Positions 1 through 64,000 of a stretch of DNA of 64,000 bases are shown here, in pieces. Each line of letters opens with the position of its first letter. Within the stretch, counting starts at the first letter, position 1. A program made the translations under genes and the position numbers. Source of the DNA: Octopus bimaculoides (lineage: Eukaryota); contig NC_068981.1 in assembly GCF_001194135.2 (NCBI RefSeq), positions 65,187,795-65,251,794 on the forward strand, written 5' to 3'. The notes under the pieces were generated by a model. It was given only the letters and a program-made list of their open reading frames with translations, had not been told where the DNA came from and searched no databases.

Positions 1-77
1 ATATTATTTGCATTAATAATAATAATTACATCAAAAAATACCTTAGAAATGAAAACCCTGATTCCAACTTTCCCCAA

Positions 78-123
78 GACACCTGATGAAGGTTGGAGGG
101 TATATCAGCTGAAACATTGTGTT
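78..123 (+). ncRNA. Minimal type-I hammerhead ribozyme motif (decayed; Penelope pLTR-like)
   Basis: GACAC-CTGATGA-A-GGTTG(10 nt)CAGCT-GAAAC-ATT-GTGTT; stem I GACAC/GTGTT; cleavage triplet ATT where GTH is expected. Confidence 0.55.
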
Positions 124-318
124 AACAACAATGAGGACAAATATCCGTCAAATGTAAATAACATAAATAATGTATGTAATTCCTCATGTCTTAAGTATAG
201 AACTGTATTATATATATATAATATATATATGTGTGTGTGTGTGTGTGTGTATAAAGAATAAGGAGAAAATGGAGAAGTAGTTAATAAAATTATTTATTAA
301 TTATAAAATATGACAGCA

Positions 319-404
319 TCTCTGGCAGCTGTTTCGATTCGGAAATCTTTAGATAATTAATTTATAAAATTAAAATCATTATAAGATGAATCTCTTCAGA
401 TATA
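319..404 (-). ncRNA. Hammerhead ribozyme motif remnant
   Basis: Minus strand: CTGAAGA-GATTC...GAATC-GAAAC-AGCT-GCC; canonical core and 5-bp stem II; triplet GCC; stem I poor. Confidence 0.55.
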
Positions 405-1051
405 GTAAGGATATACCAATTAGAAATACATGTTGAGATAACTGCTATGAAACTATTAATGGTGGTGGTGGTGGTGGCGGTGATGATGATCCTTTGTACA
501 GCACTATTACCTGCCGAGACTATTTTATAGTCTCACACAGATGCTGCCATCAAGAGGAATTCTTGAGTGACTAGACACGGTCATTCGCGTAGGGGCTAGG
601 AGGATTATTCATCTCCCGGATACCACTTCCTCTTCCTTTTTGTATAGCAGCCAGTGTGATGGTGGATTAAGTCTTCACCAGATAGTGAGACTGATCCCTA
701 AGTGTGTCATCCGCCATAATCTGCACCTGCTGACATCGGGTTACGTCTCCATTAGAAAAATTGTTGATTGTGCAGGACTAGCCGAACAGAATCAGCAATT
801 AGTAACATCCTACGATTTGCTCAATAGATGTTTGTGTATATGTTTGTGTGCATATGTGTATGCATGAGTGCACATATGCACATGTACACACACACACACA
901 CACACACACGCAGATGTACATACATATGCATTTCTTCAATAGATTCAATGCTAACATTGACAGCCACTGTTCTTTTCTAATCATAATGAATAATTATTAA
1001 TCATTACAAGCATCATTTATTTATACTTCCTATCTGCTACCTTTATTGCAG

Positions 1052-1138
1052 GATCGTGCTGACTTTCTGGTAACAAATCCAAAGACCGTTTACAAAAATA
1101 ACAGACCTCTATACACACGATATGAGATCATCACTAAC
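1052..1138 (+). CDS. SNX10/11-like exon (PX beta strands)
   Basis: ctttattgcag|GATCGT...ACTAAC|gtaggt; 87 bp, phase 0/0; DRADFLVTNPKTVYKNNRPLYTRYEIITN. Confidence 0.8.
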
Positions 1139-4100
1139 GTAGGTGTTAGTATTTTGTAGATTTATTTTACTTTCTCTTATGCTTTTCACTTTTCTACCTT
1201 TACAGTTTTTCATCATCATCATCACCATCATCATTTAACATCCACTTTCCTCGCTGGCATGGGTTAGCTGGTTTGACTGAAACTGGTAAGCCAGAGAGCT
1301 GCATCAGGTTCCAGTCTGATGTGGCATAGTTTCCAGAACTGGATGTCCTTCCTAATGCCAACCACTCCGAGAGCGTAACGGGTGCTTTTTCTTAAAAGAA
1401 AAACATATCTGGTGCTGGTACTCTCTGTAAAGTGGTTGGCACAAAGAAGGGCATCCAGCCATAGAAACTTTTCTGAAGCAGACAGTAGAGCTTAGTACAG
1501 TGCTCTATCTTGCCACATCCTATCAAAATAGCCAACTCACGCCAGTATGGAAAATGAATGATACATTTATATTCTCCTCTCCTACCATGATCTCTACCCA
1601 TTCTGGTTGAATATTCCATGTGTCAACATATACAATAATGTAAACTTTCTTTTAATCAAGATATCCTTGGCCTGAAGAGTAGCCTGCAGTATACACCTCA
1701 CTTGAGTAGTTACCACTTCCGAGGTTCCACTCGTTATAAAACATATGTAGCCTAGGTCTTATCAACTCCATTCTTTAACTCTTGTATTCTTATGCATACA
1801 CTTGGCAACCCTGGTTGCCTACCATGAAATATAAAAAGAACTTTTTTCAATTTATTGTACTTTGATAAGAAAAAAGTTCACAACTTTCCATCGCAATAAA
1901 CCACTATTGTCCCTGGAAGTTGGTTTTTATATTTACTACAGATTACTTGAAGCTAACTTTCTTCCTAAGCCTCGATCCTTGGATCTTATGTACAGGGGTT
2001 GGACAAAATAATGGAAACACTTTAGAATTTCAAACAAATTTATTTTAACTCTGGTCCCTCTCTCCTTGACCAGCCTAACTCCCCCCCTCCACCACCCCAC
2101 TCTATATAAACTAGCTCATTCGGATTCCACTACTTCATTTTAACCACTCCGCCAAAAGAATACAAATCCAGAAGATGTTCAGATAAGAAATCTTGTTTTT
2201 TTTTTTTTCAACTTCGTACATCTAATACCTCTCTTTCTGTGCAGATCATAATCCCCTTATTAGTTCTTTTCATTATTCAATCTACTTCATTACCTATGTA
2301 AACATAGTTTAAACTTGTCTTCTATGCTGTTATGTTTTAAAAACAAACTTAAGTTCTTTTCACACACATTTACTATCATCACTTATTCATTAATTTAATT
2401 TTGTCACATCATCACTTATATCTCTAATTTTGTCACAGATTGGCTGACTGAAAATTCTAAGATTTTTCAATTATATTTCACTATTATCATCATTTGCTGT
2501 TTCATTAAATCATGTTACCCCAAATCCCAAAAGAATATTTTTCTCCCTCGTGTTCTATCCTTGACCAGCCTAACTCTGGTCCCTCTCTCTGTCTCTCACT
2601 GTCTCTCTCTCTGTCTCTCTCTCTCTGTCTCTCTCTGTCTCTCTCTCTCTGTCTCTCTCTGTTTCGATAACCAGATGTTCTTCTCTAATTTTGCTATTTC
2701 ATAGTACGCCTGCACTCCCACCCCCACCACCTGTACCGGAAGTCCCTATCCTCTGACATCTTTTGGTTGTCTCCCATGAACACTTCTAAAGGCTTAACGC
2801 CATCCCCACCCCTACTTAGGGTTTATCTCCTATGTAAGGTAGTGATCATGTAGCGCATAAAAATGATGGTGTAGTGTATGCAGGTTGAAGGCTATTGTTT
2901 GTTTATGAAATCTGCCAAATGCAAGCTTTCTTTTCTGGTACATGACGCTGCTGTCCCCCATCCCAGGGTCTCATGGGCCCACACCTCCCAGCACCCTCAT
3001 CGTTGGCACACTGAAAGGCAAGTCTGGTGAGATTATTGAGATGCATAAACAGAGACATATAGATTTGTGCTGCATCCAAGAAGTAAGGTGGAGAAGAGGT
3101 TCTGCTAGGTTCCTCACAGGAAAAGAACATAGGTACAAGATTTTCTGGGCAGGGAACACTGACGGAGTCGGGGGCATTGATATACTTCTTGCAGAGAAAT
3201 GGGTTGATAAGGTAATCGAGGTAGTCAGAGTCTGCGATAGAATACTTAAGATTAGATTAGTGCTACATCATGGGTTAGCAACCATTATCTCGGCCTATGC
3301 CCCTCAGCCGGGGCTACCTGATGGACAGAAAGACCAATTTTATGACACCCTCTTGCTGACTACCTCATTAACTAATGACAAGGACCTTCTCTTTGTGGCT
3401 GGTGACTTCAATGGACATGTTGGACAACATGTAGGGGGCTTCCATGGCATACATGGAGGCTATGGTTTTGGTTCCCACAATGATAAGGGAACCAGGCTGC
3501 TGGAGTTCTGAGATGCAAATGATCTTATGGTTTGCAATACAAACTTCAGGAGGGACCAGTTTTCCGAATTAACAGTACCTTGGTAGATAAAGTAATTAAG
3601 GGTATGAAGACAGGGAAAGCCCCCGGCCTATAAGGAATCACCACAGAGATGTTCAAAATATCTGGCAGTGTTGACTATAGCCTAGTCACCTGTATAGTTA
3701 ACCAAGTGAGACTATAACTCATGGCCTATGCCAGTGGTGTATAACCAGTCCACTTATGAGTACCTTTCATTCATGGGACATTAAACTTTGCTTGCGAAGA
3801 CCTGCTGAGGCAAGTGAAATCAAAATCACTGACATGGCCGATGACAGTACCGCCTAATTGGCACTCATGCCAGTGGAACGTTAAAAGCACCATTCGAGCG
3901 TGATCATTGCAGGGTCACTGACTGGCTCCTGTGCCGGTGGCATGTAAAAAGCACTGTTTGAGCATGATCGTTGTCAGCGTCATCTTACTGGCACATGTGC
4001 TGGTGGCACATGAAAAACAACATTCAAGTGTGATCGTTGCCAGTGCTGCTGGACTGGCTCCCGTGCAGGTGGCACATAAAAAACACTTTTTGAGCATGGT

Positions 4101-5517
4101 CGTTGCCAGTACTGCCTGACTGGCCCTCATGCCGGTAGCACGTAAAAGCACCCACTACACTCTTGGAGTGGTTGGCGTTAGGAAGGGCATCCAGCTGTAG
4201 AAACTTTGCCAGATGAGATTGGAGCCTGGTGCAGCCTTCTGGCTCGCCAGTCCTCAGTCAAACTGTCCAACCCATGTCAGTTTGGAAAGCGGGCATTAAA
4301 CGACGATGATGATGATAATGGTGGGTAGGACCACTTTTGGCAGTACTTACAGCTTGAATTCTATGAGGTATGGACTCATACAAAGTTTGAATTGTTTCCA
4401 AAGGAATTTTTGTCCATTCATCAGCTAAAACAGTCTCCAGTTCTTGTAGTGATGATGGTGGAGGATATCGACTCCTTACATGTTTTTCTAAAATGCACCA
4501 TGAATGTTCAACAATATTGAGATCTGGGGACTGTGGTGGCCAGATAAGAAGTTCAACTTCACTAGAATGTTCCTTGTGCCATTCAGTGACAACTTTAGCT
4601 GTGTTAATTAGTGCATTATCATCCTGAAAGATTGCGTTTTCCCCTGGAAACAGTTCTGCAACCACAGGATGAATTTGATCAGATAAAATTCTTAAATAGT
4701 CTTGACTATTAATTCTGCCATGAAGGGAAACCATTGGGCCAGCAGATTTCCAAGATATAGACCACCCCCACCCCGCCCCAGATCATCACAGATCCTCTTC
4801 CATGTTTCACAGTTGGAAGAAGGCGATTTGGGTCAAATGCTTCTTTTGACTGTCTTCACATGTATACCTGGCCAGTGGTTGGAAATAAGGTAAAGGATGA
4901 CTTGTCCAAGAAAGTAACATTTTTCCACTGCTCTAGGGACCAATTCTGTAGGTTTTTACTCCACTCTNNNNNNNNNNNNNNNNNNNNNNNNNNNNNNNNN
5001 NNNNNNNNNNNNNNNNNNNNNNNNNNNNNNNNNNNNNNNNNNNNNNNNNNNNNNNNNNNNNNNNNNNNNNNNNNNNNNNNNNNNNNNNNNNNNNNNNNNN
5101 NNNNNNNNNNNNNNNNNNNNNNNNNNNNNNNNNNNNNNNNNNNNNNNNNNNNNNNNNNNNNNNNNNNNNNNNNNNNNNNNNNNNNNNNNNNNNNNNNNNN
5201 NNNNNNNNNNNNNNNNNNNNNNNNNNNNNNNNNNNNNNNNNNNNNNNNNNNNNNNNNNNNNNNNNNNNNNNNNNNNNNNNNNNNNNNNNNNNNNNNNNNN
5301 NNNNNNNNNNNNNNNNNNNNNNNNNNNNNNNNNNNNNNNNNNNNNNNNNNNNNNNNNNNNNNNNNNNNNNNNNNNNNNNNNNNNNNNNNNNNNNNNNNNN
5401 NNNNNNNNNNNNNNNNNNNNNNNNNNNNNNNNNNNNNNNNNNNNNNNNNNNNNNNNNNNNNNNNNNNNNNNNNNNNNNNNNNNNNNNNNNNNNNNNNNNN
5501 NNNNNNNNNNNNNNNNN

Positions 5518-5582
<65 letters not shown>

Positions 5583-8500
5583 CATTTAACGTCTGTTTTC
5601 CATGCTGGCATGGTTTGGACAGTTTGACTGAAAATTGATCAGCTTGGTAGCTGCCCCAGGATCCAATTTGATTTGGCATAGTTTCTACACCCACTCCAAC
5701 CCACTCACAGATAGCCATCTCTGATAGCTGTGAGCAAGAATGTAGTCAGGGAACATCTTTACTGCAAAAATCAGACACATCCACTCAATATTTCGTCAGC
5801 CTTGACTACAGAAAATAATTTTATATACCAAGTTATATTTTGCCAAAGAGTGTCATGTATGTAACAATTTTTTTGTTGATATACGTCAAGTTTATTGAGG
5901 CAACATGACTTGCAGAAAATATCAATTTTATTTTTTGGTAGATGTTTAACATCATTACTGAAAATAACTATAAAATTTCACAGTTAAAGGGTTAAATAAA
6001 ATAACGTGGTTCTGGTTTCCCTTCACATAGGAAAAGACAAGGTCTTGTTATTTACTAGAACATGTGTTTTGATGCATAGAATTGGTAATATTACTTCAGA
6101 CTTTTGATAGATAGGGCTACTTAATCAGCTCTGACTTGAAGTTAAGCAACAATAACAAAAACTTGATGTACCACTGTTTTTCCCCCTTGTATTTTCTATC
6201 ATTTCAATAAACTATAAAAGTTGTACTCACTTTCCACTCTAACTCATTCAATGCAGTAGCCCTTTGCTTCCTTTCACTGTCCTTGTTGTATTTTAGTCTT
6301 ACTGAATCCTGATCTTACACCCTTCCTTCCAAGAACTGCAATTCTCAGGTATTCTCTTTCCAAGCATATTTTTCATGTGGGCATTAACTTACAGACGTTC
6401 AATCAAAACATCAACGACATCAAACTTCACAACCATAGGAAGCTTGCTCACTCTTTTCATTAACTTATAAAAGAGATAGCAGTTCTGTTACCTCTTTTGC
6501 TTAGTGCCCATAACCAACAAATACTTAACTCTCAAATGGCTCAGTCTACTTAGCTTTAAATAAGTACCACCAGGTAAGACTCACTTAGTAGAGTAAGCAA
6601 TCGCAATGCTATAAAGTTAGTATATGCTTCATTAGCATAAGCACTTTTGGTTTCTTATTTGTGTGTGTGTGTAATAAAAGAAGTTAATGGAGTGCCATAG
6701 CAGTGTGCTGTGAATTGAAAAGGTTGAAAATACCGTTAATGAAATACAAAGCAGATAGTTTCATGCTATTTCATACATTTTATTTTATATTTCCCAGAAT
6801 GCAAGTTCAGCTTTTCCTCTGAGGTCTTCAAGAGGAGTATATCGAAGTTTCAAGGAATTCAAGTGGCTTCGCAGAACTCTTCGTTGGGAGTATCTTACCT
6901 CGTATGCAAAACATTTAAATTGTTCTTTTTGTCTGGAGTTTTTAATGTATGTTGAAGAAATAGCTTTTGTTCTTGTGATTGTTGTTAAAGATGTTGTTGT
7001 TACTGGTGTTCTTGAAGTTTAACTCCAGATCAACCTTAATCAAATAAAACTATAACCAAAGACATTCCATTTATAGCCATCCCATCTTTTTAGGTTAATA
7101 TATAACTATATTACTCTTACTCTTTTACTCTTTTACTTGTTTCAGTCATTTGACTGTGGCCATGCTGGAGCACCGCCTTTAGTTGAGCAAATTGACCCCA
7201 GGTCTTATTCTTTGTAAGCCTAGTACTTATTCTATTGGTCACTTTTGCCGAACTGCTAAGTTACAGGGACGCAAACACACCACTATCAGTTGTCAAGCGA
7301 TGTTGGGGGGACAAACAGACGCACAAACATATACACATGCACACACACATATATATATATATATACATATATACGACGGGCTTCTTTCAGTTTCCGCCTA
7401 CCAAATCCACTCACAAGGCTTTGGTCAGCCCGAGGCTATAGTAGAAGTCACTTGCCCAAGGTGCCACACAGGGGAAATGAACCTGGAACCATGTGGTTGG
7501 TAAGCAAGCTACTTACCACACAGCCACTCCTGTCTAATGTGTCATTTCTTTATTTAAAATAGTATGGTGTGATATGTGGAGAATTTGACTCCTATTTCTA
7601 ACAAACCAAATGACCACGAAGAGGCTACTTCTTTGACTTATAATTAGAGATTTTAAAAGTATGTGCATGTGTTAGGGTGCATGTATTTCCATGTTCTTGC
7701 ATGTGTGTGCATATAAACGTATGTTTTACAGCTGTGATTGTGGTTGTTACAGTCAAAATATACCTAAACGTGTATGTGTGTGATTTGCTGTTATTGTTGT
7801 TGTTGTTTTTTAAAGGTTGCAAGCTGGCAGAATTGTTAGCATGCTGGACAAAGCGCTTAGTGACATTTCACCCATCTTTACATTCTGAGTTCAAATTCCA
7901 CCATGGTCAATTTTGCCTTTCATTCTTTCAAGCTCAATGAAATAAGTGCCAACTGAATATTGGGGCTGATGTAATTGACTAACCCCCTTCCCTCATAAAT
8001 TGCAGCCCATGTGCCTATTGTAGAAAGGATTGCTGTTGTTTAGTCCCAGATCAACCCTGAATGAAAAGACCAATCAATGATAATAATGTTGAGATATTTG
8101 TATAAGGTCAATGTTATATTTGTTGTTGTTTTTATTGTTGTTTAGTTCTTGAGACAGAATTGAAAGAGCAGAACTATGATTAAGGATCCTCCAGCCATGA
8201 CTATCCCAGTCTTGTTTTAGTCATTTGTATGATAGTATACCTAGAACTACATTATCCAGTTCTTATCAGCTGGTGTTCACTCAGCAGACTGGGTACAGAT
8301 GTGGCTGTGTGGTTAAGAAGTTTGCTTCACAGCCACAAGGTCATAGGTTCAATCCCAATACAAAGCATCATAAAGGAAAAAGCTCCTTCCTGAGTCATAG
8401 GAGCTGTGTTCACAGATTCTCCGACATGAATACTCCCTACTGAACAGAATAGCAGTCCATCACAGGAGTACTCGTTTTTGTCTACTGAGTGGACAAAAAG

Positions 8501-9386
8501 CAACATGAAATGAAGTGTTTTGCTCAAGAATACAATGCATTGCCTGGTCCAAGAATTGAAACCACAGTCCTACAATCATGTCCAACACCCTAATCAACAG
8601 CTTAACCACTCAGCCATGCACCTCCATACCTTCTGAGTGAAATTCAATGGATTCTTATTTAGAAATTAAATAGAAACCCATCAGGAGGAATGTAACTGTA
8701 ATTCAAAGGCACAGGCTGTGTGGCATTGATTCTGTCTGAGAATTGTTATAAGTACATGTGACATGTGACTGTGGAATACTCAGCCACTTACGAGTTAATT
8801 CAGGAGCAGGTAATTAAGTTGATCAATTAACTAAATCTTCATTATTGAATGACAGAGATCCACCACTACTGTTTGGGTTTCAATCCTACTGTGTGGCACC
8901 TTGAGCAAATATCTTCACCCACAGCTTTATGTTAAAGCTTTGAGAGTGAAATTTGGTTGATGGAATCTGCATCTAGATCCATCAGAGAAACCGTCTTAGT
9001 TCTTCTTATTCTTCTTAAATGCTAGGCTTGATCTTACTCCAGATTTAACTCCACCATCAAGCTTCTGGGTGCCTTTAGCAAACTCCATTCTGTTGAAAGT
9101 ACTGTGGAAAGGTTTCCTCTCTTCTGTCAATTCTCAGAGGCAAGTCCTCCAAGAGAAATCTTGCAATGTTTAATGGGTCTGCTTTCAGGCCACACCAAGA
9201 AATTCACTGGCTCTTTCTTCGATCTATAAGCTCTTCCTGGGCCATAAGTATCAGCTGAATCCCACTTGTCATAAGCCTTGCTTCAAGGCTTTGAAAAGGC
9301 CCTCCTATTCTAAATGATATATAAAAACAACACAAAAATCACAGCAATAGGGATTTTCTCTCACTCATCCTGTCTCTCTCTGTCTT

Positions 9387-9455
<69 letters not shown>

Positions 9456-12400
9456 NNNNNNNNNNNNNNNNNNNNNNNNNNNNNNNNNNNNNNNNNNNNN
9501 NNNNNNNNNNNNNNNNNNNNNNNNNNNNNNNNNNNNNNNNNNNNNNNNNNNNNNNNNNNNNNNNNNNNNNNNNNNNNNNNNNNNNNNNNNNNNNNNNNNN
9601 NNNNNNNNNNNNNNNNNNNNNNNNNNNNNNNNNNNNNNNNNNNNNNNNNNNNNNNNNNNNNNNNNNNNNNNNNNNNNNNNNNNNNNNNNNNNNNNNNNNN
9701 NNNNNNNNNNNNNNNNNNNNNNNNNNNNNNNNNNNNNNNNNNNNTATCGTCAGAAATGATTGCAGTATTTGTGGTGGTGGCATCAGCAGTGGTTGACGGT
9801 AGTGATGGTAGTGAGGGAGATAAGGTGAAAATAAGAAAGGTAGAAGAAAGGGAAATGGAGAGAGAGGAAAAAAATAAGAGAGGAAGTGCATGTGCATTTA
9901 GAAGTACAGTATACAGTTACAACTATATGAAACATCTCATTTAACAGCAATGTCATTCTCGGTTTAAACTTGTTGTTATTTACCCTAAATACTCGAGTAA
10001 TAGTCAATCTCATGTAAAAGTTGAACCCCTACTATTTCACGAACAACAGAACAACATTAGTGTAATGTTATTGAAGAATTATGATGTGAAACATGCCCAG
10101 TAGGTACCGGCTGTATGCATCGTGTTACAGTAGGTAGTGGTATGCCAGTACAGGGTAGATATATTACCGGTGATAATAGAGCATAATTATGAGATATAAA
10201 TTGATTTCATACAGCTAGTCTGTTAAGTTTGATGGATACAAATAAGAGAGAAAGTGTAAATATTTATAAGAGCTACACGGTCTTATTTATGGGTTTTGTT
10301 ATTTACTAAGACATGTGTTTTGATACATAGAATTGGCAATATTACTGTAATTCATTGTATTTTTGTTTTATTCGCTTAGAGACCAGATGGGCTTCTGCTG
10401 CTAATATGGTATTTCAGATTCTAACTTGAATTTCAGCCCCTCAGAAGTAGTATCCATATAATAATCAACCCCATAAAATTGACCTTAAAAAAATAGACTA
10501 AAAAATTCGACCTTTACATGAGTATATATGGTATCTTTTTATTTTATTATGCTTATTTTGTTTATTTGATATTTGTTTATTTCAGCAATATCCCTGTCCT
10601 TCCATCAAACTACTGGTTCAAAAGAAATTACAATCCAAGTGTTGTTGCTTCCAGACTGGTTCCACTAAAAAACTTCCTAAATGAGTAGGTTTAATGTAGT
10701 TTTTTTTCCCTTTGGTCTATATTGTAAAACTTTTAAGACTATTGGCTAAATGTGTTATATCATTTATTGATTGAGAGTGTCACATAGCTATCATACTATT
10801 TTTATATAAAGAGTAAAGATCCCCTTCAGAAATGAATGACCATGGAATTGCACCTTTGTGGCACAAGTGTAGACAAGGTTGCTTTATGGAAGACCAGCAG
10901 TCACCCATGCATACCAGCCTTCTCCATGCCACTGATGTTATCCAAGGGAAAGGCAAAGGCCAATACAGCTTGGCATCAGTGATATCGCAACTCATTTCTA
11001 CAGCTGAATGAACTGGAGCAACATGAAATAAAGTATTTTGCTCAAGAACACAACACACAGCCTGGTTTGGGAATCGAACTCATTACCTCATGATTGTGAG
11101 CTCGATGCTCTAAACACTGAGCCATGTGCCTTCACATTTTTATATAACTATCACATTATTGGTTATTAATGTTGTTATTTAACCCCAAGTCAACCCTGAT
11201 TAAGCAGATCTAGAATCAAAGATGTTTCAGCACCTACCATTCTAGCTTTTGCACATCTAGGGCTATATATTCCTTTTCTTTTTTTTTATACAGTAGGCTT
11301 TGAATTGAAATTGCTTTGGCTATAGATCAAGTAATCACACACAAGTTCCTTTGATGATTGTCATACTTTTCTCTCTCATCATGTGCCAGAGGCATTAGCA
11401 ATCATGGAGTTCCAAACCAAAGACTTAAAAGTCATGGTTTTCCTTTGGAAAAATACAGCAGTAGTTTCTCATTGCTTTCTTCTTGTTTATTTACAATTTA
11501 CTCCACAAGTTTCCTACTCACCTGAGATTATTCTTGAAGCACATGATCTATTGAACTCTTAGGCAGGGCAACTGGTTCACATGACCTAAGTCCATGTCTG
11601 CACACTTGTAGGTCTGTTTGGTACTTGTCTAGGTACCAGCTCTCCTCTGGATCCTGTATCCCTTAGCTACATGACCATCTTCTACTATTTGACCCATAAT
11701 CAGGGTGTTCTTGACTAGTATTACCACCCTGATCCAGAGCTGGCCAAAATTTTTGTTTTGTAAAATTTATTGAATAGATTTTTGTTGTCACAGACTACAA
11801 CTACTTATCTTTAAATTTATTGTTTTATTTTATTGTACTAACTAAAATCTATAAATACTAAGTTCAAGTATTGATAGAAAAAACAGAAATGAAACTGTAT
11901 TTGCAAAAATTGGCTTGAAAATACTTTGCAATTCAGTAGGATGTTGTTTATATCTTTACAGATGTATCAAAGACAAGAAAATAGTATCTGATGTGGCATT
12001 TCATTTGTTTGTCCAGTCCGATCTAACAATTCAAGATATCACCAGACAACGAAAGGGTCAAACTCATCATTCATATCTACCATGTCTTTGGAATTGTGGA
12101 GGAAAAATCCATAAAGATGAGTAAGTAGGATTTTAGATTCTTAATGCTAATTAAAAGTTCAGACTTGATTCTGTTGAAGACTTCAGGTATACGAAATTTC
12201 AGTCCAATTTTCATCTTTATTCAGTTTTTTCTTCTTTTTTTTTAGCCTGAGGTGTAGGATTGGGTAGTTGCTTGGGTAAATTAAGATGACGTGAAAATGG
12301 AATTTGAAATAAGTTACTAAAAAATGTTATAAAAGATGTCAAAACTAAAATTGATAACTGAGCTCACATTAAGATAACTATTTCAATTTAATTCAATTTA

Positions 12401-15400
12401 AATTTTTTTGCAACTTATTTATTATTATTATTTTTTTGCAAGGTGGGGCATAAAATTTCTAATGGATGACCAAAATATGACTTTTCTAAAATAAACTGAG
12501 CAGAAAAAAAACTAAAACCAAAAGAAATTTTTAAAATCATAAATGGAATTCAGACTTATATAAAAATGTTTTAAAATCTGAAAGTCAAATTCAAATTATT
12601 AATATTTACATGCTGAAATATTTCCTTATGTGTTTTGAACATAAAACCAAAATTAGTCGGTCTTTTATATCCTGATCCCTGATATAAAAACAGTTGATCA
12701 CTACCACCATCACCATCACAACTATAACAACTTTCTTCTTTTCAGGTTATTAGTTTTAGATTTACCAAAATCAAAAGGAATAAGAAAATAAGTGGTAAAG
12801 TTAAATCTGAACATATTTAGCCTACCTCAGATAATTCAAATTTGGAAAGAGTGGTGATACACACTTTATCACCAACTAATAACAGCTTGGGAAAATGAAT
12901 TCTGAAATTTATATCTAAGTCTCTTTACATTGGTGAAGAAGGGGAGACCTTTTGGTAGAAATACCTCTAGTACTAACCAGTTTCCCCTTACCTTCAGGAC
13001 AGTTAACCTCATTCTGTTTTTATTAATATAACATAGTGGGTTTAAGAACAGTGGTCCTAATTGAGTTCCAGACAGAATGCCTTAGCCTATTCAGTTATGA
13101 CCCTTTATGCCTGAGTTTAGATCCCCCATTTTTCCTTTAATCCTTATGGGTCATTAAAAGAAAATACCAGTAAAGAACAGGATTCAGTTTAATTGTTCCC
13201 TTCCTCATAATTTGTGGCCAAGTGCTAATATGAGAAATCATTATCATAATTCAAGGGAAGGCAGCAAGCTAGCAGAATTGTTAGCACGATAGGCAAAATG
13301 CTAAGTGACATTTCATCTGTCTCCATGTTCTGAGTTCAAATTCCGCCAAGGTCCACCTTTGCCTTTCATCCTTTCAGGGCCAATAAAACATGCATCAGTT
13401 TAGCACTGGGGTCAATGTAGTCAACTAACACCCTCTCCCAAAATTTCAGGCCTTATGCCAAAATTTGAAACCATTATTATAATCCAAGGGATCAGTATAC
13501 ACGTAAATGTGTATATACCAGAGTTATCACATAATTGTGAAACAAGGTGGAAAAAATAGTACTCAAATATTGGAGGTAGAGTAATATGCTTTATTAATAA
13601 AGCTGCAATGACATCATAAAAACTGTTACTCAGAGTTTCATGTTCCTGTTCATCGGACAGTTTCGGATGATTCTCTGGGAACTTGAAACACTGAGTAACA
13701 GTTTCTGTGATGTTTTGCAGCTTTATTAATAAATGTACATAAATATATATAAATATATAAAATAACGAGCTACACCTCATTTCTTACAGCCCTATTCCAC
13801 CCAACCAAGTAGAATATGATGCCATATAAGGTAAGATATTACTAGAAAAAGACAATCATTTTATTTCTTGATAAAATTAATAAATGAAAATAAATAAAAT
13901 TTACAGTTCAGCTATTGTTAACTTCGCATGGAAGCTAACAGAGTCTAATTAGTCTAAATGGTAAACTGTATACTGGTCCAGCTTATTCAGTAAAGAATAC
14001 CAATATAGGTATACAGCTGAGAATGAGGACCAAAAGAATACCAAAGAGAAGAAAAGGAGGAGGTGATGGTAATGGTGGTGATGATGGTGATGATGAGCAT
14101 GAATTTGTTTAATTGGGTATAACACTCCAGCGATTCTTTTGGAAGAGAACATGGTAAAATACTGGGACTAAGCTCTGTTTGAAGCAAATATCTTTCTGAT
14201 ATCTCTAGAACAACATTTTTCTTTATTGTATTATTTGATTTTCATTAAATTTTAAAACTCTTATCATCATCATCATCATAATTCATACCACCACTATCGT
14301 CACCATGACTACCACCATCATTATTGTGGTTGCCATTGCCATCCTCATCACCACCACCACCATCATCATAATCTGCCACTGTCTCCAGTTCCTCATCATC
14401 ATCATTGTCATCAGCATCACCTTTATCTATAAAACACTGGATTCAGCTGGACAGTCTTCAATATAGTGTATCCCTATGCCTCTTGATCCTCTGTTAGCCC
14501 ATCTTTCTCTTAATTGTTTTGTTTTTTTTTCTCTCTCTGTGTTTATTCTAAGAACAACCATAGTTAAATGCTCCTTCCATCCCTAGTTTACACTCTGAGT
14601 TCAATTTCTGCCAATGTCAACTTTGCCTTTTGTCTTTCTGGGGTCAATAAAATAAGTATCAGATGAGCACAGGGGTTGATGTAATTGATTTACTCAGTTC
14701 CCTGAAATTACTGGCCTTGTGCCAAAATCCAAAACTATCATATATCATCATCATCATCATCATCATTTTAACATCCACTTTTCTTTCTATGTTTACATGT
14801 TTCATACCATGTTTCATACCAAGCAAGAGTAATGTTTCCCCATAGCCAGAATGTTTATGCAGGATATTGGATATGAATGACACTGCTTTTATGACAGTGA
14901 TACTCATTTACAGAAATCATACTATGTCAAGATGGGAAACATAAATATACAGACATTTACACACGTGTACATGTACACCATATTTTAACACATATAAGGA
15001 ACCCCCTAGTTTTGGGGGCTTAAAATTTAGAAAAAAAGGTTTCGTAAGGGATTATAATATTATCCATGTGCAAGAAACTCCCATATTTTTTAGCCTAATT
15101 TTTGACAAAAAAAAGGGTTCCTTATACATAGAAACTATGCCAAAGCAGACAGTGGAGCCTGGTACAGCCCTCCAGCTTGCCAGTTTCTGTCAAATCATCC
15201 AACCCATACCAACAATATATGCTGGCATGGACTAGGCAGGCCATCTTAGTCAAAGTCAGTTCTTATTTGGCATCACTGCTGTCTTGCTAATTACATTTCA
15301 TGTATTATTTATTTGCTTATTTATCATTTATTTATATATTTATTTTCAGTGATGATTTTGACTATGCTGCATTTAAAAGGGAATTGAGCAGAACTCTAAT

Positions 15401-15419
15401 GAATGAAGACTCTGATTGA
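1052..15419 (+). CDS. Sorting nexin 10/11-like PX-domain protein, 5'-partial; join(1052-1138,6798-6901,10586-10684,11962-12120,15350-15419); 172 aa in window
   Basis: Spliced translation DRADFLVTNPKTVYKNNRPLYTRYEIITN-NASSAFPLRSSRGVYRSFKEFKWLRRTLRWEYLTS-NIPVLPSNYWFKRNYNPSVVASRLVPLKNFLNE-CIKDKKIVSDVAFHLFVQSDLTIQDITRQRKG...DDDFDYAAFKRELSRTLMNEDSD* aligns by eye to the SNX10/11 PX domain (VRRRYREFVWLR; LLSDSQLHLFLQSQL). All introns are GT-AG with matching phases. No start exon found in the window. Confidence 0.85.
1993..2048 (-). mobile_element. Tc1 element 3' terminal inverted repeat
   Basis: TA|CAGGGGTTGGACAAAATAATGGAAACAC is a typical Tc1 terminus; it joins the transposase stop at 4316. Confidence 0.7.
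2049..4315 (+). mobile_element. Internally deleted RTE-clade LINE (APE endonuclease fragment 2942-3550, RT fragment ~3552-3690, repeat-bearing 3'UTR, (GAT)n tail)
   Basis: ORF with CCIQEVRW, SAYAPQ, AGDFNGHVG; then KGMKTGKAPG; tail gatgatgat. The 5' boundary is inferred from a TAA duplication. Confidence 0.85.
4316..4740 (-). mobile_element. Tc1-family transposase C-terminal fragment
   Basis: FQDDNA...WPPQSPDLNIVEHSW...KSGPT motifs (DD34E family). Confidence 0.9.
4968..5517. other. Assembly gap (other gaps: 9456-9744, 23417-23539, 26779-27020, 39678-39687, 58100-58656)
   Basis: Runs of N, mostly flanked by microsatellites. Confidence 1.
6798..6901 (+). CDS. SNX10/11-like exon (PX beta3-alpha1)
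   Basis: tttcccag|AATGCA...ACCTC|gtatgc; 104 bp; NASSAFPLRSSRGVYRSFKEFKWLRRTLRWEYLT. Confidence 0.88.
7115..7531 (-). mobile_element. tRNA-derived SINE family A (other copies ~21200-21375 tail, 27238-27420, 28776-29182, 29755-30170 on +; 53545-53935, 55925-56311 on -)
   Basis: Shared head ggctgtgtggtaag...ggttccaggttca (Pol III B-box-like), internal microsatellite, shared tail cagcatggccacagtcaaatgactgaaacaagtaaaaga. Confidence 0.8.
10586..10684 (+). CDS. SNX10/11-like exon (proline-rich loop, alpha2)
   Basis: ttatttcag|CAATATC...AATGA|gtaggt; 99 bp, phase 2/2; NIPVLPSNYWFKRNYNPSVVASRLVPLKNFLN. Confidence 0.85.
   Translation, partial: QYPCPSIKLLVQKKLQSKCCCFQTGSTKKLPK
11962..12120 (+). CDS. 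SNX10/11-like exon (alpha3 and extended PX region)
   Basis: ctttacag|ATGTATC...GATGA|gtaagt; 159 bp, phase 2/2; CIKDKKIVSDVAFHLFVQSDLTIQDITRQRKGQTHHSYLPCLWNCGGKIHKD. Confidence 0.88.
13537..13735. mobile_element. Short foldback element with two head-to-head hammerhead motifs (second copy 33109-33355)
   Basis: Inverted arms; minus-strand AAACTGT-CCGATGA-ACAGGAACAT-GAAAC-TCTGA-GTA-ACAGTTT at 13620-13663. Confidence 0.7.
14980..15135. mobile_element. Small MITE-like element (possibly Tc1/pogo type)
   Basis: Inverted TATAAGGAACCC near the left end and GGGTTCCTTATA near the right end. Confidence 0.45.
15350..15419 (+). CDS. SNX10/11-like probable terminal coding exon
   Basis: tattttcag|TGATGATTTT...GATTGA; phase-2 compatible; DDFDYAAFKRELSRTLMNEDSD*; AATAAA at 15769-15774. 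No family homology recognised in this tail. Confidence 0.6.
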
Positions 15420-15911
15420 TTATGAAATTCTGAATAAGAACTGAAAAACTCCAACCAATTTCTGAAGTTACTTTGTCTGTAACTTGAGTAACTTTTGAAA
15501 AGTCTCTAATATACAAAATTTTGTTTTTACATTTATTTTCAAATGCCAAGAAAATCAGAAAAATATAATACTTTTTTCTGCCTAAGGGGTTTTTAAACCA
15601 TTATTTACACATTATTATTCATAGCATTATCTACTTCAAGTTCTACTGTTCCAATACAACACCATTTGGCAAGAAAGGTTGTAGCTAGTTCTCTTATTTA
15701 TTATCATTGTCATCATTTTCATCTTCATCGTTCTCATTTTCATTTATAATACGAGTAAAACACAAGAAAATAAAAATAGTAGGAAATTAGTTTACAACAG
15801 TGTTACTCTTTGAGCAGTATTATGACAATTTAGTTTTCACTTCAAATATTAATGTCTTGTATACAAAATTCATGGAATACCACACAAGATATTCATTTAC
15901 TAAACTCTTTA

Positions 15912-16121
15912 CCCTTTAGCATTTAAACCAACCAAAATATTCTACCTGTTTTATGCTTAAACTAACCAGATCCTGCCTCTCACACCTACCCTATGACACC
16001 ATTCTAAAAATAAACAATCACATCACCATAATCTCAAAACTATAAGATAATGCATAATTAACTCAAAACAATGTGAGTAAATAAGCATTTCATTTGACCG
16101 AGTAATCTGAATGCTAACGAG
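15912..16121 (+). mobile_element. piggyBac-type MITE family D
   Basis: CCCTTTAGCATT...AATGCTAACGAG|TTAA; ~210 bp family also at 16173-16392 (inverted), 31349-32065 and 59250-59972 (both split). Confidence 0.75.
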
Positions 16122-16172
16122 TTAAAATGTAAAAATATTTTTCTTATTTATAACATTAAAGATTCACCTTAG

Positions 16173-16392
16173 CCCCTTAGCATTAAAATTACTCTGTCAA
16201 ATGTAAAGCTTATTTATTCATATCATTTTGAATTAATCATGTATTATTTCACAGCTTTGAGATTTTGATGATGCTATTATCTATATTTAGAATGATATTG
16301 TAGGATAGGTGTGAGAGGCTAGATCTGGCCAATCTGAATATAAAACAGGAGGCGTATTTGAGCCAGATATGACTGGTTTAAATGCTAAAGGG
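16173..16392 (-). mobile_element. piggyBac-type MITE family D (inverted neighbour)
   Basis: Reverse-complement copy ending AATGCTAAAGGG|TTAA. Confidence 0.75.
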
Positions 16393-17019
16393 TTAAAATA
16401 TTCTTAGTCTCGCAAAAATCATAATAATAGGGCTGTGTATCAAATAGTTCAGCAAGTAATGAGGTGGCAACTCAGGGATATACTCCATAAATTTATTGTC
16501 TCAGGGTGGTTCAGGCTGAAGTGCAACTGACATGTGACTTGTTGAAGTTATGATAGGTTATTAATACAATATGAACATTTCTTGCTGTAGTTGGTCCTGG
16601 CTTTTATCCTTCTCGGTTGGGAATCAATATAATAAAGTAACATTTGAATACCACGGATGATCTAATTGGCGTTTAGACAGCCTCCTATAAAATGGGGTAA
16701 AAGTTAAGGCTTTGTGCCTGTGTTTGAAATCAACATAGCATGAATATATCAACAATCTTTTATACACTGAAATGTTTGGTAAACCATGCTGAGAAAAGTT
16801 CTCTAAAAATATGCCAGTGACTGTATTGTATAGACTGTTTGTTAGTAGTACTAGCTTTTTGATAAGTTTGGTGAGTCATATGTGAGATGAGTGAGCCAAT
16901 GAACCTGTAAAACATGTGACTGTTGTTATCTGGTGTTGTGCTGCAGATACTTGAGGCTATAAAACTACAATATTATTATTTCTGCTGAAAGATTACATTC
17001 ACACAACTGCTGACATTAA

Positions 17020-17266
17020 CCCATTCATGCCGAAATTTTTCTAGCTAATGAAATTGCCTGAAAATTCACAGATACTATTATTTTGACCTAAATAACAACA
17101 TTGGAAAAAATTTCATTGAAGTCTGTTCGATACAGACTGCATATGCATTAAGAACATGTTTCGTTCTTTGATACAGATCATACACAAATCCCAATTTGTA
17201 ACAAGTATTTGTTTTATACCCTTATAAATTAAGTGTCAGTTTAAACGGATGATTGACATGAATGGG
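17020..17266. mobile_element. piggyBac-type MITE, second family
   Basis: TTAA|CCCATTCATG...CATGAATGGG|TTAA; perfect TSD and 10-bp perfect TIR. Confidence 0.85.
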
Positions 17267-18479
17267 TTAATAGCAATAGCCCTTTTCAAACCTTTCAATG
17301 TCTCTTGTTGCAGCTGATTATATTAAAAGATTAAGAGGGACAATTTAATGTAAACATTTCTCACCCAAATGTAGCATTGAGAAATAGACATTTAACTGGA
17401 GGTAATGATGTTCAAGATCGTGATCATGACAATGATGATGATGATGAAGATGAAGATGATGATGATGACGATGACAATGATGATGATATCAGTAGCATAT
17501 GGTGATTATTGTCATAAGGTATGCACTGTGCTGCTATAATGAACCTATTACTCTACTATATATCTATATATAAATATATATATATATATATACAAATATA
17601 ACTTAAACATGATTTTAAACTTATTTTTGTGTATGTATTATGAGATTTAGACACAGATCACAATCAGGTATTGCAAGAACAGAGTTATTGTAAAGAAAAT
17701 CAGTTTCAGTTTAAGAATTTCCAATGAATTTATATTCAGAACTCAATGATCACAAGATGTGTGCTTGTGGAATGTTGCTCACACTCAGTCCTTGCTTTTT
17801 TCACTCTCGCATAATCTTACCATCAGCCAGTGCCACGTTATAATACAACAGTAGGATGTGCACTGCTGTCTCAATATTTCATAAGAAAGCAAATAAAATA
17901 TAGTTTTCCATTATAATCAATGGTTATATTATTTAGTGAGCTAAATATTTATGGTAGGTGTGATACCTACACCAAGCATATCTTGATTCTATGTCCCTTG
18001 GTTAATATGTATATCTCAATGTTTAAATATTATCAAACACATTTTTATAATAAAATATTTAATTACTATATTTTCTTGTGATATTCTTTGTTTCCTACGT
18101 TTCCTGGTTACAAAAAAAAAAATGAAATAAAAATGTCACTGCAAAGATAACCGTTCTCTAACCATATTTCTATTAAAATGCACTGTTTATATTTCTCAAT
18201 TAATTTTGAAAATAATCAAGAATTAGGAAGTATTTAGCAAAATAACTGACATCTTCATTATTATGATGCTTGTTTCATAACATAATTAAATGTTCTTAGA
18301 TAGAATTATGGTTTATATTTTTGATATAAACACTTCAGAAACAGATTTTATACCATAGACTCAAACAGGTGAAATATTTTTAGTATGGCTTAAAGGAAGA
18401 AAGGCAGTAGCTATAACCTTTGTAGGATCTCCACATCTCATAGAAGAAAGAGGTCAAAAACTATGACCCATGAGTTGGT

Positions 18480-19150
18480 GCTGTCAGAAGTCACATACAT
18501 GAAGATATAAAGATATGTACACTCCAGAAACCTGACCCAGATTCTTACTACACACCAAGATCTTTCATCCAATTCAGATGTCTCTACAAATACAACTAGA
18601 AGCTTCTTCTCCCTAATCAGAAAGCACTTCCCAAACACCAGAAGGTACTACAAATTTTTTAATGTTCACAACATTAAAGTTTGCTACTCCTGCCTAAATA
18701 ATATTGTTTCTAGCATTGCCTACCACAACAGAGTACACAGACATTTATGCTGATCCTATATTATGGCCCACTCAGCAATTGTCAATATTCCACTAAATGT
18801 CTATTGGGTAGATCCTGCCTCTCCAAGATTGTGGGATATAGAGCTGACCTTTCATCACCCAATGGTATCAGGAGAAATTATATAGGCCTCACCTTCAATG
18901 ACTTTCACAGCACATGCACTCCTTCAGATGCAGGCAAATCTCAACCTTTCTGTCTTAATTCAAATGGAGACTTTAAGACTAAGGAAACGACTTCCCCAAT
19001 AGCATATAGAACAGCCTTGACAGGGCTTGTTTAATTACCTAGTGCACATAATTCCCAACTCTTCCTCCATGAGAAGCTGCATATATTGCAACAGTCAACA
19101 GTGTCCATCAAAAGGAAAACTGACCTATTATGTTTGTTGCTATCTAAGAA
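18480..19150 (+). mobile_element. Degenerate Penelope-like retroelement (linker and GIY-YIG region)
   Basis: Broken translation TNTTRSFFSLIRKHFP...FNVHNIKVCYSCLNN...CLLGRSCLSKIVGYRA...YIGLT. Confidence 0.7.
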
Positions 19151-21156
19151 ATATCATGTTAATTAAATTCAAATCATTGGTTGTTAGTACAGCTGAAATA
19201 CCACCATAACTCTGTCTGACCCATATGTAAACATAGAAGGTATTATCCCTACTTGCGAATGGTCATATTGTTTCCTCTGCATAATCTTCAGTGTTATTTA
19301 CCATTTCTTGTACATAACAACAAAAGCAGTCACATAATATACCAAGTAAACTGACAACACCTGTCTGTTAACCACACGACATGGAATGGCATTACCAAGC
19401 ATACATCTTCATCTATTATCACTGACCTGTCAACTGATAGACCAGCAGGTGCTTCTAAGCTGTCCATTCTCTCACATACAAGAACAGCAAAGAGCATCTT
19501 TTGTCACTAATCTGTCAACTGTCATATGTAACTTGAAGTAACCAGTGGAGGCCCTCAACTGCTTTCACTTTGATCTCAAGGTTTCTGATGCATTGGATAT
19601 ATAGAAATATGTCCATGAATCTTTAAGTAATGAAGGAGTGATTCAACCTGTTAATACATGTATTTAACTTCCACATATGTTGAGTGAGTAAGGCAGCAAG
19701 CTGGCAAGAATCGTTAGCACACTAGGCAAAATACTTAACAGCATTCTGTTTGTCTTTATGTTCTGAGTTCAAATTCTATCAAATTCAGCTCTACCTTTCA
19801 GCCTTTTGGGTCAATAAAATAAGTACTAGCTGGATGCTGGGGTCGATATAATCAAGTTAATCCATCTGCTGAAATTGCTGGCATTGTGCCAAAATTTGAA
19901 ACCAGTAAGTGTTGAGTGTATTAATTTTTAAAATTTGTTTGTTCATCTAAAGATAACATCTATGTATTAGGTTAGCAGACTGTCATGGCTACAGAAGATG
20001 TAAGGTTCAAGTCTCACAAGAAACCTTCAGCTTTTTTCCCAAGATTTTTAATGCAATATATTACAAACCATTATTTATAGCTGTATTCACCACAAGATAC
20101 ACCATTAAATAATTTATTTACATATTTATTGATGATTCTTCGTTTGTAATCTAAATGTAAATGAGTATGTCTAAATGTGTGTGTGTGTGTGTGTGTGTGT
20201 TGTCAACAGAATCAGCATAAGCAATTATTGGAATATTTGTTCTAGTGATTTCATAAGAATAAATTTCATAGCCTGGAAAGACTTGAGCAAAAGTAATTAT
20301 TTTTAAATAGATTATTCAGGAGGGTAGAATAATATCTACAGCAAAAAAAAATATGAGGAAGAAAGGAATTCCAGAGAGGGTTGGCCAAATATTTAATGCA
20401 GAATTTTGGAAGTAATACATAGCAGGAGAAACAAGTAGAATAAATTTATCAAGTGGGGCTGAATAAAGAGGGAAAGCAAATAGTTTGTTCTGAAGAGCAG
20501 AGGTTATGGTCATAATAGTAGAAGTAGGGATAAGGTGTAGCACATTTGTTGTAGGCATATAGGTGGGGGAATTTTTGTTAATCAATCAAATGATGTTTTG
20601 ACGGTAGTTTAGGTCATTATTACATGTAGCAATAGCACCACCTGGGACAAAAATTTTAATATTGCAAAGCTAAAACTAATTATCATCTTACTGTCTACTA
20701 TCTGTCTCACCTCACTTCCCAGACTAATGAGACAGTATAGTCAACAATATCATAAATCTCTGCTTGCATTCTTAATTCAAATCCTGTCTTTCTAATTTGC
20801 ATTCTGAATTCAATAAAACAAATATCAGTAGAGAAAATAGGTATTGCAGTTGATGTCATCATCTCTGTACTACAACACAATGTACCACACGAGTAAGTAG
20901 ATATTAAAGATAAATAAAACTGAAAATGTCACTTTTAAAAAAAAATTGGGTGTTTTAATTAATTTACGTTACATGTTTCGGGTTTTTTGAAAAACCTTAT
21001 CAAAAATGAGTATAAAATATGCGAGAAGATCTATCTATCTCTCTCTCACACAAACACTCTCTCTTTCTCCCCATCTCTCTCTCTCACACACAAACACTCC
21101 CTCTTTCTCCCTATCTATCTATCTTCACACAAACACCCCCTTTCTCCCAATCTATT

Positions 21157-21200
<44 letters not shown>

Positions 21201-21420
21201 TTGACAACCTGTGTTGGTTTGTTTACATCCCCATAAGACAGCCGTTCTGCAAAAGAGACTGATGGAATAAATAGTAGACTTTAAAAAAATAAGTACTTGG
21301 GTTGATTTATTCAACTAAAACCCTTCAAAGCAGTGCCACAGTATGGCCGCAATTCAATGACTGATGAAAAGAATATAACACAGATTGAAAAATGTTATAA
21401 ATATATATATACAAATTTAT

Positions 21421-21719
21421 TTAAGTTTTTACAACATCAGGTTCTGGCAGGTATGAATTGTCGTTTTCTTCTGTAGCTGGATCAACAAGTAATGTTGGAG
21501 TAATCAACTTGTCAGGTGTTGTTAATTTTCGACAAATTCTGATGTTTTCTAGTATGTCAGGAATAGTCCAAAACTTCCGAAGCAGAGCATGTTCTAAGGT
21601 AAAATAACCATTGCGAATGCAACGTATTTGGGTGCATATGGCACCAGATTTCAACTGTAAGCCAATATTATGTATTAGTGACATCAAATATGTTGTTTTT
21701 TCATTCAGGGTATGAATTT
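21421..21719 (-). CDS. TRUB2: TRUB2 last coding exon
   Basis: Acceptor tctatttcag at 21720+; EIHTLNEKTTYLMSLIHNIGLQLKSG...VVKT*; TAA at 21421-21423. Confidence 0.95.
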
Positions 21720-23539
21720 CTGAAATAGAAATACAAAAAGCTGGTTAAAGAATTCTTTTGATTGGAAGAAAAAGAATTGTTGTTGTTATTGTTGGAAGCC
21801 AAAACAACTAGTTGGCAGAACTGTTAGTATGTCAGACAACATGCTAAGCAACACTTCTTCCATCTTTATGTTCTGAGTTCAAATCCTGCCAAGATTAGTT
21901 TGCCTTTCATATTTTCAGAGTTGATGAGATTGAAATAGGTACCACTGAGCATTGGAGTTAATGTAATCAACTAGCCCCCTCTCCCAAATTTCAGGTCTTG
22001 TGCCTAAAATAGAAAGGGTTATTGTTGGAAGCCTCTCAAGTCTATGAAGAAATCAGTATGCAATTGCATGATCTACTAGAAATAGCAGTGAAATCTCCCT
22101 CAAATTTCACTCTATGGTCTTAAAAAGGAATAAGTATTCAGTAGAACTCAGTCTTGCATATGATATGCCAGAAAGGAGAGGGGAGAATCGTGGTTATAAT
22201 ATACCAAAGGCCAAGACAAACTTTCAAATGTCCAACTAGTTATAAATAAATACCACCACGTAAAATACACCATTTTGAGCGTGGCCATCGCCAGTACCAC
22301 CTGACTGGCCCTCGTGCCGGTGGCACGTAAAAGCACCCACTACACTCTCGGAGTGGTTGGCGTTAGGAAGGACATCCAGCTGTAGAAACTCTGCCAAATC
22401 AGATTGGAGCCTGGTGTCGCCTCCTAGTCCACCAGTTCTCAGTCAAATCGTCCAACCCATGCTAGCATGGAAAGCGGACGTTAAACGACAATGATGATGA
22501 TGATGATAAAACAACATATCTTGTCAGCTGCATTAATACTGTTAAATTACTGAGTGTTTCATTAGCTTACAAATCTGAGTTCAACTCCTGCAGGAATAGG
22601 TAGTAGAGAAACAGGATGTGCTAAGCTGACTTGCTTTGCCGTAGCAATATTTATATATAAAGATGAAATTCTTATGAATTACCTTTAAAACCCAGTTGGT
22701 AATGGCATTCACCATCAACGTGTGGAGTCAACAGTTGCAACTGCTTGAAGAATTGATAGCTAAAATCTTGGTGTTGGACTATATCCTTTGCAAAGAGAAC
22801 TCTAAATAGTGAAGTGCACGAGTTTAAATCTTTACAAAGAGATAGTGTAATTTATCATAAAAGTAGATGATTTGTTGAATGCCTGAATATCTGAGTCATC
22901 ATCATCATTATCATTTATGCTGGCATGGTAGGACATGTTTAAGAGGAGATGGCAAGGCAAAAGACTGCACTGAGCTCCACTGTCTACTTTAGCATGGTTT
23001 CTACAGTTGGATGCCAACCACTTTGCAGAGCATGCTGGGTGCTTTTCACCCAGCACCAGCAAGATCACCTAGTAACTCACAAGGCAAGACCACTCAAGTG
23101 AGGGAAAAGTAGTATTGAGGGAAATGGATTTTGCCAGGTAATGTGAGCTATGACAAAGAGACAGAAACAGATGTCTCATTGTGGAGGAGATATATAAAGC
23201 TACCCATGTAGTGATGCCTGAAGAAATGGTATTAAAGCAGTAAGTTATCGATAAAAAGAAATAAAGATTTTATCTAATTCTCATACAATATACATGTATA
23301 TATATATATATACACACACACATAATATCTCATTGTGGAGGAGATATATAAAGCTACCCATGTAGTGATGCCTGAAGAAATGGTATTAAAGCAGTAAGTT
23401 ATCGATAAAAAGAAATNNNNNNNNNNNNNNNNNNNNNNNNNNNNNNNNNNNNNNNNNNNNNNNNNNNNNNNNNNNNNNNNNNNNNNNNNNNNNNNNNNNN
23501 NNNNNNNNNNNNNNNNNNNNNNNNNNNNNNNNNNNNNNN

Positions 23540-23580
<41 letters not shown>

Positions 23581-26500
23581 TAATAATAACAAGGGATTGG
23601 CAAAACACCTCACTAGGTACTGAAAATAGACGCCAAATGGCACTAAAACCACCTTAAAAACTCTAAGAACACAGGTTGTAGTCAAGCAAAAGAAGGATAA
23701 TAAATTAAACTTTTGGTTAATTGCATATAAGATCTCATTTCAAGCTAAAGGTAAAAAAATATACCTACTGCTATCATCAGCGTTGATGATAAAGGTATTT
23801 TTTACCTTTAGTTTGAAATGAGATCTTATACGCGATTAACCAAAAGTTTAATTTATTATCTTTCTTTTGCTTGACTATAACCTGTGTTCTTAGAGTTTTT
23901 AAGGTGGTTTTAGCGCCATTTGTCATCTTTTTTCAGCGCGTGGTGAAGCGTTTTGCCAATCTCTGTTATAATTATGTATATAATTATTAATATAATATTT
24001 GGAAAATTTACCTATAAGGTTTTTTTATTTTCATGCTAACCTGATAAAATCATAAATGGTTTTATCCTTTGTTACATAATTTATGTGTGTGTGTGTGTGT
24101 GTGTGTATATGGAACATATGACTTACCTAAAGTGAAATCTGGAGGTTGGAAATCAATACATTTGATTCCATAAAGAATTGTAGGAGTATATTCTTGTGTT
24201 GGTCGCACTAATCCTTTCGATGCTAGCTCATAAGCTTCTTGGCTCTGTAAATCTACTTTTGCATATCTGGAATTAGTAAGAAAGATAACAGGTTTGATTA
24301 ACAAATATGACTATTTCACTTGGCCTTCTAAGATATTTGAGTATGGCTTGAAATGACAACTTTCACTAAACTAATCCTGACCCACCTGAACAGAGATCAA
24401 TAGCAAAAAAAAAAAAAAATTTATCATTTTATATTGAAAGCATGTTCTCAGCCAACCTCTGAAAATAAACAAAAATTAAAAGTTTCATGGAAAAATAGGT
24501 GTTAAATTAACAATATCCGTTTTGTGACAATTCAAATCAATGAGAGTGCCTCTATATAACTACTCAGCTTATAAAGAATAAGTCAAATTTCTTTCAATTT
24601 CAATCCTACTATCATAAAAAAAAAAAAAAATGGCTGGTCACAGCCGGAATGCCTTTGATTACAGGTCATTACAGTTAGGATTGACACAGGACTAAAATGT
24701 CTATCTTTTTTGTAAGTTTTGGTTACAAAAATTCGGTTTGCATGCCAGAAAATACAGCATTTTTAACTATAATATACTGTATCAGGTGACATAAGTACAG
24801 GGAATTTAATCTGGGAAGCTATCATTTCTGCTACTCCTCTCTCCAGACATTCTCTCAAAAACAATGGGAAAATACCAGTGAGTTTCGGGTTTTAGATGAT
24901 TTTAAGACATGACTTCAAAATCTATTATACTAAAGTATTTGTGTTGCATAGTCAAGGCAAATTAATTGGATTGACTCGGTTTCTATAGTGGGAAAATATG
25001 TTCCATTTGTACCTCACAGCTAAGTAGCAATGAGAAAGTGTAACAAATACGGAGAATAAATGCACAAGCAATGCCAAAAACAAAAAGCATCTGAGAGATA
25101 AAATTAAAATGGAAAAATGGATGGCAAATAGGAAACTTACATAAACATCTGCCTCTGATGTTGAGCTTGAGCTGCAGCACAAACTTTGTCCAACATTGAC
25201 CTCTTTATATGATCTGAAACAAAAATATATGTACATGTGTATTTCTCTTTCTCTCTCTCTACCACACATATACATACACACACATATAGATATCATCATC
25301 GTCGTCGTCATCGTTAGCTTTCCATGCTGGCATAGGTTGGACGGCTTGACTGAGGACTGGCAAACCAGAAGGCTGCACAAGGCTCCAATCTGATCTGGTA
25401 AAGTTTCTACAGCTGGCAGGTAGGTAGGTAGGTAGGTAGGTGGATTGAGTGATATAGATGTGTATGTGGATCATCTTGACAAAGAGTAACTTACGTTGCA
25501 ACGTGCAGAGTTCCATGTCTAGCTCATACATTCTAATGTTTGCTTGGTTTCTATATCTGGATGTACTTCTTATGATGAACCACTTTACAAAGTATACCGA
25601 GTGCATTTTATCATGCTATTGGCATTAGAAGTTGTCCCATGGGAGAAGACTACAGAATCCCTTCTATTCTGTATTAATTTGGATTTGGCCAACAGCCAAG
25701 AAATGCAAAAATAAAAATATGAACTCCACCAGCTGTAAAGTGAGGGTGAGCTTTCTAATGATACAAAATTATACACGCAAATTTGATTCTTGTAGGTGGA
25801 GATTTAACTCATGTGTTACACTATCTTTGTTACAATTAATTCTGAAGAATTTGGTAAAATAACTTTGTTACTAAAACTGAAATTTTGATGAAGAGTTTTA
25901 ATTTAGATCATTTTAAAACAGGAAGTTTGTTTCAAAGAATTAGTGCTAGCCTTGGAAAGTTTGGCATCAAAATTTCCTTGAGTGCCTGGAAGTCTTCTCT
26001 GTTGCAAACATTTACAGTCTCTGCTCTGAGGATAACTTGATGTACTGTTCCTTACTGTAGCAACCCATGTCCCAAGGTATCTTCTTCTATCCAGGCCTTT
26101 AGACCCCTGCAAAAGGGTTACAGGTGGTGTCCCTTTCTCCTCTGACTAAGTCATAAAAAATACAAAAAAATATATATTTTGCCTGGCTAGCGACAAATAA
26201 CAGTGAAAACTCCCTAAAAATAATCCCTGTCATCTTAAAAAGGACATGTACTGGAGTTCCTTCCAAACAGGTAAAAAGTCAGAATGATCATAGCTGAAAT
26301 GCTTTGGATTAAATGCCTGCCCTATCAGGACTGACCTGGGGCTAAACGGCAAAACCATCTTCTACATGAGTTAACATTCAATCCAGTAAAAAGCTAGATC
26401 AGCCTTGTATTATTAGGTCAGATACAAAGCTTAATTTCTGACCCAAGGTCCTCTGAAGGATATGAAATGTTTTTGTTTTTTGTCATTTCAGTATGTAAAA

Positions 26501-26745
26501 TAAAAAACAAATAAGAAAAATAAAAGGGAAACTGATACATACGATAAGAGATTTTCTGAAGAAGGCGTCCACGTGTTGAAAAGTCTTCAGTGACCTTCCC
26601 AAACTGGCCTTTGACATGATATACCTAAATATATATAAAAAGAAAAATACAATAATAGGATAAACTCTTATATAAGAATTTATCATGTAGTTATCGTGAA
26701 AAAAATTCATAGGGAAGAATTTATCGTTTTTCCCTAAATCATATT

Positions 26746-26778
<33 letters not shown>

Positions 26779-29700
26779 NNNNNNNNNNNNNNNNNNNNNN
26801 NNNNNNNNNNNNNNNNNNNNNNNNNNNNNNNNNNNNNNNNNNNNNNNNNNNNNNNNNNNNNNNNNNNNNNNNNNNNNNNNNNNNNNNNNNNNNNNNNNNN
26901 NNNNNNNNNNNNNNNNNNNNNNNNNNNNNNNNNNNNNNNNNNNNNNNNNNNNNNNNNNNNNNNNNNNNNNNNNNNNNNNNNNNNNNNNNNNNNNNNNNNN
27001 NNNNNNNNNNNNNNNNNNNNATATATATATATATATATATATAAATAAAAAAAAATACATAAATACATACACAGATTTATACCAGCTTGAGTCAAAAGTT
27101 TTTTTCAGATTTACAATGATGATTTTTAGCAACTTGTCTCTCCATGTTATATTATTAATTTGATTAAAATTGAAATGAAGGACAACATTTGCATGATGGT
27201 GGTACTTGTTTATAATGGTGCAAGTATGGCTATAATGGCACAGGTGTGGCTACAGGTTAAGAAGCTTGCTTGCCAACGATGTGGTCTTGAGTTCAGTTTC
27301 ACTGAGTTGTGCCAAGGGCAATAGTCTTCTACTATAGCCCCAGGCGAACCAAAGCCTTGTAAGTGGATTTGGGCTACAGAAACTGAAACAAGTTCATCGT
27401 ATTTGTGAGTTTATGTGTATGCTTGTCTAGACATCATGTAATGATTGTAAATGAACACCAGCATCATATAAGTGAGGTTTATTCATTTCTAGTCATCATC
27501 ATCGTCATTTAACGTCTGCTTTCCATGCTTGCATGGGTTGGGTGTTTGACTGAAGGTTGGCAAGCTTGAAGGCTGCACCAGCTCCAATCTGATCTGGCAA
27601 AGTTTCTACAGCTGGGTGCCCTTCCTAACGACAACCACTCTGAGAGCGTAATGGGTGCTTTTATCTGCCACCAGCATGAGGGCCAGTCAGGTGGTACTGG
27701 TATTGACCACGCTCAAATGGTGCTTTTTACATGCCACCTGCACAGGAGTCAGTCCAGCGGCACTGGCAACAACCACGCTTGAATGGTGTTTTTTATGTAC
27801 CACCGGTACAAAAGCCAGTCAGGCAACACTGGCAATGATCACGCTTGAATGGTACTTTTTAAGTGCTACTGGCATGGGAGCCAGTCAGAAGCCCTGACAA
27901 CAATCACACTCGAATGGTGCTTTTTAAGTGTTACTGGCATGGGAACCAGTCAGCGGCCCTGGCAACGCTCATGCTCTATGTTCGAAATTTACTTACTTGT
28001 CTGTAAAATACTGACCAATAGTTCACTTGTCAAATTTGATAATCTTAGACAGATAAAAGATTAGTGCAAGGGGTTTTCTTTATAGTAAGAAAGATTTACA
28101 TGCATGCATATCAGACTCACTCTTTCATTCTTACACAATACATTCTTATACTGCAAACTTCAGGCAAGTTCTCATGTGAAGATTGCAGTTGCATGAAACT
28201 CAATTGAGGAGATAAAAATTCAGCTGCAACAAACCAATAACACGTATTGAGTACTCCTCTCTCATTCAGTCAACATAATTCAACATGTTTGTCTGTGTGT
28301 TCATTGAAAGGGAAAAAGTGTACTCTTACTATTCAAAGTTTTAAACTGCTTTTCAGTCTAGTTGTTTTAGTGGAGATTCTATACTACACTGTATTGTACA
28401 ATAAGATATATTATACTTACACGTAGAAATTGACAGCTCTTTAAGACATTAATTGTGTTAATGCCTTTCTGAATTCCTATAACTGGAAAGAGGAAAAAAT
28501 TAAATTGTAATATATGTTAACATAGAAAAACAACTAGTTTGTTATGTCCAGAGGATGTAGCTAGCAAAGTGAAAGTTAGTAATAAGTTCAGTGAGGAATC
28601 TAGCATGCAGTTAGCATCCAGCAAGGCTTGGTTCTCAGTCTCCTTTACTCTATTATTGTCCACCAGGCCAGGAGATAGATGCTTAAGACTGACTACCCAC
28701 AGTAAGTCCTGTGTGCCAATATCCTAGTTCTTACAGCCGAATCTGGTGAAGTAGCTTTTTAAAAATTCCAAATTCAGGCATGGGTGAGGCTATGTAGTAA
28801 GAAGTTTGCTTCTTAACCACAGGATTCCGAGTTCAGTCTTACTGACCTTGAGCAAATGTTTTCTGCTATAACCTCAGGCTAATCAAAGCATTGTGTGTAG
28901 ATTTAGTAAATGGAAACTGAAAGAAGCCCATTGTATATATACATACATATATGTATCGATGTGTTTCTTTGAGTCTGTGTTTGTCTTCCACCACTGTTTG
29001 ACAACCAGTTTTGGTGTGTTCATGTAACTGTAACTTAACAGTTCGGCAAAAGAGACTGACAGAATAAGTACCAGGCTTAAAAAATAAGTACTGGGGCCAA
29101 TTCACTCAACTAAAAATTCTTCAAGGCAGTGCTCCAGCATGGCTGCAGTCTAATGACTGAAACAAGTAAAAGAATAAAAGATAACAGATCCGGAAGCAAA
29201 AGCTTGAATTAAAAGACCATAAAGTAATCTTAGCAAAGACCAAAGTTTTAGCAGGAACCAGTCACTGGTCATGCTCTGAATGCAAACAAGGAATAGGTAG
29301 AAATTCTATACGATGTACCCAGTGTGAACAATGGATAGAAAAAGGGTTTAGTGCAAACATAGGCAGATCGACATGGAAAGTTGACATCTTATGTGGAAAG
29401 ACACAGGAATAGTGTGTGAGATAAATTCTTTCAAATGCTTGAAAGGCTAAGTAGAAGTAGTGGACGGTTTGAACTAATTAACAATGAAGATGGGGTTTCG
29501 AATTCATGACAACAAGAGAAAGAACAGAGTAGAAAAAGTTGAGGAAGTTGTTATCTCTCTCAGCGAATGGTAGATTCTATGATGCTTGTTTACAAAGCAC
29601 AATGATATTACAGAGGATAGCAGGCTTGATCCTTGACTGTAGATCTGTGAAGACAGGAAGGAAATGAAACAAAGCATGCTCCACTGGATGTGTAACGTTA

Positions 29701-32700
29701 GTGTAAATCAAAAATGGAACACAAACAAGTTGAACAAAAGAACTAAATATAAGCGCAGGCATGGCTGTGTGGTAAGAAGCTTGTTTCCCAACCACATGGT
29801 TCCAGGTTCAGTCTCACTGCATGGCACCTTGGTCAAGTGTCTTCTACTGTAGCCTCTGGCCAACCAAAGTCTTGTGAGTGGATTTGGTAGACGGAAACTG
29901 AAAGAGGCCCATTGTATATATGTATATATTTATGTGTGTGTTTTTGTGTCTATGTTTGTCACTCCACCCCATCGCTTGACAACCAATGTTGCCATATTTA
30001 CATACCTGTAACTTAGTGTTTCAGCAAAAGAGATTGATAGAATAAATACTAGGCTTACAAAGAATAAGTCCTAAGGTTGATTTTTTTTTTTTACTAAAAA
30101 CCCTTTAAGGTGGTACTCCAGCATGTCCACAGTCAAATGACTGAAACAAGTAAAAGAATGAAAGAATAAGAGGAATTGGTCGTAGTATGCAGGAGAGAAA
30201 GACTGTGCCAGGAAGGACATATTACACTTAAAGAAGACATCGGTTGTATAAAGAGCTGAGCATACAAGCAGACAGAACCTGCATGAGAGATAAACTAAGG
30301 AACATATGGGAAGGAGTGGTGAAGTCTAATCTCAAGACACTAAACCTCACAAAGGAGATGTTAAAAAAATCACAACAAATGGCAAAATACTGAGCTATAG
30401 AAGACCTTCTATATTTTTTTCTATCAGCTGCTTGTTCTAGCTCTCTTCCTACCCAGTAAAGTGGGAAAGAAAGGGATGAATGAACAGAGACAACACAAGG
30501 AAAAGTGAACTCTCTTTGGTCTTGCCAAAGACAAGATAGCTCTCTGATGTAGGTGAACTAGCAAACGGAGGCTATGTTGGAGAGAGTGTACCTATCAGAC
30601 TCAGAGTTACATGTGAAGAGGTTCGACCTCTTCTCCACACCAAAACAAAATTTAAAAAACAAAACTGGTATGTGATCTTGGTGACATTTCATTTTGTATT
30701 CCCTCTATTCAACTCTGTATACCCACCTAGAAGAACTGTGACTCCTCTGCTGTTCAGAAGATAGCCAGTTAGAAAGATAAATCACTCAGAATAAACCCGT
30801 TATACTGTGAAGAGAAAGTATTGTAATATTTGCAGAAGAGAGACACGGCTCAGAGTTCTACATATAAAGGCAGCCTTTCCAGAACAGCATCTCTGAAGCA
30901 AAACTGAGAAGACATTTTGTCTTATTAGAGATCTTTGATGTCAGTGCTGCAATAAATATATCTTATCCATCCTGTTAATGGTTGATGATAGAAAAGGTAG
31001 AGTCAATTAATTATGCAGCACACTAGATCAGTTTGAAAGTTAAAATTAAAAATAAAAAAAAATAAAAATAAATCAGAAAATAGATATTTTAATTTACCTG
31101 TTACTCCTGAAGAATATCTTCCCAAACCATTACAGTATTTTAAAGGTATATCTGATTTGATGTATCTTGGACCCAAAACTGAAAATAAATTTATACATGT
31201 ATCATTAAAATCTCATCACTATGCCACTTAACAAGCAGTGAAAGGACAGTATTAAGTTCCTGGCAAACGATTTGTAAAGTAAGTATGATTCCTGGTTGAG
31301 TCATTTCATTTCTCTTGCAATTCATGATTGTGATTTGTGGACGGTAAACCCTTTAGCATTTAAATCAGCCAAAGCAACATCCGAACGTGGTCAATGCCAG
31401 GTGTGCCTGACTGGCTCTCGAGCTGGTGACACATAAAAAGCACCAACCGAATGTGGCCAATTCCAGTACCCCCAGACTGGCTCCCGTGCAGGTGGCACGC
31501 AAAAAGCACCATCCGAACATGACCAATACCAGGTCAGCCTGACTGACTCCCATGCCAGTGGCATAAAAGCACCAACCGAACGTGGCCAATGCCAGTAACC
31601 CCAGACTGGCTCCCATGCCAGTGGCACGTAAAAAGCACCATCTGAACGTAATCGTTGCCAGGCCTACCTGACTGGCTCCTGTGCCGGCAGCACATAAAAA
31701 GCACTCACTACACTCTCAGAGTGGTTGATGTTAGGAAGGGCATCCAGCTGTAGAAACATTGCCAGATCAGATTGGAGCCTGGTGCAGCTGCTGGTTCTCC
31801 AGACCGCAGTCAAAACTGTCCAACCCATGCCAGCATGGAAAACGGACGTTAAGCGATGATGATGATGATGATGATATCTAACCTTAGTATTCTACTTGTT
31901 TTATGTTCAAATTAGCTATATCCAGCCTCTCACACCTACCCTGTTATTATGAAAATAAACAATCACATCTGTGAAATCTCAAAACCACAAGATAATACAT
32001 GATTTATTTAAAACAATATGAAAAAATAAGCATTACATTTGACAGAGTAATTTGAAACTCAAGGGTTAATAATCAGGCGATATATGGACTCTGCCAGGTT
32101 AATTTGACTAAATTCATAAAGCTTTTAGAAGTGAACAGATCATTGGTAACAGATTAGAAGGTTTGCTAAAGCATTTGACACAATACCATCAGTATTTGTT
32201 CTGGTTCTTTACATGCTGAGTTCACATCCTACTGAGGTTAACTTTGGGTGAATCCTTTGGATCAATGGCCAAGTGGGATTTGGGGTTCAAGAAAATAAAG
32301 TACCAGCCTTGAATGACAGTTTGGCAGAATTGTTACAAGTGTTCACAAAATGTTTTGGGAGATTTATTTCAGCCCTTTACATATCTGAAGTGAAGCCAAC
32401 AAGACGGTGATTATCTGTAAAAAATAACTGCAACGGAAAATCATCCTTGTATTCTCCCATGGCAAATTAACAGAGTCAACTCCCTGTACTCTGAGTTCAA
32501 ATCCTGCTAAAGTCAACTTTGTCTTTCATTCTTTCAATGTCAATACAAAAGTTCCACCAGCCCAAGGTGGTAGATTGGTAAAAAAAAAAACAGGTATATG
32601 GTTATATCATATACCTGTCTTCCATCATATATGTAGTCAATCAGGAATGACCTGAGATTAAACAACAACAACAACAACCAAAACTAGACTGAGGTATTGC

Positions 32701-33597
32701 ATTACCAATACAACTGAAGTAGACTAACTGGTTACAGCTCCCAAAACTAAACCCAGGTTGAAGACATAGATCACCTTAACTTGATATTTTTCCCTATAGT
32801 AGTTAGGACAGCTATAAGATAATTTTCTTTTCTTTTAAACATAAATTTTAAAAAATATAAACAAATATTTAACATGATGACTTACCAAGTCTGTGATCTG
32901 TGAGATCAGTCAGACCAACAGGTTCTGTTCCAGTAGCTGGTAAAGTGGATCCAGTTTCAAAAGAAATTTCTTGCTTTTTCATCTCATGCTTATAACAAGG
33001 TAATTCATTTAGAGCTGAAAAGTGGAGAAAAATAACACATATATAATGCATTCACATATACACACGACATATATATATATATATACATACCTGAGTAAGC
33101 ACATAAATGTGAAACAAGGTGGGAAAAAAATAGTACTCAAATACTGGAGGCAAAGTAATATGCTTTATTGTTAATGCTGCAAAAACATCACAAAAACATC
33201 ACAAAAGACTGCAACTCAGAGCTTCATGTTCCCATTCATTGGGCAGTTGTGATCAAGAATGGAATCTTGATTACAACAGCCTAATGAACAGGAACAGGAA
33301 ATTCTGAGTAGCAGTTTTTTGTGATATCTTTGTTTTTGCAGCTTTAATAATAAAGTATACACACACACACACACACATATCCAAAACACAAACCATATGT
33401 ATACATATACTCAGTGAAATGATGAAATATTTTTTCAAATTCAGATTTAAGAAATGAAAAAAGAAACATCACTCACCGTTAGAAATATTAAATTTGAGGG
33501 TATCAAATAATCTCTGCATTGAAACATCTTCAGGTTTATAAATACAGAATACTCCATGAAGTCTTCGGTATACAGAAGGTGACCAGTCTAACTTCAT
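21421..33597 (-). CDS. TRUB2: Mitochondrial TruB-family pseudouridine synthase 2 homolog; complement(join(33477-33597,32886-33014,31098-31178,28421-28482,26543-26624,25141-25213,24127-24266,21421-21719)); 987 nt, 328 aa
   Basis: Eight GT-AG exons with consistent phases give an uninterrupted ORF matching human TRUB2 along its length by eye (RLHGVFCIYKP; LGPRY; SSGVTVIGI; YHVKGQFGKVTEDFSTRG; DLQSQEAYELASKGLVRP; GIKCIDFQPPDFTLE; LIHNIGLQLKSGAICTQIRCIRNGYFTLEHALLR). Confidence 0.95.
23580..23977. repeat. ~400-bp foldback palindrome (two ~195-bp arms, 4-nt loop)
   Basis: Centre TATCATCA-GCGT-TGATGATA at 23772-23791; arms roughly 85-90% identical by eye. Confidence 0.9.
24127..24266 (-). CDS. TRUB2: TRUB2 coding exon 7
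   Basis: ttccag|ATATGCA...TTAG|gtaagt; YAKVDLQSQEAYELASKGLVRPTQEYTPTILYGIKCIDFQPPDFTL. Confidence 0.95.
25141..25213 (-). CDS. TRUB2: TRUB2 coding exon 6
   Basis: tttgtttcag|ATCATA...TTTAT|gtaagt; HIKRSMLDKVCAAAQAQHQRQMF. Confidence 0.92.
26543..26624 (-). CDS. TRUB2: TRUB2 coding exon 5
   Basis: atttag|GTATAT...TATC|gtatgt; VYHVKGQFGKVTEDFSTRGRLLQKISY. Confidence 0.93.
28421..28482 (-). CDS. TRUB2: TRUB2 coding exon 4
   Basis: ctctttccag|TTATAG...CTACGT|gtaagt; IGIQKGINTINVLKSCQFLR. Confidence 0.9.
29190..30400 (+). mobile_element. Decayed RTE LINE ORF2 3' part interrupted by a SINE A copy (29755-30170)
   Basis: GRNSIRCTQCEQW..., then RTE-like C-terminal remnants after the SINE. Confidence 0.55.
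31098..31178 (-). CDS. TRUB2: TRUB2 coding exon 3 (motif II region)
   Basis: attttcag|TTTTGG...AACAG|gtaaat; LGPRYIKSDIPLKYCNGLGRYSSGVT. Confidence 0.92.
31372..31874 (+). mobile_element. RTE 3'UTR fragment with ~5 tandem ~60-65 bp units and (GAT)n tail, inserted in MITE D (other copies 22260-22506, 27490-27990 -, 60955-61335 -)
   Basis: Units of the type gactggctcccgtgccggtggcacgtaaaaagcacc; shared 3' core cactacactctcggagtggttggcgttaggaagggcatccagctgtagaaac. Confidence 0.85.
32886..33014 (-). CDS. TRUB2: TRUB2 coding exon 2
   Basis: cttttcag|CTCTAA...CTTG|gtaagt; LNELPCYKHEMKKQEISFETGSTLPATGTEPVGLTDLTDHRL. Confidence 0.9.
33109..33355. mobile_element. Foldback element with two head-to-head decayed hammerhead motifs
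   Basis: Same family as 13537-13735; motifs at 33208-33247 (-) and 33275-33316 (+); central hairpin GTTGTGATCAAGA/TCTTGATTACAAC. Confidence 0.65.
33477..33597 (-). CDS. TRUB2: TRUB2 first coding exon
   Basis: ATG at 33597; MKLDWSPSVYRRLHGVFCIYKPEDVSMQRLFDTLKFNISN; donor gtgagt; acceptor ttttgcag 8 nt upstream of the ATG implies an upstream exon. Confidence 0.9.
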
Positions 33598-34149
33598 TTC
33601 TTCTTCTGCAAAAGATAAATTTTATTGGTTAGGTTTTATAATTCTAGCAGTAAATTAAATGATTCACCCACTTTGGAACTAGAGGTGAAGCTAATGTTTT
33701 TGTTCTTCACAAGTATACTGGATTGGTTGCACTGATGATACTATACAATGAAACACTACATTGTATTCAGGAAGAAGGCTATGCTTCTGATTAACAAAGA
33801 TTTATTTACCAACATGCTTCAACAACTAACTTATAAAACATAACAATGATGCTTCTCTTTCTTCCTTACCACAATAGCTTGGACAATATGCATTACAGTA
33901 TCTGTTCTGGCTTTGGCATTCTCAGTTTGAATCCCACCATGACCGGTATCACCTTTCACCATTCTCAGGGTTATAGATAAAGTACCAGCATAGACCAGTG
34001 GACTGGCACAACTGTTACAGCATCAGAAGGGAAGCTGTGTAGCATTTCTTCTGAGTCCAAGCCAATCTGTAGCCTACTTGGTTGATAAACTTAATCCACC
34101 ACCACCTGGTCCTTGGGGCTTTAGTATAGTGTATTCCATGATAAGTATT

Positions 34150-34460
34150 CAGGTAAGGTCATTGGTTTGAAGATTCCTTTCTCTTTCTCCTTTCACCAGT
34201 CTCAGAAACCCTGAAAATGTCATGGGCATAGCTTTTCCTCCTGACTCAGCATTTAAGTAAAATGCACCCTCTGCTCATGCCCATGTGTGTCTACTTCTTC
34301 TGTCATTTATATTGTTATACCCTACACTAAACACTATAGTTATTCCTTCTTCCCTAGAACTGCTACATTTTGGAATTATCTCCGTCTTAGCCAATTTTCT
34401 TCCTCAAGATATCAATCTTTCTGTTTCTTTCAGCCATTTTTCATTCACCACTTGATGAAA
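34150..34460 (+). mobile_element. Jockey/CR1-like LINE 3' remnant
   Basis: YSYSFFPRTATFWNYL resembles the conserved non-LTR C-terminal SFFPRTxxxWNxL motif. Confidence 0.5.
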
Positions 34461-35145
34461 CCTCAAGCATGTCTTTGCTGGTTTATACATACTGGTTGTA
34501 TGACAGGCCTACTTGCCCATGCTGGCTAATTGCAGATTGGACAGATTGCTCCTGTGGTCAGACAATTATCCCTACCTATCAATACCTAGACAGTATTTAA
34601 ACTCTTGATGAGAACTAAGTTCTAGGAAGTCAATTTCAGGACCCACACATCAGTATTTCATTCCACCTCACTTAGATTTTCCAATGCCCTTGACAAATGA
34701 AAGAGTATGACAACCACTATCATTCTGCCTTCTGGTTTTAGCTGCTGATAAGGTTACCCATAAACAAATGGTATATTTGGTGAAATAAAAGTAAAGAAGT
34801 ATATAATTCACTAGTGTCAGTACTATTGCTCTATCAAGGACTAAGTCTTTGCCCCCACCACCTCCAGAAAAATGAAGCAAAGCCTTAAATCTAACATCAG
34901 TTCATTTGAATCTAAATGAGAATAGTGATCTTTGAACTTACATTGTCATCATAAACTAATAACAAAATTTATTTTCAAGTGGATTGGGATGAAACAGCAA
35001 ATAAAAGAAGGCAGTGTCAAACAAACATGTTGAATTCAGAGAAGTCTTCATGAACTAAAAATGGTGATTTGGCACAATAGTTACAATGTCAGACGAAATG
35101 CTTTCTGATATTTAGTTTGTTCTTTTATGTTCTGGATCCAACTTC

Positions 35146-35178
<33 letters not shown>

Positions 35179-35899
35179 CATCCTTCCAGAGTCGATAATA
35201 TAATGTATTAGTCAAGTAGTACTAGTGACATTTAATATTCCTATAATGCATCCTAGATGTGATAGCAATTATAAAAGATGATAGAAGTATGGAAAAGGAA
35301 GAATCCGACAAGTAGGGCTATGTACTTCAGGAGAGGTAACAGCTGACATTTCTGGCTGGGTCTATTTTCGAATAAAATAAATACAAAAAAAAAAAAAAAA
35401 AAAAAAAAGAGAGCGGATTAAGTTTGTTGGGTCTTCACACTCGTTATATATAAAGAACTTGCTTTTGTTGATTAGCACCAGATGAAACCTGATCAAGCAG
35501 ATTTTTGATCAAAGCTGTTCCAATTATACCAATTATATCTTATTTGTAGACATTATATCTATAACTACATTATTCAAAGTATCCTTGTTTTAAAGATGGT
35601 AGAGTGATTCGAGGGAAGTTTACTATTTCAATGAAGGTCAAGCGACAACGAAGAGGCTCCCTCGTTAAATATAGGATATTCTAGAAGTGACTAACAGAGA
35701 CAAATTGAAGAATTTTTGGTGTTTATATAGTTTAGTTATAAATGTAGTGAATTTACAGGATACATGCACATAAAAGTACACAGTTTACCAGATCTGCGTA
35801 TTCAATATTATATCTTAACTGCAAATAGCAATAAAATGCAAATATACTCACAAATTTTACTACAATAAGTATGTAAAAAGGAAACAGGATTCATGTGAT

Positions 35900-36330
35900 C
35901 CCTATCGTGATAAATATATACGTAAGTAACAATTCATGAATAAAATTTTGAATAAAGATACAGTTCGAAGCATTAGTTACCTGTAATAAACAATATTTTG
36001 GTCAACACATGAGTGCTTAGTGTTCGAAAAATAGGATTGGTATTTCAACGAAAATAGTATTTGTAAAATAAAATGAAAACTATTAAAATCCGAAGGTACT
36101 GATCATTTTGTTGACTTCCAAAAGTATTGATTAATTCTAAAGTTTAACTTTTTTTTTTACATGTTTTAAAAAATAGAGAAAATTTATATTTATTTGTATA
36201 GTATGATAAACGAAAAGTCGTAATTCCATACTGAATCCTAATTTTATATAAATCCATCGTTTCTATCCAGTAAACATTAGTGGCAACCGTAGATCGCACT
36301 TTGCCGATTTCTTAGCAATAGATTTATAAA
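35900..36330 (-). promoter_or_regulatory. Probable TRUB2 promoter and 5'UTR exon region
   Basis: Local CpG retention; candidate donor ttacag|gtaact at 35981/35980 that could splice to the acceptor at 33605. Confidence 0.3.
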
Positions 36331-36393
36331 TATTTAATGGATATTTATTTAAAGTTGTACGTATTTTTCTTAAACTTATCACTTACAAATTTC

Positions 36394-36953
36394 GGCACTA
36401 TCATGCTATTAGCTGTCAGAAGTGAAAGTGCTCACTGCTAGTGAAGTATCTGTCTGTCTGTCTGCCTGTTGCTGGCCTGTCGATTCTTTGGCTACTGACA
36501 GTTAATACCATGACTGGCCGGAGCGAGCTATATGTCTGTCTGTCTGTCTCTCTCTCTATCTATTACTCGAAAGTTCGCGCGTCCGCGCTAGCTAGTCGTG
36601 AGTGGTCGATCCTATTATTTTTAAACTTCAAACTTCATTTGTTTTCTACTTTGATAAATTCTCTCTGTTGAAAATTATATTTTTATATTTTAAATAATTT
36701 GCAATTTCAGGAAATATGTTTTTATATTAAATTTGTGTTTTCTACTCACGACTAGCTAGCGCGGACGCGCGAACTTTCGAGTAATAGATAGATAGATAGA
36801 GAGACAGACAGACATATAGCTCGCTCCGGCCAGTCATGGTATTAGCTGTCAGTAGCCAAAGAATCGACAGGCCAGCAACAGGCAGACAGACAGACAGATA
36901 CTTCACTAGCAGTGAGCACTTTCACTTCTGACAGCTAATAGCATGATAGTGCC
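36394..36953. mobile_element. Young Merlin-type MITE (210-bp TIRs, 8-bp TSD)
   Basis: CAAATTTC|GGCACTATCATG...CATGATAGTGCC|CAAATTTC; arms 36394-36603 and 36744-36953 nearly identical. Confidence 0.85.
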
Positions 36954-37746
36954 CAAATTTCTAGGTTTTGAACCGTTTCCATTTAATATCAAATATATAT
37001 AACTCTTTACCAAAAGCAGTTCGGAAACGAAACCCAAATACACTGAAAGGCGGTGTCCCAGCATGGACAGTAAACAAAATGCATATTACTTTTAACTTTG
37101 TGTCTCTGTGTGTGTTATTGCAGTACTGGAGGCCCAGGAAATCCTAAAGCACGTTTCTGATGGTCCCATTGGTTGTGATATGCAGCATATCTTTGTCATC
37201 TAAACCTGACGAAGCCCATTTCTCTCCAAATGTAACTACAGCCGAGGAAAAAGAAATCTCGACTGGTTCTTTATTTATCGACCACTAAGGGATGAAAGCA
37301 AAGTTGACCTCGTTGGGATTTGGACTTCGAGCGCAGAAAATCAGAACGCATATTCATAAGATATTGTATCCGATCTGATGCTTCTAACTGTCAGTTCACG
37401 CGCACAAGGGACCGTCGCTACCAGAGATAATAGATTCATAAAAATGATCAATAATGTAATCATGGATCATAATGTGAAACTAATTTTTCAGTCCCCTGAT
37501 CTACAGTTGCCATAAAATTACCTTGAACATCTGATAGCTAGTTATATTGTGATATGGTGCTACTAAACAGATGGTATGTTAACGGAAGAGTGAGAAAAAT
37601 AAGGGGCAAGTGACATTTCATCAAAACAAATCATATAAAATCTATTGCCAACGTAAGGTGGCAGTCTTGCGTTGGACCATGTTACTACCTTTTAACCCCA
37701 GGAAATCATTTTTTCCAGCTGGTTATCGACACACAATCTGTGTCTG

Positions 37747-37928
37747 AAATAGCTAGTTTTAAATCTCTAAATGAGATCTAAGTAGTAACTATACTTCGTA
37801 GTAAAATCTATTTGTCAAGGTAGTAACATAGTCCTGCGTAGGACTGACACCTTCCGTTGGCAAATAGATTTTACTATGAAGTATAGTTACTATTTAGGTC
37901 TCATTCAGAGATTTAAAACTAGCTGTTT
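37747..37928. repeat. 72-bp inverted repeat with 38-nt structured loop
   Basis: Arms 37747-37818 and 37857-37928 differ at 6 positions; inner hairpin AGTCCT-GCGT-AGGACT. Confidence 0.9.
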
Positions 37929-38029
37929 TACTCATTAAGTCATATATATTTGGTTTGCAAGGTTTTTCATGTGAACGTATACAATAAAATTATATATATG
38001 TGTGTGTGTGTGTGTCCTCTTTCAGAGTC

Positions 38030-38260
38030 CCGGAAAGGAGATACGTGACTTTGCTAGCCAGCCATGCCTGGCAATTACAAGACGAAGAGATTCCATACTC
38101 GATCGCATGGAAAATACTCGAGAACCCAGGCAACTACATAAAGGGACGAAACGGTGCAAGTTATGCATTGCCGAACGTACAAGGATCCTTAAAGATTCGC
38201 TCGTACCAGGGACTATCCTGAACTCTAGGACGGAGATTTTAGAAAATTTCTGCTAACCTT
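38030..38260 (+). mobile_element. Penelope-like GIY-YIG endonuclease C-terminal fragment
   Basis: Frameshifted LASHAWQLQDEEIPYSIAWKILE.../KGTKRCKLCIAERTRIL matches the PLE W..L...CxLC..E pattern. Confidence 0.8.
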
Positions 38261-38456
38261 TTGGAATCCGCATAGCGACACCACAACCGGAGACCAACAG
38301 CCAAGGCCGAAGGGAGTCGTTTACCTTCGTGGTGCTTTGGTGACTGCAAGGTGGCAGCGCAGCCGATGATCGATGGACAATGGCGAAGGGAGAAATCACC
38401 TCGGGTTTTACTCTTAAAAAACGAGGTTTTTTTCCCCCACCCACATTTTAAGGAGT

Positions 38457-38529
38457 GTTTGTAGGGTTTGAAGATACGCCGTAAGGTTAAACCCTTTATG
38501 AGCGAGAAACCCAGGGTAACCCCATAAAC
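38457..38529 (+). ncRNA. Type-I hammerhead ribozyme in the Penelope 3' pLTR
   Basis: Stem I GTTTGTAGGGT/ACCCCATAAAC (10 of 11 pairs); core TTGAAGA; ~10-bp stem II; GAAAC-CCAGG-GTA. Confidence 0.75.
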
Positions 38530-40589
38530 CGGCCTACCCCACTATTATATATATATATATATATATATATCATTTGCATTTACATCTCTCTCGGAGCCTA
38601 TTAGTTATATGTGATTTATTCTTTCTGTTTCGCTTTCAAACGCCCGTCTAGTATACACTATCCGTTGTGAAAAGTTGCATGCTTATAAATTCATCTGAAA
38701 TATATTCGCTGAAGCAAATTTTCTTGATAATAACTCCTTTCTGGTAGTGTCATCAGAGACCATAAGAGTAGGATTCAGCCGTTATGTTGGTCTGGGGCCC
38801 AGGGAGTTAAGGGGGACTCAGGGATCCAAGAATAGGCACTGGAAATTTCTGGTTTGTAGGAGGACTAAAGCCCCACTACCAGCAGGTGGTGCTCAAAAGC
38901 AATCTCGTTTCGCCTTGAAAAATTTATCCCAGACTCACAAGATATAATATGATTTCTACTGATCAGATTACCTTTCATCTACCACAGATAAATCAAATAG
39001 TTTACAGTACTAAATTTTTAACTGTAAATGATTTTATGAAACACATTTGCTGCTAGCAATAGTTATATTTAGTATAAAACTGTCGGAGCTCTGAAACAGT
39101 TAACCTTCATGAAGTGATATAGGATCCAGGAGATATGGACCATTGTGCTGTATGTGAGTATATGGTAGAAGCACTTGTCATTAGGCTGTGGGCAACGACT
39201 TGATAAATAAATAGACGGTAGTAGATTGGTAAAGATTACCGTGTGGAGTGCGTCTAAAAGGGATGCATAGAGGAGACGACACTAAGAAATAAAGAACTAT
39301 GAACGAGAAAATGTTCAAAAGAGACAACTAGGATGAAATTGAATAACTTTGTTTTATAAAAAAACTTTCGTGTCTGTCTCATTGACAATTACGACTAAAA
39401 GATTGCAATGTTTGATTAGTGAATTAATTAAAGCTGTAACTAGTTTACAATCTTATTTTTATAAGTTTGTAACTGTTTATTATTTTCGACATTTTAAAAT
39501 TACCTCTCTAGAAATTTGCAATTCATCCGTACATGAAAACTTTATTTCCATTTATTTTCGCTTGTACAGCAGCAAAGTAGTTTTGGGGGAAACTTTGCAT
39601 GCGATTTGGAGTTATGAGCTTTTGAAGTGTTATGTATGTCGAGGGACAACCTGTTTAATTATCTCTAGTGTATCAGGNNNNNNNNNNAAATTTTAAAATA
39701 AATTGTTTTCAGCACTAAGCAACATTAAGCAAAATCTTCATTTTTTTTTTTTTTAACAACATAATCGTAATCTAAACCATCTAAAATGTATCACTGGAAA
39801 AAATTCCATTGAAAATTATAATACATTTCAAAGAAAGTTATGGGGAAACGTAGTTGGGTGGATGCACATTTCTGTAGTTAAACCCAATACAGAGCTCGGA
39901 AAAGAGTGAAGGAAAAGAAACGAAAATAAAGTAAGAAAAAGTTATCAATATGCAAGCAGATCAGAGTGAAACACAAAAGGACAAAAGCCATAAGGAAGAA
40001 AGGATGCATAGGCATGTCAGGAGTAGTGTTGGCAAATTTCTAGAAGCATTGAATATTTGAAGAATCTGTTTTTCTAGCAGCTAAAATAGCATTCATGTAT
40101 CTCAATATATGACTGTAGACCTCATACTTCTGACATGCTTTTACTTAACATATATAATGAACATTTTTGTCTACAGCTCTCCGGTGCAAACAAAATATAA
40201 GAGAAACTTTCATACGAGTCAAAACCTTATATTGTCAGTTACACGGGGAGTTAATTCCCTTATATGGTAGAAGTTATTTCCCTTTTATTTACAATTTAGT
40301 TTCACTGTTAGTTTGAGTGCAAAGGCACTGTGGACAGTAATTAATGCATTATATAAGTATCACATACATACATTGTTATGTATGTAAATTCAAATCTGTA
40401 AAAAATTTCTTCCCGATTTGTTTGATTTTTCGACTAAACTTTACAAAGGAGTAAAACGATTGATTTAACCAGAACTGCATCTGTAAACCAATTAACTAAA
40501 TACATTGAACACTTGTAAACAATTGTCATATTTGTACATTCTCACCTTGAAGAGAAAAATATCCCTCTTTTTCCCGCTTATCAAGTCTG

Positions 40590-41030
40590 TGGTGAAGGCA
40601 CGTGACTTAATGATTAGTATATTCGACTCACAATCGTATGGTCACGAATTTGATTCCCAGTGGAGCAAGACACTTCTATTTCCTGTTGTTCCAATCCACT
40701 CAGCTGATGAAAATGAGTAATCCTGTGTCAGACGGGCGTCTCGTCCATGTTACGGAAACCGGGAAACCGGTCCTTATGAATCCAAAGGGCTCGAAAAGGA
40801 TGTTTTATCCTTATTTATCCAGTCCACTCAGCTGACAAAAATCAGTTGTACTTATAGTTCAATGGGTCGACCGTGTCACATTCGGTGTGTCACGCTGAAT
40901 CTCAGAAAATTACGTTAAGGGTATGCGAGTCTGTGGAGTTCTCAGTCGCTTGCACGTTAATTTCACGAGCAGGCTGTCCCGTTGATTGAATCAACTGGAA
41001 CACTCATTGTCATAACCGACGAGGTGCCCA
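40590..41030 (+). mobile_element. tRNA-derived SINE family E (another copy ~62565-62840)
   Basis: Shared gtgtcacgctgaatctc...gttaatttcacgagcaggctgt...caactggaac body and tRNA-like head. Confidence 0.6.
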
Positions 41031-43940
41031 GTCTATTTATTGTTGCACATGCAAACTATACAAATATGACAGCAGTTTGCGACTGACCCATGTACCTAAT
41101 TAACTTTAATTAGTTTACGAATGTAGTTTCTGTTTAAATCTATGAATTTGTCCATAGTAAAATTTAGTATATTTATATCAGGTCGCTCATTAGTGCTTCA
41201 AGTAAAAAATAGTCAATCTGGTACGACCTGTTGCATGGTGGAGTTGACAGCGACCAGACTAGCTCCCCAACCTGGCTTGCTTGGTGAGGAAGGTAACTGG
41301 AAACAAGACTTATCAAAAGGGGTGTTGGACACGATGTAAAATCAAAGACTATCGAACAAGAACACAGGGACTTGGAAATTCTGAGTCAAAGTTCGGCATG
41401 CTGTAAAGACCACTAGGAGTGAAGCACCCTTTTGTTAAAGCATGTTTCGTGGCTACACCGGCAATATAACTGAGCAGGTGTTTTAGGTTCAGCATTCTTG
41501 GAAGGCAGCCAAGCTGGGAGAAGAATGAAGCATAAACCCTCGCTGGATGTGAATCCCTGATTGAGTCACTGAAGAGTAAACTGTGGTGGAAAATTGGATT
41601 TGAAAGGAACCTGTTCATTTTGAAGAGAGCATGAAGACACAATAGATGGATTGAATCTGAGTCACTTTCCACCTACACATGCACACACAACCTTCAACTA
41701 TGAGGATGAGAATATTCATTCATACAAAGTTTAATATAGATGTAACGGTTTGAAGTTAGTTAGTCGGAGATTACCAACTGTAACGATAAGTATTATTTAC
41801 CAATTGTAACGATAAGTATTATTTACCAATTGTACTGGTTATAAGATGAACGATGAAGATGATCAACATTTTTATAGAAATATTTATTTACCGTTACTTT
41901 ATATGTTGCCATACCACGACGGGTAGGTCAGTGTAATCGTATAACACAGTTCTTAAAAAATGCAAGGCAAAGAAAGTTAATTTTGGCCTGTATAGGTGTG
42001 TACACATTCTTGTAATAGTAAACCGAATAAAAAAGACAGGGTAAGGTTACCGAGTAAAGAGATGAGAGCTAGTGATAGTTATAGCCTCGAGGGAAGTTGT
42101 GTCTCATAGTTGGCTGGTTGTAAACTTCTCTCTCCCTTTGGTCGTGTTGTCTTTTAGGTGGCTGACTGCTTGTGACTATATCTGTAGATGTCCATTCCCT
42201 AACTTGTCACGAGTTGCTTCGCTCTGTTGTCGCCAAGTGACCACTGAACTTTTGGCTTGGGGGTCTCCTGTTTTTATAGCTATCTAGAAGGATAGTGAGT
42301 GCAAAGGATTTAGCTGGCGGTCTTGTTATCTCTATTCTAGATTTGATGGAGTAGAAGAGGTCAGAAAGGGTCAAGTGGTGGAGACACCGCTTCGGCCTAG
42401 CTAAAGGCGTCTGGGACGATCAAAACCATTGTTCCACCGCGGGAAAAGTTCTGACGCAGTATTAATTCAAATTTGGGTATAGTGGATCGAATCCACTTCA
42501 CGCCTGCAAGATTCGTATACAGATATAAAATTTTCTTAATCTTAAAGTCACTCAGCTCTGATACGAGGCTAAACAACCTTATCAATGTATATTTAGTTAA
42601 GGACGTTAAACGACGACGGCGTTGTTTAATTCTAAATTACACAGCTGTATACAACAGTCTATCATAGTGTAGAGAATTGTAAATTAGAACAAAATAAACA
42701 AAAATGCATGTTTTTATTTACATTCCCTACTGGTCAATAAAATAGTTTAGCTGTGTGTGATGTGCCATGTCAACCATGATAGGCTGTATATGTGATATGA
42801 GGCTTTGTTTTCAACAAGAAAATAATATCACAGAAAAGACGACTGGAGTACATATGATAACTCTTCAGTGAAATTGATCTGTGTTGATACATACATACCA
42901 ACCAATTATGAAATGACAGAAATTGGTCACATGAAATTGAAGATATATATGGATGTGTGTATGTGTACTAGTATACTGCGCTGTCAAAAATTACAGCACT
43001 TTAAAAGAAATACACTAAAGCTGGTGTTTAACTTATAAACTGGCATAACATACATTCCATGTATTTGATATAGACTTGTTACAACACATTGTATACAAGA
43101 AATGATGATCAAGGAATCTGAATGGAAAGAAATTCTTCACAAAATATGTTGTAATAAAATATCTACTGAAAATAAAATGAAACTGTACAAAATATGTCAT
43201 ATTAGAAGATCAACTAAAAATAGTGTGAAATTGTAAAAAAATACAGAGGAATTTCAAAATTATTTTCAATAGTGTGTGATGCTTTGCTCAATGTAGGTGT
43301 GCAATGTTTCAAATGTGTATTTTTTGTGAACATAGTTGGAATGACATATACTTGGTAATTTTTACTATATGTACAAGTTCATACTTAATTATTCAGATCT
43401 TTATTTTACTATTTTGGAGAAGAAATTGCTTCTGATCAAATTTCTTCAACCATTGCTTCTTTCTGTGTAGAACTTTAAATAATTCTTATTTCTAGTAAAA
43501 AAAATACATACGTACATACATACGTATGTATGTATGTCACTGTTCAGTTTTAGTTTAAGATTTCTTGCCAATAGAGAAAGAGCTGATTTCTAACCTAGAT
43601 CCAAGGCTCCTTCATTGGAATTTCAACATCAACAACAGGGTATTTTTGTTTGTATGTATGTATGCAGATTTGTATGTTTTGCTTTATGTATGCATTCTCA
43701 TGCATATAGTTGCATATCTAGACATACTTGTATATATTTAAATGATAAACTTCTGGAAAGTTTTGCAGGTTTCTACAGTTCCAGTGATGGATTGGATCGA
43801 TAGTCTTTGAATTAACTTTCTTGTGTATGTATGCATGTATGTACGATTCATAAGTATTTACACGTCGTCCACTGTATGAGTGATTAAGTCACAGTTATCT
43901 GCATAAAGGAGGTCATGAATAAGAGAGGAAAACTTTTGAA

Positions 43941-44900
43941 TTGGCAGCAAATCAGTACAGATTAAAAACTATGAATTGTATTTCTGCTTCTTGCAAGGCA
44001 TTTGAACTCAGCATTAGCCTGGACAAGATGGTTGTAATGTTCCAGTCTGCATCAGAGAATCCATATGTGGAGCCAGCTATTTTGGTTGAAGGAACAATAC
44101 TGAAAGTGGTAGACAAGTTTGTCTACCTGGGCAGCACACTCAGCCGTTCTTGCTCCCTGGATGATGAAATATCTTTCAGGTTGCAGAGAGCAACTGATTC
44201 CTTCTGGTCTCTTGAGTCTCATGTGTGGTCCCAGCATGGCATCACAAGGCAAACAAAAATTGCTGTGTACCGTGCATGTGTACTGACATCGCACCTCTAC
44301 ACATGTGAGACATGGCCCCTTTGCAAACGTCATGTAAAGGTCCTTGAATGCTTCCATCAGAAATGTCTGAGACACATTCTGAATGTTGGCTTGACCTTAA
44401 AAAGTCCAGACATACAGGTCTTGAAGAAAGGTGATATCTTGAGTATTGAGATGATGGTGTACAAGCACCAATTACGTTGGACTGGACACCTTATTAGAAT
44501 GAAGGATAACAGGATTTCTAAACAGATGCTATATGGGGAACTTGTTAGTGGAAAGAGACACCAGCAGAAACCAAGGCTGCAATTTAAGGACTGTGTCAAG
44601 TCCTCATTAAAGATTTGTGATATGCAGGAGACTGTCTGGGAGAGCAATGCTTGTCATCGCCACATATGGAGGAGGCAGGTTAAGGAGGGGGTCTAATAAG
44701 GTGTCCAGGAAGAATTTAAGCATGCTGCTCAAAAGCACATTGCTGGTGTAGTGAATGGGGAAAGTTTGGTTTGCAATCTTTGCAGTCATGTATGCTTGTC
44801 AAGAGCAGGGCTCATTAACCACCAACAGAGCCGCAAATGCAAAATATAAGTTAGTCCTAGATAACACAATATTCCTAAAGGTCAGCAATGGTCTTCCTCG
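43941..44900 (+). mobile_element. RTE-clade (BovB-like) LINE, RT C-terminal part
   Basis: 251-aa ORF with KVVDKFVYLGSTLS, LYTCETW, QLRWTGHLIRM...KQMLYGEL. Confidence 0.9.
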
Positions 44901-46723
44901 GTCATGAGTGGATGGCCATCATGTATCTATGTATGTATGTGAATACCCAACAAAGTTTATTATGTTACTGTGAAGTTTCTTTCCTAAAAGAAGTTTGAAT
45001 TCATAGCCCTCTTCATTTGTTTTAACACCATACTATGCTATAAAGAATTATGCAAACAATAAATGTTTTTAATTCATGTATAAGCATTAAAAAATATATT
45101 CCTGGTAATTAAGAGCTTAGTTAATAACATGTTAAAATCCAATACTTTCTTACACTGCAGTAAATCCTAGTGGGACATACCTGCATGTAAATACATAGTT
45201 GGCTAAAATATTGTTTAGAGCAACATATTTGAAACAAAAAGTAGAAAAGCCTGCATTTCACATATCATTTAAAATGTAATTGTGTTCAACAGTTGTTTCA
45301 TTAGCAATAAACACAATTATTTATCTAATTAGAATTAGAAATTGGTCAGGAGAGGAGACCATGACTTAGATGTAGTTCATGTTGAGCATAAAGATCTGGA
45401 GATTGGGATCCAGGTGTTGAGCATTCTGGTGAAAAAGGACTGGATGAAGTGTTTAGCAGAAGGTTTCAGACACTGACTGTAACAGAATGAGATGTAGTTA
45501 GCTTGTTCATATGATTAGAGGCCATTGCAGTTGCTATTAAAAGGAGTAGAGATAAGAAGCAATGTGCCTGAAATGGGTTGGCAAGTGAACCACTACCAAT
45601 GTGTGCTTCAAAGACTTCTTTTGGATAAGAGTATGCTTCTATGATGTTTGTATGTCTTCAAGTAACACTACCAAAATGTGGGTCTTACATACGTGTAGAG
45701 AGTCAGCAGCTAATTAAGACTGATGTATTTTCTGTATCTAAATAAATATTCTAGTTTTTGGAGTGTAGTTGTTGTTGCTGTCGTTTGAACATTTCCCCCT
45801 CAAGAGTTATGATCAAAGTCAACATCCAGTCTTTTATTCAGACAATGCATTATCATTTTCAGTTATAATAAAAACAATTCTACTTTCATTACCAACCTGG
45901 CTCAGACCAGCTCTGGCTCTGAGCACAAATGTCTTGTTTTCATAAGTTTTGAATTAAAATCTTCCACCAAACCTTAATCACAATTTATGTTCCTAACACT
46001 AGCTGAATGATAATGAAGTTATTTTACTAAATTCTTTGTTATATTTAAAGTAATTGAAAATAAATACCATAACAAGAAGGTTAATCTGATGGGTTACTCT
46101 ATACTTTTGTAGAGTACAAATTATTACTCTTAAACAAGAATACTTTTGACTGTGACTTCAAAGTTTTGACTAGTTAAGCCATTGTCGGACTGCAATGCAT
46201 TGCAGTTACTCTTGGTTTTATGTATCTCTTTTTGTATATCTGTGTATGTAGGTTTGAGTAGTTATATTAGAATATCTTTTATTGGGGTTTTGTTTAGAGA
46301 TAGGGAAACTTTTAGATAATTTCTAGAGTACTAGTTGAATGTAAATCTGTAAAAGTTTTCTATGCTAACATCATGAAATTGGACTTTGTACCTTTGGTTT
46401 TTTTACATTGTCAAAGCAAAGAATAAAATTCAATAAAATTAAAAACAACAAAAATACTGTCACATCCTGTGAGACACACATATACACTTGTTTACAATGT
46501 TCTACATACATGAATAAATTCTAAACAATAACATAACCCCATATTTAATCAAGAAAAATTTCTCCAAAACAGCTCATCATAATAACCAACCTAAAAACCT
46601 AATTACCACTCCACTCAAACTCACACACTTGAGGAAGACTGAATAAAGCCAAGAGTAACTTCAATGGATTGCAGTCCAAGGATGGGTTAACTGGCCAAAC
46701 CTCAAAGTTGCTGTCATATATAC

Positions 46724-46756
<33 letters not shown>

Positions 46757-47169
46757 TGCATGCATGCATGCATGAATGCATGCATGCATGCATGTATGTA
46801 TGTATGTATGTATGTATATATGTATGTATATATGTATGTATGTATATGTATGTATGTCTATGTCATCATTCAGTTTTATTTCAAGATTTCTTGCCAATAG
46901 AGAAAGAGCAATTTCTAACCTACATCCAAGTTTCCTTCTTTGGAATTTCAACATCAACAACAGGGTATTTTTGTTTGTTTGTTTGTATGTATGTATATGT
47001 GCAGATTTGTATGTTTTATTTTGTGTATGTATTTTCATGCATATAGTTGCATATCTAGACATGCTCGTATATATTTATTTAAATGATAAACTTCTGGAAA
47101 GTTTTGCAGATTTTTACAGGTCCAGTGATGGATTGGATCTGTAGACTTTAAATTAGCTTTCTCCTCTCT

Positions 47170-47690
47170 GGTTTTGAGAAGTCTAATTTCTCAGGATTGG
47201 TATTTAGGTAGTGTGTTACATATCCCAGTGCCCCAATAATTGCAGGTATAAACCTGAACTTCTAATCAGGATAGAGTAACTGTAGATTTCTCAAGAGTTC
47301 AGCATAGGTGTTCTCTTTTTCACTGATCTTCAGCTTTATGTTAACATCTGCTGGGCAGCTAATTTCCACAACTGTGCACAGTTTCTCTTCCCTATCTCAA
47401 AACGTTATAGTGGGTCTGTTGTGCTTACATTTTATTGAGGTTTTCACTGGGGCATTCTACCAGTACTCCTTTTTATTATGAGTGGTTATGGCTTCTATCA
47501 TACTGTGGGTTCTTATTTCTTTGTCCTCGAGGTTATCCTTCCAACAGATTTCTAGAGTGTCCTAGCTACAACATCATGTCTCATTGGTAGATGATACTAT
47601 GATGATATTTTAGGACAACTGCTTATGATGTGGGTGATGTCTTCGGTGTTAACTCCGCAAAGTCTGCATTGGTTGTCATATACAAAGCTT
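47170..47690 (-). mobile_element. R4/Dong-like non-LTR element: CCHC knuckle and restriction-like endonuclease fragment
   Basis: CRLCGVNTEDITHIISSC...RHDVVA...KHNRP...VEISCPAD...YAELLRNLQLLYP...IIGALGYV, with in-frame stops. Confidence 0.8.
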
Positions 47691-47938
47691 TAGTCGGCAC
47701 GGAGCTGTCGTGAAAGAGAATTGTGCAACATGCGACACAGTGGGACTGAACCCAAGGTGACATGGCTGGAAAGCAAGCTTCTCAACTACATAGCCACGCC
47801 TATAAAGGAGAGATACATTTTGGATAATATACTCCTTGATACAATATGCTTAATAAACAGATGGGATGTTTACGGCGAGAAGCCCTTTGATTTTAATATT
47901 TACTCAAGCAACACAACAACTAATAACGCTACACCTTG

Positions 47939-48420
47939 CAGAGTGTTCCAGAATTAACTGTTTCAATGAAATTGAGTAAATTTTTTAAAAAACTGACAGG
48001 ATTTTATGTTCATTACCAAAACAAATAGATTTATAAATCTTACGACAGACTTTAATTGAAAATTTTCAATATGTCTGTATCCCTGCATACTTCAAATCTC
48101 TCCTTAGCGTTGTGAAACACATTTTGAAGCATTTCAGGAGTTAGAACCTCCGCTGCTAACTGAATGTGTTCTCTAAGCTCAGGTAAAACGATTGCTCCCA
48201 TCTTGGGGATGGAGGTAAAGAAAATGATTGCTGCCAAATTGAAAAAAAGTTGTCATGGACAAATAAGAGGGGTCCAACTGGAATGAAAACAAAATTATAG
48301 ACAAAATTCAAAATTTATACACTTTTAACACATATTAAATATGATAAACATAAATAAAAGTGAGTTCTAAAAAAATGCATCCGATTTCACTCAAATCATC
48401 ATTAATTCTGGGACACCCTG
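47939..48420 (-). mobile_element. Internally deleted Tc1/mariner element
   Basis: TIRs CAGAGTGTTCCAGAATTAA / TTAATTCTGGGACACCCTG|TA; remnant LPELREHIQLAAEVLTPEMLQNVFHNAKERFEVC. Confidence 0.8.
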
Positions 48421-48886
48421 TATTTACTCATCCAACTTCCCAGGGGAGGGAACACAGGGGGGAGACTAATTAGAGGTGGCAAGCATAGCTTCTGGAAGTG
48501 GTCACATGATCAAACTTAAATGGCTGTAAGTCACAACAGCAGTTTGTTTTTTTGTATGAACATTTTGCATTATATAGTTCAGACATGGATGGCATACAAA
48601 GCAGCCATGCTGCCGGGCCATGCTGTGTTGCGCAGGATTGGAAATGTGAAACATCAGCAGGGCACTTCTAGAGAATGGTTGAGTGGGTTTGTTATGTCTT
48701 TACCCAGCCACACACACACTCACATGGCTCAGATGTGTGCAGGATGGTAACATGAAGCATAAACAGGGTGCCGACAAATATTTTAATGTTCTTCTCACTT
48801 CTTGTGCCAAATTGGATGGAAAGATTTTCATGAAATATTATACGCTACTTATAATGCATAAGTAGTGTCAATATCTTATCGTCATA

Positions 48887-49100
48887 AGGTGGCGAGCTGG
48901 CAGAAACATTAGTACGCAGGACGAAATGCTTACCAGTATTTCGGCTGTCTTTATGTTCTGAGTTAAAATTTCGCCGAGGTCGATTTTGCCTTTCATCCTT
49001 TCGGGGTCGATAAATTAAGTACCAGTTGTATACTGGGGTTGATGTAACTGACTGGCCCCCTCCCCCAAAATTTTGAGTCTTGTGCCTAGAGTAGAAAAGA
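48887..49100 (+). mobile_element. tRNA-derived SINE family B (other copies ~7818-8030, 13258-13480, 19690-19910, 21808-22030)
   Basis: Head ggcgagctggcagaa...gttctgagtt..aatt.cgccgaggtcga; central gcctttcatcctttcggggtcgataaa. Confidence 0.75.
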
Positions 49101-49199
49101 ATATTTTATCGTTGGAAAATAGCCTAGAACAAAGATAAAACCCAGTGCAGTATATTCAAATCAGATTAATCTGCATTTATGGGGAGCCCACCCATCTTG

Positions 49200-49720
49200 T
49201 CCCTTTATGACTTTTTTTTTTTTTGAGACAACAGACCATAATTTTAGAGAGATTTGGCTGCTATTTCTAACAGCTCAAGGGTGCACAATGAGTTTGTTTT
49301 GTTGGTTGATCTGGAGACTGCACGTAAATGGCAGTGAAGCTGAGGGGTTGAAGAAAGAGGGTTTTGGTATAGGTTTGTTGAAGACATCCAAATTGGAGTT
49401 GGGAGTGATACAAGCAGCAAATGTAAGAGATTTTTCAAGCAGAAGTGCTAGTAACAGATCCATCTATGTTGAGGACCGGTGAGTTGGAAGATACTGCCAA
49501 ATTAGTAGATGGCAATTCTGTCTGCCAGAATTGTTGGTGATGATGGAATTCTTCCTTTGGAAAATATTATGAACATTGTTCTTTGTCTTTTTCTGCTGCT
49601 GCAGCACAGCTAAGGACTAACCACTTTGCTTGTTTGAGAAATGCAAAGCACCATGCTTTGAAGGGTGGTTTCATTTATTGTCTCATATTTCTAAGATTGG
49701 GGAATAGAAGAAAACACTTG
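49200..49720 (-). mobile_element. Decayed LINE ORF2 remnant (Jockey/CR1-like)
   Basis: EKSLTFAACITPNSNLD resembles a linker seen upstream of LINE RT domains. Confidence 0.4.
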
Positions 49721-49955
49721 TTGTCAGGAATAGCCAATGAACCTTTAATATAACCACTCAGTTAACTTTAAGTACTTAAGGAATTTGGAAAAACTGACAC
49801 GTGATGATGGGAAGATGAGATGCATTACTTTGGTCACACAGATTACATACAATCACATATATGCATGGATGGATGTATGTATGTTTGTATGTATGTATGC
49901 CCATATGTGTGTGTGCATGTGCATATGTGTTTGAGTGTGTATTATAATATATACA

Positions 49956-50282
49956 CAAGGTCTGATTGATAAGTATCAGATCTGTTGCTATAGCAACGAA
50001 AGTAAAGCACACAGAGTAAAGCCACTTGGCAAAGGTTGACCTTGAACTCTGCCGTGCATGTGCACTAAGTTTTAACATTCTCGCTTACTTACAATGCGAT
50101 GATTACACGCTACACACCTTCTTTCCAAGCACTGCTGTAAACAGCAGAAGTGAGCTAGAACGTTAAAACTCAGTGCTCATGCACAGCAGAGTTCAAGGTC
50201 AATCTGTGCCAAGAGGCTTCACTTTGCATGCTTTAGCTGTGTTACTATGGCAATAGTCCAGATACTTATTGATCAGGCCATG
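49956..50282. mobile_element. Mariner-type MITE with ~120-bp imperfect TIRs
   Basis: CAAGGTCTGATTGATAAGTATC... / ...GATACTTATTGATCAGGCCATG|TA; inner gttgaccttgaactctgc / gcagagttcaaggtcaat. Confidence 0.75.
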
Positions 50283-53200
50283 TATAAGTATATATATCTC
50301 ATGCCTGTGTAAGTGTATGTAGGTATGTTTTTCATTGTTTTTTTAGGTGGGGGGGGGGATCTTTTTTGAGATTTAAGTTCACAGAATTCAAACTGATCTC
50401 TGACAAAGTGACAAGGCTTCTTTCTTTGAGTAATGACAGATCCAGTAATTTAAGAATGAGTATTTGATTCTGAGTTAGAAAAGTTTATCAAGTCATGCCA
50501 AAGTTATGAACAGTCATAGTCACAACAACTGACTGCAGATAATGATAATGTATGTACTCATAAAATAGGAGTATATGTTGCTTTTGATATGATTGTGTAT
50601 GATTCTTTTTATGTATGTGTGTGTATATCATACATGAACGTATGTGCTTGTATGTATATGTTCATTCTATCAAACTCAAATGGAGATTCTTTGGAATATA
50701 TAACAAATCTTCACTGTATCACTGACTGAATGTATTCAGGGTATGAGAGTTGGTATACTTTGTTATTTCTTAGACAGTCCTATTGTTGCCAGGCTTTTAT
50801 GCAAATCTATTTGTACATTACTCCATGCATCATCATCATCATCCTTTGATGTCCAATTTCCATGTTGGCATGGATGGTCTATGATAATAAGTATAAATGA
50901 GAATCTGTAACTGAGACACAAGAGCTGACCTCCTCAACAGTGCATGACTTTTGTTCCTTCTGGTTTCACCAGTCCTCAGTCAAATCGTCCAACCCATGCT
51001 AGCATGGAAAGTGGACGTTAAATGACGACGATGACGACTGTAATGGTTTGTTATCAGATCTGTTGTATTTGCACAAATAGACTGTTCTTTTTATTAGAAT
51101 GACATTATAATAAAAATATGTGCCATGTATGTCTTTGCTAATATGTCAAGTGATTCTATTCCCAGTTTCTGTCCAAGTAGATTAGTCCAGTTACACTTGG
51201 ATCAACTGAAAGAACAGCTATCCACTCAGAGTATCTATTCAAGAGTTCTTCACATATCCAGGCAGTCTTTCCCATTTCTCTCTTTACTTTTCAAGTGGTG
51301 TTATCTGAGTAATGACTCAATGCAGCACTTAACTATTTGGACAGGCATTATACTTCTGACTTCCTTTTTTCATCTAACCTAAATTTTGTTCAGCTCACTA
51401 TTGATGTAGAAGATATCAGTTATGGTCAATATTTTCCTAGCTTTATTCTGCTGAGATTTATTTTGCCTTTCATCCTTTCAGAGTTGATGAAATAAATACC
51501 AGTTGAACACTGGGGTCAATGTAATCAACTCATTCCAACCCCAAAATTACTGACTGTGTCAAAACTTCTACCATTGATATCCAAGTTGTGGATCTCTTCA
51601 GTTGTCTGGTGTAGTATTCCAAATACTGGAACTAACATTGGTATTTCAAAAGGGGATATGAACTGCTCTGATTTCCATACCTTCCAAAATCTTCTGCAGC
51701 ATTTCTTCTTCACTCTAGGTTTTACTCACTTTATCAATGCATGTTACACTCTCATCAATACCCAAATACTTTTAGGTAGGAGAGACAGACAAACAAATGA
51801 TATTTCTATTCTTGTTAGTTCAACAATATTTCCTCAATTGACTACTAGCTATAAACAAATATCCTGGTCAAACTCAATTCTTATCTTGTAACCAGCTCTG
51901 TCTTTTGGTGTTATGAGTATATTCTAAATACAGCTTTTAGTAACAAAATGTCACTAATAAAATGACCAGTTTTTTCTTTAAAAATGTTTTAGCCAAGACA
52001 ATTCCAGGGATGTGTGAGCACATGAGTTAATGTGGAACTTTTCATTCAAAAAGCCAAGCAAACTTGGAGAATGGTGCTACAAAGATTTACAAGTTTCACA
52101 CAGAAATTTGATAGTTTTGGTAAAATTAAGATAACATTTTTAGTATGGCCATAATTCTGAGAAATTTAGGGCCTGTAGGTTTTAACCATTGAAATCAATA
52201 TACATGATAGCTCATTCATTTTAATTGGCACCTTCATTGACCAACATCCACTACAATTCTTAACTTCAAACTATATCTAGCCATTGCATCATATAAAAAT
52301 TCATCGGACCTCACGACCTACTGGCAGTTCAGATACATTGACTTAGCAAGATAAGTTGTCCCCTTTGATTTGCAAGCAAGAACTCATCTCTTTACATTTT
52401 ATCTCCATTTGTCATTGGTTTTATAGAGTGTTGTACATCATCATCATTTTAATGTCCACTTTTCCATGCTTGCATGGGTTGGCTGGAATTTGTTGAAGTA
52501 GATGCTCTTCCTCTTGCCAACCCTCACATGTGTCCAATTAAGGTAATGTTTCCCCATGACCAGACATGTTTACACAGTAGATTGTGGACAAAGGGTATCA
52601 CTTACATAATGTTGACACTCATTTATAACTATCCCGTGATGTCAAGGTAAGGAGACAGTAACACACACACACACACACACACACATGCGTGCACACCACA
52701 CACACATACACAAACAACAGGCTTCTTTCAGTTTCTGTGCACCAACTCCACCCACAGGGGTTTTAATAGAAGATACATACCCAAGATGCCATGCAGTGAG
52801 ACTGAACCTGAAATTTTGACACAAGGCCAGTAATTTCAGGGTGAAAATAATTACAACGACCACCCCACTGTGCACCTGGTACTCATTTTATCAACCCTGA
52901 AAGGATGAAAGGTAAAGTTGATCTCAGTAAGAATAAAGCTAGGAAAATATTAAACATCACTGCTATCTGCTACATCAACAGTGATACTAATGAAATCTTT
53001 GATTGGGAAGCAAACTTCTTACCACACAGCTACATCTGCACATGTTATACATTGATAAATATATATTCCCATGCACCAGTTATGAGCAGAAAATAACATA
53101 CATGTTATAGAGCAATAACTGCTTGTAGTACATTAGTCAACTAGTCTGACAAAGTGAAATTGGTTCATTCAAGAAGTGATACTTGCCCATCAAAAACAAT

Positions 53201-56200
53201 ACAGCCAGCACTGTGACTGGACAGCCAGGTGCCAACTAAGCCATGCTATTACAGAAAAGGAACATTTTAAAAACTTGTTACAACCACACAACATTTTTTG
53301 TTATATTTTCCCTCAAGGGAGAAAATGCCAAAAAAAGCCATATTTCAAAAGTGGATCCACATTAGGAGTTAGGTGCTAGATTACAAGAAACTGGAACTAA
53401 ATGAATAAAAGAGGAACTAGATTTAGCTCCAAGAGTTTTAAATTTGCAACATTGATTCCATGGGTTCAAATTCCATGGGTTCAAATTCCATGATGTTATT
53501 TCCATATGGTACTGCGTATGTTTTGCAGAACTGTGTTTTTTCTTATTCTTTTACTTGTTTCAGTCATTAAACTGCAGCCATGCTGGAGTACTACCGTGAA
53601 GAATTTTAGTCAAACAAATCGACCCTAGTACTTTTTTTTAAGCCTGGTACTTATTTATCTGTCTCTTTTGCTGAACTGCTAAGTTATAGGATGTAAGCAC
53701 ACCAACACTGATTGTCAAGCAGTGGTAGGGAGCAAACAAATACAAATACACACGCACACACACCAATATACAGTGGGTTTCTTTCAGTTTCCATCTGCCA
53801 AATCCGCTCAAAAGGCTTTGATTGGCCTGAAGCTATAATAGAAGACACTTGTTCAAGGAGCCATGCAATGAGACTGAACCCAGAACCATGCAGTCAGGAA
53901 GCAAGCTTCTTACCACACAGCTACACCTGCACCTAGATGGTAAGAAAAAAAGATATTGGTCTTGGTGATAAGCATTTATCTTGCAAGTTGAGTTTCTGTC
54001 TTTGTATGGTTTTGGAGGAAATGTTTATTAAGCAATTTTGCTTGTTATTGGAATGTGAGTGTTATTGTGACTTGTGATGTAGTGTGGCCATTATCATTTA
54101 GAGTTGTTAATACTGATAATTACTTTGTAAACTATTAAATATGCTTGTTTCGTGGTTTATCTTGCTGAGTAATGTTTGCCAATTTTCTGCATTCTTCTGG
54201 GTTTTTACTTTTTTATTTCTATCACTGTTTTCTTAATTAGTTACTTGTTCATGAGTTTCATTTCTGTCATTAATGTTGTTGTTGTTGTTGTTGTTGTCGT
54301 TATTGCCATCATCACCACCACTAACACTGTTGCTCATGATTAACCTAGATGAGTCTTGATTGTGCATTAAAGGCATTCCATCCATAATCATCCTGTCTTT
54401 TTTCCCCTGATTGTTTCTTTCCTTCATTTTTGTTCAAATATCTAAGACTACATCATCCAATGTGTCCTTCTTTTAAAACAAAAGGGTCTGATATGATAGG
54501 AATTGGGTTGTTATTTCTAATATGTTGAGTGATCATGTCAAGGTTTCTTTTTTGTTTTCAAAATTTTATTTCTGTAGTGTAGTATTTCAAGTTGCTCCTG
54601 GTTTATATCAGAATGGCAGTGTCTTGGGCACAATGCTGAATTTAAACTTGATGCAGCCTTAAGCTCTATTAAAGCTGAGTAGCCCCCTAATATGCTGGAG
54701 GGTATACAAAAAAAAAAAACGAAAACATATTGAAAGCACGAAAACTCATTTATCTTTCTGTAACATGTTTAGTTATGTCTAAACCTGGCACTGCATAAGC
54801 GATATATTTTTGGAACTTCTACAACTATTTTGTACACTATAGGAACTACACAATAATATTATGTTGATAAGCATTGTTTTGTTGAATTGTATAAACAGTA
54901 TTTCTGTCTCTTAGTGGAAGTGGTTCCATTGAGATTTTTGGAAATTTGTGAAGAGGTTTTTTTAAAAGATTATTTTATCCAGTTATGCGTAAGTGTGTTA
55001 CTATACTGATGATGTGTAGATGGTCATAATACTTGTGATGTCTTGTTTGCTGTGTAGTTATTGTATGTAGGTGTATGAATCAGAGAGTAGTATATGGGTT
55101 GGAATTACTGTAGTTAACTTGGTGAGGTATGTGAATATGTTGATGTGGCTGGTTTAGCCTTTGAAGAGAGTTTTAACTGTGTGATTCTATTGTTTCCTCT
55201 TGAATTGTCTGTATTGTTTTTGTATCGGGTGTATTGGATGCATTGAAGTATTCACTAATGATAATGTTTATTATTGTTGTTGTTGTTGCTGTTATAACTA
55301 TTGTTGTTTGGTCTCTGAGTTACATGATCAAAGAAACTTATGATCAAAGGTGCTGCAGCTATGGCCACCACATCTTTTGAATATCAGAAACTACATTATC
55401 TAGTGTGTCTGTTCTTCTTCTGGATGGTAGAATGTTATTTGAAGGAGAGTTGACTACTATTTCTAGTGTTCATGAAGTTATTCTAGCTCTGGGCTGGCCA
55501 ACTAGACTTTTATCTTACGGCCCATGTGATACTTTCTTGAAATGGGTTTACTTAAACAAACATTTAAAAAATTTTTTATCAAAAATTAAAGATTGTAATA
55601 AAAAATAAAAAAGAAAGATACTTCTGTTTTCACAATGATAATCTATAAGTAGTAATAAAGCAATAGCCTACAATTTTATAATTTTAAACAAACAAAAAGT
55701 ATAAAAAATTCTTGATTCTCTAATTTGATTATTTGACTGTTAGTACATAAAATATACAAGTGATCCTCAAAAAACTTTCTGTGATTAAAGTGGCCCACAG
55801 AGTAATTCGAGTTGGGCAGACCTGTTCTAGTTGGAGGGGAGTAGCTCAGTTACAAGGTTGGTGAGATTAATTATGACACACACACACACACGCACACGCA
55901 CACACACACACACACACACACATACATTCATTTATTTGTTTCAGTCATTTGACTGCAGCCATGCTGGAGCACTGCCTTCAATTGAACAAATTGCCCCCAG
56001 GACTTATTCTTTGTAAGCCTAGTACTTATTTTATCAGTCTCTTTTGGGGACATAAACACACCAACATTGGTTGTCAAGTGATGGTGGGGGAACAAATACA
56101 GACACACAAACATATACATATATATGTGTGTGTGTGTGTGTGTGTGTACACACACAACGGGCTTCTTTCAGTTTCTGTCTACCAAATCTACTCACAAGGC

Positions 56201-56344
56201 TTTGGTCAGCCTAAGGCTATAGTAGAAGACACTTGCCCAAGATGCCATGCAATGGGACTGAACCTGGAACCATATAGTTGGAAAGCAAGCTACTTACCAC
56301 ACAGCCATTCCTGTGTCTATATATATTGTAATTATATATATTAT

Positions 56345-56492
56345 AGTTATATTATATTATATTATATTATATTATATTATATTATATTATATTATATTAT
56401 ATTATATTATATTATATTATATTATATTATATTATATTATATTATATTATATCATATTATATTATATTATATTATATTATATTATATTATAT
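56345..56492. repeat. (ATTAT)n microsatellite
   Basis: Directly visible pentanucleotide array. The window also has many (CA)n, (TA)n, (CAT)n, (TATC)n (57830-57890) and (TATG/CATG)n (46715-46860) tracts. Confidence 0.95.
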
Positions 56493-56812
56493 TGTTTTTG
56501 TGTTCATTTCTATTTTGAATATCATGTTAAGTATTTGGGTGTCTTTAAGATATATGTTAAACGTAGGATTTTGTACAAGTTACAAGCATCTTTCTTCTGC
56601 ATCACTATATACGCCAGATAAACCAAGATAGATTTAGTCTGCTTTGGTTTATAATATGTGATTAGGAATAAAAGAGTTTCTGTAATGGGATACCAACATT
56701 ATTATTTTTTTGTATGATTGTAACATTAACATTGCGTTTGAAATTGAAGTTCTTAGTTCTGTAAAATTACTACGTTTTTTAAGGTTGCTATATTGCAGAA
56801 TGTGTGTGTGTG

Positions 56813-56850
<38 letters not shown>

Positions 56851-57828
56851 CGTGTGTGTGTGTTTAAGAGGCTGTATATTGGTTGTTGTTTAATCCTAAG
56901 TCAATCTTCATCAAGTAGATCTATGATCAAATGCACTCCCAGCTATAACCCTTCCATCTTTTTAGCTGTATCTAATATGCCTTTCTTATTTTAAGACAAT
57001 GTGTTTGCTAAGGGAGATTTGGCTGCTATTTCTACCATGTTAAACAACCATGTAGAAGCTCTCCATTTTTGTTGGTATTGCATGGTGTGCAACAGTAATG
57101 ATTTGTTTTAAAGCAAGGAGGAGGAAACTTTCATAGAAAGATAATGGTGATATTCCTATTTACTACACAATTTTGTGGTTGTTCAAGAAACATTAAAGAG
57201 CTTTTGTTCTCTATGTATATGGATGACAGCTTTAGGCTGTTTACTCTACTTTATTGGCATTATCTTTGTATGTCCACCTAGTTTGAGAGACAATACTTTA
57301 CATCCATTTAGACAAACCTTGACTGGAAGACAAAATATAATGAAAATGTCACCAAAACCTTGAAAGACCAGTGCTTAGCCGAAGCTTTATGTCTTTAAGC
57401 AGTTACAAGATAATCTAATTGATAAGAAACTGGTATATCGCAGTCAATATTCACAAAAGATCTAATGTCTATTCCCAATAGGTGGATAAACTGAGAGACA
57501 TAGACTTAAGTATATTGTCTAACTATTCAATGAAACATCTACAGGTGATTTGCACTGAATATTGATGAGGTGATGATGTAATATTGTTATTTATCTACTT
57601 ATTTCATTTATACTGACATGTGTACTGGGGATATTCACCGGAGATATTTGATTTCAAATATCATAGATTTGTGCTTGATAGGAAATACATTAAAAGAGAG
57701 CTTGTTCTATGGGGATGCATTATGAAAGAAAGGAAATTGGACTATGAGCTTATGATCACTGAAGTGGTCCAAATCCACTGTACTTTTGTAAACTGTGTGT
57801 ATGCAAACACAAACATATATATGTATGT

Positions 57829-57883
<55 letters not shown>

Positions 57884-58744
57884 CCTATCTGTCTATCTCT
57901 CTCTCTCTATATATATATTCATGAAAGTACTAGTTTCTTTTAATATGTATCATTCAAAGTGTACAGTATTGTATATATATCCATTATGGAGATATATATA
58001 TATATAAATGGAGTTAAATGCAGGTGCTATTCAAATTCTTTTACTTCCAACACATGTTTCGAAGGTATCACTGATATTATTCCAAAGGAATAAAATGGTN
58101 NNNNNNNNNNNNNNNNNNNNNNNNNNNNNNNNNNNNNNNNNNNNNNNNNNNNNNNNNNNNNNNNNNNNNNNNNNNNNNNNNNNNNNNNNNNNNNNNNNNN
58201 NNNNNNNNNNNNNNNNNNNNNNNNNNNNNNNNNNNNNNNNNNNNNNNNNNNNNNNNNNNNNNNNNNNNNNNNNNNNNNNNNNNNNNNNNNNNNNNNNNNN
58301 NNNNNNNNNNNNNNNNNNNNNNNNNNNNNNNNNNNNNNNNNNNNNNNNNNNNNNNNNNNNNNNNNNNNNNNNNNNNNNNNNNNNNNNNNNNNNNNNNNNN
58401 NNNNNNNNNNNNNNNNNNNNNNNNNNNNNNNNNNNNNNNNNNNNNNNNNNNNNNNNNNNNNNNNNNNNNNNNNNNNNNNNNNNNNNNNNNNNNNNNNNNN
58501 NNNNNNNNNNNNNNNNNNNNNNNNNNNNNNNNNNNNNNNNNNNNNNNNNNNNNNNNNNNNNNNNNNNNNNNNNNNNNNNNNNNNNNNNNNNNNNNNNNNN
58601 NNNNNNNNNNNNNNNNNNNNNNNNNNNNNNNNNNNNNNNNNNNNNNNNNNNNNNNNTGTTTATGACAAACTATGTTATTTTGCCAACCGAGTTTACAGAT
58701 AGAAGTACAAAGTACATAAGGAATTAGAGAATGAACAGAAGTTT

Positions 58745-58873
58745 AATCTTACAGCTGTTTCAGCCTAGCTTTGGCATGCCCCATTCTATCCGAATAGTTC
58801 TTGCCGGAATGATTATCGGATGAAATGTTGAAATGGGGTTACATGCATGAACCGCTAGGCCTGTTCAGAGATT
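58745..58873 (-). ncRNA. Type-I hammerhead ribozyme motif with long branched stem II
   Basis: AATCT-CTGAACA-GGCCTAGC...GCTAGGCT-GAAAC-AGCT-GTA-AGATT. Confidence 0.7.
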
Positions 58874-59422
58874 CACAAAGGGCCAGTCAGGCAGTACTGG
58901 CAATGGCCATGCTCAATTTGTGATTTTCATGTGCCACTTGCACAGGAGCCAGCCCAGCGGCACTGGCAACGACCTCACTCAAATGTTTTTTCATGTGACA
59001 CCAGCACAAGTGCCAGTAAGGCGATGCTGGTAACAAAGCGAAGCTGGTAACACCTGTGCAAAATTATACACATATACGTACAATGAGAGAGAGAGAGAGG
59101 AGGAGGGAGGGAGACAGAGAGAGAAATTACAATTTATTAATTGAACACAACTGACATAAATACTTTCCCTCTCCTCATACAGTTAAAGAAAAATATGTTC
59201 ACATGTAAACACAGAGAAAGGAGTTGGGAGAGAGCAAGAGAAGCATTAACCCTTTAGTGTTTAAACTGGCCATATTCGGCCCAAATATCCTATCTATTTT
59301 AAGTTCAAAATTGGGTAGATCTAGCTCCTCATACCTATCCTATAATGTGTTCATGAAAATAGATAATCACATCATCAAAATGTCGAAACTACACGATAAT
59401 GCATAATTAATTCAAAATCATG

Positions 59423-59917
59423 CATATGGACGAGGACAGCTGCACAAAGAAGTGTCAATCTCTAACTGTGGAGGGAATATGTGGAAGAGGTAGACCCAGG
59501 AAGACATAGGACAAGATGGTGAAGCATGATCTTCATATGTTGAGTCTCACAAAGGCAATGACAAATGATCAAGACCTTTGGCAATCTGTTGTGCTTGAGA
59601 AGACTCATCAAACCAAGTGAAATCGTAGTTGTGGACAGTGCCAGTGACATGTAAAAGGTACCCACTACATTAGAGTTTGATAACTCTAGTGCCACTACAG
59701 AATGAGATGATTAGGTATGGTTGTTTGGATGCTGGTGACAGGGACACAGAAAAGGTACCCACTACATTCTTGGAGTGGTTGACATTAGGAAGGGCATTTA
59801 GCCATAGAAACCAAGCCAAAATCACACTGGAGCCTGATACAGCTCTTTGGCTTACCTATTCCAGTCAAGCTGTCTAATCCATGCCAGCATGGAAAATAGA
59901 TACTAAATGATGATGAT
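59423..59917 (+). mobile_element. 5'-truncated RTE LINE (ORF2 end, 3'UTR, (GAT)n) inserted in MITE D (59250-59972)
   Basis: MDEDSCTKKCQSLTVEGICGRGRPRKT*DKMVKHDL...VVLEKT followed by the 3'UTR core. Confidence 0.85.
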
Positions 59918-62900
59918 AAGGTTGTGAATAGTTGAACATTGTATTTGACAGAGTAACCTAAATGCTAAAGTGTTAAAACGTCTGATATCAAATAAGTTAG
60001 CATTGAATCAGTGACACCAAGTATGCAGGGTTAAAACACCTCATACCCCCTGTCACCAATACCTTTGAGAAGAAGAATGGCAAAATATTGTTATTTCACT
60101 TCTAAGTGAGCACTACTTCATGAACTCCAGACAGCCGAGTCAACAACTGTGTTGAATCACTATACAAACTGTTGATGGACTTTGCCCTCAACCTATCTGT
60201 ATGTAAATATAATTGAGTACAGTGGGCATAATTTACGGCTGCTAATTAATTGCTGTAGGAAAACTGTATAACTGATGAATGTTTTGGTACTTTGCAGTAT
60301 GGAGTCCAGTTATTCATATATGAGACTGGAAAAATGTAACTGAAGCTTCACAGAATACTGGAAACCAATGATACTGCTTGATAATGGTGACTCTTGTTTT
60401 ACTACCATCATGTGATGTCAAAACAAGGAGACACAAACACATGCACATACATAAATACATACACACAAACATATATGCATACATGTATACATACATTTAT
60501 ACACACACACACACACATACAGTGGGCTTCTTTTATTTGTTGTCTATGAAATCCATTCACAGGACATTAATTGGCTTTGGTTGCTGAAAGTGCTGCACAG
60601 TAGGACTGAACTTGAAACCATGTAGTTGAGAAGCCAACTTCTTAACAACGCACCCACTGTATTAGAAAAATGTGTGCATGTGTGAGTGAAAAAAAAAGAG
60701 GAAATATTGATAGGTAACACTTTCTGAGTTGGATTAAAATAGACAAAATTTCACTTTTCCAAAAGATTTATGTATAGTAGAAATTTTGGATTTTTTAAAA
60801 CATTTTTAAGAAGTTGAAATAGTTTTGGTGTAACAGAATGTCTACCTCAAAATATTACTCCCAACTCAATGTTCCTGAAAGAAATGGATGGAATGATGCA
60901 AAATTTTAAATGTCTGTAAAAATGTTGACTTTTCACAGTAGAAACCTTGAAATTTCATCATCATCATCGTCGTTTAACATCTGCTTTCCATGCTAGCATG
61001 CGTTGGACAATTTGACTGAGGACTGGTGGACACCAGGCTCCAATCTGATTTGGCAGAGTTTCTACAGCTGGATGCCCTTCCTAACGCCAACCACTCCGAG
61101 AGTGTAGTGGGTGTTTTTATGTGCCACCGGTACGAGGGCCAGTCAGGCGGGTACTGGCAACGGCCACGCTCGAAATGGTGTATTTTATGTGCCACCTGCA
61201 CAAAGGTCAGTCCAGGGGCACTGGCAACGATCTCGCTCGGATGTCTTACTGGCAAAGGCCACACTCAAAATGGTGTATTACATGTCACTTGCACAGGAGC
61301 CAGTCCATCGGCACTGGCAACGATCGCGCTCGAAGTTTATCTAACAAATATAGAATCTAGGAAAATATCTGATCATGTGTAGATATAAGACTATGAATAA
61401 TTCTCAAAATATTTGATACTTTCTGTGATGGATGTAAGTGACCAGAATTCAACATTTCTGACAAGTCTGCATATAATAAAAATTATGGAATTTTGAATAT
61501 TCAAGAAGTTGAATTTTTTTCTTATTGAACAGAAGCACATTATCTTTCTAAAATCTAGTGCTGTTACTTTTGGCATTGCCATGTCAGTAATTTTAAAGCA
61601 ATTTGACATTAAGCTATCCAGCTTAATGTCCAAGTTTTGATATTTTTAACAGGTAGGGTATTAATGAAAATGTTGATTTCCACATGAAAGAAGTTGAAAA
61701 TTATCTATTGTAGCAAATATAGAATCCATTAGAAAAATATCTAAACATGTTTGGATGCAAAACAATATAAAATTCTCAAGATATTTGACACTGAAAACAA
61801 AATAACAAAACGCTGCATCTCTAAATCCTCTAATCCTAATCAATTTTTGACAAAAAAAAATTTAACCAAGAAAATAATTTTTAATAAAAAAGTCTATATT
61901 TTTTTAGTTTTAAGTTTTTGTAGCATATTCTTAATCTTTGAAATTCAAATCATTGAAATGTGAAGATTGCCATTTGTTTAGTCTTTTTTTTTTTAATGAC
62001 ATGGAAAAAAAATGTAGCATTGTGTTTAAACATGCACACAGTTTTAATATGATCTGTTGAAGAATACAATCATTATTTTAGGCCATATGTGTTTTATATG
62101 AGTGTTTGTAATTTTTTTAGGCTTCCCAGATATTTTTATTTCCCTATTGTTTTTCTGGTGTCAAATAGAGGAAGTAGACTGCTTCTTATTCATTAAAGAT
62201 ACACCAATAACTGAGGAATGTATTATTACACAGAAATTTATAAGAACAACTGTCATAGGGTAACCGTTTTTGAAGCCAACTGATTGCATTTATGTCTTTA
62301 ACAACAAATATATGTAACAAGAGACTTATCAATTTGTTACTGTGTACACTAAATGGCAATTCTACTGCTTATTGCACTATTGTTTTTCTCTTTAATGACA
62401 AGATTCACTTCAATTTCCATATGTTTTGATTATCTGATTTTATTGGTGTTATCTTTTCTTCTTTTTATATTTTGATTTTACACACCCTGGTAGAGATTTT
62501 GCTTATTAATTGCATGGATAAGCTCAATTAATCGAAGTTGTTATAGAACGTGTAATTCCCTGGCACATAGCTTAGTGGTTAGAGGTATTCAGCTCACGAT
62601 CATAAGTTTATGAGTTCAATACCTGTTCATTTGGCAAAAATGAGTTGTACCTGTATTTCAAAGGGCCAGCCTTGTCACACTCTGTGTCACACTGAATCTC
62701 CCTAAGAACTATGGTAAGGATATGCATATCAGCAGAGTACTCAGCCACTTATGTGCTAATTTCATGAGCAGGCTGTTCCATTGATCAGATCGACTGGAAC
62801 CTTTATTCATCATAATCAATGTAGTGCCAGGTTTGTGGAACATTCTCCTAAGGTACTTCACTTCAATCATACTGTCATTTGTTTTAGTTGTTGTTTTGTT

Positions 62901-64000
62901 TGTTTGTTTTTTGGGGGTGGGGGTTTGGAAGATGCTGTGTCCAGAGCATTTGCAGGCCACCCTTCAAGACTGGTTAGGTTGATGATGTTCAAAAAGTGAA
63001 AGTCAATGATATTGAATGAGAAGAATTTCAAGGGGATGACATTTGGAGGATTAAGGATTGGATTTTGTATAGTAATTATGATGTAACCTGGCGAGGACAG
63101 ACAGAATATGAATGATGAAGAGAGAGATGAGTGTGTTGGAGTGTGCAGCTCCATGCCAACTAGTCTGATGGACGTTTTTGGATGTAGTCTAAGATGTTTA
63201 TCTGAACAGCAGCACCATCCCAGATGTGACAGCAGTTTTTCAATGTGATTTTCACTTGAGTTTTACATATTGTACACAACTGCTAGGAGCTGAAGTATAT
63301 GGTGGTTTTAAAAATGTAGACTAGTCTTCAGGATGCAGTTTTTGCTATGCTATAGATGTAAAGTTACCAGGTCATATCAGTACTTGGGAAGTCTAACATT
63401 TGTAGCTATTTAAAAAGTTTTGGGAGCATGTTGCTCATGACTAGTGGAAAGGTCCAACAGTGTTACTTGTTGTTTTTATGCATGTAGTGATTGTCTCTTT
63501 GTGTTGTTTGAAGGAAATTAGATCCATAAGACATCATTACAGGATGTTTTCAAGGTTTCTGTTCATGAAGGCAGTGCAAGTTTGTCGTGAGGTATTTAGA
63601 TTGCATGTGGATGGCACTAGAAAGTGGAAGTTTTGGGACTAATGATGAATGATGTCATCTGTATAATAGTGAATGTTAGCAGAGGTGAGAGCAAGTTGGT
63701 AGTTGATATACAAGAGGGAAAGTGTGGGGATACAAAGCCAAACCTAAGGATAAATCAGAACTGATAGAATTTCAGAGAAGGCTTCATACTTAAAAATTGT
63801 TATTATCAACATACAAAAGGAAATTGATTGGTAGGGACAGATTATAGATTTCTGATATATTGAGGATGTTAGTGATCAATAGTTTTTGTTAATACAGGTC
63901 ATTCCAGCTCAGATGGTCTGTTCAAACTTGTCCTACATTTCCAAAGGGAACTTTACCATTTTTTTTTTTTCAAGTAGAATTCATGGTGAAGGAAGTATAT

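What the first reader, a model, noticed from the sequence alone, without database searches (positions are those of the whole stretch)
31098..31178. TRUB2 lacks the catalytic aspartate: a probable pseudoenzyme
Motif II aligns without gaps as human GHRLDAQASGVLVLG versus this CNGLGRYSSGVTVIG. The Asp that all pseudouridine synthases need is Gly103 (codon GGA, plus-strand 31120-31122). That is two substitutions from an Asp codon, so it is unlikely to be a base-call error and cannot be repaired by A-to-I editing. The ORF is otherwise full length (328 aa) with intact splicing, which argues against a pseudogene. Established: TRUB2 belongs to the mitochondrial RNA-granule module with RPUSD3, RPUSD4, NGRN, FASTKD2 and RCC1L. 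Inference: here it acts as a non-catalytic RNA chaperone or mitoribosome assembly scaffold. The loss may be shared by other protostomes rather than cephalopod-specific.
Basis: partly seen in the sequence, partly recalled or inferred. Interest (0 to 1): 0.75.

Follow-up and report, generated by a model that had tools for sequence, protein, structure and literature searches.

The report
Octopus TRUB2 without its catalytic residues
The octopus copy of the mitochondrial RNA-modifying enzyme TRUB2 has lost the two residues that carry out its chemistry yet is still kept by natural selection, and the same loss recurs across most protostome animals, which points to a main job other than modifying RNA.

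Summary
The window is Octopus bimaculoides. On the minus strand, an 8-exon gene with canonical splice sites encodes the 328-aa RefSeq protein TRUB2. Residue 103, codon GGA at 31122-31120, aligns to the catalytic Asp of TRUB1 and bacterial TruB.

New findings:
1. The Asp's partner Arg (E. coli Arg181) is also lost; it is Met242 here.
2. Of 56 alignment columns at least 93% conserved in deuterostome TRUB2, the two most variable in protostomes are exactly this Asp and this Arg.
3. The loss is widespread in molluscs, arthropods, nemerteans, a priapulid and a tardigrade. Every deuterostome sampled keeps both residues.
4. The gene is under purifying selection in Asp-less cephalopods (omega 0.13-0.28).
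5. No alternative exon supplies an Asp.

Human TRUB2 was already proposed in 2025 to be inactive in cells and to act in mitoribosome assembly. The idea is therefore not new, but I found no report of this natural loss of the catalytic pair.

One caveat remains. Asp93, ten residues upstream, is nearly invariant in the Asp-less proteins. It also coexists with the intact pair in ascidians, so it is unlikely to be a replacement. I could not measure its distance to the active site.

The parts
38258..38273 (-). Coding part of an upstream 5' exon used by RefSeq isoform X1 (ATGCGGATTCCAAAAG|gt; adds MRIPK + first base of Glu)
   Evidence: Pattern match to the extra N-terminal MRIPKEEE of P0003, followed by a GT donor
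33477..33597 (-). Exon 1 of the 328-aa isoform (ATG at 33597; motif I HGVFCIYKP, Lys21 at 33537-33535)
   Evidence: donor ACG|gtgagt
32886..33014 (-). Exon 2 (TRUB2-specific insertion between motif I helix and motif II)
   Evidence: ttttcag| and TTG|gtaagt
31098..31178 (-). Exon 3, the motif II exon given in the finding (27 codons, phase 1/1; skipped in frame in O. sinensis isoform X2)
31120..31122 (-). Gly103 codon GGA at the position of the catalytic Asp (E. coli TruB Asp48)
31150..31152 (-). Asp93 codon GAT; Asp in 81 of 83 Asp-less TRUB2 sequences, variable in vertebrates, ambulacrarians and amphioxus
28421..28482 (-). Exon 4 (VIGIQKGINTINVLKSCQFLR)
26543..26624 (-). Exon 5 (VYHVKGQFGKVTEDF...; Tyr133 = E. 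coli Tyr76 at 26621-26619; Glu144 = E. coli Asp90 at 26588-26586)
25141..25213 (-). Exon 6
24127..24266 (-). Exon 7 (SQEAYELA motif)
21421..21719 (-). Exon 8 including stop TAA (TTYLMSLIH block)
21682..21684 (-). Met242 codon ATG at the position of the catalytic-network Arg (E. coli TruB Arg181, 'TYIR')

Best explanation
This is the orthologue of mitochondrial TRUB2 in Octopus bimaculoides. It keeps the TruB catalytic-domain fold but has lost the catalytic Asp (now Gly103) and its partner Arg (now Met242), and the second-shell Asp is Glu144. Shown here: the two core catalytic positions evolve almost freely in most protostomes, while the rest of the protein, including the active-site Tyr and the RNA-binding fold, stays under purifying selection. 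Inferred: the protein no longer makes pseudouridine and is kept for a non-catalytic role. That role is most likely binding mitochondrial RNA as a chaperone or assembly factor for the large mitoribosomal subunit within the RNA-granule module, as has been proposed for human TRUB2 together with MTERF3. On this reading the loss happened repeatedly, because the selected function of TRUB2 in bilaterians never depended on catalysis.
For: Gene model and Gly codon. Alignment of Gly103 and Met242 to the Asp and Arg of TRUB1 and TruB. Pfam TruB_N E = 6e-13. AF2 model pLDDT 89.5; best Foldseek match TRUB1 8jfx, E = 2e-17. In 125 TRUB2/TruB sequences, Arg is present in 36 of 42 with Asp but in only 10 of 82 without it. 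Of 56 columns at least 93% conserved in deuterostomes, the two with the highest entropy in protostomes are the Asp (3.14 bits) and the Arg (3.09 bits). An exhaustive HMMER sample repeats the pattern: 59 of 114 sequences are of the octopus type. Purifying selection: omega 0.28, 0.13 and 0.11-0.14 in three cephalopod pairs, p = 2.4e-5 for the closest pair. Exon structure is conserved in O. sinensis and Argonauta. Literature: in E. coli TruB, R181K lowers the catalytic rate 2500-fold and D90E 30-fold without loss of tRNA binding (PMC3973310). Human TRUB2 is essential, yet knock-down removes no pseudouridine, and a role in mt-LSU assembly with MTERF3 is proposed (PMC12716993). MTERF3 and TRUB2 coevolve (bioRxiv 10.1101/2021.09.14.460228).
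Against: No activity assay or pseudouridine map exists for any Asp-less TRUB2. Tyr133 (E. coli Tyr76) is 99% conserved in protostomes, so the pocket may still engage a base. Asp93 is 98% conserved in Asp-less proteins, and I could not measure its distance to the pocket because model coordinates are not exposed. Mitochondrial location and partners in octopus are assumed from orthology. The Asp/Arg association is not corrected for phylogeny. Recombinant human TRUB2 is active in vitro (PMC7749629), so the family is not uniformly dead.
Confidence: 0.78

Rival explanations
1. The enzyme is still active because another carboxylate, Asp93 in KSDIP ten residues upstream, has taken over the role of the lost catalytic Asp.
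For: Asp93 is Asp in 81 of 83 Asp-less TRUB2 sequences but variable in 30 vertebrate, ambulacrarian and amphioxus sequences. This is the inverse of the canonical column and is repeated in the exhaustive sample. The active-site Tyr is retained.
Against: Asp93 coexists with the canonical Asp and Arg in the ascidians Ciona, Phallusia and Styela, and with the canonical Asp in 6 of 8 protostome-like sequences that keep it. It therefore predates the loss and does not replace it. The partner Arg is lost together with the Asp. In the model, Asp93 lies before the strand that leads into the motif II loop and not in the loop itself. As far as I know, the catalytic Asp sits at a structurally equivalent position in every pseudouridine synthase family, with no known case of relocation.
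Confidence: 0.07
2. The Gly is an artefact of the gene model or assembly, and the real transcript uses another exon or an edited codon that supplies Asp.
For: Cephalopods edit RNA heavily. The window has N gaps. An intronic stretch at 30692-30781 reads TGYLLNSRGVTVLLGG, which resembles motif II.
Against: The same exon and the same Gly codon are present in O. sinensis and Argonauta, whose loci have no gaps. Two cephalopod-like transcript contigs carry Gly and Ser. tblastn and pattern scans of introns 2-3 in three species find no second motif II exon. The look-alike has Asn and not Asp, runs into a stop if spliced in phase, and is not conserved in the other octopods. The window's N gaps lie in introns 4 and 7. 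A-to-I editing of GGA gives GGG, which is still Gly.
Confidence: 0.02
3. The gene is a decaying pseudogene or a dispensable relic, and the lost residues are part of general degeneration.
For: Catalytic residues are lost. An in-frame isoform that skips exon 3 is annotated in O. sinensis.
Against: The ORF is intact, with canonical splice sites and conserved exon sizes over octopod divergence at dS of about 1. Omega is 0.13-0.28. About 40 other deuterostome-conserved columns remain at least 75% conserved in protostomes. Orthologues persist in about 200 clusters at 50% identity.
Confidence: 0.03
4. The protein is non-catalytic, but its retained function is not mitoribosome assembly. It could instead be an RNA-binding adaptor that recruits or regulates other enzymes, or a stabiliser of tRNA or mRNA.
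For: The fold and RNA-facing motifs are conserved. In E. coli TruB, substitutions of Arg181 and Asp90 cut catalysis without affecting tRNA binding (PMC3973310). T. brucei mt-LAF3 D211A complements loss of the protein (bioRxiv 10.1101/2023.02.23.529727).
Against: Nothing here separates these roles. The assembly role is preferred only because of the human data (PMC12716993).
Confidence: 0.1

Closest known systems
Human/vertebrate TRUB2 (mitochondrial RNA-granule pseudouridine synthase module)
   Same: It is the orthologue: named TRUB2 proteins from vertebrates match at E about 1e-50 to 1e-60 and 35-40% identity. Length is similar and there is no PUA domain. It shares the long insertion between motif I and motif II and the motifs H.LV.GP, SSGV, G.ATD and SQEAYELA.
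   Different: Vertebrate TRUB2 keeps Asp and, in most sequences sampled, Arg (two fish sequences have Cys at the Arg column), and recombinant human protein makes Psi55 in vitro (PMC7749629). The octopus protein has Gly103 and Met242. Vertebrates lack Asp93 and have two fewer residues before motif II.
RPUSD3 (RluA-family member of the same human module)
   Same: A pseudouridine-synthase fold that lacks the catalytic Asp (Gly at that position), is regarded as a pseudoenzyme, and is needed for mitochondrial translation (PMC12710931; bioRxiv 10.1101/2023.02.23.529727; PMC12716993).
   Different: It belongs to a different family (RluA, not TruB). In RPUSD3 the loss is the described state of the human protein, whereas in TRUB2 the loss varies by lineage and recurs.
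Bacterial TruB and human TRUB1
   Same: Same catalytic-domain fold (Foldseek E = 2e-17 to 1e-12; Pfam TruB_N). The active-site Tyr is retained.
   Different: These are active Psi55 synthases with the Asp48-Arg181-Asp90 network (PMC3973310), and bacterial TruB also has a PUA domain. The octopus protein has Gly, Met and Glu at those three positions, and no PUA-domain match was detected.
Trypanosoma brucei mt-LAF3
   Same: A mitochondrial pseudouridine-synthase-fold protein that acts as a ribosome assembly factor, with an essential function independent of the catalytic Asp (D211A complements; bioRxiv 10.1101/2023.02.23.529727).
   Different: It is in the RluA family, still has the Asp, and is evolutionarily unrelated to TRUB2 beyond the superfamily.

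Membership tests
TruB-family pseudouridine synthase fold | Match to the TruB_N domain above the curated threshold | tested here: met
   PF01509 E = 6.1e-13, 49.8 bits against a cut-off of 27.3, residues 104-234
TruB-family pseudouridine synthase fold | Three-dimensional similarity to solved TruB/TRUB1/Cbf5 catalytic domains | tested here: met
   AF2 model pLDDT 89.5, pTM 0.83. Foldseek: 8jfx E = 2.3e-17, TM 0.75 normalised to the target; bacterial TruB entries about 1e-12
TRUB2 orthologous group | Closest relatives are named TRUB2 and score above TRUB1/TruB | tested here: met
   Named TRUB2 from molluscs to mammals at E = 1e-223 to 1e-45, against TRUB1/TruB-like hits at 1e-19 or worse. With a deuterostome TRUB2 profile, protostome proteins score 1e-90 to 1e-50 and TRUB1-like ones at most about 1e-43
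TRUB2 orthologous group | No PUA domain; long insertion between motif I and motif II | tested here: met
   Only TruB_N was found by Pfam at E up to 1. The roughly 55-residue insertion aligns with other TRUB2 sequences
Catalytically competent pseudouridine synthase | Catalytic Asp in motif II (E. coli TruB Asp48) | tested here: not met
   Gly103, codon GGA
Catalytically competent pseudouridine synthase | Active-site Arg paired with the Asp (E. coli Arg181; R181K is 2500-fold slower, PMC3973310) | tested here: not met
   Met242 in TTYLMSL, aligned to YIRSL of TRUB1 and TruB
Catalytically competent pseudouridine synthase | Second-shell Asp (E. coli Asp90; D90E is 30-fold slower, PMC3973310) | tested here: not met
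   Glu144 in GKVTEDF. This column is Asp in 93% of deuterostomes but in only 55% of Asp-less sequences
Catalytically competent pseudouridine synthase | Conserved active-site Tyr (E. coli Tyr76) | tested here: met
   Tyr133; Tyr in 123 of 125 sequences
Catalytically competent pseudouridine synthase | Measured formation of pseudouridine | not testable with these tools
   Needs an enzyme assay or pseudouridine mapping
Pseudoenzyme (selectively maintained, catalytically dead homologue) | Catalytic residues lost while fold and other conserved positions are kept | tested here: met
   The Asp and Arg columns are the two most variable of the 56 deuterostome-conserved columns; about 40 of the others remain at least 75% conserved
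Pseudoenzyme (selectively maintained, catalytically dead homologue) | Purifying selection on the coding sequence after the loss | tested here: met
   Omega 0.28 (p = 2.4e-5), 0.13 and 0.11-0.14 in cephalopod pairs that all lack Asp
Mitochondrial RNA-granule / mt-LSU assembly module (TRUB2, RPUSD3, RPUSD4, NGRN, FASTKD2, RCC1L, MTERF3) | Mitochondrial location and physical association with module partners or 16S rRNA | not testable with these tools
   Assumed from orthology with human TRUB2 (PMC12716993; bioRxiv 10.1101/2021.09.14.460228)

The most novel reading that the evidence does not exclude
Asp93, nearly invariant in the Asp-less TRUB2 proteins, is a functional carboxylate that reaches the active site, so that protostome TRUB2 remains a pseudouridine synthase with a relocated catalytic residue. 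To my knowledge this would be the first such case in the superfamily.
Probability: 0.07. Interest if true: 0.85.

Novelty: new variant of a known kind. Interest (0 to 1): 0.6.

Why it matters
TRUB2 is essential in human cells. Whether that essential role needs catalysis is an open and recently debated question: recombinant human TRUB2 was active in vitro in 2021, but no target was found in cells in 2025. The comparative data here act like a natural mutagenesis experiment. Most protostome lineages sampled have replaced the catalytic Asp and its partner Arg with almost any residue, yet the protein stays under purifying selection. If that holds up, the conserved function of TRUB2 in bilaterians is non-catalytic, and the residues retained in deuterostomes serve a secondary activity. 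It also gives simple reagents for testing this: natural Asp-less orthologues for complementation of human TRUB2 depletion. Finally, it flags one unexplained, strongly conserved residue (Asp93) for structural work.

Tried and rejected
1. A first homologue search with four joined exon peptides gave only two fragments. The full spliced protein was needed.
All later comparisons use database sequences.
4. The motif-II-like intronic stretch at 30692-30781 (TGYLLNSRGVTVLLGG) was rejected as an exon. It has Asn and not Asp, stops after 15 codons in phase, has no DNA similarity to exon 3, and is absent from the O. sinensis and Argonauta loci.
5. The apparent 'HRLG' at the end of exon 2 comes from reading through the donor site.
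6. No DNA was on record for O. sinensis isoform X2 or for O. vulgaris.
7. PDB holds no TRUB2 structure.
8. Model coordinates are not exposed, so the distance from Asp93 to the pocket could not be measured.
9. No cnidarian or sponge TRUB2 could be identified by name, so the state outside Bilateria is unknown.
10. Rfam found nothing in the window.
11. Six literature searches found no statement that invertebrate TRUB2 lacks the Asp. The library does not cover subscription journals.
Full report
**1. What is at the coordinates**

The interval 31098-31178 is one exon on the minus strand. It begins after ttttcag and ends before gtaaat, and it reads (V)LGPRYIKSDIPLKYCNGLGRYSSGVT(V). I located the other exons with tblastn, using two retrieved fragments plus human TRUB2 recalled from memory purely as a guide. 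I then read each junction.

The gene has eight exons, all with AG/GT sites and matching phases:
- 33597-33477
- 33014-32886
- 31178-31098
- 28482-28421
- 26624-26543
- 25213-25141
- 24266-24127
- 21719-21421

They join into a 987-nt reading frame of 328 aa. Residue 103 is Gly, codon GGA at plus-strand 31122-31120.

**2. Identity of the gene**

The product is 100% identical to Octopus bimaculoides RefSeq proteins. Isoform X1 (336 aa) adds MRIPKEEE from an upstream exon at 38273-38258. The 328-aa isoform is named 'pseudouridylate synthase TRUB2, mitochondrial'.

Other evidence for the assignment:
- Pfam finds only TruB_N (E = 6e-13) and no PUA domain.
- Named TRUB2 proteins from molluscs to mammals are the best relatives, and TRUB1/TruB-like proteins score far lower.
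- An AlphaFold2 model built on 125 aligned sequences is confident (pLDDT 89.5, pTM 0.83).
- The model's best structural match is the catalytic domain of human TRUB1, 8jfx (E = 2e-17), followed by bacterial TruB and Cbf5/dyskerin.
- No TRUB2 structure is in PDB.

**3. Is Gly103 really at the catalytic position?**

HMMER pairwise alignments place G-L-G103 on T-L-D of TRUB1 (GGTLDS) and of T. maritima TruB (TLDP). They also place Met242 of TTYLMSL on the Arg of YIRSL. MAFFT alignments of 102 and 125 sequences agree.

The codon is GGA in O. sinensis and Argonauta hians. It is GGG in one unnamed cephalopod-like transcript and AGT (Ser) in another. It is therefore neither a sequencing error nor specific to one species. 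Editing of A to I would give GGG, which is still Gly.

**4. How far the loss extends**

In the first alignment the catalytic column reads G23, S20, D19, H6, N5, R4, P3, A3, E3 and others.

All deuterostomes sampled keep Asp: mammals, birds, reptiles, amphibians, fishes, amphioxus, hemichordates, echinoderms and ascidians.

Protostomes mostly do not:
- Molluscs have S, G, R, N, H, P, Q, C or A.
- Insects have G, S, P or H.
- Cladocerans and spiders have G.
- A priapulid has H, nemerteans N or S, a tardigrade V, and an annelid E.
- Nematodes have E.

A few protostomes keep Asp, namely Penaeus shrimps and the clam Ruditapes. Close relatives of these differ: the crab Portunus has His and the venerid Mercenaria has Asn. 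The residue must therefore have changed many times. I did not reconstruct this on a species tree.

**5. The loss is specific to the catalytic network**

In E. coli TruB the catalytic Asp48 works with Arg181 and the second-shell Asp90. R181K slows catalysis 2500-fold and D90E 30-fold, without loss of tRNA binding (PMC3973310). The octopus has Gly, Met and Glu at these three positions.

Across 125 sequences the Arg is present in 36 of 42 that have the Asp, but in only 10 of 82 that lack it.

As an unbiased test I took the 56 columns that are at least 93% conserved in 30 deuterostomes and ranked them by entropy in 91 protostome-type sequences. The top two are the Asp (3.14 bits) and the Arg (3.09 bits). 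About 40 of the others, including the active-site Tyr (99% Tyr), stay at least 75% conserved.

An independent, exhaustive HMMER search of 1.84 billion cluster representatives found 196 proteins at E <= 1e-30. Among the best 150, 114 cover all three key columns (positions 93, 103 and 242). Of these, 59 are of the octopus type and 18 of the deuterostome/TruB type. These counts are not corrected for shared ancestry.

**6. The gene is maintained by selection**

Exon sizes are identical in O. sinensis, and they differ by only one codon in each of two exons in Argonauta.

Pairwise dN/dS:
- O. bimaculoides vs O. sinensis: 0.28 (dS 0.12). There are 26 nonsynonymous and 25 synonymous differences where 78% nonsynonymous would be expected under neutrality (binomial p = 2.4e-5).
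- O. bimaculoides vs Argonauta: 0.13 (dS about 1.0).
- Between the two other cephalopod-like transcripts: 0.11-0.14.

All of these sequences lack the Asp. This rules out a decaying pseudogene.

**7.

(a) A different exon. tblastn with Asp-bearing motif II peptides and a pattern scan of introns 2 and 3 found only the known exon in O. bimaculoides, O. sinensis and Argonauta. The latter two loci have no gaps, and the window's gaps lie in introns 4 and 7. A motif-II-like intronic stretch at 30692-30781 has Asn, stops in phase, and is not conserved in the other two octopods.

(b) Another Asp. This turned up something unexpected. Asp93, the D of KSDIP, is Asp in 81 of 83 Asp-less TRUB2 sequences. 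It is variable in vertebrates, ambulacrarians and amphioxus. This is the pattern a relocated catalytic residue would produce.

Three observations argue against that reading:
- The ascidians Ciona, Phallusia and Styela carry Asp93 together with the canonical Asp and Arg.
- Six of the eight protostome-like sequences that keep the canonical Asp also have Asp93.
- The partner Arg is lost along with the canonical Asp.

Asp93 is therefore older than the loss and more likely serves a structural or partner-binding role. In the model it lies three residues before the short strand that leads into the motif II loop. I leave this rival at about 7%.

(c) Enzyme activity. This cannot be tested here.

**8. 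Comparison with what is known**

- RPUSD3, of the RluA family and the same human module, lacks its catalytic Asp and is regarded as a pseudoenzyme (PMC12710931).
- T. brucei mt-LAF3 works with its Asp mutated (bioRxiv 10.1101/2023.02.23.529727).
- For TRUB2 itself, recombinant human protein makes Psi55 in vitro (PMC7749629).
- A 2025 map found no TRUB2-dependent pseudouridine in human cells. It noted that TRUB2 is essential and proposed a shift to mitoribosome assembly with MTERF3 (PMC12716993).
- MTERF3 and TRUB2 coevolve (bioRxiv 10.1101/2021.09.14.460228).

The idea that TRUB2 acts without catalysis is therefore already published for human cells. Six full-text searches found no report that most protostome TRUB2 proteins have lost the Asp-Arg pair. 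The library omits most subscription journals, so I cannot claim it is unpublished.

**9. Verdict**

The gene is an ordinary, annotated TRUB2 orthologue with an unusual active site. I class it as a new variant of a known kind.

The most likely mechanism is a protein that binds RNA but does not catalyse, and that acts in mitochondrial ribosome biogenesis. That function is inferred from orthology and from the pattern of conservation; it was not shown here. The value of the finding lies in the comparative pattern, which bears on a current question about human TRUB2 and suggests direct complementation experiments.

Noticed in passing
L006 (O. sinensis) exon 3 at 6799-6879; window 31098-31178: RefSeq O. 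sinensis TRUB2 isoform X2 (P0004, 301 aa) is an exact in-frame skip of the 81-nt motif II exon, joining DHRL to VIGIQ. It would remove Asp93, the motif II loop and the start of the following strand. I could not check whether it is expressed in O. bimaculoides.
   Followed up: partly
window 31150-31152 (Asp93 codon): An Asp ten residues upstream of the catalytic column is 98% conserved in Asp-less TRUB2 and is present with the intact catalytic pair in ascidians. It is variable in vertebrates, ambulacrarians and amphioxus, which also have two fewer residues here. Its role is unknown.
   Followed up: partly
P0309, P0318, P0326 (nematode TRUB2 proteins): Bursaphelenchus, Panagrellus and Ancylostoma TRUB2 have Glu at the catalytic position and retain the partner Arg and Asp93. 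This is a third state that might keep weak activity.
   Followed up: no
P0147, P0149 (Osmerus, Oncorhynchus TRUB2): These fish keep the catalytic Asp but have Cys in place of the partner Arg (YLCK/YLCR), unlike the other vertebrates sampled.
   Followed up: no
window about 31371-31875 (intron 2, minus strand); similar pieces near 27500-27700, 25260-25400 and 22150-22340: A multi-copy interspersed repeat with internal repeats of about 60-70 nt. More than ten copies, in both orientations, occur in the 23-kb O. sinensis TRUB2 locus. Its translation gives spurious 'HGLD..G' motif hits. Rfam finds no tRNA or SINE family in the window.
   Followed up: partly
window 30692-30781 (minus strand, intron 3): A chance look-alike of motif II (TGYLLNSRGVTVLLGGYTELNRGN) preceded by a good branch point and polypyrimidine tract. 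It is not conserved in O. sinensis or Argonauta. If spliced, it would introduce a stop.
   Followed up: yes
window 4258-4734 (-) and 2942-3511 (+): Transposon remnants: a DDE_3 transposase fragment (Pfam E = 8.5e-11) and a weak endonuclease/exonuclease/phosphatase ORF (E = 7e-4, below the curated threshold) of the kind found in non-LTR retrotransposons.
   Followed up: partly
window 4968-5517, 9456-9744, 23417-23539, 26779-27020, 39678-39687, 58100-58656: Six assembly gaps (runs of N, 1771 bases in all), most of them flanked by (TA/TG)n-type simple repeats. Two lie in TRUB2 introns 7 and 4.
   Followed up: yes
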